Source of the DNA: a virus
Taxonomy: Duplodnaviria > Heunggongvirae > Uroviricota > Caudoviricetes
Direction: 5' to 3' (one strand)
DNA length: 64,000 bases
Virus record (IMG/VR): IMGVR_UViG_3300040801_001810
Location: 102,194-166,193 of that record
Shown: one piece after another, positions 1-64,000 of the stretch
Position numbering within the stretch: position 1 is the first letter of the stretch
Layout of the letters: each line of letters opens with the position of its first letter
The notes under the pieces: model-generated
Seen by the model: the letters and a program-made list of their open reading frames with translations, nothing else
What the model was told of the DNA's origin: nothing
The model's database searches: none
Made by a program: the position numbers and the translations under genes

Positions 1-35
1 ATAGACATAGAGGGAGTACTATATGGATAAGACAT
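1..35 (-). CDS. 5' start of next gene (partial, runs off window), begins MSYPYSTPSMS
   Basis: ATG at 35-33 with GGAG SD at 44-41, directly after the stop of the 698 aa ORF. Confidence 0.6.
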   Translation of the reverse strand, partial: MSYPYSTPSMS

Positions 36-44
36 GTTATCTCC

Positions 45-2141
45 TTACAAATCTACGTTGTTGTATGCTTCTCTAAGCAAAACTTTTAACTCATTATCAT
101 AAGATGACTGAATTAAAGCATAATCATAAGCAAGTTTATAACGGTATAAGCCGCTTGCATTATAATAATCAGCTACGAATATAGATCCATCTTCGTATGC
201 TGTTATATCTGTTGGATAGTAATTGCCTGAAGTAAGTACACATTCTTTTGGTCCACCAGATGTCCCAGGCTTCTTTATATAGTTATAGAATAAGTCATTG
301 TTACTATACCATAGTAATTTACCTAAAGCCGATCCACTTGGAACTGCTGATCTATTAGTAACATCAGATGTTTGATAATCACTAGCTGTAATATATACAT
401 TATCTTTATAGGCAAGAACGCCTCTTAGATCGTATTTAGTATTTATATCTGTGCAAATCCATTGAAAATATCCCTGTTCATTTTCGGCAAGTAATTCAAT
501 ATTAGGATCATCTTCTCTTCTAAATCTATAGTAGTCTCCATCAACCGTAATATAGATTAAACCAGACGGCTTAATAAATGTCTTTGTTGGAATAGAGCTT
601 AGTAAAGGATATTCATTTATATTCTCGCCAGTAAAAGTATTCTGTTTAATTAATGATTGATTGCCACCATCTACTATCCAGTTAATAGTCTCAACTGGAG
701 AAGATAAATTAGAATCATATGCTATTCCTCTATAATCAATATTATTATATACTTTAATATTTTCTTTTACAATTCCTTCAAATAGAACCGATGTAAATGA
801 CTCACTAGTTAGAAAGTTTTGAATAATATCTTCTATATTAATAATAGATCGGGGAATAATATAATTATTATGCTTATCTATCTGAGTTGATTGTATTTCT
901 TTATAATCCCAATCCCATGGATGCATATCTATATCATTAATGTCAGGATCAAATGCAGGTTGTGTCTGAACATTACGTTGACTAAACAATGCATTTCCAT
1001 ATATTTCATATGCAAGCGTTCCAAAGTTAGCCTTCGTTTCAGCAAACTTAATCTCTTTACCATAATCACTAATAACTATAGATGATCCTTGGCTATATAT
1101 GTATGGAATAAATTCATTAATAGAAATCATTCCTTTATAGTCATAGAATTTTACTTGACCTGGTTGAGTTTGAATAGTAACACCACTGGCAACAGCAGGA
1201 TTTTCAACATGCTCAACACAAGGAGAACCTCCAGTAATCTCAAACTTTAGTCGATAGTCACCATAAGTAGGATTATTAAATTTAGGATCAGCTTCAATAT
1301 TATTTGTGCCACTTATATTAACCGTATCAGAATATCCTGATGGATATATATTAGAATTGGAAATATGTGACGATGCCGCAGCGGTACCACTTAGTTGCAT
1401 TAGTATTGTTTTATCAATATAAACACTATCGCCATCAATTAGATTAAAGCTATTTGAAGTAGTCTTGTCTAATGTAATAATACCAGAAGTAGAGTATATA
1501 TCATAAGAATTATCATATAACAACGATTCAGATATACCAACAGTTCCTAGATTTGAGTATACCCCATATGTATTATGATGTATAAAAGACTCATCTATAT
1601 TAATGCTAGAATTATTAACATAAATTCCTGAGTTAAAATTAGATATAATCGAATTAGAAATATTAGCATAACTGGTTGAGTATAAAAAATATTGTCCGCT
1701 TGTTCCTAGAGCAGATACTTTATTTAAGATTACGCTGCCTTCGTTATAGATACCATCTGTGAATGATAATAATTGAACATCATCTAACATTAATCCAAAT
1801 CCACTTGACACGACAAAACCTGGACCAGATACTCCAGAGTTAATAATATCCATATTCTTAATTGTAAGAGAAGGAGATAATTGATCTAGATAATTTCCAC
1901 TAACCCCATCAATAGCTGAGGTTAAGTATAAGCTACCATAATCTCCTTGAATAGTAAATATTCCACTATAAGGTATGGTACCAACAAGAGTCCCAGAGTA
2001 TACTCCACTATCAACAAGCATAAGATAGTCAGTAATCTCGCCAGACATAGATAATCCACTAGCTAACATTGCTGTAAAGCCTGTTTCTATATCAGCATAG
2101 TCCCCAGTACCGTTCTCATATATGTGCTTAATTAACGTCAT
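45..2141 (-). CDS. Tail fibre/spike-like protein: parallel beta-helix plus C-terminal beta-propeller-like repeats
   Basis: 698 aa; Ser/Asn/Ile-rich beta-helix rungs (ISNSIISNFNSGIYVNNSSINIDESFIHHN) closed by EADPKF..GDYRL..GSPC cap motif; NHL-like YPTDITAYEDGSIFVADYY near the C-terminus; lies downstream of the baseplate wedge genes. Confidence 0.6.
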   Translation of the reverse strand: MTLIKHIYENGTGDYADIETGFTAMLASGLSMSGEITDYLMLVDSGVYSGTLVGTIPYSGIFTIQGDYGSLYLTSAIDGVSGNYLDQLSPSLTIKNMDIINSGVSGPGFVVSSGFGLMLDDVQLLSFTDGIYNEGSVILNKVSALGTSGQYFLYSTSYANISNSIISNFNSGIYVNNSSINIDESFIHHNTYGVYSNLGTVGISESLLYDNSYDIYSTSGIITLDKTTSNSFNLIDGDSVYIDKTILMQLSGTAAASSHISNSNIYPSGYSDTVNISGTNNIEADPKFNNPTYGDYRLKFEITGGSPCVEHVENPAVASGVTIQTQPGQVKFYDYKGMISINEFIPYIYSQGSSIVISDYGKEIKFAETKANFGTLAYEIYGNALFSQRNVQTQPAFDPDINDIDMHPWDWDYKEIQSTQIDKHNNYIIPRSIINIEDIIQNFLTSESFTSVLFEGIVKENIKVYNNIDYRGIAYDSNLSSPVETINWIVDGGNQSLIKQNTFTGENINEYPLLSSIPTKTFIKPSGLIYITVDGDYYRFRREDDPNIELLAENEQGYFQWICTDINTKYDLRGVLAYKDNVYITASDYQTSDVTNRSAVPSGSALGKLLWYSNNDLFYNYIKKPGTSGGPKECVLTSGNYYPTDITAYEDGSIFVADYYNASGLYRYKLAYDYALIQSSYDNELKVLLREAYNNVDL

Positions 2142-4414
2142 TATTGAACCTCATAGTAGACTTTAAAGAAATCTATATCTACAGAACAATTTTTAAATAT
2201 CTGCAAGTAAGTAGAAGATACCGTATCTGCTGTTGTAGTTGAGAGAATAAGTCTAATTTCACTAAATCCTACGCTTAATTCGCTCTTATAGTATAACTTG
2301 AATGTTGGAACAGAAGAGGATAAATCATCTGCTACATATCGTAGAATAAACTCTTTATGTATATTATCAAATGTAATATTATCTGACGAATAGAATGTAT
2401 AGTCCCCACTCTTAATAATTATTCTACCTGACTTCTCTACTGTAAGTGTAAGATATTTATCTAAAGTCGTATCCTGTATTTGAATTAAAGTAGCATTTTG
2501 TTCAGACTTTAGTTTAAATCCTAGATGGAAAAATGTATAGTCTTTAAGAATAGATAGATTATTAATGTAATAGAATGAATCTTGACCAGTTATAATCTTC
2601 TTTCCATAGTAGCTTCCATAGTTAATCTGATATAGAGTTCCAGAACCATTATAAATAAATTGATTCGAGTTGCCTGTTAGATCTAATTCGGTAGCAGTAC
2701 CAGATACAACTGGTTGATCAAAGTTACAATTAACAAGATAGTTTCTAAGATTAGTCGATTCTTGAGGAACAAAGTCGTCTGAATATCCAATATATTGCTC
2801 ATTAGCATTTAAAGAGAAAAAGCTATCTAATAAGCTGGACTTCAACATTAAAGGTATATCAAAATCAATCTTGTATAAATATTTATATGGTCTTGTAGTT
2901 AACCCATCAAACGTAATTATCTTACTCTGTTGATTAGCCTCAATTAAATGAGGATTTCTAGTAAACTCAAAAGGGACTTGTTGTAGATTACCACTGGTTA
3001 CATCTACTGTATATATTGGACTAATGCTTTCATTAGATACAAATCCATTTGATTCCAGAGACGATATATATTTAGATTTATTATGAGACTTATATTTATA
3101 TTCTACCATATACCTAGTTTGAGGATTAGTAATAGATATCTTATTAGTTATATCTCCACTTCCATTTACAAATTGTAATGTACCAGGATCAATCTGGGCA
3201 CCATCATTAATATATTCCCATGATATAGTTTTAAATAATGTCGTTGGTTTTCCTTGAGAGTATTCGCTAAATCCATTTCCACTTGGAACAGAAGTCTCAT
3301 AACCAAGATATATTGGATCAAACATTGTTCCAGAATAGGTACCAGAACTACCTACAAACATTCTATCAGATTTATAGTAATATATTGGTTTACCAGAAGC
3401 TGGTATTTCAGTTGCATTCCCAGATAGATCTAGTATATCTATATCATATAATTTTAGTGTACCACTAATAGGAGTATGTTCTAAATCTAGGTACGCTATA
3501 TTGTAATTACCATATCCATATGGATTATTCTTAGCAGTTCTATAGAAAACCTTTGTCCCATTATCATCATAATAATATGTTCCAGAATAATCAACTACAG
3601 CTACTACATCTCCTGTCTCATTTCTAGTCCATCCATGGTAAGGAGTATAGTGATCGATTGACCATATTATTCCACTATTATCTGTTACCTCTCTATGAAG
3701 AGGGTATAGTCCACTTAAAGTTCTTTCTGTAATAGGATCAAGTACTTCATACTTTCCGTTCTTCTCAAAGCTTTGATCTTGAATCCCAGTAAGGAAACCA
3801 TATCTTCTGTCGAAATCAGAGAATGTTTGGAAGTTAGTATTGACATCTAGTCTATGTGCACTCCACATATTATTTTGATAAGAAGTTACCTGATCATCAT
3901 CAGAAAATATAACAAAGTAACCAGACCCTCTTTGATTAGCTCTAAAGTATTCTAGTCCGATAATACCAGAAACATTGGACCAGCACTGTGTATAAAATCC
4001 ACTAACAAAACTATTGTCTTGGTGATAGCTACCTACATAAGCTCCAGAGTAAATTGGAAATTGATATCGTTTAAGATATCTTACTCTAGTTGGAGATCCA
4101 TTATAAAATTCATCATCATTAGTTACTTTAATATTAATACTAGAATCACCATTTAGATATTGGGTATTAGGTGTACCAGAAACATCTACTTGATATAGTT
4201 CGTAGTCTTTTGATACGTCGAACGTATCTATAAAAGAGTCATTATAAACTTGCTGTGAACGACGATGCGCTTCATCAAATTCAACACCATAAAGCAAATT
4301 AATATATTTAAATCCATTGGACTTTATATCATTAACGATCTTAAAGTTCTCAGGAAAAACAGCTTTTAGAATTCTTTGAGTACTCTTTGCTTGTATCGGT
4401 TTTTTAGTATTCAT
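2141..4414 (-). CDS. Baseplate wedge/fibre-attachment protein with C-terminal LamG-like domain
   Basis: Follows the J-like gene; start probably ATG 4414 (TAATG overlap) rather than 4426; N-terminus resembles gpI/gp7-type wedge helices; C-terminal CNFDQP..DLTGNSN..FFHLGFKLK resembles concanavalin-A/LamG. Confidence 0.5.
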   Translation of the reverse strand: MNTKKPIQAKSTQRILKAVFPENFKIVNDIKSNGFKYINLLYGVEFDEAHRRSQQVYNDSFIDTFDVSKDYELYQVDVSGTPNTQYLNGDSSINIKVTNDDEFYNGSPTRVRYLKRYQFPIYSGAYVGSYHQDNSFVSGFYTQCWSNVSGIIGLEYFRANQRGSGYFVIFSDDDQVTSYQNNMWSAHRLDVNTNFQTFSDFDRRYGFLTGIQDQSFEKNGKYEVLDPITERTLSGLYPLHREVTDNSGIIWSIDHYTPYHGWTRNETGDVVAVVDYSGTYYYDDNGTKVFYRTAKNNPYGYGNYNIAYLDLEHTPISGTLKLYDIDILDLSGNATEIPASGKPIYYYKSDRMFVGSSGTYSGTMFDPIYLGYETSVPSGNGFSEYSQGKPTTLFKTISWEYINDGAQIDPGTLQFVNGSGDITNKISITNPQTRYMVEYKYKSHNKSKYISSLESNGFVSNESISPIYTVDVTSGNLQQVPFEFTRNPHLIEANQQSKIITFDGLTTRPYKYLYKIDFDIPLMLKSSLLDSFFSLNANEQYIGYSDDFVPQESTNLRNYLVNCNFDQPVVSGTATELDLTGNSNQFIYNGSGTLYQINYGSYYGKKIITGQDSFYYINNLSILKDYTFFHLGFKLKSEQNATLIQIQDTTLDKYLTLTVEKSGRIIIKSGDYTFYSSDNITFDNIHKEFILRYVADDLSSSVPTFKLYYKSELSVGFSEIRLILSTTTADTVSSTYLQIFKNCSVDIDFFKVYYEVQ

Positions 4415-5670
4415 TATAGTGCGCAACAGTTAATTAGTCCAGAATCAGAGTACCACTTCTGATTGTATTTTGCTTTTTGATTAGAGAATCGTAAAGCTAC
4501 TTGTCTATTATTTACTTTGGTAAAAGAATTATATTCCCCATATTTAAATACTCTTGGTATAACATCTTGAATGCCCTCTATAGATAGAACTGTAGATATT
4601 ATTCTATTCCAAACTATTTCGCCGCCAATTGGAAGATCATTTATATATTGTATAACAGCTGATCTTGCTTGCGATCTAAGAGTATTAATATCTCCAGCAC
4701 CTGGTTCGCCTAATATAGCAAAGTCAAGTTCTACTCCAAGATACTCAGGAACAGTTACATATATGATATCTCCATATGATAATTCTTGTTGAATCTTTTC
4801 TGTTACTACATTAATTAGGCCATTCGAAACTAATGGCGAGACTCCGTCAATAATGATACTAACAGTTCCATTACCATATTTATTCTTTTCAAATATTACG
4901 TCTCTAACTCCTGGAACAGAAAGAGCCGTTCTTCTAATTGATAATTCATTAGTTCTAATAGCTGATCTAGCTGTAGAAATTTTATATCTAAACTCCTCAT
5001 CAGTCATGGAATACTTTCCATTCTGAATTGGATATCTATTGGAGCATTTAATATATTGAGATATCTTTCTTAATTCTGGAATACTTTGAATTAAATGTGA
5101 TACTAATGTATTAGTTTGTATGTTGGATGATGGGCCAGATATAGTAGCCACTACTCCAACGTATGCTTCTGTAGAGGCACCTATAATAGCAGGACCTATA
5201 GATGTATAGGAAGTAGCACCATCAAAAGTTTGAATAGTAGTACCTTGAGGAATTATTAGTGTATCTGGATCACCATTTACATCGTTAGAAATGAATCCCT
5301 TATCTAATAAAATTCTTCTTTCTTCTGCGGTATAGCTTCTCTTGATTAGAGTAGGAACAGTCCAGTTTAGCCTTGGATCTATATAGAAGTAGAAGTTTGA
5401 AGTAGAGTAGTCAGAGGCTATGATAGCGGAATCTCTTAATTCGCCAACTAGGTATCCGATCTTATCAAGACTTAAGCCTGCCGCTTTAGTAGGGTCAATT
5501 GAATTATATATGAATTCAATATTATCATACATTTTTTCTAGTTCAATACCAAGTATGTCAATTAATCCTTTTGAAATACCTTGAGAGTTAAAGTTGTTAA
5601 CTGGAGTATTATTTTCTAGACGAGTTTTCCCATCTTGAACGATACTTAAATAATTTCTTCTATTAGGCAT
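4414..5670 (-). CDS. Baseplate J-like wedge protein (gpJ/gp6/XkdT family)
   Basis: 418 aa; MTDEEFRYKI, ALSVPGVRDV, GNGTVSIII, VLSIEGIQDV motifs typical of Baseplate_J; sits next to the gp25-like gene. Confidence 0.85.
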   Translation of the reverse strand: MPNRRNYLSIVQDGKTRLENNTPVNNFNSQGISKGLIDILGIELEKMYDNIEFIYNSIDPTKAAGLSLDKIGYLVGELRDSAIIASDYSTSNFYFYIDPRLNWTVPTLIKRSYTAEERRILLDKGFISNDVNGDPDTLIIPQGTTIQTFDGATSYTSIGPAIIGASTEAYVGVVATISGPSSNIQTNTLVSHLIQSIPELRKISQYIKCSNRYPIQNGKYSMTDEEFRYKISTARSAIRTNELSIRRTALSVPGVRDVIFEKNKYGNGTVSIIIDGVSPLVSNGLINVVTEKIQQELSYGDIIYVTVPEYLGVELDFAILGEPGAGDINTLRSQARSAVIQYINDLPIGGEIVWNRIISTVLSIEGIQDVIPRVFKYGEYNSFTKVNNRQVALRFSNQKAKYNQKWYSDSGLINCCAL

Positions 5671-5680
5671 ATTGTCTCCG

Positions 5681-6208
5681 TTATTGAGTATTGTAGTTTT
5701 CTTTTATACTCTTCCAATATTTATTAGGGACTTTCATATTAGATATGTCATTAACTCGTAATGCTTGAGATGATTTAATAGGAGTAGTTCTAATATCTCT
5801 CCTATCTAATTTCTTGAATCCATTTATAAAGTCGAAGGTAAAAGGAATAGATGTGATTTCTGAATTCTGTACAAATATATCTATAAATATAGCAACTGCA
5901 TTGTAGTCTGTAGGAACAATTCTAACAGCTAATTGGCCAGGAAGAACAGTTGCTTGTAAGTTCTTTTGTAGGTAGTTTTGCATTTCTAGTGCGGTCTCAC
6001 GACTATTTTGTTCGCCTATAAATTTTTCAGGAGTAGCACCTATAGTAGGATCGGCTTTCCAGTCTCCCTGAATGGTAATTAATAATTTATATACTTCTCT
6101 CTCTATATAGTCGATACCAGAGGTAAGCATGAGATCACCGTTTTCAAAATAAAAATCAGTGTCATACCCAAGTAAAACATCAGTCATTCCAGAATAAGCT
6201 TCTGCCAT
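5681..6208 (-). CDS. gp25/gpW-like baseplate wedge (sheath initiator) protein
   Basis: 175 aa; DFYFENGDLMLTSGIDYIEREV..LITIQGDW..DPTIG pattern; lies between the spike and J genes. Confidence 0.75.
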   Translation of the reverse strand: MAEAYSGMTDVLLGYDTDFYFENGDLMLTSGIDYIEREVYKLLITIQGDWKADPTIGATPEKFIGEQNSRETALEMQNYLQKNLQATVLPGQLAVRIVPTDYNAVAIFIDIFVQNSEITSIPFTFDFINGFKKLDRRDIRTTPIKSSQALRVNDISNMKVPNKYWKSIKENYNTQ

Positions 6209-6209
6209 T

Positions 6210-7004
6210 TTAACCCACTAAGTCTTTGATTTTACCAAGCTTAGAAACAACGTCTCTAACCTTTTTACCACCCTCGGCTATCTGTACAAATTTTGCCATG
6301 TTTGGTAATTCTGGTATAGCAACTGCTCCAGTTGGAATAGTAGAAGGGATAAATCTTTGTAAGAAGTTATCTGCCATCCACTCTCGTTGGTGTTCTGAGG
6401 ACTCCCATCCAACACTTCCAGCAATATAGACTCCTTCTTCACCAAGAGCTATGGATCCACCAGCTGATTTAATTAAGATAGCCCCATCCGTATTTATAAA
6501 TATACCTACATTTTTATCGCCTAAATCCTCTTGACCTTCAGTAGCAGATTGTTGATTTTTAGCGTTACTACTAGTATAGTCCTTATTAGTAGGCGGGGTA
6601 AGAGCCATGGCTACCTTTTCTAAATCTAACATACTGATCTTACTAATCGAAAATGTTGACCCTCCACTATTAGCGTTAGTACTTGAAGATGACTGATTTA
6701 AAGGCAATACATATACAAACCCTAAAGGAAGATCTGCTAGTGTTCCTTCTTCATCAAGTATGCCTGGAATAAAACTAAGTCGCTCTTCATCTATACCAAA
6801 ATCTGATATAGCTTCATCATGTGTTGCAACAACTGCAACATGTCTTTTAGGGTGCGGAACTTCTGCTCCTCCTAAGTACTTGAAATCAAAGAACTTACCA
6901 TTAAATTCTATTCTAACTATTCTATGAAATTGATTATAGTAATTAGTAGCTGCAATTTTAGCACCAAACTGTTTAAACTGATATCTATTATCAGAATCGT
7001 ACAT
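6210..7004 (-). CDS. Baseplate central spike (gpV/gp45-like)
   Basis: 264 aa; OB-fold-like N-terminus, short beta-repeat GIFINTDGAILIKSAGGSIALGEEGVYI; position after the hub. Confidence 0.55.
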   Translation of the reverse strand: MYDSDNRYQFKQFGAKIAATNYYNQFHRIVRIEFNGKFFDFKYLGGAEVPHPKRHVAVVATHDEAISDFGIDEERLSFIPGILDEEGTLADLPLGFVYVLPLNQSSSSTNANSGGSTFSISKISMLDLEKVAMALTPPTNKDYTSSNAKNQQSATEGQEDLGDKNVGIFINTDGAILIKSAGGSIALGEEGVYIAGSVGWESSEHQREWMADNFLQRFIPSTIPTGAVAIPELPNMAKFVQIAEGGKKVRDVVSKLGKIKDLVG

Positions 7005-10000
7005 TAGCTTCCTCCTGCGATTGCTTCAGGTATGGATCCAACAATACCTAGTAAGCTAGACTTAAAGTTTTCTGATGGTTCAGGTGTAAAAGGAAGTCCT
7101 GGAATACTCCATAAGATACCTCTGTACTCATCTGGGTTAAAATTAGTTGTTATATTTGCTTTCAATGGATCACTAAATGCAGCAAACCTGGCAATAGGAC
7201 TCTTAACACCTAACACATTATGATTCATCAATGTCTTCAAGTTAGTATAATCTACTCCATTGAATCCTGCAACATAAGGAACTCCATGATACACTAATGC
7301 TGTAAAGTTAATACAGTCTCTTCCAAGAATATTACCCATCATATCATATAGAAACTTATGATTTTTTTTGTATGCATTAACAGTATTATTCCAGAAGATC
7401 GATAAGCCAGTTAAAGCTCCAACTCCCCCACCTATGAAATTACCCCCAGCGGCAGAAATTCCACCAGCTGTAGCAATACCTGCTCCTACTCCAGCAAACA
7501 CTAATTGACTACGTTTCCTCGAGATATAGAAATCATAAATCTGATTGATAATCTGGACGTCCTGTAATTGAATTGGATTCCTATCATAAGTAACTAGGTT
7601 AGGAGTTATGATTGTTCTAAATCCTCGTTCAGGAGTAAACGAATGTATAACTTCTTCTACTTCTACTGTTCCAATCATATCATTTAACCTATCATCGATA
7701 TGAAGTATATCATAAGGCTGGATACTAGTATCACCAATAATTTCAATAGTTCCTTGATACATCTTTTCTACTTCTTGTTGTAGAAGACGCACAGCTACCA
7801 TTACAAATGATGGGAAGTACTGCCAATTAGGAATGTCTTTATTTTTATCAGATGATCCTAAATATTTATTGATCTTTTTAGCAGAGTCTTCTTCATCTCT
7901 AATTCTTCTAAATTCTTTAAAGAACTTATCGTTCTTCTTAGTAATATCAAACCAATTAGCATCTATATTCTTTTGATAACTATTAAGCGGTCTTGTGTGT
8001 TCGTCTCTTAGATCTCCAAATGCCTTAGTCTGCCACAGTTGTAATTTCTTAGATATGAATGCATCACTCATATCACCCAACCTAGCTGAAGTTAATTTAG
8101 GTTCATTAGTATAATATAGATTAACAGCATTAGCAAAATTAGAACTTAATGCGATGTTATTAGATATTAAGTTGGTAACATCCGAAATTAAATGGTGAGA
8201 TTGGATCTTCTTATATTGCGGATCCTTAGCTAGCTGTGGATCGATATTGTCAGTTATACTTTTAACATTATAGAAATCCTCAGCTGATAGAGATGTATTT
8301 ACTTTAGGTCCCCAATTGGCAAACATTAAATCATATAGATTATGCACTGCTAAGCTAAACTTTTTTGCAAGTTCTTTATCAGTTTTAAAATCAAAAGTAT
8401 TTATATCGTCTTCATCTACTGATGAGTATTCGGCAAACTGTAATAATGCTGTTATAGTTTCTCCAAATGCATTTGGAAGAGAAGAGTTATTACCAAGTAA
8501 ATTAGATAATGTTTCCATTAAACTATCATTTGCTCCAGCAAGCTCTGTATTCTTTAATATATGCTGTGATAAAACTAACGCATTTAATCTTTTTTGTAGA
8601 TAAGTATATACAATTTTATATTCAGGTTTAATAATTAGAGGATTAATTAATCCACCAGTAAAGAAACTAGCAATAGATATATTATCAGGCAATGAAATAT
8701 TTTTAATAGTATTTAGAACAGAAGGTAACTGTTCAATACTTTGTTCGATTTGTTTAATGTTTAATGACGATAAAGCAAATGCGTCGGTGTATTTATAATA
8801 TCCAGATTTTTCACCTATAACTAGAGTCTCTCTATATTGTTTCTTTTTAGATATACGGTCATCATTAAATGATCTAACTACAGGAATTGTATCTCTATGA
8901 TATAAACATAGTTCTTTCATTGCTTCCCATACACTCTGATCAAAAATCACCCAATCAAAAGTTGGTTTATGATACTTTGATAGAATATGACTGTAAGGTA
9001 GATATATATTTTCGTCTCTTGGATTATCTTGAGCAAATACATTAGCAGTTGCTCCACCTAAAAGATTACTCATTAAGAACTTATCAGCAAGCTTTCCTCT
9101 GCTATTTTTAATATTTCTTCCAGTGAAATCTCCATGAGTAACAGAACCAAGAGTTGATATCTTTCCTAGATTTTCTAGACCAGGGATCATATCAAGAATA
9201 GATGACGCTACATCTCCGTGATCTTTTGTAGTAGATAAAAGACCAAACTTATGTGCAACAACATGATGATTTAACTGAGCGCCGTAGCTTTGACATACTA
9301 GCTCAACAACTGGACCTGAAGTCATTTCTATTATTCTACCTTGGAAAGCAATATCTAGTAAAGAGTCATGAGGACCATATCCCATTTTAATTAATATAGA
9401 TGTCCCAGGCTTAATATCTAAGGTACCAAAAAATAAGTTATCATCATTACTAGGAGTATTTAGATTGCCAGCAAAATCAGATCTTTCTCTAAATAGACTT
9501 AGTCTATCAGTAAGAGTATTAGTGACGTTACTTAATCTAATGATTGCTGTTTTACCAGCTGAGCTTTTATTAGATACAATTTCAATTGATTGTATTGCGT
9601 CATAGCTGAAGTAGTCGTCTAGATTTTTAGGATAGAATGTTTTATCTTCTTCTATAAAATAGATCTTAAATGCAGGAAACATCTTAATAGTTGTATCTTT
9701 GCGTTTAAGTCTTTGATCCATAAATTGCTTTAACATTTCAGTTTTTCTATCGGCAGCTTCTTTGCTTCTAAAGTTCCAGAACTTTAAAAACTGTAGCTCT
9801 GGTAAGCTGTCAAAGTTTAAGTTAGGTGTAGGATTTAAATTATACTCATGAATAAAAGTATTTAATCTAATATAATATCCTATTTTATTATATAAATAAC
9901 TTTGAATATTCTTAATATCAGGAAGAGATAACCAATTTTCTTCTGTTGATGAGGCTAGTCCTGATCTCATTTTAGAAGCAATTTCTTTTATAATAGTTTT

Positions 10001-13000
10001 CTCTTCTGATGATGCTTGTTCTATTTTAGGATCACTAACAGTAGCGGTAGTTATATTCTCTGCATGTTTAAGTACTGTCATTATGTGAGATCTAAGCTTA
10101 GCTATCTGTGCTGCTTGTGCTCCACTCTTTGAGAGTGTTCTAAAGATCTGATCATTTTTTTCTTCAAACTTACCAAGAATACTATTAGCGGCTACTTGAG
10201 ATACAAGATTATTGTTAACAAGTTTTGATCTATAATATTCGTTTATATGTGTATAAACTTCAAAGATTTCTATAAGCGTTTTAATCCTAGCAGCATTTAT
10301 TAAATTGATCTTAGTTAGGTCTTGATTCTCAAATATAATAGATTTACTAGATCCACTAATTCTAGTTTTAAATGATTCAAACTCATAATCCCATGTAGAT
10401 TTATTAGGGGCCTTTTCTCTAGGATTAGCAGCAATGTAAGCATCAATATATTCATTTATTGTATCATTAGTAAACTTTCCATCATCAAGATTATTAGTAG
10501 CTCTAGATAAAACAACTTGTGTATTTTCAAGCTTCTCAATTAATTCTTTTAATGTACCAGCATTAGAAGAGAAAGACTCTTTTAATAAAACATTCTCAAC
10601 TCCATTTTTAATATCTGGATCAAGTTTTTGTGATGCAGATATTAACTCGTCATACTTCTTAATGGATTCAGTGCTTTCAACAAGACTCATCATTGCATGG
10701 AGTTTACCAATTTTAGCATACTTTCCAACAGCAGAAGTAACATAACTTGCTATATCGTACTTACTATCTATTTGATTATATAAGTAAAAATCTGGTGATA
10801 AAAGAACTTCTCCAAATTGTGCTGGTATATCGAAATCTTTATAGCAGTTGACATGCACTTTAGTTTGATTGCTAGTTATTGTATCAATTTTCTTAGAGCC
10901 AAAGATATCTTCTGTGAATAGTTTATTTCTAATAACAGGATCTCTAACAACATCGTTGGCAAGTATACCAGCAATAGATGAATTAAATGATTCGATCATT
11001 CCAACCATAGATGAACCAGCAGTATTAATAACTGCATTCTTAGCAAATTCCCCAGCAAGGTCAATTCCTATTAGTCCTATTGCTCCAATACCAATTAGAG
11101 AAGCAGCAATTATCGGTAATACAGCCGCTCCTGTAAAGAAAAGACCAACTGCAATTCCAATACCAACAGCAGTTCCTTGAGTTCCGATTGAATCTAAGAT
11201 CTTTGTAAATAAAGATTTATTTGGTTGTATCAGATTAATAATAATATCTGCTTGTTGTTCCATTACAGAGTCAAACTTACTAATAATAAATTTAATAATT
11301 TTATCTACTTCTGGATATTCATTAGCAATTTTATTAAGAGCGTTAGTAGCAGTTGCATTAATATCATTAATCATTATTGAAGAACCAAGAATTTCTTTAC
11401 TTTGCTTATCAATAACATTTGCAGCAGCTGCACCAATTACCTCATTAGAAGTAACCTCAGAATTAATTGGTAATTTATTATTCTTAGATAGGGATCTTTT
11501 ATTCTGTGCTTCGGCTATAACCTGGTTAATATAATTGATAACTCTTTTGCCATGAGAAGACAGGAAGAATCTTGATCTAATTATATCGTCAAGACTTGGT
11601 TCTTCTATCTCATCATTATTCACTATACCAAAAGTTTTAACTACGTATCTATTATTTTCTATTTCAGTAGCAGCCAGAAGCTTAGCAAAACTGGTAATCT
11701 GTATATCATCGGATGACTCTTGATCAATTGAGTGATAGTCTTGTATAGTAAATTTAGCCTGAGTTAAACTTAAGTTAGTAGACCACGAGCCTGGCTGTTC
11801 TTGTATATTGGTTGAGTTAGATGTATCATACACAACTTTATCTACACCAAATACTTTGAATACATGATGGAGAGGAACATCAACAATTATTCTACTATCT
11901 AGATATGTTATTAGTTCAGGAGCAGTATATGTAATAATCTTAACAGTCTCTTGTAATCTTTCCGATAATAGAGATAATTTTGTCTTAAGATCTTCTACTT
12001 CATTTGAATTAACTGAAGTTATATTTAGAGACATATTAATATCATCATGTCCGATATGTTGATAATAAGGATATTTATATGCAGACAAAGTTATTGGTAT
12101 AAACTTATTATTAAAAGTAAGAGACCAACTTATAGTTATATCTTTAGCATTATCTATAATAATAGTATCTTCAGTAATAGGTAATCTAAATGTTTTAAAT
12201 GGAGACTCTGCCCCTGGATCAGCTCTAGCTATTACAATACTATCACTAGAACCTACTCCTAGTTCAGTTAGAATTGTCTGTCTTAGATTAAATAAGAAAG
12301 CAGCAAAACTAGATTTTTTATCTTCAACTTCTGCTTTTGATCCTTTTTCTAACCATGCCCAAATCTTATCAATAGCAGCTTGAGCTGTAGTAACACCAGC
12401 TGCATTTTCAATAGGAGTAACGCCTGTCTCATAATGTAATACTCCTCTTAAAAGTCCAGGAACGTCAACAGTATCTTTCTCAAACTTCCCTTGTACTAAA
12501 TCAGTAACCTGATTAAATAGAACTGTGGATTGTTCGAAACCAACTTTTCGTGATAGCCCTCTCATCAACAATCCAAATGTTGATTGAATTGGTTTAGTAG
12601 TATCATCAGAATCTAGTGTAATACCTTGACTGGCTAAGAGAGTCGGTATTATATTATTAAACTGATTAAATTTAACTGATACTTCATTAAAGAAATCTTG
12701 CTTAGTAAGAAAAGTATTAACTATCTGTCTAACCAGACCAGTCTTATCTTGTATCTGATCAAGAGTACTATTTAATTGTTGTAGTGTATCTACTTGAACA
12801 TCAAATCGTTCATTTGATATCTGAGAAGCTATGTCTCTAAAGGATCCATTAAAGTATCTGTACTTAAATTTAATTGGCTTCTTATTATCTTCTGCTTTAT
12901 AGCTATATAGAAAGTTCTCTCTATTATTTGGTCTTAGTTTTTCAAGAGAATATGCATCTTTAATTATTTCTCCATTAGAGAATACTGGGATGTTATTTCC

Positions 13001-14173
13001 ATTCTCATCCTTAACATAATTTCTATCACCAATAAGACTTTGATAGAATGCTCTAAATGGTAAGCTTTCCTTAAAATTTGGTGATCTATCAATAGTAATA
13101 CCTAATACATCTTCTGCTCTCTCTGGTACTACTGATTCGTCATTAAGCTTAGCTTCAGCCTTAGCAAGTAGATCCTTAAGAAATTGATCTTTATACAGAA
13201 TATCTTGTTGATATTTAACATCTTTAAATGTAGCAAGACCTTCGAATGGGCCATTAATAGCTTTAGGATCAAATGGTAGAAAAGTTACCTGAGCTTGAAG
13301 TGTATTAGGAAATCCTTCAACTGATTGTATATGAATACTTTCTAAAGCAACAGATACCCATTGATTAGGCCACGAAGTACCAGAACAGATTTCTTTAAAG
13401 AACGAGCATATATCTTTATTACGAATATTAACAAAAGGAGTTCTCTTAAACATAGCAAACAGATTTAACAATTGATAGTTAATAGAATCTTCATTAGGAA
13501 ATATTAAAGATATAGAAATATTCTTAACCTGTTGCATTGTTGGTATCTTTGGATTACCAGCTGTACGAACAGTAGGAAAATATTGATAACCATTCTGTGT
13601 ATTAAATGATATCTGAGTAGGATCTACTAAAAATCCTAGATCACCAACTTGGAGATAACCGTCTGTTAGCTTTCCAATCTTATCAGATAAGAATCTAGCC
13701 TCATTCTGTCTATCCTCCGCTGATTTATTCTCAGCGGAATTTTCTTTTAATATAGAATTAAGTTCTTCTAAAGAAGTATTATTAATTGAGCTAAGATTTG
13801 GTCTGATAACTCTAAATATTCTAGTTGGATTAGATAATTGTGCTTGATCTTGGGGAGGTAATTCTGGCCACGCATTAAATGTATTATCAGGGAATGTAAT
13901 AGTAACAACATACACTCTATTAGAATGCATGATTATATCGCCAGATCGTAAGTTTCTGACATTAATAGGTTTATCGCCATCAAGATCAACTTTTACTTTA
14001 AGATACTTAGAGTAAGCGATTGGAATTAATGATCTTATAGTCTTAATTTTATTCTGGTTATTTATTTGATTAGCACTAGACTCCGTATTAAACGGATCTT
14101 TTTTAGTTAAAATTAAGTGAAGGGTTGCGCCTAGGTTTTCAGGATTAACAGGCTTTACAACAGCATTATTCAT
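7004..14173 (-). CDS. Giant baseplate hub protein fused to tube-initiator-like modules
   Basis: 2389 aa; hub motifs IKPGTSILIKMGYG, FQGRIIEM, SVWEAMKELC and YQGTIEIIGD..IQPYDILHIDD..GTVEVEEVIHSFTPERGFRTIITP (gp27/gpD-like); two N-terminal tube-fold-like segments. Confidence 0.7.
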   Translation of the reverse strand: MNNAVVKPVNPENLGATLHLILTKKDPFNTESSANQINNQNKIKTIRSLIPIAYSKYLKVKVDLDGDKPINVRNLRSGDIIMHSNRVYVVTITFPDNTFNAWPELPPQDQAQLSNPTRIFRVIRPNLSSINNTSLEELNSILKENSAENKSAEDRQNEARFLSDKIGKLTDGYLQVGDLGFLVDPTQISFNTQNGYQYFPTVRTAGNPKIPTMQQVKNISISLIFPNEDSINYQLLNLFAMFKRTPFVNIRNKDICSFFKEICSGTSWPNQWVSVALESIHIQSVEGFPNTLQAQVTFLPFDPKAINGPFEGLATFKDVKYQQDILYKDQFLKDLLAKAEAKLNDESVVPERAEDVLGITIDRSPNFKESLPFRAFYQSLIGDRNYVKDENGNNIPVFSNGEIIKDAYSLEKLRPNNRENFLYSYKAEDNKKPIKFKYRYFNGSFRDIASQISNERFDVQVDTLQQLNSTLDQIQDKTGLVRQIVNTFLTKQDFFNEVSVKFNQFNNIIPTLLASQGITLDSDDTTKPIQSTFGLLMRGLSRKVGFEQSTVLFNQVTDLVQGKFEKDTVDVPGLLRGVLHYETGVTPIENAAGVTTAQAAIDKIWAWLEKGSKAEVEDKKSSFAAFLFNLRQTILTELGVGSSDSIVIARADPGAESPFKTFRLPITEDTIIIDNAKDITISWSLTFNNKFIPITLSAYKYPYYQHIGHDDINMSLNITSVNSNEVEDLKTKLSLLSERLQETVKIITYTAPELITYLDSRIIVDVPLHHVFKVFGVDKVVYDTSNSTNIQEQPGSWSTNLSLTQAKFTIQDYHSIDQESSDDIQITSFAKLLAATEIENNRYVVKTFGIVNNDEIEEPSLDDIIRSRFFLSSHGKRVINYINQVIAEAQNKRSLSKNNKLPINSEVTSNEVIGAAAANVIDKQSKEILGSSIMINDINATATNALNKIANEYPEVDKIIKFIISKFDSVMEQQADIIINLIQPNKSLFTKILDSIGTQGTAVGIGIAVGLFFTGAAVLPIIAASLIGIGAIGLIGIDLAGEFAKNAVINTAGSSMVGMIESFNSSIAGILANDVVRDPVIRNKLFTEDIFGSKKIDTITSNQTKVHVNCYKDFDIPAQFGEVLLSPDFYLYNQIDSKYDIASYVTSAVGKYAKIGKLHAMMSLVESTESIKKYDELISASQKLDPDIKNGVENVLLKESFSSNAGTLKELIEKLENTQVVLSRATNNLDDGKFTNDTINEYIDAYIAANPREKAPNKSTWDYEFESFKTRISGSSKSIIFENQDLTKINLINAARIKTLIEIFEVYTHINEYYRSKLVNNNLVSQVAANSILGKFEEKNDQIFRTLSKSGAQAAQIAKLRSHIMTVLKHAENITTATVSDPKIEQASSEEKTIIKEIASKMRSGLASSTEENWLSLPDIKNIQSYLYNKIGYYIRLNTFIHEYNLNPTPNLNFDSLPELQFLKFWNFRSKEAADRKTEMLKQFMDQRLKRKDTTIKMFPAFKIYFIEEDKTFYPKNLDDYFSYDAIQSIEIVSNKSSAGKTAIIRLSNVTNTLTDRLSLFRERSDFAGNLNTPSNDDNLFFGTLDIKPGTSILIKMGYGPHDSLLDIAFQGRIIEMTSGPVVELVCQSYGAQLNHHVVAHKFGLLSTTKDHGDVASSILDMIPGLENLGKISTLGSVTHGDFTGRNIKNSRGKLADKFLMSNLLGGATANVFAQDNPRDENIYLPYSHILSKYHKPTFDWVIFDQSVWEAMKELCLYHRDTIPVVRSFNDDRISKKKQYRETLVIGEKSGYYKYTDAFALSSLNIKQIEQSIEQLPSVLNTIKNISLPDNISIASFFTGGLINPLIIKPEYKIVYTYLQKRLNALVLSQHILKNTELAGANDSLMETLSNLLGNNSSLPNAFGETITALLQFAEYSSVDEDDINTFDFKTDKELAKKFSLAVHNLYDLMFANWGPKVNTSLSAEDFYNVKSITDNIDPQLAKDPQYKKIQSHHLISDVTNLISNNIALSSNFANAVNLYYTNEPKLTSARLGDMSDAFISKKLQLWQTKAFGDLRDEHTRPLNSYQKNIDANWFDITKKNDKFFKEFRRIRDEEDSAKKINKYLGSSDKNKDIPNWQYFPSFVMVAVRLLQQEVEKMYQGTIEIIGDTSIQPYDILHIDDRLNDMIGTVEVEEVIHSFTPERGFRTIITPNLVTYDRNPIQLQDVQIINQIYDFYISRKRSQLVFAGVGAGIATAGGISAAGGNFIGGGVGALTGLSIFWNNTVNAYKKNHKFLYDMMGNILGRDCINFTALVYHGVPYVAGFNGVDYTNLKTLMNHNVLGVKSPIARFAAFSDPLKANITTNFNPDEYRGILWSIPGLPFTPEPSENFKSSLLGIVGSIPEAIAGGS

Positions 14174-14176
14174 TTA

Positions 14177-14359
14177 CTATTCCTTTAAGTTTCTTAAAGC
14201 AATTGGGCTTAGTGATAGAGGATCATCTACCTCAATGACATTAATCTTAGTTGGTTTTCCGTTTAACTTTGAGATTTCTCGTTCTAATAAACGTAAATAT
14301 TCTGAATAATCTTGGCCGTCATCGACATTGATTGATATATTTGCTTCAACTACACTCAC
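14177..14359 (-). CDS. Small hypothetical protein (60 aa)
   Basis: GTG start overlapping the TGA of the upstream gene (GTGA), AGGAG SD upstream. Confidence 0.6.
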   Translation of the reverse strand: MSVVEANISINVDDGQDYSEYLRLLEREISKLNGKPTKINVIEVDDPLSLSPIALRNLKE

Positions 14360-17300
14360 AGATCTGCTCTCCTATCTAATTGGGATGAACCAAATTGTGG
14401 TATGTAACTAGTATAGTTCGAATAGTTATTATTTGGAGGACCGAAGAACGCTTGTCTGTTTTGATTTACAGTACCTACTGTATTATCAATCATCCTAGAT
14501 ATAACACTAGATCTCTGTCTCTTATTGTTTCTATTGCTATTTAATCTAATAAATGCCTGTTTAGAGAATGAAGCATCAACCATATCAAGAGGAATATTTC
14601 TATTTAATTCTACTGAGGAGCTAATAGCATTATGCGAACCATCAATATCAACACCAAGATCAGTAAATGCATCTAATGGATTAGCTGAATTAGATAACTG
14701 ATTAGGTTTAAAGAAAGTGGCAGCCATATATATACCAGCAGCAATAGCCCCAACTTTCCCTCCCTTTTTAAAGAAGGATCTAGCATTAGGTGTATCCAGT
14801 TTAAATTTTTTAGATAACTGATCTCCTAACTCTGATACTGCTGATCTAGTAGGTGCTGGTACAGAGAATTTATTCTCTAACATGAAATCCTTCTCAGCAG
14901 CAGATATTATTATATCAGCTATATTTGCATTATCTCTAACTAGATCAATATTATCAAATGATCTTTTCATATCAAATAACTGAGATCCTCTTGGAGCGAT
15001 TTCTTCCATTTCTCTCATTATACCAATAGATTTTTTATAGTAAGATTGTCCTTCATCTGCTCCATACATATCAGTAAATAGATTTTTAAGCGAATTCTTA
15101 TCTTCTCTAGTAGAATTTTTTGGATCTAAGAAGACCTTAGCAGCAGAAGCAAGTCTTCCAAAATCAGCATTAGGATGCTTTGCCAAACTAATAAACGTCT
15201 GGGCAATACCAGCATAACCATGATTTAAGTTGCCCATTAGCGCTTTAGCAGCTACACTATCTTTTCCAATAAGTCCTGCTTGTAATAATTGTCTTGATCT
15301 AGTGTAAGCAACATTTGTCATTAGTCCTATTACATTCTTTGATACCGCAGTATGAGCAACTCTATCCATTTGATTACCAATATACTTTGCAGTAATAACA
15401 TTAGGATTGTGCAGCTGAATAGTCTTAATGTTTTCAGCAAATGATTGAAAGTCATTAGCAAACATTGTCATAGTTTTTTGGGAATTAATATCCATACTCT
15501 TAGTAATAAAATTACCTTGATCATCAAAGCCTCCCATTAAGACTCCATCTTTAGTTCCAGGAGTAATATCCATTAAGAACATCTTCTCTTTTAAACTATC
15601 TCTTAATGATTTAACTACGCCTTGTTTAGCAGAAACTACAGAGTCTAAAGCTTTTCCTAGTGATGCAGAATGTTCTGCACCATAACCCATTAGAGATTCA
15701 GCTGTCTTGAGACCTTTCATTACAAAATACGCAACATCACCATCAAAGTCAGCTCCAAACAACTTAGTATATTGAGCATGTACTTGAGCTTCATTAGCAT
15801 TCATTCCAAGGAACTCACCGACTTCTTGTGGAATTATATTTAACCGCATATCTAGTACAGCATCAGTTGCAGATTGTACGTTAGGATGACGAGTCATATA
15901 TCCATATAGATATTCTTCTCCTCTCATTATACTAGATATTTTACCAGCATTATCTGGTCCAAATACTCGAGCAAGATGTTCAGTAGCTTTAACTACATTA
16001 TTAGCTTTATTAATTTGCATTGGAAGCTCAAAATTTTTAAAGAACGCATCTGTTACATATACATCAGAAAGATTAGATTTAGATGTTAGTCTTTTAATTA
16101 ATTGATTTGCTTGTGTAACGCTTCCTTTAAACTGATCTCCAAAAGTAGCAAATCCTCCACGTCTTTGAATATCTAAAGCCTTTTCAATTATATCTGCCGC
16201 TCCTCTAATAGGTGCTTGAACTCCACGAGGAGCAAGCTCATTAGCTCTAGCATATACAGAAGAAGAATCCATTAAGAATCCTTGATTCATATAGTTTAGA
16301 TATTGTCTCTTTAGAAAACTCTCTGCTGTTCTTACATCAGTTTGTCCTTTACTACCAGATCTCATTTCAGATAGTACAGATTCATAATGTTTAGCTGCTT
16401 CAATAACTTTATACTGTTGTTTATTTCCTTGGCTTAAATATCCAATAGAAAGATCTTTACCATAAGGATTAAGTACATTGTATATATTTTGAGGAGACGT
16501 GTCAGCGTGCATTACTAGTTTACGTAATCTAACAACTTTATTAGTTTCATCTATGCTTTCAACTATTCCTTTACTTGGATCCTTAGCTGAATCATACATA
16601 GTCTTAAACATAGACATCATTTTATTCTCTTGCTGAATCGCCATCTGTGGATCAAGCTCTGAGTTCTTAAGCATGTCAGCTATATGAAATTCAAATGCTC
16701 CTCCAAGTTCTTTCTTAGCAGAATAAGCAAAGACGCCTTTATCCTTAGCCATTGCAGCCCATGACTGTACAGCAGACATTGAAACAAAGTTTTTATTATT
16801 TTCAAATGATTCGGCAAGTTTTGATGTTTGTAATTCATGAATGATTGACTTAACAGCTTTCTCTAAGTCTTCCCCACTTCGACCTTCTTCTGCAAGCATG
16901 GCAGAAACGTGCTGTATCATTTCAGCTTCAGCAGTATCACTATTAATAATTCGTCCAAGCTTATTAAGATCAAGTCTATTAACTCTATCTAATAGTTTAT
17001 TAATATCTTTTATATTAAGTTCCATATTAGAAGTAGAGACTGCTCTAGATAGCAACACATCTTTAAATCTATCCATGGTTCTTCTAGCAGATGCAAATCT
17101 TTTGTCTTTAAGGAATCGTCTACTTGTTTTTAAATCATCAATAGTAGAGCGAGATACATGACCAAAAGGAGTATCTATTAATGAAAGTAAACCCCCACGT
17201 AATTTTAAATCAGTTGGTTTAGGTTGTCTTCCCTTCATTATATTATAAATTGCTCCACGTTGTCTATGTCTGAACCCAGGAATAAAAGGAGAGTCGTCTC

Positions 17301-20300
17301 TATCCGTCCATTTCTGAATTGGTTCTAAGAACATAGGAATCTTAGCTCCTTCATCTATTCTTTTAATATCTGGAAGGAAGTATGTCTTAAGTGTTGGGGT
17401 CATACTTTCTTTTATATTAACTAAGTCGTCTCTATGAAAACTAGATAAGGCTCCTTTTGAATTGCTAAGTGTTGCATCTATATCTTTAGTTGAGTTCCTA
17501 ACTGTTTGATTAATCCAATCTTCAATATTCTTTCTACCAGATTTCATTACATTATCAGAACCAACTGCATCTGAGTCAGCCCACATTCCATACCAGTTCT
17601 GTGCTTTTTGTTTATCCCAAATTATTCCAGCATCAACCATATAACCATTAAGTTTCTCTATAGAAAGATCAATATTACCAATAAATTTCTTAGCAACAGC
17701 AAGTTCTTTTGGATCAGTTATATTCTTAAATTTAATATTAGTCTCTGGATTATGAATAATAACACCACGCTTCTTATCAAAGCTTGAATTAATTTCAGTA
17801 GATATCTTTTTGATTACCTTCTCAGCTCTAGTTTTCTCTGCTTGAGTGCCAGTCTCTGTTTGATCCAAAAGCTTGTCAAATACCTTTTCTATTAAGGCGT
17901 TCTTTTGTGCACCTACATATCCTTTTTCTATAAAGTCTGCTGTAGAAACATGCTCAGCACCACCCATAGCAATTCCAAGAGATAACCATTTATCTACTAC
18001 TCCAGTGCTCTTAGTAAGCAATGATCTATAGTTAAAAGTAACATGATTAAAATCTGAACCAGCTGCTGTAAATAATAGGTTGCCGTGAACTTTAATCTTA
18101 CCAGCTGTATCTCTATCTATCATGACGTTTCTTAATACACCATCTAGTTCAGCTTTAGTAGTAACAAAGCTTTTATCTCCTTGAGCCATAGTTAAACTTG
18201 TGCCTCTAGGAATATCAATAGTTAATCCTTTAGAATCCATATCTGCTTGAACGTCTTTTAGCGCAATATCCCAATGTGATTTTTTAACTGAACCGCCGTC
18301 CAGATCAGCTAGTTCCTTAACTCTTTTTCTAACTCTTCCCTCAAGATCTAGTACTCTTTTACTAAGATGAGGATCCGCAGATGTCCATTGAGCAGAAGTT
18401 AAATCAACATTTTTTTCGATATGAAATTGATGTCTATCAAATACTTTTTGAGAGAAGGCATTATATCCTTCTTGTCCTCTCCAAGAATTAAATACTGATA
18501 CGCTATCTGTCATGATATGATGAGAGAACTCATTCGTCATTGCGTCAGATTTAAGTTTCCATCCAGCGGCATCTATTTCGCCTTGAGAAATAAATGATGG
18601 TCTAAAATACTTTCTATGCATTGCTCTTTTTTCAAGGTCAGTTCTTCCTTTCATAGATTTCATGAATTGGCTGCTTACTCTATTCTTAATACCCATATAA
18701 AACTGATCCCATTGTTTAGTCATTGGGTTATCAGAGTTTGGGATCAAGTGGTTAGGAGAGAACATAGACATAGTTTGTTTAGCTATCTGTCCTTGACCTA
18801 GTAATGATGCAGATGCGAATTCTCCATGAATGGTATATCCTCGTTCTAGATACTTAGCCTCTTCAAAGCTTTCATCAAGACCCATTATTCGTTTACCATC
18901 TAAAAGGAACTTTTGTAGTTCACTAAGATTCTTATATGATTTTTCACCAGATTGAAACTTGTTAATTTCATCGATTAACATCACATTAGTAAATAAACTA
19001 TCAACAACAGGAGAAGCATGTGCTTGAGATAAGAATCCCTTTTGTGCCCAATCAGTAAGCATCTCGTCACCAATTATAATATTACCCTTACGTCTAAAAT
19101 GATCAATAGCTTTTCTTATCTGACCAGGTTTATCAATATTAATTGGATCGGTGCCTTGTCTACCCATCATTCTCATAATAACTTTATTAAGAGCAAGAGA
19201 TCCTTCTCCACCAAATCCTAACTTCTGATAGTATGCTATACTATGAACGTCTATAAATTTTAAATACTTTTGTAATTTAGCCCATGCCTTTGGTGCTTTA
19301 TTCTTTAGCATATGTAGATCAAATTGAGAACCATTCTTAGTAGTAAAGAATACTTTCTTATTGGCAGCTACTGCGGCTTCAACTTGTCTTAGAATAGATT
19401 CACCAATATGTTCAGCAAAATCCATATTATCTTTAAATTTAGGTGCTCCTCTAGATGTTCTAAAGTTCTCAGCTTGTCTTCTAATTTGTTGTCCCCAGGC
19501 TTCTCCTACTTCATCAGGAGTAGTAAGATGAGCAGATTTATCACCAAGTTCACGTCTTAGCCATGAAGCAGTATCTTCTGTCCATCCATACTTTTTCATT
19601 TGATAGTATCCATGATCAGATACAAATTCATCAGCTCCAGTATGAACTAATTTACCATTCTTAAATTCAGACGACACAACTCCTGCTTTAGTTAACTGAG
19701 TATATTCGTCTCGAGCCATCCACTCTGGACCAGGAAGATCTCTAGAGATACTTTCAAAGTCAAACGTAATATTAACTACGTCTTCTCTATTCTTAATAGC
19801 TGTAGCTAGTGTTCCAAGATTTTGCATTGACTCATGAGCATTACCTAATCTAAGTAACTGATTCTTAGTAAATTTACTTTCTGTAACAAGTCTACCTGCT
19901 TTGAACGAGTCTCTAATAGTGCCCTCAGCTAATGGGGAATCTTCTAGAAGATTATTCATTGAAAAATGTATTCTTCTAATAGCTTTATCAGGATTAATAG
20001 AAAATTCGTTTTCCATCATATTACTATCAAGAATATCATTTAGTGCTCTAATCATCTGTTGTGATTTATTTTCGATATCCTCATTTATTCTAAGATCTTT
20101 ACCAAGAGAATGTTTTTTGTTAAGACGTCTAATGGCGTCTCCTTCTGTCTTTAGATAGAAACCATCTAACATCTCTGTTACGCTTGGAGTTGATCCTGGA
20201 ATTCTACCATGTTGAGCAAGAGGAATCTCAGTTGAGAACCGCCCCTTCGTATTATGTTCAAATGAAACTTTAGCATAATACTTAGGATCAGTGGCGCTAC

Positions 20301-21408
20301 CTTTAGTTATAATTTCAAATCCAACATCTTTAATTTGAGTATCAGCCGCTCTTGTAGTCTTTAAATCATTTAGCTTATCGCTTAACTTCTTTAATCCAGC
20401 AGTATAATCAAATTGACTTAATAATCTAAATCTTTTATTATCAGGAACAAAAGCCACTCTATTTAATGAGCCTGATGTAATTTTATTATTATCTTGTGCT
20501 AGAAGATCAAACGCATTAACTCCTTTAACAGAATGTTTATTATAACCTTGACCAATTCTCTGTGAATATACCTTTTGCCTAGCAACTGAAAGATGTGTTG
20601 AATCAAACTCTTCGCCACCATATAAGAAGCTTCTTACATTTGTTTCCGTAAAAGTTTGAGTAGTAGGATTAGCATCATAAGCATTCTTAGCCATAGAATA
20701 AGAGGATTTCATTCTATTTAGTCTTCTTTGATAAAGATTAGCATAGGAAGAATCATATTCTAAATAATATTCATGTAAAGCTTTTAATCGAGTCTTATCA
20801 GAAGCAGGAGATTTAATAGAATGTAAAGTAGCTACGTCTTCTTCTCTAGCAGCAGACTCTCTCGCAAAGTGCTCGTATAATGTGCTTTCTCTGAGGGTAA
20901 ATAGAATGTCATCTCTATCAACAGTTACATCAACAGCTGGCTTAAGTGGATATCTGGATCCTTTAGGAGTTCTAACAGCTCCACGAGCAAATCCAAGATC
21001 CTCTTCTGTTCTAGATATAATTGAGTCTTCTGCTCTCTTAACATAATTAATATATGATACGTCTTTCATTTCAGCCATATCAAATTTAGTAGCAGTGTCC
21101 ATATCCAAAACATCATCCAAAGATCGTTGAGTTTCTTCATCAATATCAATACCAAAATAAGGTTGCTTAAGGGAAGCAGATTCGCTGATGATTCTTTCTC
21201 TTGAATCAAATTGTTTCATTGCTTCTCTAGAAACTATCTTATTTTTATATTGATCTAGGTACTTTAATGCCAATCTTCCAGTTGGGCCTTTAATCTTATA
21301 TGCACCAAAAGCCATACCAGTTAAGGCTCCAAGTTTCATAAAGGTATTAAATGTCCAGTGACCTTTATCAACATCTTCTTTTTTAAATGGATTATAAATA
21401 TCAGCCAT
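14356..21408 (-). CDS. Putative virion single-chain two-barrel DNA-dependent RNA polymerase with DEDDh exonuclease domain
   Basis: 2350 aa; TRHP (aa ~1840) and GADFDGD (A1886-D1891, nt 15736-15753); downstream VIGLMTN and QTFISLAKH; N-terminal DFE (550-552), NGSQFD (D697), IDVHSIA, AHASPVVD (H797, D803). Confidence 0.8.
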   Translation of the reverse strand: MADIYNPFKKEDVDKGHWTFNTFMKLGALTGMAFGAYKIKGPTGRLALKYLDQYKNKIVSREAMKQFDSRERIISESASLKQPYFGIDIDEETQRSLDDVLDMDTATKFDMAEMKDVSYINYVKRAEDSIISRTEEDLGFARGAVRTPKGSRYPLKPAVDVTVDRDDILFTLRESTLYEHFARESAAREEDVATLHSIKSPASDKTRLKALHEYYLEYDSSYANLYQRRLNRMKSSYSMAKNAYDANPTTQTFTETNVRSFLYGGEEFDSTHLSVARQKVYSQRIGQGYNKHSVKGVNAFDLLAQDNNKITSGSLNRVAFVPDNKRFRLLSQFDYTAGLKKLSDKLNDLKTTRAADTQIKDVGFEIITKGSATDPKYYAKVSFEHNTKGRFSTEIPLAQHGRIPGSTPSVTEMLDGFYLKTEGDAIRRLNKKHSLGKDLRINEDIENKSQQMIRALNDILDSNMMENEFSINPDKAIRRIHFSMNNLLEDSPLAEGTIRDSFKAGRLVTESKFTKNQLLRLGNAHESMQNLGTLATAIKNREDVVNITFDFESISRDLPGPEWMARDEYTQLTKAGVVSSEFKNGKLVHTGADEFVSDHGYYQMKKYGWTEDTASWLRRELGDKSAHLTTPDEVGEAWGQQIRRQAENFRTSRGAPKFKDNMDFAEHIGESILRQVEAAVAANKKVFFTTKNGSQFDLHMLKNKAPKAWAKLQKYLKFIDVHSIAYYQKLGFGGEGSLALNKVIMRMMGRQGTDPINIDKPGQIRKAIDHFRRKGNIIIGDEMLTDWAQKGFLSQAHASPVVDSLFTNVMLIDEINKFQSGEKSYKNLSELQKFLLDGKRIMGLDESFEEAKYLERGYTIHGEFASASLLGQGQIAKQTMSMFSPNHLIPNSDNPMTKQWDQFYMGIKNRVSSQFMKSMKGRTDLEKRAMHRKYFRPSFISQGEIDAAGWKLKSDAMTNEFSHHIMTDSVSVFNSWRGQEGYNAFSQKVFDRHQFHIEKNVDLTSAQWTSADPHLSKRVLDLEGRVRKRVKELADLDGGSVKKSHWDIALKDVQADMDSKGLTIDIPRGTSLTMAQGDKSFVTTKAELDGVLRNVMIDRDTAGKIKVHGNLLFTAAGSDFNHVTFNYRSLLTKSTGVVDKWLSLGIAMGGAEHVSTADFIEKGYVGAQKNALIEKVFDKLLDQTETGTQAEKTRAEKVIKKISTEINSSFDKKRGVIIHNPETNIKFKNITDPKELAVAKKFIGNIDLSIEKLNGYMVDAGIIWDKQKAQNWYGMWADSDAVGSDNVMKSGRKNIEDWINQTVRNSTKDIDATLSNSKGALSSFHRDDLVNIKESMTPTLKTYFLPDIKRIDEGAKIPMFLEPIQKWTDRDDSPFIPGFRHRQRGAIYNIMKGRQPKPTDLKLRGGLLSLIDTPFGHVSRSTIDDLKTSRRFLKDKRFASARRTMDRFKDVLLSRAVSTSNMELNIKDINKLLDRVNRLDLNKLGRIINSDTAEAEMIQHVSAMLAEEGRSGEDLEKAVKSIIHELQTSKLAESFENNKNFVSMSAVQSWAAMAKDKGVFAYSAKKELGGAFEFHIADMLKNSELDPQMAIQQENKMMSMFKTMYDSAKDPSKGIVESIDETNKVVRLRKLVMHADTSPQNIYNVLNPYGKDLSIGYLSQGNKQQYKVIEAAKHYESVLSEMRSGSKGQTDVRTAESFLKRQYLNYMNQGFLMDSSSVYARANELAPRGVQAPIRGAADIIEKALDIQRRGGFATFGDQFKGSVTQANQLIKRLTSKSNLSDVYVTDAFFKNFELPMQINKANNVVKATEHLARVFGPDNAGKISSIMRGEEYLYGYMTRHPNVQSATDAVLDMRLNIIPQEVGEFLGMNANEAQVHAQYTKLFGADFDGDVAYFVMKGLKTAESLMGYGAEHSASLGKALDSVVSAKQGVVKSLRDSLKEKMFLMDITPGTKDGVLMGGFDDQGNFITKSMDINSQKTMTMFANDFQSFAENIKTIQLHNPNVITAKYIGNQMDRVAHTAVSKNVIGLMTNVAYTRSRQLLQAGLIGKDSVAAKALMGNLNHGYAGIAQTFISLAKHPNADFGRLASAAKVFLDPKNSTREDKNSLKNLFTDMYGADEGQSYYKKSIGIMREMEEIAPRGSQLFDMKRSFDNIDLVRDNANIADIIISAAEKDFMLENKFSVPAPTRSAVSELGDQLSKKFKLDTPNARSFFKKGGKVGAIAAGIYMAATFFKPNQLSNSANPLDAFTDLGVDIDGSHNAISSSVELNRNIPLDMVDASFSKQAFIRLNSNRNNKRQRSSVISRMIDNTVGTVNQNRQAFFGPPNNNYSNYTSYIPQFGSSQLDRRADL

Positions 21409-24400
21409 TATAAATTAAACTTCTTTCTTACATCAAAGGCTCTAGATATAGTAAGAGATCTATCTCTTCTAATTGTTACATTAATAACATTTGCATCACT
21501 AGCTCCATTATTAATATAGACCATAGCGTTAGATTTAATGCCATTCTGTCTAAATAGATTATTTATTATCCCTCTAACGTGACCAGAACTTAAGTTCGGA
21601 GTTTCCATAGGAACTTCATTCATATCAGCTGCTTGTATCTCTCGATCAAATCCTTGCATTCTAAGCATTTGTTCATTCCAACCAAGCCCAAATTCATGTG
21701 CATCAAAACCTTGTTCCTGTATAGTTTTTAATTCGATATCTTCTAACTGGACGCCTGGGTCAAGAACGCTTCTATTAAATACATGTCTTCTATCAACCGA
21801 TATTCCTTTACTTGTATTCTCTACAAAAGCACCAGTTGCTTCTTTTTGATCACTAGCATTCCATTGTTTCTTAAGAGCGGCCCCTAAGTCAGAAGGAAGT
21901 ACACTAAGAATTTCTTTTCGTTCTCTTGGATTTCTAGTATTTAAGAATGATTCTATATATGGTTTCTCAGTAAAAGGAGTTGCTCTAAATAGATCAGCTA
22001 CATTTCCTTCGCCTTGATTAATAGAAGTTAGGGTTGATCTTCTTGCATCCATAAACTTCTTCTGAGTTAATCCCGATGATAATTGTGTCAACATATCAGC
22101 TTTAGCATATTTAGCTGCGTCAAAGTATGAAACTATATCACGCTTTTCTTGAATACTATTTGGAATATATTTTGAACCAGTCGCAAATCTATAAAGTCCA
22201 TGAACTGTTCCATATGCAGTACCTAACCCAGCACCTATAACTGTACCTAATGGTCCACCTAATACAAAACCTCCTGTACCATAAGAAATGCTTCCTGCTA
22301 GGGGGTCAGTCTTTGAAGCGAGTCCTCTTGAGTATGGTTCTACAAATGAGCTAATTGGTTCATCCCATGGCTTGTATTCTTTACCATATAATCTAGTCAT
22401 CTTATAATGTTCTATTGGATCTTTCATTCCAAATAGTTTATTAGTAAGCAAGAAATTAGTATTAGTAAAATTCTCCCAAGCCCAACCAATTGCTCTTTCC
22501 TTTAAACTATAATCCGCTCCAGCTTTAATATCTTCATTAATAGATTGTATATTCTTTTGAGTATCAGGAGTTAATAGTTTCCCTTTGAATCTATTTGGAT
22601 ATAATTCGTATTTACGTAATCTAGCCTGTCTTTTCTTAAGGGCGAATTTATATCTATTTACTTCTTTTTCAGTAAGGACACCAAATTTGATTTGCTTCTC
22701 TACAAGAGTTTTAACTTCTTTATACTCTTTAGAAGTAGGAGCAACGTCAGCTAGAATATCAAGTCTGTCTATCCAGGAATAACTATATCCATAATTATCT
22801 TCGACGCCCTCATCTAGCATTGATTGAGCTGTTTGTCTCGCTTTTTGTAGCTTTGCTAAATCTTTTTCCCATCTATTCCTACTATAATTGACTTCAAATA
22901 ATTTAGTCATCGTAGGATTATCTCTATTTATATATAAGATATTACCCTTATTAAGTCCAAGTTCTTTCAGATAAAAGTTAATCTGGCCAACGTGCTGATA
23001 CTTAGGTCCTTCAGCTAGTTTCTGAAATCCTGCATCATTGATAGATTTAATTTCTAGTGCTCTACGACCTTTACCTCCTTTACCATCTCTAATAACAGCA
23101 TCTACGTGACCAGTAATGTCGTTCTTAATATCAAATACTAGAGCTTCTGCCTGAATTAATAATCCTTCAGCTGCTAGTGAGTCTTGAATAGCAGCGTGCA
23201 TTTCAGTTCCTTCTTCCATTATATCAAACGATTCTTTTAATGTAGGAGTTATCATACCTGTAAAGTACTCTAGTATCTGTGGTTCATTAGCTCCCAACAT
23301 AGATGCTCTAGCAGGCATTGTTCTTCTTAAAGTTGTATGTGTCTTAGAGTAAGCTTCTCCAGGTAATCTAAGTTCTCCTCTTAGAATCTTTTCATAAGGA
23401 TCACCAGAAAGGAATTGAGCTGGTAACCAGTTAGGCATTAAGTTAGGAATAGGATTAATTCCGTATTGCTTATACTCAGGTTTGTCTATTAATCTTCTGA
23501 TAGGCTCAGTTAAGAATCCCATACCACCAAGATTCTTATCATAAAAACTTCTACTCATAGAAGCAATTCTACCAGCTGTCTGTAAAGTAGGCATTACAGC
23601 AGGTTCACCAAATACTCTTTCAGTAATACTTCTACCTAGGAATCCTTTTAGTCCAGCAAATTGCGAAACGTCATATAAGAAATCTTCTGCTGCTGTCTCA
23701 GACCAATTCTTATTTGGCATTATATTTACAGTCCCACCAGCCGTAGCTATTCCTGTTGTGCTTCTAATCTGAGACTGATTCCTCATTAAACCAAGACCTT
23801 CCCCTAAAGTAGGAGGTCTTATTGCGAATGGATATGGATCACCTGCTCCACCAGCTTTAATTGCATCTGAAGTTAAGAACTCTTGATGCATAGTCTTCTG
23901 AGGTTTAATTATTCTACCAATAGTTGCTGATAAAGGTTTACCAATGATTGGCATCTCATCGAATATGCCGCCAGTTACTGGATATGGTCTGCTAAAGAAG
24001 TGCTTACGCTCCATATAATAAGGGTCAACTAAGTCGCCTACATTAAATCCTATAAATGGCAAAGGCTCATGTATTAATTTTCGAAAAGCGGATCCATATT
24101 TTGTATCAGTCTCTTGCCATCTTGACTTAGCTCTTACATACCAGTTTGGAGACCAACCTATAACTTTAGATCCTTCCCACGGAGTTCCACCAAGTAACCA
24201 TGTTGGTGATTTCATCATTGGGACTTCTGCTCTACCAGCATAAATTTCTGTAAGTTCCTGATGACTCTTAGTCATATCTGGAATATAAGGAGAGGCCAGT
24301 CTATTAACTATAGCTCCAGTTAATACTCCCTTAGCTACTCCAAGTGCTCCTCTACCAGTAATCATACTAGAAAGGCCACCAACTATCATACCAGGAAGAG

Positions 24401-27400
24401 TGCTTTCAGAACCAGGAGCGAGACCATGCATATATTTCATCATGCCTGTAACACCTGTCACATCTGAAGCTCTTGCTAATCCTAGTCTACCTTTAGCAAC
24501 GACATCAGCACCAAAACCAGTTAAACCTTCATCAAAAGAAGTATCATCAAATAGAGGATTAGTTGCAATTAAAGTGTCAGCTACTTTGTATGAACCAAAT
24601 GCTAAAGCTGTGGTAGACATTATACCACCAATAAATTTAGCGCCTCCCATTAATCCGTGATGTGAAATATATCTTTTCTTAAATGGCAACCACTCTGATA
24701 TCATATCAGTAGTTGAAGTCATTGTCTTTCCAAGAACATCACTCATTGCTCTTAAGCCAGTAGGAGCAGAGAAGTAAGGAGATGTACCACCAGATAAATC
24801 AGATGGATCGAATTCTGCATCTTTAAGAATTCCCCCCATAATTCTATTCTGTTCAAAGTCAATCTTTGGATTTTTAATTCTATTATTAGAAACAAAATCT
24901 ATTATCTCATTTCCAACATCCCACTGTTCTTCTTTGGCTCTATGTCTAACCTTTTTTAATACGCTAGAAAAAGTGTCAGACGACTTAGCTATGTTTCTAA
25001 CAAGACCGTCATCTCTAAACACAGATAGCTTAGCGTGTAACTTAAGAGCTTTAGCTTCTTTATTGGTAATAATTCCTTGTTCTAATAATCCTGGGACCGC
25101 TGCTATTAATGGGTGTGCTTCTCCTGGTCTAGGATTAGTCAAATAAGATTTATTAAATATATCATCTATATAATTAGTTCTAGCTACATCCATGGATGTC
25201 ATAGATGAAAGTGGACCTAGTCTTTTAACAACTTCGTGTGTCTGCGATTCTTTTGGAAATGCTTTGACTTCTTCTACTGCTCTTTTAAAACCAGTTCTTT
25301 TAATCCAGTCACCAGCTCTCCAATCAAGACTATCTAATTTATCTACTAGCGCACGATCATCAAAAGCTACGTTTAAAATATCATCTGCTAGTGTTTTATC
25401 GTGGACAAAATGAGCTATCTGTTGAAGCGCATTCTTATTTTGTAGAACTCTAGATTGTACTTGAGATGTATGAGTTAATAGATTATCTAATAATGGTAAA
25501 TGTTTTTCTCCATCTAAAATATTACCATTGCCAAATATATCAGCGGATAGTTGTTGGTAATGTTTATTTCCACTTAATCTAGCATCAATATTTCCAAGCA
25601 TTTCATTTAGCTTGGAAGGTAGTCCAATATTTCTTCTATCTAGAAAGTGTAAGAATGTATTTTTAGGACTATCATAATAGTCAACTTGTTCTCTGATCTT
25701 ATTAAAGTCAGATCCAGCGTCCATTGCTGCATCACGTAATCTATTAATTGCTAAGCTTTTAAGTTCATAGCTCTTATCTCTTGAAGCTCGAGGAGCACGA
25801 TATAGTTTTCTTTTAGAATCAACTTCTCTAATACCTTCACCATCAAAAATAGCCCACTTACCATTAGCATACATGAAAGAAGCGTCTTTACCACGAGCCA
25901 ATTCTCCAATAGATCCATTACCAAATTGAAATTCAGGCTTTCTATCAAAGAACTCAAATGAAGGAGCTTCAGATAAATACTTGCCAGCTCCTGTTAGTTC
26001 AGATAAAGTAAAATTCATAGATGATAGTGGAATATGGAATCTCTTATTAGCTATCCATGAGGCCCCTCTTCTCATAACATGAATAGGATCAAATGCTCCA
26101 AGATCTACACCAGCACCCTTAGCTTTACCACCACGCCAATCTCTATAGATATTATTTCCAACACGCATGTTAAGAACATTACCCATTAGAGTTTCTGCGG
26201 TTTTATTACCATATCTTTCAGATAGTGTTCCTTGTGTTCTTCTTATCCAGTCTTCATTAATAACATCTTTATTACGTAATGGTTCTAAGAAACCAAATAC
26301 TTTATTAATAAATGATTTTTGATTAGCTTGTCTCTTAAGCTCAGGAATAAAATGATCTGATAATCCATTAGAAGCTAGTGATGCTTGGCTTCCTACATTT
26401 GACATAGAAGCTACTTTATCAAGTGCTTCTATAGCTCTAAGACCAGAGTATTTAATAGTAGAAGATGGAGTAACTCTATCTTTAGCACCCATCTCTTTAA
26501 CATTTTTAAGAGCAGCATTAATAGTACTAAATGCTTTTTTAGTACGTTGGCCAAAGGACCCCTTAGATCTCCATGCTTCTTTTGCAGCGTCAGGTAATGT
26601 ATATAACGCAGATTGTACACTTCTGTACTTATCTCTAATACTTTTTCCTGCTTCTAAGAAGGATAATCCCTTCTTAACCATATCAGAAGCAACCTTAGTT
26701 TCCTGCTTACTTCTTAGTTCTCCAACGACATCTTGTTTAAGGTATTTCTCATATCTAGCTCCTCTAGGTATACCAGGGGAGTTAGGAGCCATCCTAGCTG
26801 CCAGAGACCTTCCCATAGCTCCACCAAAGGCTTTGGATGCACTACGCATACCAATACTGCCTATAGCTCCAAGTCCTCTCTGTGCGCCCCCAAAGGCCAA
26901 TCCAGCAATAGAGTCATTAACCATCCATCTACCAAAGTTAGATATCTGACCAGGAACGTCGTACCATGATTTTTTCTCGAGACCCATATCTTTAGAGATA
27001 CCAAGCATTGAGTCTACTGCGTAAGCTACTCCCATACCAGATAATACGTTTTGTTTCCAAACGCTACCAACTGAGGCTATAAATGTCTTTGGGTTTTTGA
27101 ATGCTGAAGTAAATCTAGCAGCGCCATAACCAGGCTTACCTTTCATACCAGCAAGAGACTGCATTCTAGTGGTATGTGCTTGCCCAATAGATGTTTTACT
27201 AATGGCCCTCTTAATATCAGACTTAGCTTGATTTACTGTACTAGTTACACTATACGCCCTCTGGGCAATTTGTTTTCTAATACCAGATGGGCGGTTCATC
27301 CATTTCTTAACTATTCCCCCACCAGATTTAGAAAGTCTATGGGTAATAGCTCCACCAATTAAGTTTAATCCACCAATAAGTGCTATAGACTTAATAGCCT

Positions 27401-27491
27401 GGGCAGCACCCTGCATTGGATTACCCTCATTCCTTACATTATCATAAGGATTATAATAGGAGTCGTTACTATCGGGATTATAAATTGCCAT
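21408..27491 (-). CDS. Tape-measure-like protein with embedded PD-(D/E)XK nuclease domain
   Basis: 2027 aa; directly follows the tail chaperones; basic, Gly/Ala-rich, several glycine-zipper hydrophobic segments; GTEMHAAIQ..GHVD..LEIKS..QINFY nuclease motifs at aa ~1425-1545. Confidence 0.7.
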   Translation of the reverse strand: MAIYNPDSNDSYYNPYDNVRNEGNPMQGAAQAIKSIALIGGLNLIGGAITHRLSKSGGGIVKKWMNRPSGIRKQIAQRAYSVTSTVNQAKSDIKRAISKTSIGQAHTTRMQSLAGMKGKPGYGAARFTSAFKNPKTFIASVGSVWKQNVLSGMGVAYAVDSMLGISKDMGLEKKSWYDVPGQISNFGRWMVNDSIAGLAFGGAQRGLGAIGSIGMRSASKAFGGAMGRSLAARMAPNSPGIPRGARYEKYLKQDVVGELRSKQETKVASDMVKKGLSFLEAGKSIRDKYRSVQSALYTLPDAAKEAWRSKGSFGQRTKKAFSTINAALKNVKEMGAKDRVTPSSTIKYSGLRAIEALDKVASMSNVGSQASLASNGLSDHFIPELKRQANQKSFINKVFGFLEPLRNKDVINEDWIRRTQGTLSERYGNKTAETLMGNVLNMRVGNNIYRDWRGGKAKGAGVDLGAFDPIHVMRRGASWIANKRFHIPLSSMNFTLSELTGAGKYLSEAPSFEFFDRKPEFQFGNGSIGELARGKDASFMYANGKWAIFDGEGIREVDSKRKLYRAPRASRDKSYELKSLAINRLRDAAMDAGSDFNKIREQVDYYDSPKNTFLHFLDRRNIGLPSKLNEMLGNIDARLSGNKHYQQLSADIFGNGNILDGEKHLPLLDNLLTHTSQVQSRVLQNKNALQQIAHFVHDKTLADDILNVAFDDRALVDKLDSLDWRAGDWIKRTGFKRAVEEVKAFPKESQTHEVVKRLGPLSSMTSMDVARTNYIDDIFNKSYLTNPRPGEAHPLIAAVPGLLEQGIITNKEAKALKLHAKLSVFRDDGLVRNIAKSSDTFSSVLKKVRHRAKEEQWDVGNEIIDFVSNNRIKNPKIDFEQNRIMGGILKDAEFDPSDLSGGTSPYFSAPTGLRAMSDVLGKTMTSTTDMISEWLPFKKRYISHHGLMGGAKFIGGIMSTTALAFGSYKVADTLIATNPLFDDTSFDEGLTGFGADVVAKGRLGLARASDVTGVTGMMKYMHGLAPGSESTLPGMIVGGLSSMITGRGALGVAKGVLTGAIVNRLASPYIPDMTKSHQELTEIYAGRAEVPMMKSPTWLLGGTPWEGSKVIGWSPNWYVRAKSRWQETDTKYGSAFRKLIHEPLPFIGFNVGDLVDPYYMERKHFFSRPYPVTGGIFDEMPIIGKPLSATIGRIIKPQKTMHQEFLTSDAIKAGGAGDPYPFAIRPPTLGEGLGLMRNQSQIRSTTGIATAGGTVNIMPNKNWSETAAEDFLYDVSQFAGLKGFLGRSITERVFGEPAVMPTLQTAGRIASMSRSFYDKNLGGMGFLTEPIRRLIDKPEYKQYGINPIPNLMPNWLPAQFLSGDPYEKILRGELRLPGEAYSKTHTTLRRTMPARASMLGANEPQILEYFTGMITPTLKESFDIMEEGTEMHAAIQDSLAAEGLLIQAEALVFDIKNDITGHVDAVIRDGKGGKGRRALEIKSINDAGFQKLAEGPKYQHVGQINFYLKELGLNKGNILYINRDNPTMTKLFEVNYSRNRWEKDLAKLQKARQTAQSMLDEGVEDNYGYSYSWIDRLDILADVAPTSKEYKEVKTLVEKQIKFGVLTEKEVNRYKFALKKRQARLRKYELYPNRFKGKLLTPDTQKNIQSINEDIKAGADYSLKERAIGWAWENFTNTNFLLTNKLFGMKDPIEHYKMTRLYGKEYKPWDEPISSFVEPYSRGLASKTDPLAGSISYGTGGFVLGGPLGTVIGAGLGTAYGTVHGLYRFATGSKYIPNSIQEKRDIVSYFDAAKYAKADMLTQLSSGLTQKKFMDARRSTLTSINQGEGNVADLFRATPFTEKPYIESFLNTRNPRERKEILSVLPSDLGAALKKQWNASDQKEATGAFVENTSKGISVDRRHVFNRSVLDPGVQLEDIELKTIQEQGFDAHEFGLGWNEQMLRMQGFDREIQAADMNEVPMETPNLSSGHVRGIINNLFRQNGIKSNAMVYINNGASDANVINVTIRRDRSLTISRAFDVRKKFNL

Positions 27492-28042
27492 TATGATCCT
27501 AGATGTTGGTTAAGTTCATCCATTTTTTCTTGTAGGCTTTTGCCATCATCTGGAAATTGTGATGGATTTACTAATGTTCTACCTTGTTTCTTGAAACCAC
27601 CAAATTTAAATAGTGGTCTTTTTAGTATTAATTCAGCTAAACACATTAATTCAAAAATATCTCTGGGAGTTAATTTTAGTAAGTCAGTTATAGATTGACC
27701 AGGAAAAGCTTCCAATATATCTTTAAGTCCGATATATAAATAATGTTCCTTAAGTTTTTCTCTACTCTCAGAAACAAATATCTCTAGTAAAGTTATATCA
27801 TTCACTTCTTTATTACTATAAGAAATAGCCTGTTCGCCAATCATAACTAATGTTGGAAAGGGAACTTTATTAGCTTCCATATTATAAACAGATATTTTGC
27901 CAGCTATCTCATTTTTAATAATTTCATTTTTAATATTATTTAGAAACTCAAGTTCTAATATAGTGAGGTCTCTAAAGTATACATCTACTGTTTTCTTATC
28001 TTTTTTAAAGGTTGTTTTATACAACTTGGTATTTTTTGTCAT
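27491..28042 (-). CDS. Tail assembly chaperone 2 (putative)
   Basis: Lies between TAC1 and the tape-like gene; VYFRDLTILE motif; start likely ATG 28042 given GGAG at 28051-28048. Confidence 0.55.
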   Translation of the reverse strand: MTKNTKLYKTTFKKDKKTVDVYFRDLTILELEFLNNIKNEIIKNEIAGKISVYNMEANKVPFPTLVMIGEQAISYSNKEVNDITLLEIFVSESREKLKEHYLYIGLKDILEAFPGQSITDLLKLTPRDIFELMCLAELILKRPLFKFGGFKKQGRTLVNPSQFPDDGKSLQEKMDELNQHLGS

Positions 28043-28056
28043 GATCACTCCAAATT

Positions 28057-28086
28057 AAAAAAGGACAGGGATTCATAGCCCTGTCC
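28057..28086 (-). terminator. Intrinsic terminator after tail chaperone 1
   Basis: Minus strand GGACAGGG-CTATGAAT-CCCTGTCC followed by TTTTTT. Confidence 0.8.
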
Positions 28087-28114
28087 CCTTAAACTAACCA
28101 CTCGTGGATTGTGA

Positions 28115-28414
28115 TTAAAGTTCTTCGATTTCAGTCAATTCAAATCCTGAAACAACCATAACTCTTTCCGAAATAACAGCAGATATTCCTGCATTTTTCT
28201 TTAGTTCTGCTTCGTCATATTCACTGACTACGCAAGATTTAAATACTTCAATGTCATTATCAAAAGTAGTTGGATTCATTGCTTGCTTCATTTGTAGGTC
28301 TAGATATAATTCTCTATTCATATTATGAAAATAATAATCTTTTCCAGCTACAGTTGCTCGGTAAATTTTTCCGTGCTCTTCTTTCCAGGTCGTAATTTGT
28401 TCTTGTGATACCAT
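28115..28414 (-). CDS. Tail assembly chaperone 1
   Basis: 99 aa; ITTWKEEHGKIY..YYF..NRE and GIS.VISERVMVVSGF pattern of myophage tail chaperones; follows the tube paralogues. Confidence 0.7.
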   Translation of the reverse strand: MVSQEQITTWKEEHGKIYRATVAGKDYYFHNMNRELYLDLQMKQAMNPTTFDNDIEVFKSCVVSEYDEAELKKNAGISAVISERVMVVSGFELTEIEEL

Positions 28415-28428
28415 AAATTTCCTCCAAT

Positions 28429-31203
28429 TTATTCGGTTAGTGATTGATAAGAGAATTTTTCTCTTACCAAATTATCATAACTAGTATAGTCTTCAGTAGT
28501 AGGATTATCTGTTGGAACAGTATTTCGATAAGCATCTTCACCAATTTCTAGATTACGTATTACATTTTGTTCAAATGAACGACCACTATATCCTCTTGTT
28601 TGAAGATGAATATGATCTTCTGAATAAGGAATATAAGTACCTTGATCTAGTGTTTGTGCTATATCTAAATTATCTAAATACTTTTCATCAATATGATGAA
28701 TTTCTATTATTTCCCCAAATTGATCTCTACCTCTAATAGAAGTAGTTCCAATAGATTCTATTTTAAGTTTGAATGGTAATGGAATACTGCTTCTAGTTTG
28801 ATCTCCAAGATCCAATCCAACTAATTCTCCTCTATTTGTACCATATCTATTAGCTCTCTTTTCTCCGTACTCTTTAGCGTGCTCTAAAGTAGATCCTGTT
28901 ATAGCTAGTCCTCTATTTCCAGTAGAAACTCTTGATCCTTGAATATCATAAGCTAGTCCTCTAGCTAGATCTTCATCGATCTTAGCTTTTTGACTTTCTT
29001 CCTGTCTAAGCAGCCTTTCTTGTTCTAATAATTTATTTTTATCATCTTGTTCTTTTTTACTTAATTCTTTTTCTGCAATGATTCGTTTTTCATCTTCTTG
29101 TCTAATTTTATCTAAGCTAGTAGCATAATCTTGCTTTCTCTTAGCTTCTTCAGCTTCAGCTATTGCTAGTGAATCTCTAAGATCTTTTCTTAATTCATCA
29201 ACACGAGCTTCATCCTTAGCTAGTGCTGCTTCTTTTTGTCCTAAGTAATCAGCTTGCTCAGTTCTTTCTTTAAATGCAATTAGTTCATCATCACTAAAAT
29301 CTCTATCTTGAACATCTAATTCCTGCTGTTCGATTAGGTCTTTCTTAGCTCTATCTAACCTAGCTGTAGCAATTCTTTCGCCAAGAGCAGTCTTAGTATC
29401 ATCAGCAGCTTGTGCTCTATTTGCTACTTTTCTATATTCGTCCTGTAACCCTTGATCATATTCATCACTCAGTACAAAATTAGTAGCATCATCATATTCG
29501 CTTCGAGCTTGTTCAACTTTTTCATTTTGACGTTCAATTTGTTTCTGTCTAAACTTAGAACGCTCATCTTCTGGAACTTCTTGTAATCTATCAAGTCTTT
29601 CCTGGGCATCATTTAGTTTTTTAAGTTCGTCTTCTCTACCAACCTCAGTAGATGCACTATCAAAGGCTGCTTGTTCTGCATCTAATTCTTTTTGTCTAGA
29701 GTCTAATTCTGCTTGCTTAGAATCAATTGAACTCTTAACTGTATCTAGAGGAGGAGCAAGTTCAGATAAATTAGAAAATAGATCTTCTCTAGTAATAACA
29801 CTCTTAGCAGCAAATCCTGTTCTAGTAGGAGATATAACTTTGTAAGTTCTTGTATTAGCTATGCCTTGTTCTAATACCATTACCAAATCTGTATCACCAG
29901 TTCCAGCTCCTACAACTTTAACTATATATTGTTGTTTACCAGTATCAACTATCTTTGCTATTTCTGGATCAAGACTATTAAATAATCTCTCTACTGCATA
30001 TATAATTTGATCAATAAAAGGCTCTGATCTATTTGCACTAAAGTTTCCAGTTAACTCGCCTTGAGCTGGAGACCAACCGTAATCATCAAATGCTGCTTCA
30101 AAGTCAATTAATATTTCATCTGGTGTTCTAGACATATACTCTTGAATAGTTGCTACATCTTCAACTTTAGATATAGTTAAATCATCATTACCAACATCTA
30201 ATTTAATAGGATTGATACTAGCTAGTATTTCATTACTAATTGATTTATTAATGTCTCTTGCAAAAAAGTTATATGTTTCTCCAATTGGATCACCGTTAGG
30301 AGTAACTATCATTCCAGTCGATACAAAGTGTACGTCGTTAATAGCTACTAAAGTATGTTCTGCTCTAAAATCGTTAATGTCCCCAAAGGTAAGAAGTATG
30401 TTCAATACATTTGAATAATTATTACCAACAGCTGTAGTAATACCACCATTTCTATTGTAGTCAAACTCATCAGCTCTTCTTAATTGATTAGACAAAGATA
30501 ATGGATTACCATTACTATCACCCCAAATAGAATCTTCTAATACTTCAGCAAAGTCTTCAAAATCTCTGCTCTTTTCCTGGAGACCAAGTTGCTTAGATAA
30601 ACCAAGACTTGCTTTCTTACCTAATAAAATATCTTCTATGGTTTCGTTAGATCTAATTATTTGTGGATTTCCATTAGAATCATAGTTAGTGCTATATGAA
30701 TTAGGAGCAGGATCGTCACCAAGCTGAGTAAGTCTAGGTACAAATTTAGCTAGCTTATGATCTGCAAGCGCTCTATATGTATCTACTTTATTTTGTATGA
30801 TCTTACCAGCATTACGATTTTGTGCTTCCATAGTAGCTTGAATTAGATTTAGGTATCCAACTTCTTTAAATGCTACTGCTATGGATCCTTGAACTAGGAT
30901 TTGACCTTTAGCTACTGCATCAAAGTTTTGTGATGCATATCCAAATATAGGAGTTTTTGACTGATTAACATTCCATTGTATAGTTACAATATCGTCAACC
31001 CAGATATCACCATAGAATACTCTACAGTCAGCACCAGAAAAATAGTCATATGGATATGTTCTATAGTTAGCACGGGCGGCATCTGTATTAGGTGCTTGTG
31101 CTGAACCTTTAAAATTAGATATATCCTGGCTATTTATAGAAGACTGATGATCATTAAGATCTTTAGATTTTCTTCTAAGTTGACTGTTAATTCTTTCTGC
31201 CAT
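28429..31203 (-). CDS. Tube-fold virion protein fused to a coiled coil and a C-terminal M23-peptidase-like domain
   Basis: 924 aa; N-terminal YFSGADCRVFYGD..SKTPIFGY..AKGQILVQGSI paralogous to the tube; E/K/Q/R-rich coiled coil aa ~490-750; GLD..IHHID..HIHLQ at the C-terminus. Confidence 0.6.
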   Translation of the reverse strand: MAERINSQLRRKSKDLNDHQSSINSQDISNFKGSAQAPNTDAARANYRTYPYDYFSGADCRVFYGDIWVDDIVTIQWNVNQSKTPIFGYASQNFDAVAKGQILVQGSIAVAFKEVGYLNLIQATMEAQNRNAGKIIQNKVDTYRALADHKLAKFVPRLTQLGDDPAPNSYSTNYDSNGNPQIIRSNETIEDILLGKKASLGLSKQLGLQEKSRDFEDFAEVLEDSIWGDSNGNPLSLSNQLRRADEFDYNRNGGITTAVGNNYSNVLNILLTFGDINDFRAEHTLVAINDVHFVSTGMIVTPNGDPIGETYNFFARDINKSISNEILASINPIKLDVGNDDLTISKVEDVATIQEYMSRTPDEILIDFEAAFDDYGWSPAQGELTGNFSANRSEPFIDQIIYAVERLFNSLDPEIAKIVDTGKQQYIVKVVGAGTGDTDLVMVLEQGIANTRTYKVISPTRTGFAAKSVITREDLFSNLSELAPPLDTVKSSIDSKQAELDSRQKELDAEQAAFDSASTEVGREDELKKLNDAQERLDRLQEVPEDERSKFRQKQIERQNEKVEQARSEYDDATNFVLSDEYDQGLQDEYRKVANRAQAADDTKTALGERIATARLDRAKKDLIEQQELDVQDRDFSDDELIAFKERTEQADYLGQKEAALAKDEARVDELRKDLRDSLAIAEAEEAKRKQDYATSLDKIRQEDEKRIIAEKELSKKEQDDKNKLLEQERLLRQEESQKAKIDEDLARGLAYDIQGSRVSTGNRGLAITGSTLEHAKEYGEKRANRYGTNRGELVGLDLGDQTRSSIPLPFKLKIESIGTTSIRGRDQFGEIIEIHHIDEKYLDNLDIAQTLDQGTYIPYSEDHIHLQTRGYSGRSFEQNVIRNLEIGEDAYRNTVPTDNPTTEDYTSYDNLVREKFSYQSLTE

Positions 31204-31214
31204 TAATTCATCCT

Positions 31215-32294
31215 TTAGATTGCAGGCTGAGCTTTGAGGTTACTAATTCCAGCTACTCCAGAGCGCCCTTGTTCAGACTGGTAGCCATTGTATCCTTTAA
31301 TATTTTGTTCATAGTTTGAAACTTCTCTATTTATTTTCTCTAACTCATTAAGAAGAAAAGCTTTAATTTTAAGTTGCTTTGTTTTTTCATTATTAAGATC
31401 TTGTCTAGTTACTGTTGTCTTTCCTCTGAATACAGAAGTTAACAGGGTACTTAGTCCAAAGGATGCACCTAATGTAAGTACTCCACTAACTGCTCTCCTA
31501 CCAGTTTCTAGATCTAACGCATCGATTGCATTATTAGTATCTTGTAATTGTTGCTGAATTCTATTTTTATATTCTAGTATAGCTGTTAATTGATTATCGA
31601 CAAACAATCCTTTTGCTTGTCTTTCAAATAACATATTCTTAAAATCATTAATTTCTCTATAAGCTACTAATTCATCAATATCTCTAGCTACATATTGCAT
31701 TGTATTTTCTGAGTATAAATCATTAATAGAATGAACTTGTCCAGCTTGAGTAAATTCAACTCCATATAGTCTTAGTATAGATTGATGTCCATACTCATTA
31801 TGAAAAATTAGTATTAAATCTAAAGGAGGAAGTTGATCAGGTAATGGAGATGTAGCTCTATCTGTTGGGTTTCTAACATAATTGATTTGTCTAACTACAT
31901 CATATAATGGTGCTCTATCAAATACTATAAATACCATACTACCAGCTATGCTTCTTCCTCCAGCTGTATATGCTTTAGCGTGGGATCTTCCTAGTACTCT
32001 TACTGGAGCTTTTTCTCTAAAAGTAGAATAAGAAAATGTCTCGAGATTACCAAGAACAATTAGTTGATCATTTAGTTGTACAATTGTTGTACAGTCAGTT
32101 CCACTATAAGAGGAATTTGACTTTTCAAATTTAATTATTGGATCAGGGGAAAACGGATTAGTTTCAACAGGAGCACCTAGAGTAAAAGGTCTATCACCAG
32201 AAACCTGCTGTTGAAAAGCAGATATATTTTCTGTGCGTTCCTTAAACTCGTCTCTTGCGTAATTACCAACTTTAGTAAAGATATTATTAGGCAT
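31215..32294 (-). CDS. Tail tube paralogue (minor tube/baseplate-proximal protein)
   Basis: 359 aa; SGTDC..FSYSTFREKAPVRVLG..GGRSIAGSMVF clearly paralogous to the 243 aa tube; C-terminal coiled coil and hydrophobic segment. Confidence 0.7.
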   Translation of the reverse strand: MPNNIFTKVGNYARDEFKERTENISAFQQQVSGDRPFTLGAPVETNPFSPDPIIKFEKSNSSYSGTDCTTIVQLNDQLIVLGNLETFSYSTFREKAPVRVLGRSHAKAYTAGGRSIAGSMVFIVFDRAPLYDVVRQINYVRNPTDRATSPLPDQLPPLDLILIFHNEYGHQSILRLYGVEFTQAGQVHSINDLYSENTMQYVARDIDELVAYREINDFKNMLFERQAKGLFVDNQLTAILEYKNRIQQQLQDTNNAIDALDLETGRRAVSGVLTLGASFGLSTLLTSVFRGKTTVTRQDLNNEKTKQLKIKAFLLNELEKINREVSNYEQNIKGYNGYQSEQGRSGVAGISNLKAQPAI

Positions 32295-32312
32295 TAGACC
32301 CTCTAGATATAA

Positions 32313-32342
32313 TAAGCCCCATGCATCACTACATGAGGCTTA
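32313..32342 (-). terminator. Stem-loop after tube gene (weak terminator or processing site)
   Basis: Minus strand TAAGCCTCATG-TAGTGATG-CATGGGGCTTA with a U.G pair that forms only on the minus strand; weak U-rich tail. Confidence 0.5.
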
Positions 32343-32352
32343 GCGTCACGAA

Positions 32353-33084
32353 TTAAGCTAGGCTTTGTGCGATTTCTGCTTGTTGTACTGCGGTAAGATT
32401 ATTAATCTGTGTAAGAACGTCAGCTTTTACATTAACATTCCCGCCATTTTGACTAACCGCTTGCCAGCCTATAATAGCTCTAGCAACAAATGTCATTTGT
32501 GTTTCAGTAACGATATCATCAATAGATACACCAGAACCTTCATTAATTAATTCTACACCAAGAATATGCATAGCACTGATGTTACCATACTCATTCATAG
32601 ATGTTAATGAAATTGTAAAAGGTGGTAGCTGATCACTATAATTAGCTACTGATTTGGCTGAACCTAGAATGCTAAGTGAATCCAACTGATCTTTACCTAA
32701 TAACTTACTTCTTCCTCCAGCAGGAATGTCAGTAACCTTTTTAAAATATTTATATCTATCTGAAGGACCCTGGTTTGTTTCTGAGAATGTGCCTTCCATG
32801 ATGTCATGAAGTGCATGACGATCAAAGTTGGTAAAAATCAGAGATCCAGCGTGTCCTCTCTTACCTCTACCAAAAGATACTGCGTCTACACTACCCATAA
32901 CATAGATAGGAGCTTTTTCTCTAGTAGTTGAATAAGAAATACCATTTAGGTTTCCAATTAGAATTCCGTCTATTGTTGCTACAATATCTGTACCAGCAGA
33001 AGCATTATAAGATTGTCTTATACCTTCTACAGCAGATTCAACGGTTTGATAATTGGCAGCCTGTGGTGATAACGATTGTGCCAT
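32353..33084 (-). CDS. Major tail tube protein
   Basis: 243 aa immediately after the sheath; AGTDIVA..ISYSTTREKAPIYVMG..FGRGKRGHAGSLIF..LPPFTI..NEYG..GVELINEGSGVSIDD. Confidence 0.8.
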   Translation of the reverse strand: MAQSLSPQAANYQTVESAVEGIRQSYNASAGTDIVATIDGILIGNLNGISYSTTREKAPIYVMGSVDAVSFGRGKRGHAGSLIFTNFDRHALHDIMEGTFSETNQGPSDRYKYFKKVTDIPAGGRSKLLGKDQLDSLSILGSAKSVANYSDQLPPFTISLTSMNEYGNISAMHILGVELINEGSGVSIDDIVTETQMTFVARAIIGWQAVSQNGGNVNVKADVLTQINNLTAVQQAEIAQSLA

Positions 33085-33107
33085 CGGATAACCTCCAATT
33101 TGTTAGT

Positions 33108-33131
33108 GAGTGGGGTGATTAAACCCCACTC
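33108..33131 (-). promoter_or_regulatory. Strong intergenic stem-loop between sheath and tube genes
   Basis: GAGTGGGGT / ACCCCACTC perfect 9 bp inverted repeat; no U-tract; tube SD (GGAGG) lies just downstream on the minus strand. Confidence 0.55.
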
Positions 33132-33137
33132 TAGTAG

Positions 33138-35900
33138 TTAGGAAACTGGAAGATTTTTTCTCAGTTTAACTGTAGTTCTAATCTTCTTGATTGTGAAGAT
33201 AGGAACTAATATCAGGTCGACTTCAACCACACCGATCACTTGCTGTGTAGCACTTGATGTTACGGAGAAATCAAACTGTCTAAGTCCAGACATAGAAACT
33301 AGAGCATTTGAAATCATCTGCTCAAGAGAAGTTCTTACTTCCACACTATTTGGTTTTCCAATAAAGCTATCTGCGATTGCATAGACTCTATTAGCTGCTT
33401 CGGCTGTTATGCTAAATGTTGACCAATTAACAAAATCACTTCCAACAGGTGCGGCTGTAACGTCTTCAACTATAACTGGGTTTCTACCAGGTCTTGTCTT
33501 CATTGTTACGTATCTGGCGCTATTCATTGCTTCATATTGTGTAGAAGACAATCCGAATCTAAGATTCTGAATTCCAGATATTGCTTTATTTGTAGGTGAA
33601 ATGTCATAAGGCATTGATGCTAACATACCTGCATAAGCTGCTTGACCATTAGCTACATATGGGCGTCCTCTACCTAAATTTAGGAAGACTGGTTCAAATG
33701 CTACAACAGAAATAAACTTATTCTGTATAGTTGCCATTAGGTTTGCTGCTCTAGTAGGATCAGAAGTATCTCTAACCGTTAATCTTTTTACCCATAGATC
33801 TTTATTTGCTTGAGTCACATCTTCCATTGGCTTAGCACCAAGGATTGCATGTGGTTGTATATTGTTGATTGAAAGATCTTCAAGAAATTCATCTAGATCA
33901 CCTGCGTAATCTACTGCAATAGTTTCTTTTAGTCCTGTAATAGGATTAAATCTTTCAGTTAGCTCATCAATATATGCTCCCATTGGTACCCATAAATCAG
34001 CACCATAGTTGCGTAGTAACTCATAAGCAGTATTAAACTGTTCTTTACGTTCTCTACCGTTAAGAATGTTTCCATCTTTACCACCAGTCATAGATCTGGC
34101 AGCAGTTGTGATGTTAGGCCATGTTGGTAGGAATCTGTATCTGAATCTGATATAAGATAAATCAGTTGAATCCAGTTTAAGTCCACCAGGACCAGGTAAC
34201 AATCCTACAGTATTAAAAGTGAATTTTCCATTATTTGGATCAGTTAGATCAACAGTAGACCCAACCTCATAGGATATTCTAGTTCCATAGTTTACATACA
34301 TGTCAAACACAGGAGCAGAATTAAATACTATTTCTTGTCCTCTAACAAAGTAATCAGAAGGATAAGCATTTGAAGTAGTAAGACCATTCAAATTTTCCTT
34401 CTCAGTAAGAGTACCCTTAATAGTGTTAGCTGAAACTCTTACATAGACGTTTGGTCTAATCGAATTTCTAGAATCAACAAGTGTCTGCATGATTGGATTA
34501 CCACTAGCAGTAGGTCCTACTTTAAAAGTAGCTACTCCAGAAACGCCTGTTGTTCCTGTCCAGTTCTCTAAATAAATACCAGAAGTAGTGTTATATGGTA
34601 GTGTCTGCCAGAATCCATTAGGATCGCTAGTTGTTGACACTTGTACTACGATGTTGCCTGAAGGTCTAACATCAATTCCATTAACTTCTTTTTGTGCAAT
34701 ACCTGAAGCAGCAGCTAGTAAGTAATTACCTCTGTAATTAGTATAATAACTATCAGTCATGATAACGCCGCTTGCAATTCCACTATTAGATGTTTCCTCT
34801 GTATCGTCTAGACATAAAGGAACACTTATTCTAATTTCTTCTTGTGCTGTCCCACCTAAGTAGTAACCACCAGAAAGTGTAGGTCCGCCTTCTCCGCCAC
34901 CACCATCCATTAATGCATAATCTAATGAATAAACGTATTCAGAAACAATCGAACCACTTGGGTCAGATGAATAAATACCATCACTATCATAATCATACAT
35001 TGCTTGAAGTGTTTGCCATGCTGCTGGAGATTTACCGTCCAGAGGCATTAGTGAAAACGAATTAACAGCTGCGCCTTTGCTTGAAAGCTTTTCCCAATTT
35101 GAGATGCTTACAGCTTCAACAGCTTCTATTTCAATAAGATTATTTCCAGCAGTATGTTCTCCATTAATTGGACTAGGAATCATATATCCACTAGTTGTGA
35201 TATATCCTGCATCTATTACATCTGGTAGGGAAATTTCTACAAATGAATTTGTAGAATTAACTCCAGTACTTGAACCACTTACAGCTATTTCGAAGTCAGC
35301 AAGTATTCCTGAGTATGAAGCAACCATTATTGAATTTAAATTTATATTTGCATTTATGGCATCAACCAGCTCCGCCACATTTCTAGCATCTACGTTTGGA
35401 TTAGTTGGATGTTCTGGGTCTACTGAAATTACAGAAGTTGTACCAGTTTTTGGATTATAGATAGCAACATTTCTATTGTCATCATATCCAATAGTAGTAC
35501 CATTATAAATAGCTCCTGGATAAAGAGCCTCTAGCTTTAATGAAGTAAGGTTGCTGCCTTGTTCCTGATCAACACCAGTTCCAGTAGTTTCCTCTATCTC
35601 TATTTTAGCTTTAGTTCCGTTACCAATACGAACACCTACAACAGTAGGATATCCACCCTGTACATCCCAACTTTCGAAGATACCTCTTACAAGATCGCCC
35701 GCTCCCAGTCTTCCAAAAACAAATTCAGCGTCCTCTGGCTTGTCCATTAGAATTGGCTCATACATTGGGCCGTCTTCAGCAGTGCCTAGAACAACTATTC
35801 TCTTGTTTCTTTGAACAGGGGATGGAGTTACATTAAGGCCAAAATCTTGTACGTAAGTCGCTGGAGATGGAGTTGTTTTTTCTCGAGCTTTAATAGCCAT
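33138..35900 (-). CDS. Contractile tail sheath protein
   Basis: 920 aa; VVLGTAEDGPMYEP N-terminus and sheath C-terminal domain (FIGKPNS..SLEQMISNAL..VVEVDLILVPIFTIKKIRTTV). Confidence 0.9.
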   Translation of the reverse strand: MAIKAREKTTPSPATYVQDFGLNVTPSPVQRNKRIVVLGTAEDGPMYEPILMDKPEDAEFVFGRLGAGDLVRGIFESWDVQGGYPTVVGVRIGNGTKAKIEIEETTGTGVDQEQGSNLTSLKLEALYPGAIYNGTTIGYDDNRNVAIYNPKTGTTSVISVDPEHPTNPNVDARNVAELVDAINANINLNSIMVASYSGILADFEIAVSGSSTGVNSTNSFVEISLPDVIDAGYITTSGYMIPSPINGEHTAGNNLIEIEAVEAVSISNWEKLSSKGAAVNSFSLMPLDGKSPAAWQTLQAMYDYDSDGIYSSDPSGSIVSEYVYSLDYALMDGGGGEGGPTLSGGYYLGGTAQEEIRISVPLCLDDTEETSNSGIASGVIMTDSYYTNYRGNYLLAAASGIAQKEVNGIDVRPSGNIVVQVSTTSDPNGFWQTLPYNTTSGIYLENWTGTTGVSGVATFKVGPTASGNPIMQTLVDSRNSIRPNVYVRVSANTIKGTLTEKENLNGLTTSNAYPSDYFVRGQEIVFNSAPVFDMYVNYGTRISYEVGSTVDLTDPNNGKFTFNTVGLLPGPGGLKLDSTDLSYIRFRYRFLPTWPNITTAARSMTGGKDGNILNGRERKEQFNTAYELLRNYGADLWVPMGAYIDELTERFNPITGLKETIAVDYAGDLDEFLEDLSINNIQPHAILGAKPMEDVTQANKDLWVKRLTVRDTSDPTRAANLMATIQNKFISVVAFEPVFLNLGRGRPYVANGQAAYAGMLASMPYDISPTNKAISGIQNLRFGLSSTQYEAMNSARYVTMKTRPGRNPVIVEDVTAAPVGSDFVNWSTFSITAEAANRVYAIADSFIGKPNSVEVRTSLEQMISNALVSMSGLRQFDFSVTSSATQQVIGVVEVDLILVPIFTIKKIRTTVKLRKNLPVS

Positions 35901-36834
35901 TTAGTCTATCCTCCGAGTTGGTTAATTGAACCCACTTATTAACTAATTTGTCATAAGAAAGTCCTATTGATTGATCTCCTTCACTAATTGCTTTCTGGAG
36001 ATCGTTAACAGTTATATTAAGGTTAATCTGATTTATTGGTCCTATGTATTCAGGCTTAACTCTTTCTGTTCTAATGTAGTATAGGACCGACCTAACATGG
36101 TAGTCATTTTTCATTTGAATGATGGTGTCATCTCTGACACGGCTATAGAAGTACATATTGACTATGCCTGCTTCTCTAAACATTCCTATGAAATTATCCA
36201 TGTACTCAGCTTGAAACCATTCTGTTAATCTTTCAGCTTCATAATTAGATTTACTCCAAATATTATACTGAACTAAATTATCAAAAGATTGAGCTTTTAC
36301 TTTAACATATGCTATTTTATTAGCTAATGCTTGGATAATTGTAGCTGTACTACTTGTTAAATATTTCCTACCCTCAGCACCAAAGTAACTAATATATTCT
36401 CTGAACCTAGCTTTTATTTCTTGTGTTCCTCTAAAAGGGGGACCACTTACAGTTCCAGGCTCACTCCTTACAACACCCCAAGTTATTGCATTTCTTGGGA
36501 TTTGTGGAGATGAGGTATAATTGGTGGGTGTTACTCTATTAGGTGTTAAAAAGTCAGGAAAATCTGGGGCAAAGAATATACCATTCTCAAGTATACTTTG
36601 CTCAATACTTCTATCATTTAAATATGTAATATCGTCGCTAGTTGTTAAACAATCAGTTTTATAAGGCGCTAATATTTCCATAGACTTAGACATTAAATCA
36701 TGCATTTCATATAACGAATTAATTCTCCCAACTGATTTAAGTCTAGGAGGATCAACGGTATACACTAATTGTAACTTATTAGGATTAGATGCGTTATTTT
36801 CAACAATTGTAAATCTAAAATCAGGAGTAGCCAT
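35890..36834 (-). CDS. Tail completion/terminator-like neck protein
   Basis: 314 aa just upstream of the sheath; FDNLVQYNIWSKSNYEAERLTEWF motif. Confidence 0.55.
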   Translation of the reverse strand: MATPDFRFTIVENNASNPNKLQLVYTVDPPRLKSVGRINSLYEMHDLMSKSMEILAPYKTDCLTTSDDITYLNDRSIEQSILENGIFFAPDFPDFLTPNRVTPTNYTSSPQIPRNAITWGVVRSEPGTVSGPPFRGTQEIKARFREYISYFGAEGRKYLTSSTATIIQALANKIAYVKVKAQSFDNLVQYNIWSKSNYEAERLTEWFQAEYMDNFIGMFREAGIVNMYFYSRVRDDTIIQMKNDYHVRSVLYYIRTERVKPEYIGPINQINLNITVNDLQKAISEGDQSIGLSYDKLVNKWVQLTNSEDRLNGY

Positions 36835-37391
36835 TAGTATCTAACCTCGTCTAATTCTGTACTTGCTATATAGTATTGTATATTTCCATTTTCTAATCTA
36901 TAATCATGTATTCTCATAATACTATATTTATCTATTAAAGTAAGAGCACTAATATCTGTAGGAGCAACTGAGTGATCATCCCAGTCTATCTCAAATATTT
37001 GATCTCCTCTTTTAGGTTTTACTGTATATTCAAAGTAATAAATGTATTTATCAACTAAATCTACGCCAGCTTTTAGAGGATCCACTGGTGTTCCTTTTCT
37101 ATCTACAGGTACTCGTCTTGTCTTAAGTAGTTCATCTGTATAGACATACGCTGGTCCACCAACACCTTCATGTGTTCTATTACTATAATATTCAGATGTG
37201 GTGCACCTATCAAATCGTCTGTAGACAACCCAATGTCCCTTAGCTAGTCTTTTAGGAGGATTATTCTTACCGTATAGAATCCAATATAGTTCTTGTCTTA
37301 GGTCAATGCCTTCACCTTGAACTACTTCTCCCTTATAGAAAGTACTACTTACATAAGTATCAACCGTAGTAGGATCATTAAAAAGATTCAT
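36834..37391 (-). CDS. Head closure/neck protein
   Basis: 185 aa; GHWVVYRR..C..GEGVGGPAYVYTD..YYFEYTVKPKRGDQIFE pattern; synteny. Confidence 0.55.
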   Translation of the reverse strand: MNLFNDPTTVDTYVSSTFYKGEVVQGEGIDLRQELYWILYGKNNPPKRLAKGHWVVYRRFDRCTTSEYYSNRTHEGVGGPAYVYTDELLKTRRVPVDRKGTPVDPLKAGVDLVDKYIYYFEYTVKPKRGDQIFEIDWDDHSVAPTDISALTLIDKYSIMRIHDYRLENGNIQYYIASTELDEVRY

Positions 37392-38155
37392 TATCTAAAT
37401 CCTCTCCAGCTACTACTATTTTGCCATGGTCCGCCTGGACTAGAGTTATTAAAACTAACCGCTCTTACTATTCTATTATGTTGTGGTTCTCTTGTTGGAT
37501 GAGCATATCCTTTACTTTCGTCCCAGTATCCTCTAACTGCTACATTCATATTTCTCATCATGCGCATAGATTCTCTCCAGCATTCATATAAATCAGCAGC
37601 TCGTTTTGGGTCATCATTAGAAGAACTATTATTTCCCCCGCCATATTTAATAGTCATATCGCCAAGAGTTTTAAGTTGATCTCCACCATTAGTTCCACCA
37701 GAAGACGAACTATTAAGTTTAGCTAGAGCTAGTACGTCATATGCTGTCTTACATTCTACATATCTTCTAATATGAAAAGGAGCACCTTGCCAGTCACAAC
37801 CATAATAATCATAAGCAATAGTAACATTAGCAGAAGCATTATTAATAATTAATAAATCAATTGCATCTAATGAATTTTTATGAATCATTCTATAAATTGT
37901 ATCATCAGTAAATGTATCAGCTACTGGACCAGCTTGAAGCTTAACTCTACCTATAGTTGTATATAATGGACAATATAATGAAGTAAACCAGAATTGATAT
38001 TCTGATTCTAGGGCAGCAATATCCCCATTAGGCAATGTGCCTGATATACCAGGACTAACAGTAACAGTATATTGTCTATTAGAGGCACATCTTTCAGTAA
38101 AATCTAGAAAAACTATATTATCATTAACACTTATTGTATAATCAGTATAAACCAT
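37391..38155 (-). CDS. Head-tail adaptor with N-terminal Ig-like remnant
   Basis: 254 aa; QYTVTVSPGISG (Big_5-like) then YVECKTAYDVL..KTLGDMTIKY adaptor-like segment. Confidence 0.55.
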   Translation of the reverse strand: MVYTDYTISVNDNIVFLDFTERCASNRQYTVTVSPGISGTLPNGDIAALESEYQFWFTSLYCPLYTTIGRVKLQAGPVADTFTDDTIYRMIHKNSLDAIDLLIINNASANVTIAYDYYGCDWQGAPFHIRRYVECKTAYDVLALAKLNSSSSGGTNGGDQLKTLGDMTIKYGGGNNSSSNDDPKRAADLYECWRESMRMMRNMNVAVRGYWDESKGYAHPTREPQHNRIVRAVSFNNSSPGGPWQNSSSWRGFR

Positions 38156-38184
38156 ATGTGGTCTCCTTTAGAGTAGTATAAGAC

Positions 38185-39252
38185 CTATATCGGATAACAG
38201 AATCGAGATCCGTGTCTTCTTGGTGCACTATAGCTGCTTGATGGTCTAGTTGGAGCAGTATATCCTTCTCCAGTTACTCTATCAGGAGCAGTGTATGTTC
38301 CTACAGGTCTAATTGGTGCAGTATAAAAATCAGGATGTCTACATGCCCAAAGAGCGTGATCAAAAGGAACAAATAATATACGACCTGGACATTTCTGTCT
38401 AAATTCGTCGCTAACTATAATCTCTTGAACATAATTATCAAATATAAATTCTGAAGTAATAGTATTATAGGAAGCGCCCGCACTTACAAGTTGTCCATTA
38501 GCTTCAAAGAATATTGTTCCAGGAATATTAAAGTATGAAGCTCCAGTGTATACGTTATGAGAACTAGAACCATATTTTAATGTAGATACAGTTGGATAGT
38601 AAGCCGCTCCTATATTAACGCTTTGAGGATTAGTTACATACTGGTAAAATTCTTCACTAGAAGTATAAGATGCGCCGCCGCCAATTAAATGTTCATTTTG
38701 AACGTATTGATATAAACTTAATATATTACTATATGAGGCACCAGTATATATACTGTGAGTATTTTCATTAAATAATATTGAATTAGCAGGAGGAAAATAT
38801 GCAGCTCCAATACCAACTCTATGAGGGTTATATGCAAATACTATTTCAGTTAGTTCAGTATCATATTCACAGCCTTCAGCATATGTTCTAAAATAATGAA
38901 GTACAGTACTTTCTCCGTAGCTAAAATAACTACTCACCATTGGAGCATTACCAGAGGTTAAAAATAACTCTGATTCTCCATAACTAAATTCACTTAGGCC
39001 ATTAATAATACCAGAACCAATTTCAGGAGCAAGCGCACCAGCCGATACCGATGACTCATTCACACCACCAATGCTATATCTGCCTAGCCTATCAGATTGA
39101 ACAGCTCCTGCATCTACAAAAGAATAGTTGACATAATCTTCAATACTATCTTCTACAGGTAACCCAGCAGTACCAAAGAAATAGTTCTTTGGTGGGGTGC
39201 CTCCGTATTTACTAGCACTAATACCAGCGGCTCCATTATAGAAATTAGCCAT
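38185..39252 (-). CDS. Internally repetitive Tyr/Ser/Gly-rich fibre-like protein
   Basis: Start at ATG 39252 (TAATG overlap); duplicated IGAAY.P....H..YTGASY units; four Y(T/S)AP repeats at the C-terminus. Confidence 0.6.
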   Translation of the reverse strand: MANFYNGAAGISASKYGGTPPKNYFFGTAGLPVEDSIEDYVNYSFVDAGAVQSDRLGRYSIGGVNESSVSAGALAPEIGSGIINGLSEFSYGESELFLTSGNAPMVSSYFSYGESTVLHYFRTYAEGCEYDTELTEIVFAYNPHRVGIGAAYFPPANSILFNENTHSIYTGASYSNILSLYQYVQNEHLIGGGASYTSSEEFYQYVTNPQSVNIGAAYYPTVSTLKYGSSSHNVYTGASYFNIPGTIFFEANGQLVSAGASYNTITSEFIFDNYVQEIIVSDEFRQKCPGRILFVPFDHALWACRHPDFYTAPIRPVGTYTAPDRVTGEGYTAPTRPSSSYSAPRRHGSRFCYPI

Positions 39253-40202
39253 TAGTCTACGCATCCTACTTGAAGTGGAGTACTACGCATTGTAGCGAAG
39301 TCTGTAAGATTAAAGTTATCGTTTGCTCTATCTGTGTATCCTTCTGTGCCAGCAGATAGGGAATCACCACCGAGAATCAGGTCTCCATCATCTAATATCG
39401 GTGCTATCGTGTTGTTTAGAAAGAAATTAAAATTCTCAAATCCAATACTTGACGCATTATCAAAATGAATACCATATTCTACACTATTCGTTAATCGGTT
39501 GAGTATTGCAATTACTATTTGAGTAGTAGCATTATCGTCAGTAATTGCGCTTCCACCATTACCATCTATGACATTTTGAAGTATCGTTATAGGTGCCTGT
39601 GACGTACTTTTTACTTGAATTCCGTCTGAGGTATTATTAGCTACTATGCACCCAATTACAGATGAAACAGATGACGCAGACATACCATAGGTTCCGTTAC
39701 CAATCGCATCACAAAACAATAATGCGTCAGCGTTTAGACCGTACCATCCATATTGAGTATTATTACGAACAGAGCATTGTATATAGACGCAGTAATATTT
39801 GCTTTGAAAACCTCTAGCACAATCGTGAATATATACTTTATGGAAAATTACATAACCAGCATTCTGATAAACTCCAGAATTACTTCCGTTCTTAATTTCA
39901 ATATTCTTGAAATAATGATATGCTGTAATTGCTCCTATACCATAAGAATCAGCATCTATCACAAACGGGGTGCCATCGTCTACTCCAGCAGAATTCACGC
40001 CAATCCATTTAATAAACGCTCCCGCTGCACCCGCTGTTGTTACATTCCAATATGTTCCAGACGGGGTGTAAGTTCCACGAAGATAAACGGTATCTCCTGG
40101 GGCGACGGTTGCTAGCGCATCACTAGGTGCGGTCCAAGCATCTGTCCAATTAAGCCCAGTTCCACCACCTGTCGCAGCAGGGTCTACATAATATGTAGCC
40201 AT
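39252..40202 (-). CDS. Parallel beta-helix (pectin-lyase fold) protein A
   Basis: 316 aa; MATYYVDP..GTG.NW.DAW, PGDTVYL, NN/C-laddered rungs. Confidence 0.75.
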   Translation of the reverse strand: MATYYVDPAATGGGTGLNWTDAWTAPSDALATVAPGDTVYLRGTYTPSGTYWNVTTAGAAGAFIKWIGVNSAGVDDGTPFVIDADSYGIGAITAYHYFKNIEIKNGSNSGVYQNAGYVIFHKVYIHDCARGFQSKYYCVYIQCSVRNNTQYGWYGLNADALLFCDAIGNGTYGMSASSVSSVIGCIVANNTSDGIQVKSTSQAPITILQNVIDGNGGSAITDDNATTQIVIAILNRLTNSVEYGIHFDNASSIGFENFNFFLNNTIAPILDDGDLILGGDSLSAGTEGYTDRANDNFNLTDFATMRSTPLQVGCVD

Positions 40203-40615
40203 TATACCACCTCCAACATTTCTACATAAGTGTAGAAGCGACCTATTTCAACACTGTCTTCTATAACTATGTGTTCCTCGGAATGCTCGCAATCTTCAGC
40301 ACATTCGGGTAAATCTTTGAAGTTATTCTCATGAGAACACCAAGATATAAAGTTGCCTACTTGTGAGCAGTCTTCTAAAACGGAGCCAGCAGCTATGTCA
40401 CAATTATGAAGATTACATTCTCTAAATATCACCCCATCAGCACCAATGGCAGTATGAGGAATAGTGGCTGCAAAGTTGCACTTATAAAACACCTGCTGAG
40501 TTCCTTCTACTATCTCACCCAGTACATGATCTTCTTCAGAGTCTGCCCATCTCTGACACGAGATAAACTTTGGAAGTGGCTGCTTGCCATGAGCATAGTT
40601 TTCATTCTTAATCAT
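40202..40615 (-). CDS. Cys/His-rich small protein associated with the beta-helix genes
   Basis: 137 aa; FRECNLHNC..DCS..WCSHE..PECAEDCEHS. Confidence 0.6.
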   Translation of the reverse strand: MIKNENYAHGKQPLPKFISCQRWADSEEDHVLGEIVEGTQQVFYKCNFAATIPHTAIGADGVIFRECNLHNCDIAAGSVLEDCSQVGNFISWCSHENNFKDLPECAEDCEHSEEHIVIEDSVEIGRFYTYVEMLEVV

Positions 40616-40856
40616 CTATAAGCTCCCATATATCTGGAAAGTTCTTCTTCACGTATTTGCAGATATCAATCATGAATCCTATAAGTGGCAACTTGCCAGC
40701 CTTGTATAATTGTATCTTCTTAGCTCTGGGTGCCTTATTCCACAGCGGAATATACTCGTCCCATCTCTGCTTTAGCTTTAGAAGCTTTGGGCCGATAGTA
40801 GCCTTGTCGGCTTCTACGTTTGTAAATGTGTAATTAGTTGCCATTAGAATGAACAT
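40608..40856 (-). CDS. Hypothetical protein (~76-82 aa)
   Basis: ORF track; overlaps neighbours in operon style. Confidence 0.55.
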   Translation of the reverse strand: MFILMATNYTFTNVEADKATIGPKLLKLKQRWDEYIPLWNKAPRAKKIQLYKAGKLPLIGFMIDICKYVKKNFPDIWELIDD

Positions 40857-41809
40857 CCTATCTTTACTGCTATATTTCTCGCTTCGGCATCTTGTTTCAA
40901 GTTATAAACTTTGCTAGTTGTGTCTAAGTAACCTGCGCTTGACATTGATACATCGTTATCGCCACCTATGTATGTCGCAATGCTCTTTTCTCCGCTATCA
41001 TTTAAATAAAAAGCATTATAGTCTCCAAATATAAGCGCTCCAGCAGCACCAACAATACCCCATGCACTGCCATTTGTTATGCGATTGTTTCTAATAACTA
41101 CCCCAGTATTTACTGAGCCTGTTGTAATTTCTATGGCATTCCCTGTTACCTTGTGAAAGGTATTGTCAGATATTGTACATGAGACTGTACCAGTATAATA
41201 GATTCCATAAGAGGAAAGATTAAAGACCAAATTCCCAATAAATTGAAAAGTACGGCTTGTATTTATAAAATCCCCAGTAATGTTTGAGAATATATTTCCG
41301 ATGATATGAGAATCCGAACCAAAACTAATGATACCATAACCTGAAAATGTGTCTACCGTACACCCAAAGATGTTTATAGACTCATTTGAGGCACTCATAA
41401 AATCCACGCCATCGTGGAAGTAACAATCTTTAAGAGTTAAACCATCACCACCAGATATTGAAAACATTGCAGCTCCAGAATTATGTGCCTCAACTCCTAC
41501 CATCACAAAAATTGATTGCGGTGTACACAGAAACGGATTTGATGTTCCATTACAATCAATTACTATTGCTCCTGGTGTTGGTGTTGTAAGGGTTGCATCA
41601 TAAGCAGTGAGAGTAATTGGGTCTGCGACTGTTCCTGCCGTTGTCCCTAGATCAACTGCTGCTGAAAGGGTTTCACCGCCAGTACCACGTATATCGTCAC
41701 CAGCAGCCATACCAGCCACCATATCAGCAAGACTTTGCCACGCATCAGCCTTTGTTGTTCCATCGTTGGAGCCACTAGCTAAATCAAGATTTAAGTATTT
41801 TACTGCCAT
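40844..41809 (-). CDS. Parallel beta-helix protein B
   Basis: 321 aa; MAVKYLNL..NDGTTKADAWQSL, AGDDI, GNIF/GNLV/DNTF/NNRI rungs; paralogue of A. Confidence 0.75.
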   Translation of the reverse strand: MAVKYLNLDLASGSNDGTTKADAWQSLADMVAGMAAGDDIRGTGGETLSAAVDLGTTAGTVADPITLTAYDATLTTPTPGAIVIDCNGTSNPFLCTPQSIFVMVGVEAHNSGAAMFSISGGDGLTLKDCYFHDGVDFMSASNESINIFGCTVDTFSGYGIISFGSDSHIIGNIFSNITGDFINTSRTFQFIGNLVFNLSSYGIYYTGTVSCTISDNTFHKVTGNAIEITTGSVNTGVVIRNNRITNGSAWGIVGAAGALIFGDYNAFYLNDSGEKSIATYIGGDNDVSMSSAGYLDTTSKVYNLKQDAEARNIAVKIGCSF

Positions 41810-43293
41810 TATGCCACCTCAACTTGTGGGTCTATGTACTTGTGAAGAGTTGCGCTGTACTTCGTACAAAAGCAGCGTAAAGTTATCCAGCCTGCTACTG
41901 GCTGAGTAACCGCTGCCTCAATATAATTAGTCCAGTCACCTGCTCCAGACCTTGCAGCAATAGCCTCGTCTGACTTAGTAACATTCCCGTAAGCATCTTC
42001 AGCTTCAAGCCAAAGTTCGCTTGATGTAAGAGCGTCTGTTACTGATTGAACGTAGTAGCGATATGTTTTTGCTGTGAATGAGGTTTGCCAAATGCGGTGT
42101 TCAAAGACCATTGCTGTTGACTGAGGATTTGACTTAATTCCATCTTCGGTCTTTCTACCAATTCTACTAGCATTAATATCGAATAATATATCGATTACTT
42201 TATCTGATCCACCCGAGCGAAGATTAACATCAGCACCAGAACCATCATTAGATGACACCCACCCAGCACCGTTGATATATTTAGTATTAACGCCTTTTAC
42301 ACGTTCGGCATCTTCTATCCAAGCTCCGTTAACTTGTGTCGGAGTAGCAACAACAGAGTACCAAAGCTGTGATAGCGGTAAGGAACAGTTTTTAAGTATA
42401 ACTTCGCAATCTTGAGAGTTTTGGTAAAATGCGTTTATTGATCCAGACCTATTACAATCATCTAAAATAACTGTAGAACCGCTATGAATAAATGGTCCTG
42501 TATTAATAAAAGAACATCTTAAAAATGTTGCTTCATATGTATAGATATAATTTGAAGTAACATCGGCTCCACTTATAATACAATTTATCAATACCGAAAA
42601 GCTAATAGCTGAAAATATGTAATAAGCGTTTGGCTGAATTATATAACAGTTAATAACTCTCCAACCTAGTGACTGCATATTAAAGAAAGACTTAGCATTT
42701 CCTATAAATTGTATGTTAGCAAACGTCCAGTAATAATCCCCAGCCCCGTTAAAATCTGCGGCTGCTATATAATTAAGCCCTGGAACTACATCTGGATCAG
42801 CATTCCAAGTTGATATAAGAACGTCTCCTAGAGCTTGTGCTTCATCATAATATTCATCGGCCTTAATAGTAAAAGAACCTGTTACGGTATCCCCAATATA
42901 CTCGCAGTTAAGTGTTACTTGAGATGTGCTGTCTATCGTTTCTATCCAATAAGGATTCCCATCAGGCCCTGTAATACTTCGTCCATTATGTGCAAAAGCT
43001 AACATATCGTTGCTTACAATACCAGTAACAATTTTACTTCCTTGAGTAAAAACTCCAGAAGTGCTTTTAGCTGCCCTTGGCCAACCAATAACTTTAATTG
43101 GTAAAACGGATGTTCCGTCAGCTGTTAAATCTACATCAGCAGAGATATCTTGAAGTGTTGTTCTTCTTACCCATACAGTGTCTCCTGCTGATAAAGCTGA
43201 TATTAATACAGCAGCTAGATCAGTATATGCATCAGTCATACTTGTGCCATCAGGTGTGCCAGTAGCAGTATCATCTACAAAGATATTTGCCAT
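41809..43293 (-). CDS. Parallel beta-helix protein C with C-terminal beta-sandwich
   Basis: 494 aa; MANIFVDD..DGTSM.DAY, AGDTVWV, NC/RC rungs. Confidence 0.7.
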   Translation of the reverse strand: MANIFVDDTATGTPDGTSMTDAYTDLAAVLISALSAGDTVWVRRTTLQDISADVDLTADGTSVLPIKVIGWPRAAKSTSGVFTQGSKIVTGIVSNDMLAFAHNGRSITGPDGNPYWIETIDSTSQVTLNCEYIGDTVTGSFTIKADEYYDEAQALGDVLISTWNADPDVVPGLNYIAAADFNGAGDYYWTFANIQFIGNAKSFFNMQSLGWRVINCYIIQPNAYYIFSAISFSVLINCIISGADVTSNYIYTYEATFLRCSFINTGPFIHSGSTVILDDCNRSGSINAFYQNSQDCEVILKNCSLPLSQLWYSVVATPTQVNGAWIEDAERVKGVNTKYINGAGWVSSNDGSGADVNLRSGGSDKVIDILFDINASRIGRKTEDGIKSNPQSTAMVFEHRIWQTSFTAKTYRYYVQSVTDALTSSELWLEAEDAYGNVTKSDEAIAARSGAGDWTNYIEAAVTQPVAGWITLRCFCTKYSATLHKYIDPQVEVA

Positions 43294-43805
43294 TAATTAC
43301 CCACTTTGTTATCTTTGATCTCTTTGACTTTCAAAGCAAGATCAAGTTGTTCTTCATCAGTGAACTGATTCTCTACATAATCATCAACATTGGTTTCAGT
43401 TGATCCATCAATAATTGCCCCAACAGCTTCAAGCTTCTGCATTGGAAGAGTCTTATCTTTGAATTTAATGTCAGAATCTTCAATCTGCATAATGGTTTTA
43501 TTCTTAAACTCCGCTTTTAGCACGCCAAGCTCTTTGAGTTTCGCAATCTCAGGGGAGTCTTCTATGGGTGGAGGATTTTCAATAGAATCAATATGCTTTG
43601 CAATACATTCAACTATTTTTGCAGTCAACTCTTCTTGTGTAGGTTCTTGTTTTAATAATACTGGATAATTACGAAGATCTGTATATTGTTCGCATGTAGT
43701 CTTATCAAATACATCGTCTTCTGACTTAACTATTCCACATAGAATATAACCATCCCAACCTTTGGAATGTCGTCCTCGGCCATGAAAGAAACCTTTAACA
43801 ATCAT
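43293..43805 (-). CDS. Hypothetical protein in the fibre cassette
   Basis: 170 aa ORF, TAATG-coupled to beta-helix C. Confidence 0.6.
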   Translation of the reverse strand: MIVKGFFHGRGRHSKGWDGYILCGIVKSEDDVFDKTTCEQYTDLRNYPVLLKQEPTQEELTAKIVECIAKHIDSIENPPPIEDSPEIAKLKELGVLKAEFKNKTIMQIEDSDIKFKDKTLPMQKLEAVGAIIDGSTETNVDDYVENQFTDEEQLDLALKVKEIKDNKVGN

Positions 43806-43808
43806 AGG

Positions 43809-44234
43809 TTACCCCTGATACATTTTAAATAGACCGCTAGCATTAACTACGATTTTAAAGTCAGTGCCATCATTAGCTGTCTTGTCCGTTAGAAAGTCCA
43901 TAATATATACATACTTATTAATGCCGCCTTGAGTATCTACGATTGCACAGTATCTAGCAGGACCAATATCTCCACCAGCAGCTGTCCAAGTAACATCAGC
44001 TATATCAAAAGTAGCATAAAGTCCACTACGAGTAACTTGCTGGCTAGTAACAGCCATATCTAATTGAGTATATCCGCTGCCTGTAGGCATTTCGTATGTA
44101 TTAGCATAATCTTCTGAAGCATATGTAAAAGCAGCTCCAGATGAGTGTAAGGTAGCAACCATAGAATCAGTATCTAGATCAACTGTACCACTAGCAACTA
44201 ATGCTATTAAACTAATAGGAATTATATCTGCCAT
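43809..44234 (-). CDS. Fibre-anchor-like virion protein
   Basis: 141 aa; DLDTD..ATLH..FDIADVTWTA..ARYCAIVD motif typical of small phage fibre N-terminal modules. Confidence 0.55.
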   Translation of the reverse strand: MADIIPISLIALVASGTVDLDTDSMVATLHSSGAAFTYASEDYANTYEMPTGSGYTQLDMAVTSQQVTRSGLYATFDIADVTWTAAGGDIGPARYCAIVDTQGGINKYVYIMDFLTDKTANDGTDFKIVVNASGLFKMYQG

Positions 44235-44246
44235 AAAAATTTTCCT

Positions 44247-44858
44247 TTATTGTAGTACTGGAGTCTCGTCTACTGTAATATAACTTGAGAGGTCACTTAC
44301 ACTAGTTAATACATTACCAGTAAAAGTAATGTATACTCCAGATAATTGTGTCTCTACGTTAGGCTCTTGATTTTTAGGATCAGTTCCATATACGTAGAAT
44401 CTAGCTAAGCCTGATTCTAAATAATCAGGTACACCAGATAAGTTTATTCCTGTTCCAGAAGAAGGTATGTCCCCACTAGGAACAGCACCAGATTCTGTAA
44501 CCGAATCGTATTCAAGTATTCCAGTAGTAAAATCCCAGGAATAAGTAGATTGTATTTCTGTTCCATCTAAAGCTATAATGCTGTCTGGTTTTTCAAATAC
44601 ATACACTGTATAATCAGTATTTGGTTGCATGTTAACTTCTGGTATGAAATTAACTTGAACAACTGTACCACTAGAAGTCCATGCTACCTCCAGAGAACCA
44701 ACCACTGAAGTATAAGTACTTTTATCGTTAACAGATATAGTACTCCAATCTACAGTATTAGGTTGAATAGGTCTATCGAAATAAATCTTAATAGTTTCAT
44801 TACGATAGACTCCAGTTGCATTTATAGTTGGTGTATGACTAATTACTTTTAATGCCAT
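44247..44858 (-). CDS. Ig-like (Big_5/SbsA-type) virion surface protein
   Basis: 203 aa; HTP..NATGVYRNETIKIYFDRPI..FIPEVNMQPNTDYTV..YSWDFTTG, then the start of a second such domain. Confidence 0.75.
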   Translation of the reverse strand: MALKVISHTPTINATGVYRNETIKIYFDRPIQPNTVDWSTISVNDKSTYTSVVGSLEVAWTSSGTVVQVNFIPEVNMQPNTDYTVYVFEKPDSIIALDGTEIQSTYSWDFTTGILEYDSVTESGAVPSGDIPSSGTGINLSGVPDYLESGLARFYVYGTDPKNQEPNVETQLSGVYITFTGNVLTSVSDLSSYITVDETPVLQ

Positions 44859-44863
44859 AAATT

Positions 44864-45553
44864 TTATTCTTCTTCGTTAACTCTTATTCCAGTCATTCCA
44901 GGACCAAACTCATTTAATTTTTTTCTTATTAATTCAAGAACTTCCTGTCTAGCTCTATTCAAAGGGTTATATCCTTTTTGTTCATAGTCTAGTAGGTCAA
45001 TTAAATTTCTTCTGGCTGCTTTGGTTAGAGGAGCATCATTAACAAATTTACGTAAATTAATGAAGTTTAGATTTTGTAGCTTAGTGTACATTTCTTTATT
45101 TTTTCCAATAAAGACTCTATCGCCATTATCTTTATATCCAAATTCATCTGCAACGCCAGTTACTTCTTTCTTTTTTCCTGGAGGATTTTTAGGATCCGCT
45201 TCAACTAAAATACCAAACTTATAAGCTAGTAATACTCTAGAGAGGTTTTCCTTAGGAATTTTAGTAGTGTCTACATACCATTTAAGATCAGTTTCTTTCT
45301 TTCCAAAACTCACATAGTCTGAATTACCATGATCATCTTTTTCTATTTCAGTAGCAACAGGAACATTAACTTTTTCTCCTGTCATATCTGTGACTTCTAT
45401 CATTTTAAAGGGGCGTCCTGTTAGGACTTTTGTTGAAGCAAATAGTCTTACTCCTGAACAATTATCTCCTTGATCGTCAAACCACATAGATCCTTTTTCT
45501 AATCTTAGATATTTTGGTAATTTAAATTCTTTTGATTCTTTTGATTTAGCCAT
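44864..45553 (-). CDS. Hypothetical head-associated protein
   Basis: 229 aa, directly after the MCP terminator, strong SD. Confidence 0.6.
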   Translation of the reverse strand: MAKSKESKEFKLPKYLRLEKGSMWFDDQGDNCSGVRLFASTKVLTGRPFKMIEVTDMTGEKVNVPVATEIEKDDHGNSDYVSFGKKETDLKWYVDTTKIPKENLSRVLLAYKFGILVEADPKNPPGKKKEVTGVADEFGYKDNGDRVFIGKNKEMYTKLQNLNFINLRKFVNDAPLTKAARRNLIDLLDYEQKGYNPLNRARQEVLELIRKKLNEFGPGMTGIRVNEEE

Positions 45554-45660
45554 AAAACCTTCCTCTTTTCTGTTTTGGGTTTCTCCTTTTTTTAGGTATA
45601 ATGATACCTAATAGCACTCCTATCTAGTATAGTACATACATCTGAAAAAATACTTAAATG

Positions 45661-45691
45661 AAAAAAGGGCAGAAGAAAATCTTCTACCCTT
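45661..45691 (-). terminator. Intrinsic terminator after major capsid gene
   Basis: Minus strand AAGGGTAGAAG-ATTTT-CTTCTGCCCTT followed by a T run; U.G wobble only on minus. Confidence 0.85.
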
Positions 45692-45719
45692 TTAGGTTTC
45701 TCTACTATCTCAACCAAGA

Positions 45720-47048
45720 TTATGGAAGAGCAGGTGATGGAGCTGTGAAGCCGCTTGGAACACCACTTAGAGTTAGATTAGCCAGACTTTGACTATTCGA
45801 GTTCTCGAAGTTGTAGTTTCTTGCGATAGCTATATTAGAGGCTTTAGCAATTGCTTTACCTTGTTCTAATACTGCGAATCCATATGCTTCTCTCATTTTA
45901 ATGTTGAGAATATCCCTTTCAGGATCTGTCCAACGATCAGTTCTCACTGCTTCGCTTTGTCCGATAACACCACAATTATCACTATCAACCATGATAACAT
46001 TAGTAGCGCAACCAGTATCCATTCTTTCGATACCTTGGGCACCGTATGTGAATGGGACATAGTGTGTAACAACAACCTGGATAGGTGATGGCAAGTAACT
46101 TGGAGCTACTTGGAATGTCGAACCTAGAGGATTAAGAGTTTGAACCCAAGGATTTGGACCCTTAACTGTGTTACCACTTGTTTTTTCTGTTCCAGTTGCA
46201 CCAGTACGTAGACCGTAGCCCATGTGTGATGTACCCCAGTTAGGACCTGATTGACCACCCTTAACCTGAGCGATTGTAGATGCAGCTAGTACAACTTCTC
46301 TCATTTCAGGATCTGTGGCGAAAGTTTTCCATGCAAGTGGATGCAATAGAAGAGTATCAGGACTGAAACCACGATTTAGAAGATAAGCGTATAGTTCGAA
46401 AACATCAGTTGCTGTCATTGAACCATTTGCTACGCCTGTTATATCTCTACCAGTTGTTGAACCAGCGTACGATGTAGCTGGGGATGCATTATCAAAGATT
46501 TTGTATCCCATTTCGTTAATAAGCTTAGCTGCAACTCTTTCTTTGCAACGAGCAAGTGCTTTACCAGCTGCTCTTAGCCAAACATTAACTACGTCAAACT
46601 GATTTTGTTGTACAACATCTTCAGTTAGTGAGATTTTTAGACCATACTTGTCTGTTGTGATCGCAACCATGTCTCCACCGTCTAGATCTAACATTCTTTC
46701 AGGATACTCACCAGCTTGACCTACTCGGCCAGCTTCAAGTGCACCAAGTGCACCAATTTGAATTCTTGAACCTTGTTCGATAGTTATCTGTTGGAATAAC
46801 TTCTGAACGATGAAAAGATTAGGTTCGATTGCTTCTCTAACAACTGTTTCAATTGTTTGAGGAACAAATCTCATTAGATCTTCTTTAGTTACAAGGTCTC
46901 TTAAAGAGAAAGATTGTATGTCACCTTTTTCATCAATAAGGCGTCCACGAGAAGTGAAAGCATCGTAGGTGTTAAGGTACTTAGTACGGTCATCTTTCTT
47001 TGGGAAAAAATCCCATGCAACTTGATCTCTAATTGTCATATAAGCCAT
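45720..47048 (-). CDS. Major capsid protein (HK97 fold)
   Basis: 442 aa; follows protease and decoration genes, has its own terminator; KYGLKISLTEDVV, PDTLLLHPLAW, NIKMREAYGFAVL motifs. Confidence 0.85.
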   Translation of the reverse strand: MAYMTIRDQVAWDFFPKKDDRTKYLNTYDAFTSRGRLIDEKGDIQSFSLRDLVTKEDLMRFVPQTIETVVREAIEPNLFIVQKLFQQITIEQGSRIQIGALGALEAGRVGQAGEYPERMLDLDGGDMVAITTDKYGLKISLTEDVVQQNQFDVVNVWLRAAGKALARCKERVAAKLINEMGYKIFDNASPATSYAGSTTGRDITGVANGSMTATDVFELYAYLLNRGFSPDTLLLHPLAWKTFATDPEMREVVLAASTIAQVKGGQSGPNWGTSHMGYGLRTGATGTEKTSGNTVKGPNPWVQTLNPLGSTFQVAPSYLPSPIQVVVTHYVPFTYGAQGIERMDTGCATNVIMVDSDNCGVIGQSEAVRTDRWTDPERDILNIKMREAYGFAVLEQGKAIAKASNIAIARNYNFENSNSQSLANLTLSGVPSGFTAPSPALP

Positions 47049-47063
47049 GTGTATTCCTCCTAA

Positions 47064-48227
47064 TTATGATACAAGCAGTTGGATTCTAGCCAGACCGAAT
47101 GCACCGCTACGGATTGCATTAAAAATAGCTTCCACTGATGGAGCTGTTCCTGTGCCAATATACAGACAGTAGTATGCGAAATCAAAAAGATTTTTGATCA
47201 TACCAGCAGTTTGTGAACCAGGCATTCCAGATCTTGGGTAAGTCAGAACGTCGTCTAGTCCGTGTTTAGGCATTCTAGTATCTAAAGCAATTAATTTTCC
47301 TACTGTTTGAGGAGTCTTAGGCATGTTATAAGCAGTTAAGCCAGTAACACTTACACCAGAAGCAGTTGTCAATGTTGCTGCTGACTGAATAGCATAGTTT
47401 CCAATACCATCAGAAGTTACAAATTGACCAGCTTTTGGAGCCGAAGTTGTTCCATCAAAAGCAAGATATGTGAATGATTTGTTAACACTTCTCCAAAGAA
47501 CAGTATTAGTGTAATCAGCTGATGCGACAACTGGATTACAACCCGATGCTGCTAATGAATCAGAATAGTTAACGAAAGGTACTTCAACATACCAGTCAGT
47601 TAAGAAATGATAACCATCTGGATGCATTCTGTAGTTAATCCATTCTCCACGAATATCTTGATAGACATCTGTGAATGCTACGCCGATTGGGCAGTTAGCT
47701 GGATTAACAAATGAACCGCTTGCAGCAGCTCTAAGGCCGCCAGCAGCTCTTGTTCCTGCTGTTACATCGTCTGATGTATAGTAACCACTATAAACTGCTC
47801 CACCATTTGCAGGTACGATCAGTCCAGCGATTCCATCTTCATAACCGAAGTATGAAGAGTCAATATTTACGTTAATTTTGGCACCAGTTCCTGTGCCCAT
47901 GTAGTCACCCTGGTTTGCAATTGTAATAGTTCCGCTGTTAATTGGATGAGCAAGACCGCTAACAGGAGTTGAATCAAAAGGTGTAATTGAAGAAATAATT
48001 CTTCCCTTAGGTATTACTACCCAATCTTCTGTGTTGGTATCTTGTAACGCAACAGGTAGATTTTTATAAACACCCATGTATTCAGCAGGACGCACACCTT
48101 CAGACTGTTCAAATCTCCAGTTACGAAGATCAGACATAGCATACTTTGAAGGTCTAGTTCTAATATCCTGCTTCCATGTAGTTCCAGCTGTAAATTGCAT
48201 TGGAGTGAATTGATTGCTAATAGCCAT
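47064..48227 (-). CDS. Capsid decoration/cement protein (putative)
   Basis: 387 aa between protease and MCP; VVIPKGRII, PIGVA, GQFVTSDGIGNY motifs. Confidence 0.65.
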   Translation of the reverse strand: MAISNQFTPMQFTAGTTWKQDIRTRPSKYAMSDLRNWRFEQSEGVRPAEYMGVYKNLPVALQDTNTEDWVVIPKGRIISSITPFDSTPVSGLAHPINSGTITIANQGDYMGTGTGAKINVNIDSSYFGYEDGIAGLIVPANGGAVYSGYYTSDDVTAGTRAAGGLRAAASGSFVNPANCPIGVAFTDVYQDIRGEWINYRMHPDGYHFLTDWYVEVPFVNYSDSLAASGCNPVVASADYTNTVLWRSVNKSFTYLAFDGTTSAPKAGQFVTSDGIGNYAIQSAATLTTASGVSVTGLTAYNMPKTPQTVGKLIALDTRMPKHGLDDVLTYPRSGMPGSQTAGMIKNLFDFAYYCLYIGTGTAPSVEAIFNAIRSGAFGLARIQLLVS

Positions 48228-48229
48228 TA

Positions 48230-49762
48230 TTAATCCTCCGTTATAGAACTTCTATCTATGTTAAAGACTGAGAATTTATCTCCAGAGTCATCTAACAATT
48301 TATCTTTATTCTGTGTTTCAGAATTTTCTGTTTCTGTTTGAAGGGTCGAGTCTTCAACTTTTTCGCTTGATCCAGTATCTGTTTCACCAGATTTTAGACC
48401 AGAACGCAGATCTTCAAGTGTATCGTTGAGGCTTTCTGTCTGTCTCTTTGACAGCTTAGCTCTTAACTCATTGATATCCTCATTATTATTATCGGTCATT
48501 TTAAGATCAATTACATTAGAAATAACTGAGTCTCTAAATTTCTTTTCGAGTACAACTATTTTATCTAGGTAACCATTGATCTCATCTTCCCTCTGAAGTG
48601 ACACTGTTTCTGTATCTTGAACCTTAGTTTCAAGAGCAGTAATTTTTTTATCTCTTGCATCTATAGCTTCTTTGTTAGCAGCCTTAGTGTCTTCAATTTC
48701 CTGTTGAAGTTTTGCTACAAGTTCTCTTAAATCGGCAACTTTCATTTTAGAAATATCAGTTGTCTCTTCTTGAGAATCATCAGCTGTATTTGTTTCTTCT
48801 TTTCCTTCTGTTGCATCTTCTGGAAGATCAGCATCTGGATTAGCAGTGAAGTAATCCTCAATAATTTGAGTTTCTTCAGCAGTCCAATCATCTTCTAACC
48901 TTGCAGTTAAAAGATCTGGATTTTCCGCTAATTCATCATTCGATGGCACGATACCATATCTTTGTCCCTTACGATATAAGCCCGCTGTAATTTTAGCTTT
49001 GGTTTCATCAGAAAATTCAGATTTTCCAATTAGTTCTAAGCCAGCTTTAACGTGAGCAGCATCGTGTGCTGGGAAAGATCTTCCAGGACCAGCAAATGAA
49101 GTTTCAGGAAGTTTACTTCTTGCTTCAGAACTTAGTTTTGCATTCTTTGCCATAACTATTGTGTCCTTTAAGATTAATTCCGACAGTAAACTATCACGAT
49201 TATCCATAAATAAATTATAAGCTACCCACCCAGCTCCAATATTTATAGAATCTATTCTAGCCCACTCATCGGCAGGTTCGTTGACGAATGAATCTTCAAC
49301 GTACTCTATTTGGTCAATGATCCAATGGATCAATTCCCCTTTATCATTATATGAGCCTTTTTGATGTTCACAGAGGCCCTCTTCTGTTAATACTGTTCCA
49401 CAATCACTACAAGTAACTTTTGTAGTTCTAGATCCAACAGATACGGTATTATACCTTCCATCTAGGATCTTTTCTATTGATGAGGATTCTGTAATTCTTA
49501 CGGTGAGTTCTAAATAATTTTGTGGTTCTGGTGAAGAGTCATCATTATGCTTAATAACTCTAGACGAAATAACTCTTCCGATTGGATCGGATTGTTTATT
49601 ATGTCCGATTAATTGTGGTTTAGGGTACGGAAAGGTCCAAGAGTCTTTGCCTCTTTTAACACCTTTAACCGAATACTTTAACGCATTTTTATTTATAAAT
49701 GGTTCTAAATGCGAAGCCCTAAGTCTTATATCAATCGAATTAGGTAAGTTCTGTAAACTCAT
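48230..49762 (-). CDS. Prohead protease fused to scaffolding region
   Basis: 510 aa; LIGHN..DPIGRV, TVSVGS, CSDC..CEH, EDSFVNEPAD; then LSSEARSKLP..FPAHDAAHV helical module and an acidic coiled coil. Confidence 0.8.
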   Translation of the reverse strand: MSLQNLPNSIDIRLRASHLEPFINKNALKYSVKGVKRGKDSWTFPYPKPQLIGHNKQSDPIGRVISSRVIKHNDDSSPEPQNYLELTVRITESSSIEKILDGRYNTVSVGSRTTKVTCSDCGTVLTEEGLCEHQKGSYNDKGELIHWIIDQIEYVEDSFVNEPADEWARIDSINIGAGWVAYNLFMDNRDSLLSELILKDTIVMAKNAKLSSEARSKLPETSFAGPGRSFPAHDAAHVKAGLELIGKSEFSDETKAKITAGLYRKGQRYGIVPSNDELAENPDLLTARLEDDWTAEETQIIEDYFTANPDADLPEDATEGKEETNTADDSQEETTDISKMKVADLRELVAKLQQEIEDTKAANKEAIDARDKKITALETKVQDTETVSLQREDEINGYLDKIVVLEKKFRDSVISNVIDLKMTDNNNEDINELRAKLSKRQTESLNDTLEDLRSGLKSGETDTGSSEKVEDSTLQTETENSETQNKDKLLDDSGDKFSVFNIDRSSITED

Positions 49763-51749
49763 TTAAGCTCTCTTCATCTATTTCACATGAACATTGGTAG
49801 CTAAAAGGCGGTACCTTTGAATATCCGATGTTCTTAATCTCAATATTAGTATCGGTATGTTTAGAACATTTATCCGATGTAACTAGTATAGTCTTGTATC
49901 CCAATGATTTGTATATTAATATTTTAGCAAGGTTCTCTATCTTAGCTGTTTGATCTAGTAAGAACTTAGCTGTATATCGTTTTGCGAATCCAAATCTGAT
50001 GTCATCATCGAGTACTTTACTTGCTCGTTTAGCGTGATCCTTAAGTATTAAAGAAACTCCTGACAGATATCTATCTGTTAATTCGTTGTCAAGTTCTGGT
50101 TTCTCAATGTGATAGAAATCACATATGTTATTAATAGTATAATCCAATTCACTGATAATCTCACTTCTTATAGTATTATCCAATTTTTTGGAAAAATTAT
50201 CTACATTAAATATAGTAAGACCATTAAATATGTCCATAGATGTTTTAACATATTTAGGTCTACCTGTTGACTTTCCGTGCTGATTAGCTGGTCTAACTTT
50301 ATTATTAGTTGTATTAGCTTTCTTCTTAGTAGAAGTACTTGAACTACTTGATGATCCAGTTGCAGTTGGTTTAGGTTTAGATTTCTCTATTTCTATTGCG
50401 CCTTGAGTCTCAGCTTCAATCTTTGGAATTTCTACTATATTAAGGAATGTGTCCTTATCCTGTATAGCTACGTCGTAGTCCATTAGATTTCTAGCTTCTG
50501 TTCTAGTAATTAAATTATTCTGCCATAATTGAAGTATATGTGTTTCTTTCTTAATCTGATTTTCTAGATCAATTTCTGGAAAGTTAAATTCAATATCATC
50601 AACTATATTTTTAAATCCGCCATCTAGGATTAGTTCTCTAAAGAACTCTATCTCTAATCTACTTTTAATAATAGATTGATAGTTCATTGTAATAGTCTGC
50701 ATACCAGCATCTAATACTTCTGCTGTATTTCTATTAGAAGTTGATGACTCTCCCATAGCTACTGGTGATACACCAAGTCCAGCATATACTCTAGATTTAA
50801 AGTGAGTTACATACTTTATAATATCTATGGAATCATTTCCAGTAGAGGGTACTTGAATATCATGGTGGCCTGGAACTACCAACATACCATAGGCAGGCAT
50901 ATTGTTAACAACAGAACTTACTTCGTCGACTTCACCAGGAGCAGGTGGAATGTCCTTGTTTCCTACTTTATATAAATATAAAGGAATAGAATACTGGAAG
51001 CCTAATATTTCGATTTCTTCTTCAAGCTTGCGTAATGCTCGAACGTCATCTAAGATTGGAATAATAGGAGACATACCAGCTAGTATACCAGGTATCTTAT
51101 TATATGTAAAATGAATTACATCTCTTTCATCCCATATTCTTTCCTCACCACGAATGCTCTGTTTATATGTAGTAACAGCACCTTGAGCGTTTAGCCCAAT
51201 TTCCATTGTAGCAGCATCTGCTAGGAATAGCCCAACAATTGGATTATGTTCTTTTCCATATAATCTATATGGTTTCCCAAATTGAGATTTAACACCAGAT
51301 CTTTGTTTGATTATATATGCGTTTCCATATGTAACTAATTGAGTAGATAACCAATTTAAAGTATCATAAAAAGAAATACCAGTTAGATTTTGGATTTCCT
51401 TCATTCTACGCTCAACGTGTTTTTGTATCTTAGTATTCTTGGATGTTAGTTCATATCCATTTTTAAGAATATGTTCAGTGAATAGATTAACAGCTCTTCT
51501 TAAAAGCCCATCGAGCTGTACAGCGTTGGCAATCATTGGAAGATCATATTCAGGTTTTTGGAAAGTTACGTCTCTTCTATTAACACTAGATCTATATGTT
51601 CCTATATGTTTTGGACCACAGAATTTTCCTGTAGGATCGTTCACATCTCTTTTATCCAAAACCTTACCATTAGCTAAAACCTCTTGGGTTGATTCGCTAA
51701 AATCAAATGCCTCTTTTATGACCTTCGATAATTTTGCAGGTAAATTCAT
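49740..51749 (-). CDS. Portal protein with C-terminal extension
   Basis: 669 aa; LVTYGNAYI, DVIHFTYN..GMSPIIP.L.D..ALRKLEE, VYAGLGVSPVAMG portal motifs; lies before the protease. Confidence 0.85.
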   Translation of the reverse strand: MNLPAKLSKVIKEAFDFSESTQEVLANGKVLDKRDVNDPTGKFCGPKHIGTYRSSVNRRDVTFQKPEYDLPMIANAVQLDGLLRRAVNLFTEHILKNGYELTSKNTKIQKHVERRMKEIQNLTGISFYDTLNWLSTQLVTYGNAYIIKQRSGVKSQFGKPYRLYGKEHNPIVGLFLADAATMEIGLNAQGAVTTYKQSIRGEERIWDERDVIHFTYNKIPGILAGMSPIIPILDDVRALRKLEEEIEILGFQYSIPLYLYKVGNKDIPPAPGEVDEVSSVVNNMPAYGMLVVPGHHDIQVPSTGNDSIDIIKYVTHFKSRVYAGLGVSPVAMGESSTSNRNTAEVLDAGMQTITMNYQSIIKSRLEIEFFRELILDGGFKNIVDDIEFNFPEIDLENQIKKETHILQLWQNNLITRTEARNLMDYDVAIQDKDTFLNIVEIPKIEAETQGAIEIEKSKPKPTATGSSSSSSTSTKKKANTTNNKVRPANQHGKSTGRPKYVKTSMDIFNGLTIFNVDNFSKKLDNTIRSEIISELDYTINNICDFYHIEKPELDNELTDRYLSGVSLILKDHAKRASKVLDDDIRFGFAKRYTAKFLLDQTAKIENLAKILIYKSLGYKTILVTSDKCSKHTDTNIEIKNIGYSKVPPFSYQCSCEIDEESLNEFTELT

Positions 51750-52990
51750 TAAGTTGTCCTATCTCTCAAGTTTAGCATCCATCGTAATGTTTCTTGTGCT
51801 GTTGGTGTATTTGCACATCTGCTAACTATTGTATCCACATTAGATGAAGTAACATTTGTTCCTTGTATGTGATCAGCTGCGGTTCCTCTAGTTAAAGTAT
51901 TGTCAATTACATCATATGGAAGATTATATTGAGAATGTATAAATTCTCTTAAAAAACTATTAGACACTCTTGGTATATAGTTTCCATTTGCTGTATTTGC
52001 AACCGCATCCTTATTAACTAGGATAGTACCATCTGCACCAATAGTATAGCCTTGTTGTGAATTTGGATCTCCGACATTGTCGTATTCTGGATTTCTGAAT
52101 TTATTTAAAGTAGCGCTTCTGTCCATTTCTTTAATTCCGATATCTGATGGTGTACCAGTTGCAGGAACAAATTCATAGTCAACACAGAAATCAAAGTTTA
52201 ATACAGCTCTTTTTAATTTGATTAATAGATCTCGTAACCAGTATAAAAACTCTAAATCTTTAGCATTAGGAACAACTGCTTCTAATTTCTTAGACCAACT
52301 TCCTTTCATTCCAGATACGAATCCTTTAATTTTTCCCATTAATTCGGCTAGTGCGCCGTAGTCATGGACATATTTCTTTAATACATCAATCATGTGTTTA
52401 AGTGGGAGACACTTGGCCCATGTTCCATTATTATCCCATTCATCCATCCAGTCAAATATAACTCTAAGTACAGAGTCTCTTAGTGAAAAAATAGTTTCTT
52501 GTATCACTAATAAAACTGCTCCCATTATAGCTGAGAATATTTCCTTAATTACATCTGGAATAAAGAATGTTAATTTTTTAATATCGTCAGTTAATAATAT
52601 AATAATAAAGTCAACAAATGTGATAAGCATATCTAGAAACTTACCAAAGTCGGAATCAGCTAAAGTTAATTGTCCTCGAGGGTCATTACCAGTAATATCA
52701 TTTTGGGAAGCATAAGCAGACCATATTCCATGAATTAAACAACATAGAACTTCTGGATCATCTAACCAAGATACCAATACACTTAACATGTCATTAGCAA
52801 ATTGTTTAAGTATTGGTTTATCTACTTTATTAACTGTCTCTCTTAATAGACTCATTCTATCTGATAGAATTCTACCAGGAGTATTTAATATAGTAGTTAT
52901 ATTAGGATTAGACGCTCTATTAATTACATCCTCTACACCATTAGAGAATTGATTAACGTCTAATTGTGAATTAGCGTTATTTGGAGCCAT
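51749..52990 (-). CDS. Hypothetical protein (413 aa)
   Basis: Long ORF, TAATG-coupled to portal; no recognised motif. Confidence 0.7.
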   Translation of the reverse strand: MAPNNANSQLDVNQFSNGVEDVINRASNPNITTILNTPGRILSDRMSLLRETVNKVDKPILKQFANDMLSVLVSWLDDPEVLCCLIHGIWSAYASQNDITGNDPRGQLTLADSDFGKFLDMLITFVDFIIILLTDDIKKLTFFIPDVIKEIFSAIMGAVLLVIQETIFSLRDSVLRVIFDWMDEWDNNGTWAKCLPLKHMIDVLKKYVHDYGALAELMGKIKGFVSGMKGSWSKKLEAVVPNAKDLEFLYWLRDLLIKLKRAVLNFDFCVDYEFVPATGTPSDIGIKEMDRSATLNKFRNPEYDNVGDPNSQQGYTIGADGTILVNKDAVANTANGNYIPRVSNSFLREFIHSQYNLPYDVIDNTLTRGTAADHIQGTNVTSSNVDTIVSRCANTPTAQETLRWMLNLRDRTT

Positions 52991-53219
52991 TCTGTTTCCT
53001 TCCAGCTGCTGTCATTTTTTCTGATTCAGCATTATTATATCTAAATGCGTATATCTGTTCTTTCAATTGAGCTGTTTTAACTTTAAAATTTTGCGTAGTT
53101 TCATCGTCACGAAGAACTCTACACTGAAATTTTTCAAACTCAATGTGTTCCCTTAATTTTTTAACATGGGGCAATAATAAGATAGCACCAGAGACATAAC
53201 CGTTGTTTTTTACATACAT
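52977..53219 (-). CDS. Hypothetical protein (80 aa)
   Basis: Fills the operon gap and overlaps the next start. Confidence 0.55.
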   Translation of the reverse strand: MYVKNNGYVSGAILLLPHVKKLREHIEFEKFQCRVLRDDETTQNFKVKTAQLKEQIYAFRYNNAESEKMTAAGRKQNGSK

Positions 53220-53228
53220 ATTATATAC

Positions 53229-54416
53229 CTACTTAATAACATTTAATATGCTATTCCTTGTTGTTCCTGCTCCTCCAGGTTTATATTCGCCCTGTGGAGG
53301 AGTTAGTGCATCAGATAATACAGCATCTAATACCGTTCTTGCTGCTTTAACACAAGCAGGAGAAGCACCAAAACCAGTTGGAAGAGTTTTATCAACTCCT
53401 TCTAGTAATTGCTTGGAAGTAAAACAATTAGAATCCATTGCAGAATCAACAAACTCTCCAATTTGAGAATTCTCTTTACTTGGTTTAAATTCTGATCCTT
53501 CTGTTTCTGGAGGACACGTATCGTCTATTCCTCCACAATCTATTTCTACTATAGGGTCGTATCTTGGATATAAAGGAGGAGGAATCTTACATAATAATAA
53601 TTTTCTTAATTTATTTAAAAGTTTATTAATTGGGCCATTCTTTTTAATCCAGTCAGATTTCTTTCTCTTAAATCTAGGTCTCTTCTGGAAGAAAGTAATT
53701 AGAGCATCTGTAGGATTAGCAATAGCCATTCTAATAGGATTAATAATTGTCATATCTACAATAAATTTAGGCCATAACATATTCCACCATAGTTGAAGCA
53801 ATATTTCTAATATCATTTCAATCATTCTTTTTTCGTGGTTATCAGCTATCTTAGTTGAAGAGTCAGCAATGGCAGCCTCTGCTTCATATTCATTTCTAGG
53901 AGGATTAGTTAGAGTTTTAGCTATTGCAGAAGTTATCTGATTACATTCGAACCACTTACCATCAATAGTTCCATCTCCTACTAGTGCAGCTAGTACTGGA
54001 TCCTGACCCATCGACATTAATGGCCAATAATCTATAGTAGCCATAGCTGTGTCTAATACTTGTTTAGTTATATTTCCATCATCAGAACCAAGACGTTTAG
54101 CAGCTGCGGATATCGAATCATTAGCTGGAGGAATACTCATATCTTTAAGATGTTCATCTATTAGTTCTTCAAGCTGTTCTATTGTGTCTTCTAGATCAGC
54201 AGTATTTTTAATAAATCCATCTAGTTCTTTTTCTGGACTTTCTGAAGGATCGCTGGTGGTATCTTGTTGAGCAGAAGTAGATACAGCAGAAACAGTAGTA
54301 GGATTTAGCACCTGTTGTACTCTTCCTGCTATTCGAAGTTGCTCAATAATTTCGGTAGGTATTTCTTTATCTACGAAATCAGCAATATTAAAATTTGTTT
54401 TTTCGTTAGTTGGCAT
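53229..54416 (-). CDS. Hypothetical protein (395 aa)
   Basis: Long ORF, TAATG-coupled to TerL; several Cys in the C-terminal half. Confidence 0.7.
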   Translation of the reverse strand: MPTNEKTNFNIADFVDKEIPTEIIEQLRIAGRVQQVLNPTTVSAVSTSAQQDTTSDPSESPEKELDGFIKNTADLEDTIEQLEELIDEHLKDMSIPPANDSISAAAKRLGSDDGNITKQVLDTAMATIDYWPLMSMGQDPVLAALVGDGTIDGKWFECNQITSAIAKTLTNPPRNEYEAEAAIADSSTKIADNHEKRMIEMILEILLQLWWNMLWPKFIVDMTIINPIRMAIANPTDALITFFQKRPRFKRKKSDWIKKNGPINKLLNKLRKLLLCKIPPPLYPRYDPIVEIDCGGIDDTCPPETEGSEFKPSKENSQIGEFVDSAMDSNCFTSKQLLEGVDKTLPTGFGASPACVKAARTVLDAVLSDALTPPQGEYKPGGAGTTRNSILNVIK

Positions 54417-56260
54417 TAAAATATACTCCTACCACCAAGAGAACCACCCATTGAAAACCCAGCTGTTCTGGATCCAATTCTAGGTATTCCTACTCGTTGA
54501 GGCTTTTGTCTAGAGGTTGGTTTATCAGGATCACGAATTGGCATATTATATGAGTTTCCATAACCTGTTGATTTAATAGGACTTGATGTCGAATTAGATC
54601 TAATTGGATACATCGAAGCTCTAGGATCTGGACACATGCCAATATTATAAGTTAGTCTTGATGTTAACAATGAACCATAGTTTTGTTGAAATCCATATAC
54701 AGCTAGATTAAATGCATCTAAGATGTGATCTTCTCCTTCATAAGCAAATTCGCCTCTTGCGGTAACATGTTTAACTTTGTACTCTCTCATTTGGCCTATT
54801 AATCTTGTATTAACATCTTCTTCTTTAGGAAGAACAAACATGCCTTCTTCTAGTGATATTACAGAAAAGTTTACCATTAATGATTTATTTCTTTTCTTAA
54901 CATGCTTTTGTAATACATGGTCATAATGATCCACTGTTGCTCCAGAGTCAATTACCTTAAGTTTCTTATTTAGTCCTAGTTCAGGATGAGTTTTTCCATA
55001 TAAACTAAGTTCTTCAATATTGGTATCTCCTGCTCCATAATCTACATATAAATAGTCTACTTTATAGTAAGTCATTAATCTTATTATTTCTTGTCTAGTA
55101 AATCTTTGTGTAGATTCTTTTGATCTTATTCCTCTTCTATAGAATAATCTATATTTACCAGTAAAGTCTATGAAAACATCTTTTTCTAGATCATCATCAT
55201 AATATTCAACAGAAGTAGGTGTACTACAAAATTCAAGCATTACTATTTGCCCACCATTAATGTAGCTATTCCAGTCTACTCCAATAATATATTTATGTTC
55301 TGGATGTTGTTCAAAGCCAGGATCAAATATATCTGGATCTGATATGTCTATGTTTCTACCATACTTAATCATGGAAGAAGCAATTAGATGGTGTTTATAT
55401 ACTCCACCAAATTCTTCACCAAATTCTCCACCATATTCTCGAGCATAAGCTGCACTATCAGTTACTTTTTTAACCTGGAACTCAGTACTATCAGTTATGT
55501 TTCTTCCAACTTCTTTTGCCTTTTCAATACTTAACCAGTTATCATTATCTGGGTGCCAAGACGGAAAGTGTAAATGTAGCCAACCCATTTCCTCTGCTTC
55601 GGTACACCACTTAAAATATAGTTCACGTTTACCACTTGGAGTAGAACATATTCTACGTTTTACATCAGGGTGAGTTGTAGTAATAGGAAGAATAACCTGT
55701 TTAATAATATCTGATGGGATAAAGTCCATCTCATCAATAAATATCATATCTCCAGATAGTCCTCTTAATGATGTACCTTGGTTAGATGAACTAATACCAA
55801 TAGTGTATCCTTTGATTATACTTCCTGGATTATTTCCTTGACCATAAAACTCAATTGTATGAACATCAGATGTTCTAATCTTTTTTACTTGATCTTTAAG
55901 TAATGGGGAATCTCCAATTAGTTGAGTAAATGTATTCCATAATTCCTTAACTTGAGATTCATAAGGGGCAAATACTAAGATTGTAAATGGTTTTGGTTTC
56001 TTAGATCCACTCTCTAACATATCAACTAGTGGCCATGCCGACGCCCACCATAGACAATCAGCACACATTACTACAGATTTACCCATACGTCGTCCCCAAC
56101 GTAAGATAATATTTTGTTGTGTTCTGGAGTTATCTGTAATTTGTTGTTGATAAGATCTTAATACTAAAGGAATTTCTCTATTCCTAGGATCTCTTAAATA
56201 GGATTCGCACCATACTGTTGGATTCTTAAACGTCTCCAATATTTTTGCATTTAATGACAT
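54416..56260 (-). CDS. terL: Terminase large subunit
   Basis: 614 aa; Walker A WGRRMGKS, Walker B MIFIDEMD, CSTPSG coupling motif, nuclease IGVDWN and EDHILDA. Confidence 0.95.
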   Translation of the reverse strand: MSLNAKILETFKNPTVWCESYLRDPRNREIPLVLRSYQQQITDNSRTQQNIILRWGRRMGKSVVMCADCLWWASAWPLVDMLESGSKKPKPFTILVFAPYESQVKELWNTFTQLIGDSPLLKDQVKKIRTSDVHTIEFYGQGNNPGSIIKGYTIGISSSNQGTSLRGLSGDMIFIDEMDFIPSDIIKQVILPITTTHPDVKRRICSTPSGKRELYFKWCTEAEEMGWLHLHFPSWHPDNDNWLSIEKAKEVGRNITDSTEFQVKKVTDSAAYAREYGGEFGEEFGGVYKHHLIASSMIKYGRNIDISDPDIFDPGFEQHPEHKYIIGVDWNSYINGGQIVMLEFCSTPTSVEYYDDDLEKDVFIDFTGKYRLFYRRGIRSKESTQRFTRQEIIRLMTYYKVDYLYVDYGAGDTNIEELSLYGKTHPELGLNKKLKVIDSGATVDHYDHVLQKHVKKRNKSLMVNFSVISLEEGMFVLPKEEDVNTRLIGQMREYKVKHVTARGEFAYEGEDHILDAFNLAVYGFQQNYGSLLTSRLTYNIGMCPDPRASMYPIRSNSTSSPIKSTGYGNSYNMPIRDPDKPTSRQKPQRVGIPRIGSRTAGFSMGGSLGGRSIF

Positions 56261-56271
56261 AAACTCTTCCT

Positions 56272-57186
56272 CTATTGATGCATATACGAAGCTTCTGATC
56301 CAAATGCGGATCTACCGTTAATATACGACTTGCTTATAGCTTGTATTGCTCTTTGTCTTTCCGTAGCAGCTCCTTGTGATAAATAACTTAACTCTAATCT
56401 TCCGCCTGTTTCAGGCATAAATCTATTATTGTATTCAGTTAATGTATTATCAAGTGTTCTTATCGCTGCTCTCCCTAATGGCTCACCAACCATACTAATC
56501 ATATCCCAGGCAAACATTGCTGCTCCAACCATGGATACTACTTTACCAGCACTTAGTCCTACTTTTGCTGCAATTTTTAATCCTCGTCCACTTTTGGCAG
56601 CACCTAATAACTTTTGATATCTTTGAAGATTTCTAGTACCTTTTTTATGTAATGAATCCCAAATTTGAAATTCTGATTTTTTACCAGCTTTCCAATCCAT
56701 TACATGACCTAAATGAGAAGGATCTTTAATTTTATTAGTATATTTATAAAGATTACTTAATTTTCCTGCTTCAGCTAAGTACATTTCGTTTTTAAGCATT
56801 TGAGAAGCAACTTTTCCTTCTAATTTGTTTATATTAATAGAAGAACCTAACCACTTACCACCAACATGACCGCCACCAATAGTTCCAAATGAACCTAACC
56901 TTCTGACACTTTCGGCTCCAAGACTCAAGCTTCCTCTTACTATTCCTTGTTTACTATAAGCAGCTTTAGCCATACTGCGTGCTCTAGTAAGTGTCCCTGC
57001 TATGCCTCTAGTTTCTAGACTTTTTCCAATACCTGGAATCCATAAACCTTTTGATGGGCTTGGAAAGAATCCAGGCATTTGCCACATACCAAGATAAGTA
57101 GACGGTCTAAGAGGAGAAGTAGCATAATCAGCTAATGTCTGACCTACTGTCATTTGTTCTGCGCCGTATGGATCATATTGTGGCAT
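56272..57186 (-). CDS. Basic Gly/Ala-rich putative ejection/core protein
   Basis: 304 aa; starts MPQYDPY; hydrophobic VVSMVGAAMFAWDMISMVG segment. Confidence 0.5.
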   Translation of the reverse strand: MPQYDPYGAEQMTVGQTLADYATSPLRPSTYLGMWQMPGFFPSPSKGLWIPGIGKSLETRGIAGTLTRARSMAKAAYSKQGIVRGSLSLGAESVRRLGSFGTIGGGHVGGKWLGSSININKLEGKVASQMLKNEMYLAEAGKLSNLYKYTNKIKDPSHLGHVMDWKAGKKSEFQIWDSLHKKGTRNLQRYQKLLGAAKSGRGLKIAAKVGLSAGKVVSMVGAAMFAWDMISMVGEPLGRAAIRTLDNTLTEYNNRFMPETGGRLELSYLSQGAATERQRAIQAISKSYINGRSAFGSEASYMHQ

Positions 57187-57650
57187 TACATTCCTCCATG
57201 TCGAGTTCTACTCATTGCATTAGATAGACCCATAGTAGATCCATAATTTTGCATTCTGCTTGTTCCTGATGCTAGACCTAGTCTTGTATTATTTAACATA
57301 TTTTTACTAACAGCAGCATCTTGCATATATCTTTCATAAACTATTTCTCTAGATTGATTAAGTGCACCTTTAAGCATACTTACACCCAACATAGCAACAG
57401 CACCAACTATCATTCCTCCTGTTTTAATTGGACGAGGAGTAGCTCTATAAAGTCTAGCTCCAAATTTTGATGCACTAAACATACCCTTACCAACTGCTTT
57501 AGATGAAGAAGTAACTTTTCCTGTCATGGCCGCAACGCCTTTATATATAGATTTATAAGGAGTAGTTTTAGGCGAAAATTCTTTATTAGCCTGATTAAGA
57601 AATCTATTAGTAATTGTTTCTTTTTGTGTTGGTATTTTTTTTGAAGCCAT
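57186..57650 (-). CDS. Basic putative ejection/core protein
   Basis: 154 aa; Lys/Arg-rich with GGMIVGAVAMLGVSML hydrophobic segment. Confidence 0.5.
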   Translation of the reverse strand: MASKKIPTQKETITNRFLNQANKEFSPKTTPYKSIYKGVAAMTGKVTSSSKAVGKGMFSASKFGARLYRATPRPIKTGGMIVGAVAMLGVSMLKGALNQSREIVYERYMQDAAVSKNMLNNTRLGLASGTSRMQNYGSTMGLSNAMSRTRHGGM

Positions 57651-57652
57651 AA

Positions 57653-58237
57653 TTAGTATTTCGTATGGTTAATTGCATGTTTAGATGCAAATAGAGCGGG
57701 ATTTCTTTCTGTAGTGGTTCTAACAGAAGTATGAAATCCTTTTCTAACAGTAGAATAGTAAGGAGTGATTGTCTTTGATGCGGTTTTACTTAAATTAACT
57801 GGAGATCCAAAATCAGTCATTGATTCTGTAATTAAATCATATCCTCGTTCATACTCTTTAGGAATAGCTGGTGATGGGGTAAATCCAGACATAGCCTTTC
57901 CAGCTAGGTTAAATACAAATGAGGCACCAAGAGCAAATGCTCCTCTTCGTGCCCATTTATTTCCAGCAATCTTTTGTAGAACTCTTCCAGCTTTGGATCC
58001 AGATAATAATAAATTAGTTTTATTAGATATCTTTGTAACAGATTCATTAATTTTTAATGCAGGTTTACCATTTCTTTTTTGCTTTAGTCGTTGTGTCTTG
58101 CTATCAATACGTTCATTAGGTCTCTGAGTCACATTATTAAGCATTGACTCTCTAGCAAATAGATGTCTAGTGTGTCCTGTAATAAAGTTTTGTGCTTTAT
58201 TATAAAAATTATGAATTAATTTAGTCTCCATCAACAT
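57653..58237 (-). CDS. Basic putative ejection/core protein
   Basis: 194 aa; Lys/Arg-rich with GAFALGASFVFNLAG segment. Confidence 0.5.
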   Translation of the reverse strand: MLMETKLIHNFYNKAQNFITGHTRHLFARESMLNNVTQRPNERIDSKTQRLKQKRNGKPALKINESVTKISNKTNLLLSGSKAGRVLQKIAGNKWARRGAFALGASFVFNLAGKAMSGFTPSPAIPKEYERGYDLITESMTDFGSPVNLSKTASKTITPYYSTVRKGFHTSVRTTTERNPALFASKHAINHTKY

Positions 58238-58883
58238 TAGCCGCCGCTTGTCTTAACATAGCTTCAAGAGTACTTGCATCAGCATTCATACCGTATTTCT
58301 TTTTAGCTCTTCTAGAAGCCGCAAAAGCATCAATAATACTATGCTTTAATTTCTTTAATTCTATCTTCATTTCAAGTGTTGGTGAAATTTCTTCTCTTGA
58401 AACAGTTGCTTGACCAACTTTTTGTTCTACTATTTGTACTAATTTCCCATCTCTTAGTTTTCCAGAAGCACGCATATCAAGTATCTTGGTTTCAATTAGA
58501 TCCCATAACATTTCCATTTCAATTGGATCATTTCTATCTATATCCAGAGAAGTTATTACATCAAGTTCCATCTCCATAATAATTTTCTTTTCAACAGGAC
58601 AAGAATATCCAAATGGAGCTAGGTCACTTCTATATAGTATACATGCGTCTTTAAGTTCACAACTCTGAGAACAAGTCATTAGCATTGTATTAACTGTAGC
58701 AGTACTAGTTGTATCTTTAAAAAATTTTGCTATTTTAAGTAATTTACTTTTATTATTTAATAAATTTTTAGCAGCCTCTTCTGGATATATTTGAATTAAT
58801 GCTTCTAATTCTGGATGATCTTTTTTCATTATTGCTAGGTCGTGCTCTTCTGTATGAACCCGCAAATTTACAGCATTGGACAT
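58221..58883 (-). CDS. Candidate terminase small subunit with a Cys4 cluster
   Basis: 220 aa; TCSQSC..DAC..SCPVE; helical; upstream of TerL; GAGGAGG SD. Confidence 0.4.
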   Translation of the reverse strand: MSNAVNLRVHTEEHDLAIMKKDHPELEALIQIYPEEAAKNLLNNKSKLLKIAKFFKDTTSTATVNTMLMTCSQSCELKDACILYRSDLAPFGYSCPVEKKIIMEMELDVITSLDIDRNDPIEMEMLWDLIETKILDMRASGKLRDGKLVQIVEQKVGQATVSREEISPTLEMKIELKKLKHSIIDAFAASRRAKKKYGMNADASTLEAMLRQAAANVDGD

Positions 58884-58916
58884 AAAACCTCCTCGTTTAG
58901 TTCCAAAGTCTTAAGC

Positions 58917-59654
58917 CTAGGTATCTTCTTCTCCCATAAATTTACCCATATCATTGGCAAAAGATTCATTTAATTTTTTAATTTGTTCGTCTATATCGTT
59001 TCTAATCTCTTTAGCTTTAATAAAAACTTCATTAGTTAAATCTTCGATACGAGCTTCATCAAGTTTAACAAATCTTTCTGAAAGTCCAATCTGCATTCCC
59101 TGATGAGGATATCTATTAATGAAATAATTTTTAGCTATAGATATTATTGCTCTCGTCTTATCTTTTACATACTCTCTAAAATCAGAATCTTTAAGCTCGT
59201 GAAAACCATTTTCTTTAAATGATCTTCTTACTTCATCTTTAACTTGAAATAAAGCGTTCTTTAAAGCTTCTGAGTAAAGAGTAATTTCTTTATTTTTTCT
59301 TATTGGATCCACATCACCAACTTCTTTTTGTTGTTGGTTATATGAATCAATAAAACCAAAGAGGACCTCTTGCATTTTTTGTTCAACAAAATTCATCTGG
59401 TCTCTTAGGATACTTGCTTCTTTTTTCTCGACAATACTAGAATGTTGTGCTTTTTTAGAAAGAATGAGTAACACACAATCTTTGCACGACCTCTCTTTTT
59501 TGCCACTGCTGTTTTTTCCAAATCCTAATCTTGTTTTCTTACCCCATGAAAATACCGCATTACCATATATTGAAATTAATAATATAATAAATAGCGCAAC
59601 AATAGGGAGAGAAAACTGTGCCCATATAGGCATTGTGCCAAGCCAGGTCCACAT
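58917..59654 (-). CDS. Membrane-anchored coiled-coil protein (holin/spanin-like position)
   Basis: 245 aa; N-terminal TM FSLPIVALFIILLISIYG, then basic linker and helical domain. Confidence 0.6.
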   Translation of the reverse strand: MWTWLGTMPIWAQFSLPIVALFIILLISIYGNAVFSWGKKTRLGFGKNSSGKKERSCKDCVLLILSKKAQHSSIVEKKEASILRDQMNFVEQKMQEVLFGFIDSYNQQQKEVGDVDPIRKNKEITLYSEALKNALFQVKDEVRRSFKENGFHELKDSDFREYVKDKTRAIISIAKNYFINRYPHQGMQIGLSERFVKLDEARIEDLTNEVFIKAKEIRNDIDEQIKKLNESFANDMGKFMGEEDT

Positions 59655-59669
59655 ATTAACTCCCTATTT

Positions 59670-60038
59670 TTATGTTCTAAAACGCCATGGTGTTGGATAG
59701 TAAACTACTTCACCCCTTGCATTTCTACCAGTATCGGTTGTCATATAACTATTCATATCACCAATTTGAACATAGTTTACTAGTGCTGTATATTCACCAG
59801 AGAATCCAGCAGTTGTAAAATAAACTGTTTCATTTGGTAAGAATCTAATATTTGGTTTAACGGAATTATGATAGGTATAGGCTCCAGTAAGAGAACCACT
59901 TATGGTGATAGAAGGATCTGTGTTCCCAACATCACTCAAAGGTAGATCTATTTCTATAGAATCTATTAGATATGCCATCGTAGGTATTTTATTTAATTGT
60001 CCCGAGGCGTCAACTCCGTTCAATCTAATTGTTTCCAT
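59670..60038 (-). CDS. Hypothetical beta-rich protein
   Basis: 122 aa with AAGGAG SD. Confidence 0.65.
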   Translation of the reverse strand: METIRLNGVDASGQLNKIPTMAYLIDSIEIDLPLSDVGNTDPSITISGSLTGAYTYHNSVKPNIRFLPNETVYFTTAGFSGEYTALVNYVQIGDMNSYMTTDTGRNARGEVVYYPTPWRFRT

Positions 60039-60069
60039 TAATATCTCCTTAATATTTAATGTTTAATAG

Positions 60070-60570
60070 TTAAACTATTATTCTTTCTTTTTCTACCTTA
60101 GTTATTACATAATCGTCAAACATTGGTTCGTCGTATTTAAAAATAATAACTTTAGTCTTATTTTTTTTAGCTAGTTTAAGTTTTAATCTATCTAATCTTT
60201 TTCTTTGGTTAAAGATTTTCTTAGTGCGTTGAAAAAATGGAGTGTGCTCATAGTGTTGTTGTCCATTATATTCAATTGCTAGATTAAGACTTTTAATGTA
60301 TATATCAAATTCTAATAGTACATCTTTATTGCTAACGGCCCAAATAGGATGATATCCTGTAACTACATTAGTATATCCATAATAGTTCTCTATAATTTTT
60401 GTTAATCTAATCTCGTTTTTATGGTAATCATTTTGAGTATATCTAGATCCTGTTAGTCTTTTTTTAAGTCGAAATCCTTGAATTGATGAGTCCCACATGT
60501 ATTTTTCGGCATGTGATTTACATAGACCATCTAATCCAGGTCTTTTACAAATGTAACATATTGATCTCAT
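60070..60570 (-). CDS. Zn-finger plus Vsr/DUF559-like PD-(D/E)XK endonuclease
   Basis: CYIC..LCKSH then LEFDIYIKSLNLAIEYNGQQHY; start more likely ATG 60570 (or 60588) than the track GTG at 60669, which runs through a terminator. Confidence 0.7.
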   Translation of the reverse strand: MRSICYICKRPGLDGLCKSHAEKYMWDSSIQGFRLKKRLTGSRYTQNDYHKNEIRLTKIIENYYGYTNVVTGYHPIWAVSNKDVLLEFDIYIKSLNLAIEYNGQQHYEHTPFFQRTKKIFNQRKRLDRLKLKLAKKNKTKVIIFKYDEPMFDDYVITKVEKERIIV

Positions 60571-60592
60571 AGAATTAGTATAAGTCATAAAC

Positions 60593-60626
60593 AAAAAAAT
60601 AAGTGCCCAGAAGAACTCTGAGCACT
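60593..60626 (-). terminator. Intrinsic terminator closing the lipase/small-ORF unit
   Basis: Minus strand AGTGCTCAGA-GTTCT-TCTGGGCACT followed by TATTTTTTT. Confidence 0.8.
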
Positions 60627-60715
60627 CGAGGAGAAAGGAGGTGCGGAAGGAGGAGGTTTTATGTACCACTGTGCTGGTTTCCCAGCACCCTCATAAATAG
60701 TATGAGGCATCCTAA
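60593..60715 (-). ncRNA. Candidate structured small RNA / 3' UTR element with tandem anti-Shine-Dalgarno tracts
   Basis: Two abutting 7 bp hairpins (60689-60707; 60671-60688 with GAAA loop), C/U tract ACCUCCUCCUUCCGCACCUCCUUUCUCCUC (60657-60628), then terminator. Confidence 0.5.
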
Positions 60716-60731
60716 ACTTTGCTGATCACTT

Positions 60732-60875
60732 TTATGCTGATGTTATTACAATTTCTTGAGACAGCTTTCTAGGATCAATTTTTCTCTTAGGCAGGAGGGT
60801 TTGGTCCTTAGGAACTTTTACCTTTCCTTTAGTACCAAGTCCAGTAATTTTGTTTTTAAAAGTAGTAATTTTCAT
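60732..60875 (-). CDS. 47 aa basic microprotein (not in ORF track)
   Basis: MKITTFKNKITGLGTKGKVKVPKDQTLLPKRKIDPRKLSQEIVITSA; TAATG overlap with the second of two tandem TAA codons after the upstream ORF. Confidence 0.55.
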   Translation of the reverse strand: MKITTFKNKITGLGTKGKVKVPKDQTLLPKRKIDPRKLSQEIVITSA

Positions 60876-60877
60876 TA

Positions 60878-60991
60878 TTATTTCTTCTTTTTCTTTTTAC
60901 ACTTGTCATTTGTAGTGACAACCGTGGTTTTCTTTGGATCGTGAGATTTACCACCAATTAGACCACCAAGACTAGGTATACTTTTAGCCAT
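60878..60991 (-). CDS. 37 aa basic microprotein (not in ORF track)
   Basis: MAKSIPSLGGLIGGKSHDPKKTTVVTTNDKCKKKKKK; GGAGGA SD 5 nt upstream. Confidence 0.65.
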   Translation of the reverse strand: MAKSIPSLGGLIGGKSHDPKKTTVVTTNDKCKKKKKK

Positions 60992-60992
60992 A

Positions 60993-61457
60993 TTAGTCCT
61001 CCAATTTAATTTCAAGATCTGCTGCTTTATCTTGTAAAGACTGAAGATTTCTGCTTAAAAGGGTATCTTTATTTGGACACACAATCCCTTTTTCTTCGCA
61101 GTGGGCAATGATTTTATCAACGATAGAAGCGACTTCATTGTCAGCATCTTGACCCACGAAGCGAACGATAGAGTCTTCAACTTGGTCTTGGGATTTAAGC
61201 TTTTGTCCAAGGCCGTTCGTATAGTTTGTGTCAGTTGTTCCATAAGCTTTTCTTTCTGCTACGCCTTTATCGTCTACTGTTACGTATTCTACAGAAACAT
61301 GACCTTTATATAAATCTCCTGAATACTTACTTCTATAAGAAGCACCAGCAGTTAGATAAATACCTACTACATTTTCTTTCTTAGTTACTTCTTTTCCGTC
61401 CACTGATAGCTTTGTATTTGCTATAGTTCCGTCTGTTTCTACTGTAATTTTCGCCAT
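60993..61457 (-). CDS. Hypothetical protein with scaffold-like C-terminal motif
   Basis: 154 aa; C-terminal LLSRNLQSLQDKAADL matches the protease/scaffold LSKRQTESLNDTLEDL. Confidence 0.65.
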   Translation of the reverse strand: MAKITVETDGTIANTKLSVDGKEVTKKENVVGIYLTAGASYRSKYSGDLYKGHVSVEYVTVDDKGVAERKAYGTTDTNYTNGLGQKLKSQDQVEDSIVRFVGQDADNEVASIVDKIIAHCEEKGIVCPNKDTLLSRNLQSLQDKAADLEIKLED

Positions 61458-61556
61458 TTGAATATCCTTTGTTTATAATTTTTGTTAATAAATGAGAAAC
61501 CACACATCTAGCTGCTGTAGTACTCAATTGAGTTATTAATGATCTTGTAAAATAGT

Positions 61557-62300
61557 TCATTTAATTACTTCTTCTCTATATAGGTTAATATCGTGGTTAA
61601 ATAAATCGTCTAATATACTATCTTTATTTTTAAATCTTTTCTTGAAGAACATTATAATACCAAAAAATGGAGATCTTGGTCCAATTGGATTACTAGTTCC
61701 ATGTTGAGAATAACCGTGATACTTCCTCTGTTGAAACCAGGAAGGTGGTAAATTAGGAACTATATCTCTTCTCATATAAGTTCTAATGGTCTTTGGTACT
61801 CTTTTATTAAATGATTTAACAAAATACTTATTACCTACCATTGGATTTCCTGATATCAGACATAGGATAGGGAAATTAAAGTTATATTGTAAATCAACAG
61901 CACATAAAGTAGCTAATGCTCCTCCGAGAGAATGACCAGCAATAATTGCCTCAAATTTCAGAGATTTATTTAACATACTAACATATTTATGTATTTTTGG
62001 TCTTACTTTTAGATATGCATTCATGAATCCTCTGTGGACTTGAATCTTAGTGTCTTTATTACCGTACGGGAACACAGTATGAAATGCATTAAAGTCAGTA
62101 AGCCAATCCTTTGATTGTTGAGTACCACGAAAAGCTATGATTAATTCGCCTATGCCTTCATGATACCAAATAAATCCCTGAGTATCAGTAGGGACATCTT
62201 CTAAGAAGATCGCCCCTGGATATTTAGCTATAACTTGATCTTCAGACATTCTAGCGTCTTCTGACAATTGTAAGCCCTCTAGTACCATTGTTTTATACAT
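61557..62300 (-). CDS. Class 3 lipase (alpha/beta hydrolase, Lipase_3-like)
   Basis: 247 aa; IIAFRGT..DWLTD lid, VHRGFM, nucleophile elbow AGHSLGGALA, GNPMVGN, RDIVPNLP, C-terminal NH..Y. Confidence 0.9.
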   Translation of the reverse strand: MYKTMVLEGLQLSEDARMSEDQVIAKYPGAIFLEDVPTDTQGFIWYHEGIGELIIAFRGTQQSKDWLTDFNAFHTVFPYGNKDTKIQVHRGFMNAYLKVRPKIHKYVSMLNKSLKFEAIIAGHSLGGALATLCAVDLQYNFNFPILCLISGNPMVGNKYFVKSFNKRVPKTIRTYMRRDIVPNLPPSWFQQRKYHGYSQHGTSNPIGPRSPFFGIIMFFKKRFKNKDSILDDLFNHDINLYREEVIK

Positions 62301-62875
62301 TATTCTGTTCCTGTGTGTCCAAATCCACCACCTCGATCTTCATCATATGGTTCTGGTAGTGAAGAAACGATTTTAATTTCAGGAAGAGCGACAGGAGCTA
62401 CTATTAATTGAGCTATTCTTGTATCTAGTGTTATAACTTGTTCTTTTCTAGACAAATTAACAACTATGATTCCGATCTCGTGTCTATATCCTTCATCTAT
62501 GGTTCCTGGAGTATTAATAACAGTAAGACCGTTCTTAAGAGCTAGGCCGCTTCTAGGTCTTGCTTGTATTTCATATCCAGCACCACAAGTAGCTTTAATA
62601 CCTGTACCAATTAAAACTCGTTCCAAATACGTAAGAGTAATAGTCTTATCTCTTACAAAGTTAGCTAGAAGTTTATCTTCTAATACTCGTTCTCCGTTAC
62701 CACCAAAATTTTGGTATAACTTCTTAAATGAATGAGCATAGACATCAAAACCACTATCTGTCGGATTACTTTTAACTGGAGCTTTAGCATCTGGTGCTAA
62801 AAGTTCCACATATAAGGTCATTGGTACTGTACCCACCTTTGTTACGTTATTTCCTTCTGATTTATTCTCTGACAT
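62300..62875 (-). CDS. dut: Trimeric dUTPase
   Basis: 191 aa; SGFDV, QARPRSGLA, GTIDEGYR.EIGII, RIAQL, RGGGFGHTG motifs. Confidence 0.95.
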   Translation of the reverse strand: MSENKSEGNNVTKVGTVPMTLYVELLAPDAKAPVKSNPTDSGFDVYAHSFKKLYQNFGGNGERVLEDKLLANFVRDKTITLTYLERVLIGTGIKATCGAGYEIQARPRSGLALKNGLTVINTPGTIDEGYRHEIGIIVVNLSRKEQVITLDTRIAQLIVAPVALPEIKIVSSLPEPYDEDRGGGFGHTGTE

Positions 62876-62886
62876 TTCTCTCTCCT

Positions 62887-63999
62887 CTATAATTTAGTTA
62901 CTTCACATGCTCCGCCTGAGCACGCACTTTGGTCTTTAAAATTAGTAGCATCATGATCTTCAACTACTTTAGTTAAGTCAATATTTCTTACCTTTGATAG
63001 CAATTCGCTATATTCTTCTTCTGTACAATCAGTAAAAGGCATTTGTGTATATGATCCTCCATTATAAGGGAACACCGCTATTCCATTATAACAGTCTCTA
63101 TTTTGCCACATCCAATCACCAACTTGACTCCATTCCTCTGGCTTAATACTAACAGTTATGCTAACATTATGAGTATTTTGACCATCTATATGGCCAGGTT
63201 TAATCCATTTCTCATGAAAATACTTACCACGTTCTAGTAGGTCAATAGCAGACTCTGTTCTTAGTATAGCTCCTTCTGGAGCTTTAATTGGTATTGAAAT
63301 TACTGCTTGAAGATCAGGTTTTAGTACATCGTCTTCTATTAAATCAGGTATTGCTCTCTTTAGATAATTATAAATAGGCTCGTTCTTACCAACCTTCATT
63401 CTTCTAATAAAATGATCCCAATGCCAAGCATGAATTCCGCTTGAGGTACCTAATACACAACTAGCTGTCCCTTCTGGCTTAATACAAGTAACTCTGATAG
63501 CAGGTTTAATTCCAAGTAACTTAGCCACTCTAATATTTTCATCTACTGCGCACTTAGCTGCTTCTTCAAGATTATATTTTAATACTGCACCACTAGCTAT
63601 ACCCGTCATGCTTACACCTAGTAATGGTTCTTTCTTACTATTGATCTCCCATTCATCTCTTAGATAATGAAAGTCGGTGTAGCTTGATTGAAGTGTCCCA
63701 ATAAAAGACGCCGCTCTAACTCGTTCGTTTAGATCTTCTTGTGATTCAATATTACTTACGTTGACAGTTGTTAAGTTACAGAACTGCATAGACTTAAGTG
63801 CGATTTCACAGCACGGATTACATCCATAGTCCTTATCGTTAGTGAAATATATACCAGGTTCTCCGCTTCCACTAGCTTCTATTTTTTCCCAGAATTTTCT
63901 GAATTGCTTTTCTCTGATTTTGTTTCTGAGGATAACTGCTGAATTATTTGCTCTAGCAAGATGAGGCTGTGTTTCCCACCAATTACCATACTTGCAAGT
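62887..63999 (-). CDS. nrdJ: Class II (adenosylcobalamin) ribonucleotide reductase, monomeric type; 5' part outside window
   Basis: Frame is open from the window edge: RANNSAV..GEPG..GCNPCCEI, then FCNL, TCIKPEGT..GTSSGIH, C-terminal CSGGACEV. Confidence 0.9.
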   Translation of the reverse strand, partial: TCKYGNWWETQPHLARANNSAVILRNKIREKQFRKFWEKIEASGSGEPGIYFTNDKDYGCNPCCEIALKSMQFCNLTTVNVSNIESQEDLNERVRAASFIGTLQSSYTDFHYLRDEWEINSKKEPLLGVSMTGIASGAVLKYNLEEAAKCAVDENIRVAKLLGIKPAIRVTCIKPEGTASCVLGTSSGIHAWHWDHFIRRMKVGKNEPIYNYLKRAIPDLIEDDVLKPDLQAVISIPIKAPEGAILRTESAIDLLERGKYFHEKWIKPGHIDGQNTHNVSITVSIKPEEWSQVGDWMWQNRDCYNGIAVFPYNGGSYTQMPFTDCTEEEYSELLSKVRNIDLTKVVEDHDATNFKDQSACSGGACEVTKL

Positions 64000-64000
64000 A

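What the first reader, a model, noticed from the sequence alone, without database searches (positions are those of the whole stretch)
14177..27491. System hypothesis: co-ejected takeover cassette (tape + nuclease, RNAP + exonuclease) translationally coupled into the tail operon
Seen: TAC2, the 2027 aa gene, the 2350 aa gene and a 60 aa ORF are joined by TAATG/GTGA overlaps downstream of one terminator. Both giants are basic, carry Gly/Ala hydrophobic hairpins, share an N-terminal motif, and together hold three catalytic nucleic-acid enzyme domains. Inference: roughly equimolar low-copy proteins that pass through the tail, form a membrane channel, and deliver polymerase plus nucleases before any phage gene expression. 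This combination is not one I recognise from characterised phages.
Basis: inference. Interest (0 to 1): 0.8.

Follow-up and report, generated by a model that had tools for sequence, protein, structure and literature searches.

The report
Tail-operon RNA polymerase with nucleases
An uncultured 230-kb contractile-tailed phage encodes, between its tail chaperones and its baseplate hub, a giant nuclease-bearing protein and a giant protein that combines a cell-type RNA polymerase with a 3'-5' exonuclease; they are probably carried in the virion and injected to start viral transcription, a strategy published so far for one Thermus phage.

Summary
On the minus strand, a 183-aa putative chaperone, a 2027-aa gene (A), a 2350-aa gene (B) and a conserved 60-aa gene are joined by TAATG, TAATG and GTGA overlaps. 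They lie downstream of a strong hairpin with a T-run, and the coupling continues into the 2389-aa baseplate hub (C).

All three enzyme domains are real:
- **A** carries a Cas4/RecB-type PD-(D/E)xK nuclease.
- **B, residues 540-810,** has a DEDDh exonuclease fold close to RNase T.
- **B, residues 1080-2210,** is a single-chain two-barrel RNA polymerase. Its nearest solved folds are QDE-1 and the Thermus phage RNAPs, and the DFDGD motif is invariant.

The order A-B-60aa-C is kept in 13 of 13 loci.

Delivery through the tail is inferred, not shown. The module matches that of Bacillus phage 0305phi8-36, where the A homologue and the B-slot protein are virion proteins by mass spectrometry. B is the only RNA polymerase candidate I found in the complete genome.

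Two points need correction. A published precedent exists: P23-45 gp96, a tape-measure-fused virion RNAP. Which giant is the tail ruler is open.

I rate this a new variant of a known kind. Notes of this scan flag the same stretch and tape-measure-embedded RNAPs in at least 12 other genomes.

The parts
28059..28090 (-). Hairpin with T-run (terminator or attenuator-like) between the 99-aa ORF and the coupled block
   Evidence: 12-bp stem, 6 GC pairs, T-run. Sequence read. Function is inferred.
28115..28414 (-). 99-aa conserved acidic protein, putative first tail chaperone
   Evidence: Conserved in L001-L004, pI 4.6-4.9. The role is positional, by analogy with 0305phi8-36 gp143 (PMC2147016). hhalign to the N-terminal half of the 183-aa protein is weak (E 0.0019, probability 14%).
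27491..28042 (-). 183-aa protein ('TAC2'), putative second tail chaperone; its stop overlaps the start of A (TAATG)
   Evidence: No Pfam or PHROG match. The role is positional only.
21408..27491 (-). A, 2027 aa: basic giant protein with Gly/Ala-rich hydrophobic stretches, a conserved core (aa 1080-1400) and an inserted PD-(D/E)xK (Cas4/RecB-like) nuclease at aa 1423-1556
   Evidence: phrog_1706 at 1.2e-15 and phrog_1990 at 4.7e-9. The motifs GHxDAI, ALEIK and QxNFY are kept in 5 of 5 aligned orthologues and match a pattern in 8 of 8 IMG/VR loci. Homologous to the virion protein gp145 of 0305phi8-36.
22824..23225 (-). PD-(D/E)xK nuclease domain of A (aa 1423-1556)
   Evidence: The domain is absent from the A homologues of Acinetobacter phage ME3 and Moorella phage MTATph1, so it is an insert in a conserved scaffold.
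14356..21408 (-). B, 2350 aa: N-terminal hydrophobic helix with KGP, DEDDh exonuclease, single-chain two-barrel RNA polymerase, conserved C-terminal module
18979..19791 (-). DEDDh 3'-5' exonuclease domain of B (aa about 540-810; D550, E552, D697, H797, D803)
   Evidence: D550, E552, H797 and D803 (and D720) are invariant and D697 nearly so (at least 90%) in 49 sequences. AF2 model pLDDT 87. The best Foldseek matches are RNase T, followed by Orn, TREX2, DnaQ epsilon, ExoI and DexA.
14779..18171 (-). Two-barrel RNA polymerase module of B (aa 1080-2210; K1162/K1169, R1840-x-P, D1887-F-D-G-D1891, TN 2031-2032, KH 2077-2078)
   Evidence: AF2 pLDDT 86.7, pTM 0.83. Foldseek gave 437 PDB matches at E<=1e-3, and all 50 rows listed are RNAP largest subunits. 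VIA-align: QDE-1 Z 11.7, Thermus phage nvRNAPs Z 11.2-11.3, P23-45 gp96 Z 8.0, E. coli beta' Z 9.6. The DxDxD aspartates are invariant in 48 sequences.
14356..14823 (-). C-terminal module of B (aa about 2195-2350), the part that many of the weaker family matches align to best; contains a short Gly/Ala hydrophobic helix
   Evidence: mean column identity 40%, against 22% for the polymerase module.
14177..14359 (-). 60-aa acidic protein, GTG start overlapping the stop of B (GTGA); conserved ...VDDPLSLSPI... motif
   Evidence: Found by HMM in 8 of 8 IMG/VR loci. Function unknown.
7004..14173 (-). C, 2389 aa: acidic, enlarged T4 gp27-like baseplate hub with strong membrane-like hairpins (aa 1000-1044 and 2224-2242)
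   Evidence: phrog_20474 at 2.7e-42. tblastn to the 0305phi8-36 gp147 hub. gp147 contains a T4 gp27 domain (PMC2147016). Hydropathy.

Best explanation
The stretch is the low-copy inner part of the tail operon of a complete 230-kb jumbo myovirus that is distantly related to Bacillus phage 0305phi8-36.

Gene order: after the sheath, the tube paralogues and a 99-aa chaperone-like gene, a hairpin with a T-run precedes a translationally coupled block of five genes:
- a 183-aa chaperone-like protein;
- A, a giant basic protein with an inserted Cas4/RecB-type nuclease;
- B, a giant protein with a DEDDh exonuclease followed by a single-chain two-barrel RNA polymerase of the QDE-1 / Thermus-phage type;
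- a 60-aa protein;
- C, the gp27-like hub.

Shown:
- The folds and the conservation of catalytic residues in all three enzyme domains.
- The gene overlaps.
- The invariant gene order in 13 loci.
- Homology of A and C to proteins of 0305phi8-36; A's homologue there is a virion protein by mass spectrometry.

Inferred:
- A and B are built into the tail (lumen or hub region) with the help of the two chaperone-like proteins.
- They are expelled on sheath contraction.
- B then transcribes a small set of early genes from the entering DNA. A GC-rich promoter-like motif in front of plus-strand genes elsewhere in the genome is the candidate target.
- The two nucleases act on DNA or RNA ends at the entry site, either by resecting or opening the template, or by attacking host nucleic acid.

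Which of A or B sets tail length is open.
For: RNA polymerase:
- The AF2 model of aa 1080-2210 has pLDDT 86.7 and pTM 0.83.
- Foldseek found 437 PDB matches at E<=1e-3, and all 50 rows listed are RNAP largest subunits.
- VIA-align gave QDE-1 Z 11.7, P74-26 gp62 and the 'Phage P32' gp64 RNAP (8f72) Z 11.2-11.3, Pol IV Z 11.2, E. coli beta' Z 9.6 and P23-45 gp96 Z 8.0. Of the chains compared, 231 reached Z>=8, and all 50 entries listed are RNA polymerases.
- D1887, D1889 and D1891 are invariant. K1162, R1840-x-P, TN and KH are nearly so across 48-50 homologues that fall to 14% identity.

Exonuclease:
- Model pLDDT is 87, and the best Foldseek matches are RNase T, followed by Orn, TREX2, DnaQ and others.
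- Four DEDDh residues (D550, E552, H797, D803) are invariant and D697 is nearly so in 49 sequences.

Nuclease in A:
- PHROG Cas4 families match at 1e-15, and the motifs are conserved.

Coupling and synteny:
-.
- The A-to-B junction overlaps by 1, 8 or 11 nt, or is 2 nt apart, in 12 of 13 loci. In the thirteenth the start call is ambiguous.

Virion context:
- The layout chaperones, gp145, gp146, gp147 is the same in 0305phi8-36. There gp145 (the A homologue, 4e-52) and gp146 (B's slot) are annotated as found in virions by mass spectrometry.
- B-slot proteins of cultured relatives also carry a DEDDh exonuclease. MTATph1 CDS0027 matches Pfam RNase_T at 5.4e-5, and gp146 shows the motifs.

Need for a packaged enzyme:
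- No Pfam RNAP family matched the complete genome. The T7-like search is uninformative, because that family rang in none of the control genomes.
- B is the only plausible DxDxD candidate among ORFs of 300 aa or more.
- B is encoded among late structural genes.
- A GC-rich motif, GCTGCGCTGGC, occurs 5 times exactly and once nearly, only on the plus strand at genome positions 178.9-188.5 kb. Five of these six copies lie 23-49 nt upstream of a ribosome-binding site and ATG.

Precedent:
- P23-45 gp96, PMC10770324.
Against: - There is no direct evidence that B is in the virion. B shows no detectable sequence similarity to 0305phi8-36 gp146 (hhalign and HMM), so that link rests on position, size and exonuclease motifs.
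- About 1,700 residues of B are predicted as compact globular domains. As folded trimers these would not fit in a tail-tube lumen, so their place in the particle is unclear. The same problem is unsolved for P23-45.
- B's hydrophobic segments are weak.
- The link between the promoter-like motif and B is circumstantial.
- A divergent second polymerase in the genome cannot be excluded by motif and Pfam searches.
- The terminator call is a consensus match only.
Confidence: 0.6

Rival explanations
1. B is itself the tail tape measure, a ruler with a built-in polymerase exactly as in P23-45 gp96. A is not the tape but a separate internal tail or baseplate protein, a 'pilot' protein with a nuclease.
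For: - In 0305phi8-36 the tape-measure role was assigned to gp146, the gene in B's slot, because its length fits the tail. The chaperones were noted to lie one gene away from it (PMC2147016).
- Only the extreme C-terminus of that protein is conserved between relatives. In the same way, B's C-terminal 150 residues are its most conserved part.
- P23-45 shows that a ruler can carry a two-barrel RNAP.
Against: - Residues 480-2210 of B are predicted as compact domains, not an extended helical ruler.
- A lies directly after the chaperones, has the multiple Gly/Ala hydrophobic stretches typical of tape measures, and has a long, poorly conserved N-terminal half.
- Neither protein matches a tape-measure family.
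Confidence: 0.35
2. B is a non-virion polymerase. It is made late with the tail proteins and is used inside the producing cell, for late transcription or for RNA priming, and is not packaged.
For: - No virion data exist for this clade.
- Two-barrel enzymes of the QDE-1 type can use several kinds of template (PMC9508822, title and abstract as listed).
- According to Iyer et al., 0305phi8-36 has a YonO-like RNAP (ABS83659.1), an accession different from those of its tail-module genes gp142-gp148 (ABS83700-ABS83706) (PMC7824862).
Against: - B overlaps A by one base and lies between a homologue of a virion protein and the hub in 13 of 13 loci.
- It has the size, the terminal hydrophobic helices and the basic charge of ejected proteins.
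- An enzyme first made with the tail genes could not serve early transcription unless it is carried into the next cell.
- No other polymerase was found.
Confidence: 0.1
3. The enzyme domains serve DNA entry and defence rather than transcription. The nucleases degrade host or competitor DNA, or process the phage genome ends, while the polymerase module mainly acts as a DNA-pulling motor or as a structural relic.
For: - Transcription-driven genome internalisation is known for T7 and N4 (general knowledge).
- Nucleases in ejected proteins could attack host DNA.
- The exonuclease, not the polymerase, is the element shared with the B-slot proteins of cultured relatives.
Against: - The catalytic triad and other active-site residues are invariant or nearly so at 14% overall identity. 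That argues for catalysis, not a relic.
- Pulling DNA by transcription is still transcription.
Confidence: 0.1

Closest known systems
Thermus phage P23-45 gp96 (also P74-26, G20c, TSP4): tape-measure-fused virion RNA polymerase (Chaban et al. 2024, PMC10770324; PDB 8H2M, 8H2N)
   Same: - A single-chain two-barrel RNAP with a DFDGD motif, encoded in the tail module within or next to the tape-measure slot, in a giant protein with membrane-like segments.
- The proposed role is transcription of the first genes while DNA enters.
- The folds match (Z 8.0 for gp96; Z 11.2-11.3 for the sister non-virion enzymes).
   Different: - No sequence similarity.
- Contractile-tailed jumbo phage here, against a siphovirus there.
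- The polymerase lies in the C-terminal half of a 2350-aa protein, not at the N-terminus of a 5002-aa ruler.
- A DEDDh exonuclease is fused upstream of it.
- The neighbouring giant protein carries a PD-(D/E)xK nuclease.
- No paralogous non-virion RNAP was found in the genome.
- Virion location and activity are untested here.
Bacillus phage 0305phi8-36 tail module gp143-gp147 (Hardies et al. 2007, PMC2147016) and relatives (KLEB27-3, WH1, Edson, Moorella MTATph1, Acinetobacter ME3)
   Same: - The same order: sheath, tube paralogues, two chaperone-like genes, giant A, giant B-slot protein, giant gp27-like hub, then baseplate genes.
- A is homologous to gp145 and C to gp147.
- The B-slot proteins carry DEDDh exonuclease motifs.
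   Different: - gp146 has no DxDxD motif and no detectable similarity to B.
- 0305phi8-36 is reported to have a YonO-like RNAP under another accession (PMC7824862).
- The nuclease insert of A is missing in ME3 and MTATph1.
- No 60-aa gene is annotated between gp146 and gp147.
Virion RNA polymerase of crAss-like phages (phi14:2 gp66), as cited in PMC10770324
   Same: A single-chain two-barrel RNAP embedded in a giant protein of about 2,200 aa that is packaged and ejected, and that is encoded beside other giant genes in the structural region.
   Different: - Podovirus-like particle.
- I know of no fused exonuclease there; this is from memory and was not tested here.
- It did not appear among the listed structural matches, so its closeness is untested.
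Coliphage N4 gp50 virion RNA polymerase
   Same: A giant (about 3,500 aa) packaged and ejected polymerase that transcribes early genes from a few special promoters (general knowledge; cited in PMC10770324).
   Different: Its catalytic domain is T7-like, not two-barrel. It is a head-packaged protein of a short-tailed phage.
Neurospora QDE-1 and plant RDR2 (RNAi polymerases)
   Same: The best structural matches to the catalytic core (Z 11.7 and 10.7). B falls in the 'phage, plasmid and RNAi' clade of two-barrel enzymes described in PMC10770324.
   Different: These are eukaryotic cellular enzymes with no virion or tail context. Only about 300 core residues could be aligned, at about 10-12% identity.

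Membership tests
Two-barrel (double-psi beta-barrel) RNA polymerases | Metal-binding DxDxD loop in the beta'-like barrel | tested here: met
   D1887-F-D-G-D1891. The three aspartates are invariant in 48 aligned homologues and lie in the barrel that matches isolated DPBB domains (model 649-841).
Two-barrel (double-psi beta-barrel) RNA polymerases | A second (beta-like) barrel supplying two basic residues to the active site | tested here: inconclusive
   K1162 and K1169 are nearly invariant. The model aligns with QDE-1 and the Thermus phage RNAPs from residue 7-36 to about 1100, which spans both barrels. I could not measure distances in the model, so their placement at the active site is not verified.
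Two-barrel (double-psi beta-barrel) RNA polymerases | Overall fold match to solved RNAP catalytic subunits | tested here: met
   Foldseek gave 437 matches at E<=1e-3. With VIA-align, 231 chains reached Z>=8. All rows listed by either search are RNA polymerases.
Two-barrel (double-psi beta-barrel) RNA polymerases | Template-dependent RNA synthesis | not testable with these tools
   Needs an in-vitro primer-extension assay, as done for gp96 in PMC10770324.
Virion (packaged, ejected) RNA polymerases | Protein present in purified virions | not testable with these tools
   Indirect support only: the position in the tail operon, and the mass-spectrometry annotation of 0305phi8-36 gp145 and gp146.
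Virion (packaged, ejected) RNA polymerases | Early transcription independent of host RNAP, from dedicated promoters | tested here: inconclusive
   A GC-rich motif specific to the genome sits upstream of plus-strand genes, and no other phage RNAP was found.
Tape measure proteins | Gene directly downstream of the tail chaperone pair and upstream of the hub | tested here: met
   A and B together fill this slot. Position alone cannot tell which of the two is the ruler.
Tape measure proteins | Match to a tape-measure family, or an extended helical ruler whose length scales with the tail | tested here: inconclusive
   Neither A nor B gave a tape-measure hit in Pfam or PHROGs. B 480-2210 is predicted to be globular. 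Tail length is unknown.
DEDDh (DnaQ / RNase T) 3'-5' exonucleases | ExoI DxE, ExoII D and ExoIII Hx4-5D residues on an RNase H-like fold | tested here: met
   D550, E552, H797 and D803 are invariant and D697 nearly so (at least 90%) in 49 sequences. The best Foldseek matches are RNase T, with TM-score up to 0.58 by target. Pfam itself is weak (RNase_H_2 in 4 members, RNase_T in 1). H-to-D spacing is one residue longer than usual.
PD-(D/E)xK nucleases of the Cas4/RecB type | D, (D/E)xK and QxxxY motifs; Cas4 proper also has a four-cysteine Fe-S cluster | tested here: met
   The nuclease core matches phrog_1706 and phrog_1990, and GHVDAV, LEIK and QINFY are conserved. The Cas4 cysteine cluster is not present in aa 1420-1560 as read, so it is RecB/Cas4-like and not Cas4 proper.

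The most novel reading that the evidence does not exclude
A whole lineage of contractile-tailed jumbo phages (about 60 sequence clusters, all uncultured) carries its only RNA polymerase in the tail, fused to a 3'-5' exonuclease and coupled one-to-one with a second injected protein bearing a RecB/Cas4-type nuclease. Together they would form a self-contained 'open the end and transcribe' machine. The nucleases would resect or nick the first DNA to enter, or trim the RNA 3' end, so that a QDE-1-like polymerase can start on single-stranded template without any host factor. This would be the first exonuclease-equipped two-barrel RNAP and the first tail-delivered RNAP in a myovirus.
Probability: 0.3. 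Interest if true: 0.8.

Novelty: new variant of a known kind. Interest (0 to 1): 0.65.

Why it matters
Only one phage group (P23-45 and its kin) has been shown to deliver an RNA polymerase as part of its tail. If B is tail-delivered, the strategy also exists in contractile-tailed jumbo phages, built from an unrelated protein family.

It would add two things not described for any two-barrel polymerase in the papers I could search:
- a fused DEDDh exonuclease;
- an obligate nuclease-bearing partner.

It would also name the missing polymerase for the early-promoter-like motif of this phage. And it would reopen the annotation of the three giant tail genes of the 0305phi8-36 group, whose B-slot 'tape measure' carries exonuclease motifs.

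Practically, the family offers a compact, probably factor-independent RNA polymerase with a built-in exonuclease for biochemical study.

Tried and rejected
- **Cultured phages.** tblastn of B and megablast of the whole stretch against 50,697 phage records found no match. B has no close cultured relative.
- **Sequence searches for B.** The profile of full-length B against PDB sequences found nothing. Pfam and PHROGs on B found nothing meaningful. The polymerase became visible only by structure.
- **Exonuclease by sequence.** Its profile found nothing relevant in PDB sequences and only weak Pfam hits. The fold settled it.
- **B against the cultured B-slot proteins.** hhalign and HMM comparisons of B (whole, exonuclease part, C-terminal module) with 0305phi8-36 gp146, ME3 gp036 and MTATph1 CDS0027 gave no significant similarity. 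A profile search of those three genomes with the polymerase module found nothing. This is uninformative, because no positive control was included.
- **Fused forms.** A search among proteins of 4114-5000 aa found none. This is weak evidence only.
- **Complex prediction.** B's C-terminal module with the 60-aa protein gave no verdict (score 0.01). It says nothing either way.
- **ESM Atlas.** A look-up of the conserved core of A (aa 1060-1420) gave no usable hit. That region remains unexplained.
- **Chaperone-like pair.** BLASTP between the 99-aa and 183-aa proteins found nothing, and hhalign was weak. Their G/GT-like relationship is unproven.
- **The search for related loci.** The C-terminal module worked.
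- **Mis-set frame.** The ATG is at 28042.

Full report
**Setting.**
The window is positions 102,194-166,193 of a complete virus record of 230,193 bp with direct terminal repeats. Its G+C content is about 31-42% in 2-kb windows. All long genes of the window lie on the minus strand. Family searches place the finding inside a contractile-tail operon:
- sheath at 33138-35900 (phrog tail sheath, 1.5e-41);
- three tube-like paralogues (32353-33084, 31215-32294, and the N-terminus of 28429-31203);
- a 99-aa and a 183-aa protein;
- three giant genes of 2027 aa (A), 2350 aa (B) and 2389 aa (C), with a 60-aa gene between B and C;
- a 264-aa gene, a gp25-like 175-aa gene, and a Baseplate_J gene (Pfam 2e-15).

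**Checking the observation.**
- The 60-aa stop is followed after 3 nt by the ATG of C, so the coupled block continues into the hub gene.
- A 12-bp hairpin with a T-run lies at 28090-28059, in the gap before the 183-aa gene.
- A and B are basic, with pI 9.55 and 9.13. C and the small proteins are acidic.
- A has four conserved Gly/Ala-rich, moderately hydrophobic stretches.
- B has only a weak N-terminal helix (followed by a conserved KGP) and a weak C-terminal helix. The strongest membrane-like hairpin is in C.
- The N-terminal Y(N/D)P motif is universal in the 5 A orthologues read from their start, but it is present in only 16 of 50 B orthologues.

**What B is.**
- *No family match.* B has no Pfam or PHROG family and no sequence match in the PDB.
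- *Family size.* Homology searches found 8 close proteins. They also found 61 cluster representatives at E<=0.001 among 1.84 billion proteins, nearly all 2,230-2,490 aa long. None comes from a cultured phage.
- *Conserved residues.* Across 50 full-length members, down to about 14% identity, the conserved positions form two sets. One is D550, E552, N692-G693, D697, D720, H797 and D803. The other is K1162, G1166, K1169, R1840-x-P1842, D1887-x-D1889-x-D1891, T2031-N2032 and K2077-H2078.
- *Polymerase module.* An AlphaFold model of residues 1080-2210 is confident (pLDDT 86.7, pTM 0.83). Foldseek returns 437 PDB matches at E<=1e-3, and all 50 rows listed are largest subunits of multisubunit RNA polymerases.
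- *Closest folds.* VIA-align ranks QDE-1 first (Z 11.7, about 300 residues). Next come the non-virion RNAPs of Thermus phages (8f72 and 8f5m, Z 11.2-11.3), Pol IV (11.2), RDR2 (10.7), E. coli beta' (9.6) and the tape-measure-fused gp96 of P23-45 (8.0). Of the chains compared, 231 reached Z>=8.
- *Conclusion on the polymerase.* B therefore contains a single-chain two-barrel RNA polymerase of the 'phage, plasmid and RNAi' clade defined in PMC10770324. The order is beta-like, then beta'-like.
- *Exonuclease module.* A second model, residues 480-900, has pLDDT 87. Its best matches are RNase T, then oligoribonuclease, TREX2, DnaQ epsilon, ExoI and T4 DexA. Together with the conserved DEDDh residues (four invariant, D697 nearly so), this shows a 3'-5' exonuclease domain.
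- *Rest of B.* The last 150 residues are the part that many of the weaker family matches align to best. Residues 1-480 and 810-1080 remain uncharacterised.

**What A, C and the small gene are.**
- A matches Cas4-type PHROG families at residues 1423-1556 (1.2e-15). The motifs GHxDAI, ALEIK and QxNFY are kept in all orthologues. No cysteine cluster is present.
- The best-conserved part of A is a core of unknown function at residues 1080-1400, followed by the nuclease. In one relative, a LAGLIDADG intein is inserted in the RPYP/TGG motif of this core.
- A is homologous to gp145 of Bacillus phage 0305phi8-36 (BLASTP 4e-52). It also matches proteins of phages KLEB27-3, WH1, Edson, MTATph1 and ME3. 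The nuclease insert is present in gp145 but absent in ME3 and MTATph1.
- C matches the gp147 hub of 0305phi8-36, which contains a T4 gp27 domain (PMC2147016).
- The 60-aa protein is strongly conserved. Its function is unknown.

**Conservation of the set.**
In four loci recovered through B homologues at 35% to about 14% identity, and in eight IMG/VR loci recovered through B's C-terminal module, the order is always the same. It runs A with its nuclease motif, B with DxDxD, a 56-65-aa protein, then C. Counting the window, that is 13 of 13. The A-to-B junction overlaps by 1, 8 or 11 nt, or is 2 nt apart, in 12 of 13 loci.

**Is it virion-borne?**
This is inferred. Four lines of evidence point that way:
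- *Matching module in a studied phage.* The tail module of 0305phi8-36 has the same layout. In its record, gp145 (A's homologue) and gp146 (B's slot, 2537 aa, 'hypothetical tape measure protein') are annotated as found in virions by mass spectrometry.
- *A shared exonuclease in the B slot.* B and gp146 show no detectable sequence similarity. But gp146 has ExoI, ExoII and ExoIII motifs at 1222, 1441 and 1685. The B-slot protein of Moorella phage MTATph1 matches Pfam RNase_T at 5.4e-5. An exonuclease-bearing giant in this slot therefore seems ancestral. The polymerase module is detectable only in the uncultured clade. ME3 gp036 has a GGDHDQDQ motif that I could not test.
- *No other polymerase.* B is the only plausible polymerase in the genome. 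Pfam Rpb1 and Rpb2 families do not match, although both ring in all 14 control genomes. The search for the T7-type family found nothing but is uninformative, because that family rang in no control. No other ORF of 300 aa or more has a convincing DxDxD motif.
- *A candidate promoter.* The GC-rich 11-mer GCTGCGCTGGC occurs five times exactly and once nearly, only on the plus strand at genome positions 178.9-188.5 kb. Five of the six copies lie 23-49 nt upstream of a ribosome-binding site and ATG. A polymerase that is made with late tail genes and needed at early promoters has to travel in the particle.

**Comparison with what is known.**
- The published parallel is P23-45 gp96, a 5,002-aa tape measure whose N-terminal part is a DFDGD two-barrel RNAP. 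It is present in virions and transcribes pre-early genes (PMC10770324).
- The present case differs in several ways:
  - a different protein family;
  - a contractile tail and a jumbo genome;
  - the polymerase at a different place in the chain;
  - a fused exonuclease;
  - a nuclease-bearing partner gene;
  - no detectable second RNAP.
- For 0305phi8-36 the tape-measure role was given to the B-slot gene, on length grounds alone.
- My searches of the paper library found no description of this family. The supplement of PMC10770324 that surveys viral two-barrel RNAPs does not name 0305phi8-36 or ME3.
- Notes from this scan report tape-measure-embedded two-barrel RNAPs in at least 12 other genomes, some also with nucleases. 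I did not test those.

**Verdict.**
- The 'co-ejected takeover' mechanism is a reasonable but untested inference, with one published precedent.
- It is a new variant of a known kind.
- Confidence that B is a catalytically competent RNAP is about 0.9.
- Confidence that it is virion-delivered is about 0.7.
- Confidence that A and B form a channel, or are equimolar, is not better than 0.4.

Noticed in passing
genome positions 178956, 179952, 182848, 183183, 184442, 188502 (outside the window, plus strand): The GC-rich motif GCTGCGCTGGC (one variant, ACTGCACTGGC) occurs only on the plus strand. Five of the six copies lie 23-49 nt upstream of a ribosome-binding site and ATG. It is a candidate promoter class for the phage polymerase.
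   Followed up: partly
L003:1303-10011 (A orthologue, 2902 aa): A LAGLIDADG-type intein is inserted exactly in the conserved RPYP/TGG motif of A's core. This marks the core of unknown function as an important site.
   Followed up: partly
window 28429-31203 (924 aa); L001:1-2889; L003:1-333: The third tube-like paralogue is a long fusion protein. Its orthologues carry weak lysozyme/SLT domain hits, and in one case a LAGLIDADG hit. It is possibly a tube-tip protein with a cell-wall hydrolase.
   Followed up: no
L006:11173-15984 (Acinetobacter phage ME3 gp036, 1603 aa): The B-slot protein of a cultured relative has GGDHDQDQ at residue 1217, which resembles the DxDxD context of the B family.
   Followed up: partly
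L005:16624-24237 (0305phi8-36 gp146) and L007:10513-14442 (MTATph1 CDS0027): The 'hypothetical tape measure' of 0305phi8-36 carries DEDDh exonuclease motifs. The Moorella phage B-slot protein matches Pfam RNase_T, and a transposase gene follows it.
   Followed up: partly
L002:17411-17434, L014:10442-10467, L016:10391-10415, L017:10376-10416: Where B and the 60-aa gene do not overlap, the short spacer contains a shared (C)TATACTATA sequence. Its meaning is unknown.
   Followed up: no
L014:10645-11321: A 677-nt insertion lies between the 60-aa gene and C. It encodes a Cys-rich, HNH-like small ORF and is probably a homing endonuclease (read by eye only).
   Followed up: no
window 7004-14173 (C): The hub protein C is acidic (pI 5.9) and has the strongest membrane-like hairpin of the three giants (aa 1000-1044) plus a second at 2224-2242. 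If a channel is formed, C is a better candidate than B.
   Followed up: partly

Follow-up and report, generated by a model that had tools for sequence, protein, structure and literature searches.

The window, that is, the whole 64,000-nt stretch of phage DNA analysed here, contains a giant gene, P0001, located in the tail module of a phage with a 230-kb genome (Table 1). P0001 is flanked by genes for a 2,027-aa tape-measure-like protein on one side and a 2,389-aa hub/endolysin-like protein on the other, with the tail sheath, a major capsid-like protein and the portal as upstream neighbours. Chaperone-like genes, the sheath gene and tube-like genes precede P0001 and the hub gene comes after it, the order being sheath, tube-like genes, a 185-aa ORF, the 2,027-aa giant, P0001 and the 2,389-aa giant. 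The same gene order is found in the Bacillus jumbo phages Edson and KLEB27-3 and in 0305phi8-36. The presence of a sheath gene indicates that the tail of this phage is contractile. PHROGs searches returned endolysin-like and Cas4/PD-(D/E)xK matches for the flanking giants, including a Cas4/RecB-like nuclease domain in the 2,027-aa neighbour (phrog_1706, E 1.2e-15), and Pfam searches of the neighbouring giants and the small tail genes gave no matches. The genome carries a 117-bp terminal repeat that resembles an assembly overlap, and the genome ends are not known from it.

Within P0001, a predicted exonuclease domain lies on the N-terminal side of a predicted RNA polymerase core in the same chain, and a conserved module is found near the C-terminus. 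The exonuclease, polymerase and C-terminal modules each lack paralogues elsewhere in the phage genome. The N-terminal 520 residues remain unexplained, an ESM Atlas feature search with aa 1-520 having returned no usable match. The C-terminal module consists of a hydrophobic Gly/Ala helix followed by the motif NPLDAF..LDMVNASFSK and is the most highly conserved part of the P0001 family, with a mean column identity of 53% in the alignment; it probably serves as an anchor in the tail lumen or in a membrane.

Table 1. Features of P0001, with positions in the window and the evidence or remark attached to each
Feature	Residues of P0001	Window position	Strand	Basis or remark
Whole gene P0001	2,350 aa	14356..21408	minus	ORF list and translation
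DEDDh (DnaQ-like) 3'-5' exonuclease domain, predicted	~540-815	18964..19791	minus	AF2 model, Foldseek, VIA
ExoI motif ITFDFES (D550, E552)	547-553	19750..19770	minus	Strand beta1 of model
Helical insertion, ~80 aa, beta3-beta4	~599-681	19366..19614	minus	Model secondary structure
ExoII motif TKNGSQFDLHML (D697)	690-701	19306..19341	minus	Start of helix after beta4
FIDVHSIA (D720)	718-725	19234..19257	minus	D720 at end of beta5
SLAL	737-740			
ExoIII motif AHASPVVDSLFT (H797, D803)	796-807	18988..19023	minus	H-x5-D spacing
Single-chain two-barrel RNA polymerase region, predicted	1020-2160	14929..18351	minus	AF2, Foldseek, VIA
TRHPN, R-x-P element of beta'-like double-psi barrel (R1840, P1842)		15880..15894	minus	Conservation
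DFDGD catalytic metal-binding motif (D1887, D1889, D1891)		15736..15750	minus	Invariant, 31 homologues
C-terminal conserved module	2195-2300	14509..14826	minus	Conservation profile, sequences, alignment

Alignment of 33 homologues, with a mean column identity of 29%, left only six invariant columns in the exonuclease domain, D550, E552, D697, D720, H797 and D803. Five of them are the catalytic residues of a DEDDh enzyme, and the sixth is the Asp that follows strand 5 (D720). The five catalytic residues D550, E552, D697, H797 and D803 are also invariant in 31 full-length sequences, and K691 and G693, near ExoII, are conserved in at least 90% of homologues. The spacing of ExoIII (H797-x5-D803) is one residue beyond the canonical H-x4-D, so that P0001 does not meet this criterion of the DEDDh superfamily, and hhalign introduced a one-residue gap in ExoIII against both E. 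coli RNase T (QAH-SALYD) and an alignment of five E. coli DEDDh enzymes. FIDVHSIA resembles the 'D-T/S' motif that E. coli DnaQ and RNase T have downstream of beta5, a correspondence drawn from inspection of an alignment and from general knowledge. The stretch just after D720 (HSIAYYQK..SLA) was paired by hhalign with DSLAVARK..SLD of E. coli DnaQ, without reaching significance. The RNase T segment corresponding to FIDVHSIA is visible in one alignment only.

The AF2 model of aa 520-840 was obtained with high confidence (pLDDT 94.1, pTM 0.92) and shows the topology b1-b2-b3-helices-b4-helix-b5-helices, with strands at model residues 25-35, 52-64, 67-77, 166-171 and 199-201, thereby meeting the fold criterion of the DnaQ-like DEDDh superfamily, an alpha/beta fold of RNase H type whose sheet has five strands (b1-b2-b3-aA-b4-aB-b5-aC). 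The required D-x-E of ExoI, Asp of ExoII and His and Asp of ExoIII are all present, and the motif sites map to the end of b1, the beginning of the helix that follows b4, the end of b5, and the loop and N-terminus of the long final helix. Because the invariant columns match the secondary-structure elements expected in an independently predicted DnaQ-like fold, the motif set exceeds what chance would produce. The insertion is made of four helices (model residues 80-162), which bring the distance between ExoI and ExoII to 145 aa, and extra helices sit ahead of ExoIII.

Foldseek searches of PDB, Swiss-Prot and BFVD with this model retrieved exclusively DEDD exonucleases with a probability of 1.0, RNase T/Orn-like enzymes being the top matches; ExoI, TREX1/2, epsilon, RNase T, Cas2-DEDDh and DinG are all among the structural matches. 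VIA-align placed ExoI first (Z 12.9, rmsd 3.3 Å, 178 aa), with the DnaQ domain of Cas2-DEDDh (8h18) at Z 12.5 (166/172 residues) and Pol III epsilon (2ido_C) at Z 11.9 (170/175 residues), and its best 50 rows (Z 12.9-11.4) are all DEDD exonucleases. Solved DEDDh domains align with ~166-190 of the 321 model residues. DNA and RNA exonucleases are mixed among the best matches, all within one Z unit. Hence aa ~540-815 are predicted by the model to adopt a DnaQ-like DEDDh exonuclease fold, although the clustering of the carboxylates in three dimensions was not measured. This domain resembles E. coli RNase T, oligoribonuclease, ExoI and epsilon, as well as TREX1/2 and Cas2-DEDDh, in fold and strand order and in the placement of D-x-E on beta1, of an Asp after beta4, of another at the end of beta5 and of His and Asp at the last helix. 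It differs from them by the absence of detectable profile similarity, by its four-helix insertion, by its extra helices and by its H-x5-D spacing. Furthermore, whereas those enzymes are free proteins or parts of DNA polymerases, the P0001 domain is embedded in a giant tail-module protein.

Sequence profiles failed to recover the domain. Pfam RNase_T (PF00929) did not match P0001 even at E≤10, and a six-frame scan of the whole phage genome with the same profile and threshold was also negative, in contrast to 13 of 14 control genomes, which did match. PHROGs and Pfam searches of whole P0001 and of aa 500-860 returned no relevant matches, and sequence and profile searches of PDB with the protein and with alignments returned no exonuclease match. 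In hhalign comparisons with RNase T, DnaQ and the five-enzyme E. coli DEDDh alignment, the paired stretches were short, did not reach significance and were limited to ExoIII or the motif following beta5. The exonuclease identity is thus supported by structure prediction and conservation, not by sequence profiles. The first-pass annotation, made from sequence alone, had placed five motifs in this ORF and assigned them to ExoI, ExoII and ExoIII of a DnaQ/RNase T-type nuclease with an H-to-D spacing one residue longer than usual. All five motifs lie at the residues it had given, the assignment held on the basis of the fold model and conservation, and the longer spacing was confirmed. The check that it proposed against the RNase_T profile came out negative, and one of the outcomes that it regarded as a refutation, namely that no RNase H-like fold would be predicted, did not materialize.

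The C-terminal half of P0001 is predicted by the model to adopt the fold of a single-chain two-barrel RNA polymerase. Its sequence reads TRHPN...ADFDGD, and among the 31 full-length homologues R1840 is 90% conserved while P1842, D1887, D1889 and D1891 are 100% conserved. The AF2 model of this region (pLDDT 83.8, pTM 0.79) gave 400 Foldseek matches at E≤1e-3, the top 50 of which are all RNAP largest subunits. In VIA the best match was QDE-1 (Z 11.3), followed by Pol IV and RDR2, with gp62 and gp64 of phage P74 at Z 10.6, and all rows from Z 11.3 to 8.5 are RNAPs or RdRPs of the same superfamily. The QDE-1 match spans both barrels (model residues 94-1136), single-chain RNAPs aligning with the model from residue ~94 onward. 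Two criteria, the presence of R-x-P together with DxDxD and an overall RNAP fold, are therefore met. K1133, K1162 and K1169 are conserved in at least 90% of homologues, without a residue-level structural alignment to assign them to the two conserved lysines expected of the second (beta-type) barrel. The only RNAP matches by profile were weak hits in PDB (E~1) landing on NADFDGD of bacterial beta', and the PF00623 HMM had no match across the whole phage genome. The putative RNA polymerase named by the first-pass annotation accordingly held as a predicted fold, since that fold matches only RNA polymerases. As a side observation, the standard libraries Pfam and PHROGs overlook both enzyme domains of P0001.

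The combination of a polymerase with a DEDD exonuclease is a hallmark of replicative DNA polymerases, and two-barrel cores can make DNA, as in archaeal PolD (PMC4996933, PMC7281927). The two-barrel enzyme could then be a DNA polymerase or a primer-extending enzyme, with the DEDDh domain as its classical proofreader. We consider this very unlikely, as the top 50 Foldseek and VIA matches are all RNA polymerases without any PolD chain among them, the P0001 gene sits in the tail operon rather than in a replication module, and the phage separately encodes a complete PolB, which includes an exonuclease domain, as well as a primase-helicase. A role of the P0001 exonuclease as the replicative proofreader was likewise rejected given the exonuclease domain of PolB.

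The fusion is constant in the family. In 32 cluster representatives, nearly all of ~2,300 aa, the exonuclease occupies the same place, and six IMG/VR loci retrieved by the C-terminal motif alone all encode both modules (6/6). A k-mer homologue search with the polymerase segment found close relatives only, and a tblastn search of 50,697 phage records with P0001 yielded zero matches. The polymerase profile found homologues in Bacillus phages that the exonuclease profile missed, and their motifs were then read by eye. In the cultured Bacillus jumbo phages Edson and KLEB27-3, the syntenic gene carries both modules, with the region equivalent to the exonuclease domain at aa ~90-390; although the two homologues share only 27% identity, both keep ExoI, ExoII, ExoIII (here H-x4-D), NRYPT and ADxDGD, and the same five catalytic residues. 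The gene of phage WH1 is 94% identical to that of Edson, and its motifs were not read. No sequence similarity is detectable in the exonuclease domain between the clade of P0001 and the Bacillus phages. Every relative found carries both modules, which answers the survey of homologous phage RNAPs that had been proposed in the first-pass annotation, and the exonuclease is N-terminal to the polymerase in all of them.

The conservation of the exonuclease residues in such divergent homologues is a signature of selection on catalysis. That the domain is instead a catalytically dead relic, kept as a spacer or packing module, could be argued from the absence of a profile match to any exonuclease family, from the large insertion and from the altered H-x5-D spacing. 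This is very unlikely considering that, apart from the catalytic residues and D720, no position of the domain is invariant in 33 sequences with 29% mean identity, and that the same five residues persist in Edson and KLEB27-3 at 27% identity.

Another reading holds that the exonuclease is an injected weapon that degrades host or competitor nucleic acid at entry (host DNA or RNA, plasmids, defence RNAs or signalling oligonucleotides), the polymerase being a mere ejected carrier. In its favour, the neighbouring giants of ejected type carry a PD-(D/E)xK nuclease and an endolysin-like domain, suggesting that giant tail-lumen proteins act as cargo carriers, and RNase T/Orn-like enzymes, the top Foldseek matches of the domain, degrade short oligonucleotides. 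Accessory weapons are usually sporadic, however, while here the exonuclease and the polymerase co-occur in every relative found and always in the same order. Moreover, one or a few molecules per infection would make a poor bulk nuclease, an inference that further renders this reading unlikely.

In the three GenBank records examined, the genes are labelled as hypothetical or structural proteins; gp095 of WH1 is a 'virion structural protein' and gp034 of KLEB27-3 a 'structural protein'. The positional counterpart in 0305phi8-36, gp146, is listed in its record as present in the virion by mass spectrometry. Together with the labels of the WH1 and KLEB27-3 genes, this lends indirect support to tail delivery of P0001. 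gp146 contains neither DxDGD nor the exonuclease motifs. The fusion is thus not a universal requirement for the occupant of this slot.

A precedent is gp96 of the Thermus phage P23-45, a two-barrel virion RNAP fused to the tape measure. It carries a DFDGD motif, its gene lies in the tape-measure part of the tail module, and its proposed role is the transcription of pre-early genes while the DNA enters (Chaban et al. 2024, PMC10770324). Like gp96, P0001 contains a predicted single-chain two-barrel RNAP with DFDGD and maps to the tape-measure region of the tail module, thereby fulfilling the criterion of tape-measure adjacency for virion RNAPs of this type. The two differ in that the polymerase of P0001 is encoded by its own gene beside that of the tape-measure-like protein, while gp96 is the N-terminus of the tape measure, and in that P23-45 is a siphovirus whereas the tail of the P0001 phage is contractile. 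The non-virion RNAPs gp64 and gp62, partners of gp96 (PMC10770324), have structures that match the P0001 polymerase model (Z 10.6), and gp96 itself is absent from the best 50 VIA rows. Neither "exonuclease" nor "nuclease" appears as a word in PMC10770324 or its supplements. The YonO/QDE-1-like clade, which includes the virion RNAP of crAss-like phages, shares with P0001 both double-psi barrels in one chain and an invariant or nearly invariant R-x-P and DxDxD. Its members have no sequence similarity to P0001 beyond the metal motif and, unlike P0001, none of those described in the literature searched has an exonuclease domain. In that literature we found no account of a DEDDh domain fused to a two-barrel RNAP, nor any description of a conserved exonuclease-RNAP fusion, so that the statement in the first-pass annotation that no characterised example is known held within this scope. 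The functions that it listed (proofreading, end resection, degradation of host nucleic acid) remain speculation.

Our main reading, to which we assign a probability of roughly 0.6, is that aa ~540-815 form a catalytically competent two-metal DEDDh exonuclease, a fixed module of a family of ~2,300-aa tail-module proteins whose other half is a predicted single-chain two-barrel RNA polymerase. The motifs and their invariance, the two predicted folds, the tail-module position and the constancy of the fusion are shown, while catalysis, packaging, ejection, the substrate and the coupling to transcription are inferred. P0001 would probably be carried in the tail beside the tape-measure-like protein, be ejected with the DNA and then start phage transcription, the exonuclease most likely acting on 3' ends in the service of the polymerase to which it is joined. 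In the version that we prefer, the exonuclease would trim 3' ends, whether of nascent RNA, of backtracked RNA or of abortive products, and the few injected polymerases, deprived of host Gre-type factors, could thus restart instead of stalling. Against the main reading stand the lack of sequence-profile support and the H-x5-D spacing; moreover, there is no direct evidence that P0001 is in the virion and there are no data favouring RNA over DNA as a substrate. RNAPs of the multisubunit type normally use their own active site to clear backtracked RNA, and none of the DNA-dependent RNAPs is known to rely on a separate exonuclease.

DNA-end processing is a possible alternative. The exonuclease would resect the 3' strand at the entering end of the phage DNA, maybe with the help of the PD-(D/E)xK nuclease in the 2,027-aa neighbour. 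The resection would either lay bare template or promoter in single-stranded form, for an RNAP with a preference for ssDNA, or make ends ready for annealing or circularisation. It is supported by the nearest structural kin of the polymerase, QDE-1, RDR2 and Pol IV, which use single-stranded templates, by the Cas4/RecB-like domain (phrog_1706) of the adjoining giant, and by the structural matches of the exonuclease, many of which act on DNA and are fused to machines that handle DNA (ExoI, TREX1/2, epsilon, Cas2-DEDDh, DinG). On the other hand, judging from polarity, a 3'-5' exonuclease at the entering end would remove the template strand of an inward-moving RNAP; the genome ends are unknown, the 117-bp repeat resembling an assembly overlap, and no substrate data are available.

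Returning to RNA trimming, a bolder reading, which is no more than possible, is that a DNA-dependent two-barrel RNAP removes the 3' end of its own transcript by means of an attached DEDDh domain, as proofreading or backtrack rescue. If true, a DNA phage would have its own version of the pairing between nsp14 and the RdRp of coronaviruses, one that differs from the Gre/TFIIS-assisted cleavage of all studied RNAPs in this superfamily. The nsp14 ExoN, also of the DEDDh type, associates physically with an enzyme that synthesises RNA, and provides the only well-known exonucleolytic proofreading of RNA synthesis. It serves a right-hand RdRp rather than a DNA-dependent two-barrel enzyme, and the two are separate subunits. 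The likeness is functional only, and no evidence of RNA proofreading exists here.

Injected RNA polymerases start phage transcription without the host, and three unrelated solutions are known, those of N4, crAss-like phages and P23-45. The P0001 family adds a lineage of contractile-tailed jumbo phages in which the polymerase is always paired with an apparently active exonuclease, its activity being inferred. Should the exonuclease edit or rescue transcripts, it would represent a new mode of transcriptional quality control; should it prepare a DNA end, it would account for the way in which such polymerases reach their template. The question can be tested directly, since the cultured Bacillus phages Edson, vB_BauM_KLEB27-3 and, judging from its 94% identity to Edson, vB_BceM_WH1 carry the same fusion.

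P0001, the product of a long ORF, had been proposed in the first-pass annotation to be a putative two-barrel RNA polymerase (RNAP) with a built-in DEDDh (DnaQ/RNase T-type) 3′-5′ exonuclease domain. Conservation and a predicted fold support this interpretation; exonuclease function itself has not been shown. Every motif originally quoted lies at the P0001 residues listed in the table, and the unusual H-to-D spacing reported for ExoIII also held (H-x5-D, one residue longer than the classical H-x4-D). An exhaustive HMMER search with residues 520-840 as query matched 32 cluster representatives, nearly all about 2,250-2,430 aa long and with the domain placed equivalently along the protein. Aligning the domain across 33 sequences leaves just six invariant columns: D550, E552, D697, H797 and D803, which make up the DEDDh catalytic set, and D720, the Asp closing strand 5. 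These residues are also prominent in the full-length alignment of 31 sequences. Since their invariance is maintained at a mean column identity of 29%, selection acts on the putative active site and not on the scaffold. The DEDDh signature is intact and under strong purifying selection, from which catalysis is inferred. That the domain is an inactive relic appears very unlikely.

Coordinates of features in and around P0001, with corresponding motifs of two Bacillus phages (window positions unless a record is named)
Feature	Position	Strand	P0001 residues	Detail	Edson	KLEB27-3
Three-giant block	7004-27491	minus
Giant 1, tape-measure-like	21408-27491	minus		2,027 aa; Cas4/PD-(D/E)xK PHROG match
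Giant 2, P0001 polymerase fusion	14356-21408	minus		2,350 aa
Giant 3, hub/endolysin-like	7004-14173	minus		2,389 aa; endolysin-type PHROG match
ExoI, ITFDFES	19750-19770	minus	547-553	D550, E552	FFDIEN	VYDTEI
ExoII, TKNGSQFDLHML	19306-19341	minus	690-701	D697	GGQNINTYDIPFM	GYNVHNFDQPMM
Post-beta5 Asp, FIDVHSIA	19234-19257	minus	718-725	D720	SFDTLS	QVDAFS
SLAL	19189-19200	minus	737-740
ExoIII, AHASPVVDSLFT	18988-19023	minus	796-807	H797, D803	THMALQD (H-x4-D)	AHFGLSD (H-x4-D)
R-x-P, TRHPN					NRYPT	NRYPT
Metal motif, ADFDGD					ADHDGD	ADYDGD
C-terminal module	14509-14826		2195-2300
B-family DNA polymerase	G000:C1 (whole virus record):42277-44739			outside window
Primase/helicase	G000:C1:50529-52952			outside window

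The profile search suggested as a check on the domain came out negative: Pfam RNase_T had no match in P0001 or in the six-frame translated genome even at E≤10, and the same HMM found matches in 13 of 14 control genomes. PHROGs, PDB sequence and PDB profile searches were also empty for the exonuclease domain. When hhalign compared the domain with RNase T and DnaQ of E. coli and with an alignment of five enzymes, only the ExoIII segment was aligned, with a non-significant score, pairing QAHASPVVD of P0001 with QAH-SALYD of RNase T across a one-residue gap.

An AlphaFold2 model built from the 33-sequence alignment (mean pLDDT 94.1, pTM 0.92) confidently predicts a DnaQ-like fold, with elements in the order β1-β2-β3, four helices, β4, helix, β5, helices. 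D550 and E552 lie on β1, D697 at the start of the helix following β4, D720 at the end of β5 and H797 directly ahead of the final long helix, which contains D803. As judged from secondary-structure position and not from 3D distances, the conserved residues are thus predicted to occupy the same places as in DnaQ-like enzymes. Two differences set the domain apart from classical DEDDh members, namely the ExoIII spacing and a predicted helical insertion of about 80 aa between β3 and β4. Foldseek placed RNase T and oligoribonuclease first in the PDB (E 4e-5, probability 1.0), followed by TREX2, ExoI, DinG, epsilon and exonuclease domains of B-family polymerases; it returned RNase T only from the Swiss-Prot AlphaFold library, and BFVD matches were confined to viral DEDD exonucleases and PolB exonuclease domains. 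All VIA-align rows (50/50) were DEDD exonucleases, including ExoI (Z 12.9, rmsd 3.3 Å, 178 aa), the DnaQ domain of Cas2-DEDDh (Z 12.5, 166/172 residues) and Pol III epsilon (Z 11.9, 170/175 residues), with RNA and DNA exonucleases intermixed within one Z unit. Given these concordant matches, the absence of an RNase H-like fold, which would have refuted the proposal, can be set aside.

The exonuclease is covalently linked to the polymerase. Among full-length homologues, P1842, D1887, D1889 and D1891 never vary and R1840 is retained in 90%; TRHPN and, 44 residues on, ADFDGD constitute the R-x-P and DxDxD signature of a β′-type double-psi barrel. K1133, K1162 and K1169, each at least 90% conserved, are possible β-type barrel lysines. 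With an AlphaFold2 model of residues 1020-2160 (pLDDT 83.8, pTM 0.79), Foldseek found 400 PDB matches at E≤1e-3, the best 50 being all RNAP largest subunits. In VIA-align, Z values were moderate given the length of the model (1,141 residues). The top ranks went to two-barrel enzymes of the single-chain type, with QDE-1 leading (Z 11.3), followed by Pol IV NRPD1, RDR2 and phage P74 gp62 and gp64 (Z 10.6), and the alignments to them cover both barrels. Bacterial β′, Rpb1 and ASFV enzymes came next (Z ~8.5-9), and no PolD chain was among the rows. Because the matches uniformly belong to one family and the motif set is invariant, the prediction that this region is a two-barrel RNAP core is well supported; polymerase activity has not been shown. 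No second RNAP-like gene was found in the whole genome.

A survey of relatives had also been suggested. We searched IMG/VR with the C-terminal module, which is unrelated to both enzyme domains, and every relative recovered carries both: all six loci encode an ORF of 2,258-2,441 aa matched by the exonuclease profile (E 3e-30 to 6e-92) and by the polymerase profile. No paralogue of the exonuclease, polymerase or C-terminal module occurs elsewhere in the genome. TerL is distantly related to that of Bacillus jumbo myoviruses, and the polymerase profile matched a protein of 2,515 aa in Bacillus phage Edson, annotated as a "hypothetical protein" and encoded in the same three-giant-gene arrangement. 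The Edson protein is 94% identical to "virion structural protein_gp095" of vB_BceM_WH1 and 27% identical to gp034 of vB_BauM_KLEB27-3, a "structural protein". The exonuclease profile from the P0001 family did not detect the Bacillus-phage proteins. Exonuclease motifs read directly from the Edson and KLEB27-3 sequences precede the polymerase motifs, falling at about aa 105-375 in both proteins; the fusion therefore reaches relatives without detectable sequence similarity in the exonuclease domain. The function of the exonuclease is amenable to experiment in cultured phages.

The window occupies positions 102194-166193 of a 230,193-bp IMG/VR virus record composed of a long plus-strand block, a minus-strand structural block of ~100 kb that includes the window, and another plus-strand block. 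As the terminal repeat is just 117 bp, probably an assembly overlap and not real genome ends, a circular or permuted assembly is more likely than true direct terminal repeats. P0001 is encoded in a contractile-tail structural module, entirely on the minus strand, beside the tape-measure-like gene, with portal, major-capsid-like and tail sheath genes upstream of the three giant genes. The tape-measure-like giant matches Cas4/PD-(D/E)xK nucleases at aa ~1423-1556 (phrog_1706, E 1.2e-15; phrog_1990, E 4.7e-09), so adjacent tail-lumen-type proteins encode two different nuclease domains. The endolysin-type match of the third giant (phrog_20474, E 2.7e-42, aa ~1986-2196) parallels gp147 of 0305phi8-36, an endolysin by annotation, with domains for peptidoglycan degradation.

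The block shares synteny with Bacillus jumbo phages. Phage 0305phi8-36 has homologues of both flanking Edson giants, gp145 and gp147. Between them lies gp146, which its record lists as a virion protein identified by mass spectrometry and as a hypothetical tape measure; it contains neither DxDGD nor exonuclease motifs, and resembles the Edson protein only over its last ~160 residues. The slot thus appears to swap cargo and retain a C-terminal anchor; 0305phi8-36 reportedly has a separate YonO-like RNAP (PMC7824862; PMC2919709). The C-terminal module, the most conserved part of the P0001 family (53% mean column identity), is not an enzyme domain; it comprises a hydrophobic helix rich in Gly and Ala, after which come the motifs NPLDAFxDLG and LDMVNASFSK. 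It could anchor the protein in the tail lumen or a membrane, or serve as a processing site.

RNAPs delivered from the tail or capsid are known from N4, crAss-like phages and P23-45 (gp96). Given the precedent of gp96 as a tail-delivered two-barrel RNAP (PMC10770324), the virion status of gp146 and the "structural protein" annotations of homologues, we infer, on indirect evidence and without direct virion data, that P0001 would be carried in the tail and ejected. We also infer that the exonuclease serves the polymerase in cis. Strict linkage, the few enzyme molecules entering per infection and a weak Foldseek lean to RNase T/Orn lead us to rank first, at a probability of only about 0.3, trimming of the 3′ ends of nascent or backtracked RNA, the RNA substrate being inferred. 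Second comes resection of the 3′ end of entering DNA, exposing template or preparing ends. This remains possible, as the closest polymerase matches (QDE-1, RDR2 and Pol IV) work on single-stranded templates and the neighbouring gene encodes a PD-(D/E)xK nuclease, but the polarity does not suit inward transcription well. A role in degrading nucleic acids of the host or of defence systems is unlikely. Proofreading for a DNA polymerase is very unlikely: we rejected a replicative proofreader because the phage encodes an 820-aa PolB that has an exonuclease domain of its own, as well as an 807-aa fusion of a DnaG-type primase and a DnaB-type helicase. It is also doubtful that the two-barrel enzyme is itself a DNA replicase.

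As the first-pass annotation had maintained, no characterised two-barrel RNAP with a fused DEDDh exonuclease was described in the full-text literature searched. The fusion is not mentioned in the P23-45 paper or in the survey of viral two-barrel RNAPs that supplements it, nor in a 2010 two-barrel review (PMC2919709), and the term DEDDh, the only one looked for there, is absent from a 2021 jumbo-phage overview (PMC7824862). We thus view P0001 as a virion-type two-barrel RNAP with a conserved, undescribed exonuclease module, and not as categorically new. About 700 of its residues (1-520 and ~840-1020) have no assignment, Pfam, PHROGs and ESM Atlas feature searches having returned nothing for them; a hydrophobic N-terminal helix is located at aa ~23-38.

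Follow-up and report, generated by a model that had tools for sequence, protein, structure and literature searches.

Most characterized phage antisense RNAs control lysogeny or host genes, and RsaE/RoxS, RNAIII, and LhrC pair with G-rich mRNA sites through C-rich single-stranded stretches. The described phage RNAs closest to the one reported here are the c4 RNA of P1/P7, which is trans-acting and 77 nt long, and the sar RNA of P22; both are short and block translation at the RBS of a phage mRNA, where pairing across the SD sequence and the AUG blocks initiation (PMC12197685). PAK_P4as15, a cis-encoded phage RNA of ~550 nt, is proposed to repress the translation of a late gene (endolysin) (PMC12197685). 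The 6C sRNA of Actinobacteria also pairs with G-rich mRNA sites through single-stranded C-rich stretches, located in two hairpin loops, and it acts on many host targets without a chaperone (PMC6486639). The Cuckoo/alpha-r14/RSs0680 (CcsR) RNAs are chromosomal alphaproteobacterial stress RNAs that come in modular length variants of 2 to 4 adjacent hairpins with an anti-SD CCUCCUCCC motif in each loop, and RSs0680 is located behind a small ORF (PMC4615179). In the open-access literature, we found no trans-acting RNA described as adjusting the expression of terminase or assembly genes.

The DNA analyzed here (the window) is a 64,000-nt part of a complete phage record of 230,193 bp with direct terminal repeats. 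All of its long genes, including those for TerL, the portal, and the major capsid protein, are on the minus strand, and the TerL protein is only distantly related to those of the nearest named phages (25 to 31% identity to Moorella phage MTATph1 and Bacillus phage 0305phi8-36). Between a lipase-dUTPase unit, whose end it forms, and a block of nuclease, TerS-like, and TerL genes, the window contains a predicted small RNA of ~100 nt (positions 60593 to 60692, minus strand; 5' end placed to ±2 nt), present in one copy in its genome. It has two pyrimidine-rich modules, a 15-nt 5' seed (60650 to 60664, minus) that is antisense to the SD sequence, UUUU spacer, and AUG of a 220-aa gene, and a 3' core (60628 to 60650, minus) that resembles the 3' tail of 16S rRNA. 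The reading that we favor, with a probability of about 0.68, is that this is a late trans-acting antisense RNA that damps the translation of the TerS-like 220-aa protein and perhaps of two other assembly genes.

The predicted RNA resembles c4 and sar as a short phage-encoded RNA that would pair around the RBS of a phage mRNA and block its translation, but it has no sequence or Rfam match to them. Furthermore, c4 and sar control antirepressors in temperate immunity regions, whereas the RNA described here has a late-type promoter and predicted assembly and packaging targets, and its seed lies between hairpins and is accompanied by a second anti-SD module. No immunity region with an antirepressor or an icd/kil target, as would be expected for a P1/P7 c4 or P4 CI immunity RNA, is found at the locus. 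The CCUCCUCCC motif of the Cuckoo RNAs is present exactly in five relatives (L024, L028, L029, L030, and L036), is one base off in the window, and is absent from forms that lack the seed. This RNA family likewise has modular length variants and lies behind a small ORF, but the motif occurs once, in an unpaired linker, and the hairpin loops are GAAA-type and UUCU. Its single-stranded C-rich sequence is similar to that of 6C, although 6C is neither homologous nor phage encoded. Unlike PAK_P4as15, it is encoded kilobases from its predicted target. It is a single unit without the tandem pseudoknot repeats of type III toxin-antitoxin (ToxIN-like) systems, and the gene downstream encodes a protein with a Vsr-like fold, is preceded by a promoter box of its own, and in L015, L028, L031, and L032 has insertions between it and the RNA. 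Based on these comparisons, its predicted mode of action is that of c4/sar and of sRNAs with C-rich seeds (6C, cuckoo), and it belongs to none of those families. At the motif level, it has the attributes of a trans-encoded RBS-blocking sRNA, which are its own promoter, an intrinsic terminator, the lack of a conserved ORF, and an accessible seed that is complementary to a target start site and conserved alongside it.

The first-pass annotation described two hairpins, an unpaired tract, and a terminator on the minus strand, and proposed a structured noncoding RNA. Each of these elements is present, and the fold of the region is nonrandom (z = -3.45 on the minus strand, equaled by none of 200 shuffles, and z = -2.77 on the plus strand). 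However, the first hairpin is probably promoter DNA rather than RNA, because the palindrome that encodes it (60707 to 60689, minus), which is not itself conserved, encloses a conserved -10-like box, and because it folds at -5 kcal/mol or lower in only 5 of 17 copies. This box, CATACT (60699 to 60704, minus), contains invariant A, T, T, and A alignment columns, and a -35-like TGATCA box (60723 to 60728, minus) recurs across copies. The combination of a TGATCA-like box (within one mismatch), an 18-nt spacer, and a YATACT-like box is detected by script in 11 of 17 copies, and in 13 of 17 after L006 and L024 are reregistered by eye. A second copy of the TGATCA-N18-CATACT motif is located upstream of the major capsid gene (47200 to 47165, minus), which suggests that the RNA is expressed late. 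Transcription would probably start near 60692 and end at 60593. The second hairpin (60671 to 60688, minus), which becomes the 5' hairpin of the RNA, has a GAAA loop and is predicted in nearly all promoter-bearing copies; its stem sequence differs in each copy, and its loops are often GAAA, GCAA, or UUAC(G). A long terminator hairpin precedes a U-run in every copy (60593 to 60627, minus, with the hairpin itself at 60627 to 60601), and its stem sequence varies while its UUCU loop motif is conserved. Covariation of these hairpins was judged from per-sequence folds rather than from pair counts, and RNAalifold gave no consensus fold on a MAFFT alignment in which the stems vary in length and are misaligned. 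A 41-codon frame on the minus strand starts upstream of the -10 box, and the RNA has no conserved ORF.

Searches of Rfam 15 (C4, ar14/cuckoo, 6C, and RsaE included) with the window and three homologue loci gave no hit, and raising the limit to an E value of 10 gave a single unrelated weak match outside the RNA element. ARAGORN detected no tRNA, blastn against named phages returned nothing relevant to the RNA element, an exact search for the GAAA-hairpin pattern matched three unrelated contexts, and exact-motif scans of viral contigs found zero additional loci of the family. Homologues of the RNA element are found in related phages at 19 syntenic loci, which we gathered via TerL and an upstream 154-aa gene from among 85 homologous loci and whose neighboring proteins are ~45 to 60% identical. 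The RNA occurs in three forms. Long forms (the window and 9 relatives) combine the promoter motif and 5' hairpin with the seed, core, and terminator; seven copies are short forms that have no seed; and the 3 minimal forms consist of the pyrimidine tract and terminator only, following a stop codon. When the comparison is limited to loci that contain the target gene, the long forms cluster in one supported group that includes one seedless form. Derivation from a 3' UTR, as proposed earlier, is not required, since the RNA has a conserved promoter-like motif to itself, and only the three minimal relatives consist of tract and terminator behind a stop codon. We regard the predicted RNAs as a real, undescribed sRNA family of large uncultured phages.

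The target site was found as an opposite-strand match in a BLAST search of the RNA element against its own genome. The seed 15-mer, which is predicted to be largely unpaired in the folded RNA and is found in 10 copies of one group, is the perfect complement of positions 58880 to 58894 (minus), which are the SD sequence, spacer, and start codon of the 220-aa gene (58221 to 58883, minus). This match is unique in 230 kb; the 15-mer has two copies within the window and none in 100 shuffles, and even its 12-nt core occurs in the genome only in the RNA and at the 220-aa gene start. Shuffled RNAs pair over at least 15 nt with any start site in 16 of 20,000 cases (p of about 0.001), or in 11 of 20,000 when CCUCC is held fixed. 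With the seed as probe, the 220-aa gene ranks 1 of 302 start sites in this genome (z = -5.6), and its orthologue ranks 1 of 265 in a second, 95%-complete genome (z = -3.7). The 220-aa gene is still first when the spacer and AUG alone are the probe, whereas a generic 16S tail ranks it 11th.

The complementarity was also compared among relatives. Within the fetched loci, for which region limits were set by hand and gene starts were called by a simple script, the target is the top-ranked gene for 8 of 9 seed-bearing RNAs (counting that of the window) and comes second for the remaining one, while for the 7 seedless RNAs it ranks from 2 to 13. Cognate seed-site pairs are stronger than noncognate pairs (permutation p = 0.0006 for 8 loci and 0.0001 when L016 is added), in a permutation that treats the loci as independent even though some are related. 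The same comparison for seedless forms gives a p value of 0.15; these forms show no pairing specific to the 220-aa gene, so the seed-target function is not family-wide. In L006, the seed and target site have shifted together to the AAGGGAGG register; in L035 and L028, three As in the seed face a 3-nt spacer in the target; and in L028, the pairing is extended 8 bp upstream. L004 has a target site identical to that of the window, and its phage is predicted to carry the long seed. Once the cost of opening both RNAs is included, seed-target pairing has a net energy between -11 and -15 kcal/mol, and the cognate duplexes in L009, L029, L030, and L036 require bulges or mismatches. L016 has a diverged seed, and across its 93-kb contig the TerS-like gene ranks only 27 of 121, with the two other candidate targets (described below) at ranks 1 and 2. 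In G001, the seed match of an unrelated gene is just as long (-22.9 kcal/mol). For a predicted sRNA target, covariation with the seed across divergent phages is a rare kind of evidence, and the covarying loci are natural pairs that are ready for reporter testing.

Other readings of the same complementarity can be weighed against these data. The seed lies upstream of its target on the same strand, and the RNA element also ends the dUTPase-lipase unit, so the tract could pair with the downstream start site within one read-through transcript as a long-range cis-acting switch; a strong terminator and a second promoter between the two sites, a distance that varies from ~1.5 to 5.9 kb among phages, and additional candidate targets 15 and 32 kb away make this quite improbable. 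It is still harder to accept that the feature acts as DNA or arises by chance, as an inverted repeat (a recombination or protein-binding site) flanking a 1.75-kb segment or as a plain terminator with a pyrimidine-rich spacer. The two 15-mers do form a perfect inverted repeat in the window, and three relatives have nothing beyond tract and terminator, but the repeat is positioned exactly on the SD sequence and AUG, the segment is inverted in none of the loci seen, and the match in relatives is maintained despite G-U-type differences and bulges, as is expected of pairing between RNAs. On the plus strand, a perfect SD-spacer-ATG sequence (60652 to 60663) can be read as the opening of a functional mini-ORF. 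This is the least credible of the explanations, since the ORF has 1 to 19 codons with no sequence conservation past the seed, its ATG is missing in L016 and L030, and the conserved promoter and terminator belong to the minus strand.

The first-pass annotation proposed three anti-SD tracts that mimic the 16S rRNA tail, with a 12-nt match that lies in the 3' core. Three CCUCC pentamers are indeed present at 60656, 60653, and 60641 within the C/U tract (60657 to 60628, minus), two of them overlapping, and the 12-nt match (60643 to 60632, minus) occurs once in the window and corresponds to the 3' terminus of a genuine 16S-type tail motif, present in 16 of 151 genomes of one phylum, although this tail may not be that of the host. 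If the RNA were a general mimic of the tail, it would bind many strong SD sequences, host or phage, and shut down or reprioritize translation while sparing leaderless mRNAs such as that of the nuclease. In keeping with this, the core is the best-conserved part of the RNA and persists in seedless forms, the exact 12-nt match is kept in 6 divergent phages, the gene just downstream looks leaderless, and no perfect complement of at least 10 nt to the core exists in the phage genome. However, the 12-mer is changed in 14 of 20 copies (a 9-mer is kept in 8 of 20, and UUUCUCCUC in 11 of 20), the phage's late genes themselves use GGAGG SD sequences and would be hit, and the strongest signal is gene specific and lies outside the 12-mer. 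As an explanation of the whole RNA, general mimicry is unlikely. It can coexist with the seed explanation as the task of the 3' core, and this is what we retain of the mimicry claim; likewise, the exposed anti-SD tract probably blocks RBSs, as was proposed, but through a gene-specific 15-nt seed in the first place and not by global shutoff. A further suggestion is that the RNA is a decoy or sponge for a protein that recognizes the 16S 3' end or C/U-rich RNA (such as a MazF-type defense RNase, Rho, or an RNA chaperone). MazF-mt11 cleaves CACCU just before the 16S anti-SD sequence (PMC12274833), and the CACCU in the core is largely unpaired, but it is retained in only ~8 of 20 copies and a decoy leaves the covariation with a phage start site unexplained, so we consider this reading highly improbable.

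Among ~15 gene groups, the dUTPase start site gives the most consistent pairing with the 3' core (mean of -15.4 kcal/mol; cognate p of 0.036, uncorrected for the number of groups), and we did not accept it as a partner. The dUTPase SD sequence (62875 to 62900, minus), which pairs with the 3' end of the core, is an unusually uniform AGGAGAA type in relatives. There is, in addition, complementarity between the core (60649 to 60638, minus) and the 3' strand of helix 45 in 16S rRNA over 8 perfect nt plus 2 after a bulge, at -18 kcal/mol for a naked duplex that ignores the helix and its proteins; this was noticed post hoc and is probably chance.

The 220-aa protein, encoded four genes upstream of TerL, is conserved and has four invariant cysteines. 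Its homologue in 0305phi8-36, gp112 (hhalign probability of 96.6%, E value of 5e-10), is likewise encoded a few small genes upstream of TerL. Weak leads to YonG_N/C (0.81 to 0.85) and Terminase_4 (TM of 0.36/0.47) come from the atlas and another weak lead from BFVD, with a low-confidence structure model and no TerS hit in Pfam or PHROG. Based on position and weak similarity, we lean toward identifying it as a small terminase (YonG/TerS-like). In L011 (positions 2290 to 3528), the TerS-like protein has 412 aa, with a ~170-aa insertion, possibly an intein, between its two conserved halves. When three phage genomes are searched with their own seeds, a 229-aa gene directly after the major capsid gene (44864 to 45553, minus; ranks 3, 10, and 1) and a 99-aa gene two genes upstream of a 2027-aa gene (28115 to 28414, minus; ranks 13, 6, and 2) are the candidate second and third targets. 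From its position, the 99-aa protein is a probable tail assembly chaperone. The three candidates are set apart from 104 other orthologues across these genomes (summed z of -9.8, -8.8, and -7.5, with the next at -3.8), and their start sites share the pattern of SD sequence, U-rich spacer, and AUG. The unrelated gene of G001, the phage that carries L006, encodes 450 aa on the opposite strand; its 15-nt match to the seed of this phage (G001:C1:212057; L012:585, minus) makes it a possible lineage-specific extra target.

In the mechanism that we propose, an independent small-RNA gene would be transcribed from its own promoter of the capsid-gene type, probably late in infection. The 5' hairpin would protect the RNA, the C/U tract would remain unpaired, and the terminator would end the transcript. 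The seed would pair in trans with the TerS-like mRNA, which is made 1.7 kb downstream, over its SD sequence, spacer, and AUG, so that 30S loading is blocked and the TerS-like protein is held down or delayed. Weaker pairing is also probable at the similar start sites of the post-capsid gene and the probable tail chaperone gene, and the 3' core would be a broader anti-SD module for further phage or host mRNAs. With the RNA and target mRNA both presumably late, the RNA may set a threshold that keeps three assembly proteins low or delayed. Should this mechanism hold, large phages would have an additional, RNA-based level of control over DNA packaging and virion assembly. A more elaborate and doubtful version is that the two modules together set the stoichiometry of virion assembly: the seed, gained by one group, would repress a packaging subunit and two assembly genes, and the older 16S-tail-like core would silence strong-SD (host) mRNAs while sparing leaderless late phage mRNAs. 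The mRNA of the downstream nuclease looks leaderless and would thus escape an anti-SD RNA.

This nuclease (60070 to 60570, minus) and two small lysine-rich ORFs flank the RNA. It is a Vsr-like/EDxHD PD-(D/E)xK nuclease with a Zn-binding N terminus, based on PHROG nuclease matches down to an E value of 3e-14 and a structure model (pLDDT of 89.6) that Foldseek matches weakly to Vsr (1cw0) and I-Bth0305I (3r3p). A second box, TATACT (60577 to 60582, minus), is likely to be the promoter from which the downstream operon is transcribed as a leaderless mRNA; the gap between the box and the nuclease ATG is exactly 6 nt in 8 of 12 loci (9 if the second box of L029 is counted). From this arrangement (60582 to 60570, minus), the nuclease gene appears to be leaderless, and its true start is probably 60570 rather than that of the longer ORFs from 60669 or 60588. 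We dropped the idea that it is a mobile homing endonuclease or part of an intron because its synteny is kept in relatives across the family and it interrupts no gene. On the 5' side of the RNA, very small lysine-rich ORFs (60878 to 60991 and 60732 to 60875, minus, in the window) are present in nearly all relatives, with a CKxKxKKK-like motif in several, and could encode nucleic-acid-binding peptides. One 93-kb relative (L027) is filed in a "Ca. Omnitrophota" MAG, which is either a hint to the host or a binning error. Seedless relatives have a second hairpin-terminator motif with CTCACCT, sometimes twice, flanking inserted opposite-strand genes (L032:7630-7650, L032:8040-8070, L031:7990-8030, L015:3595-3625, and L021:6725-6760), and the inserted genes beside these motifs open with a conserved SD block that is read antisense.
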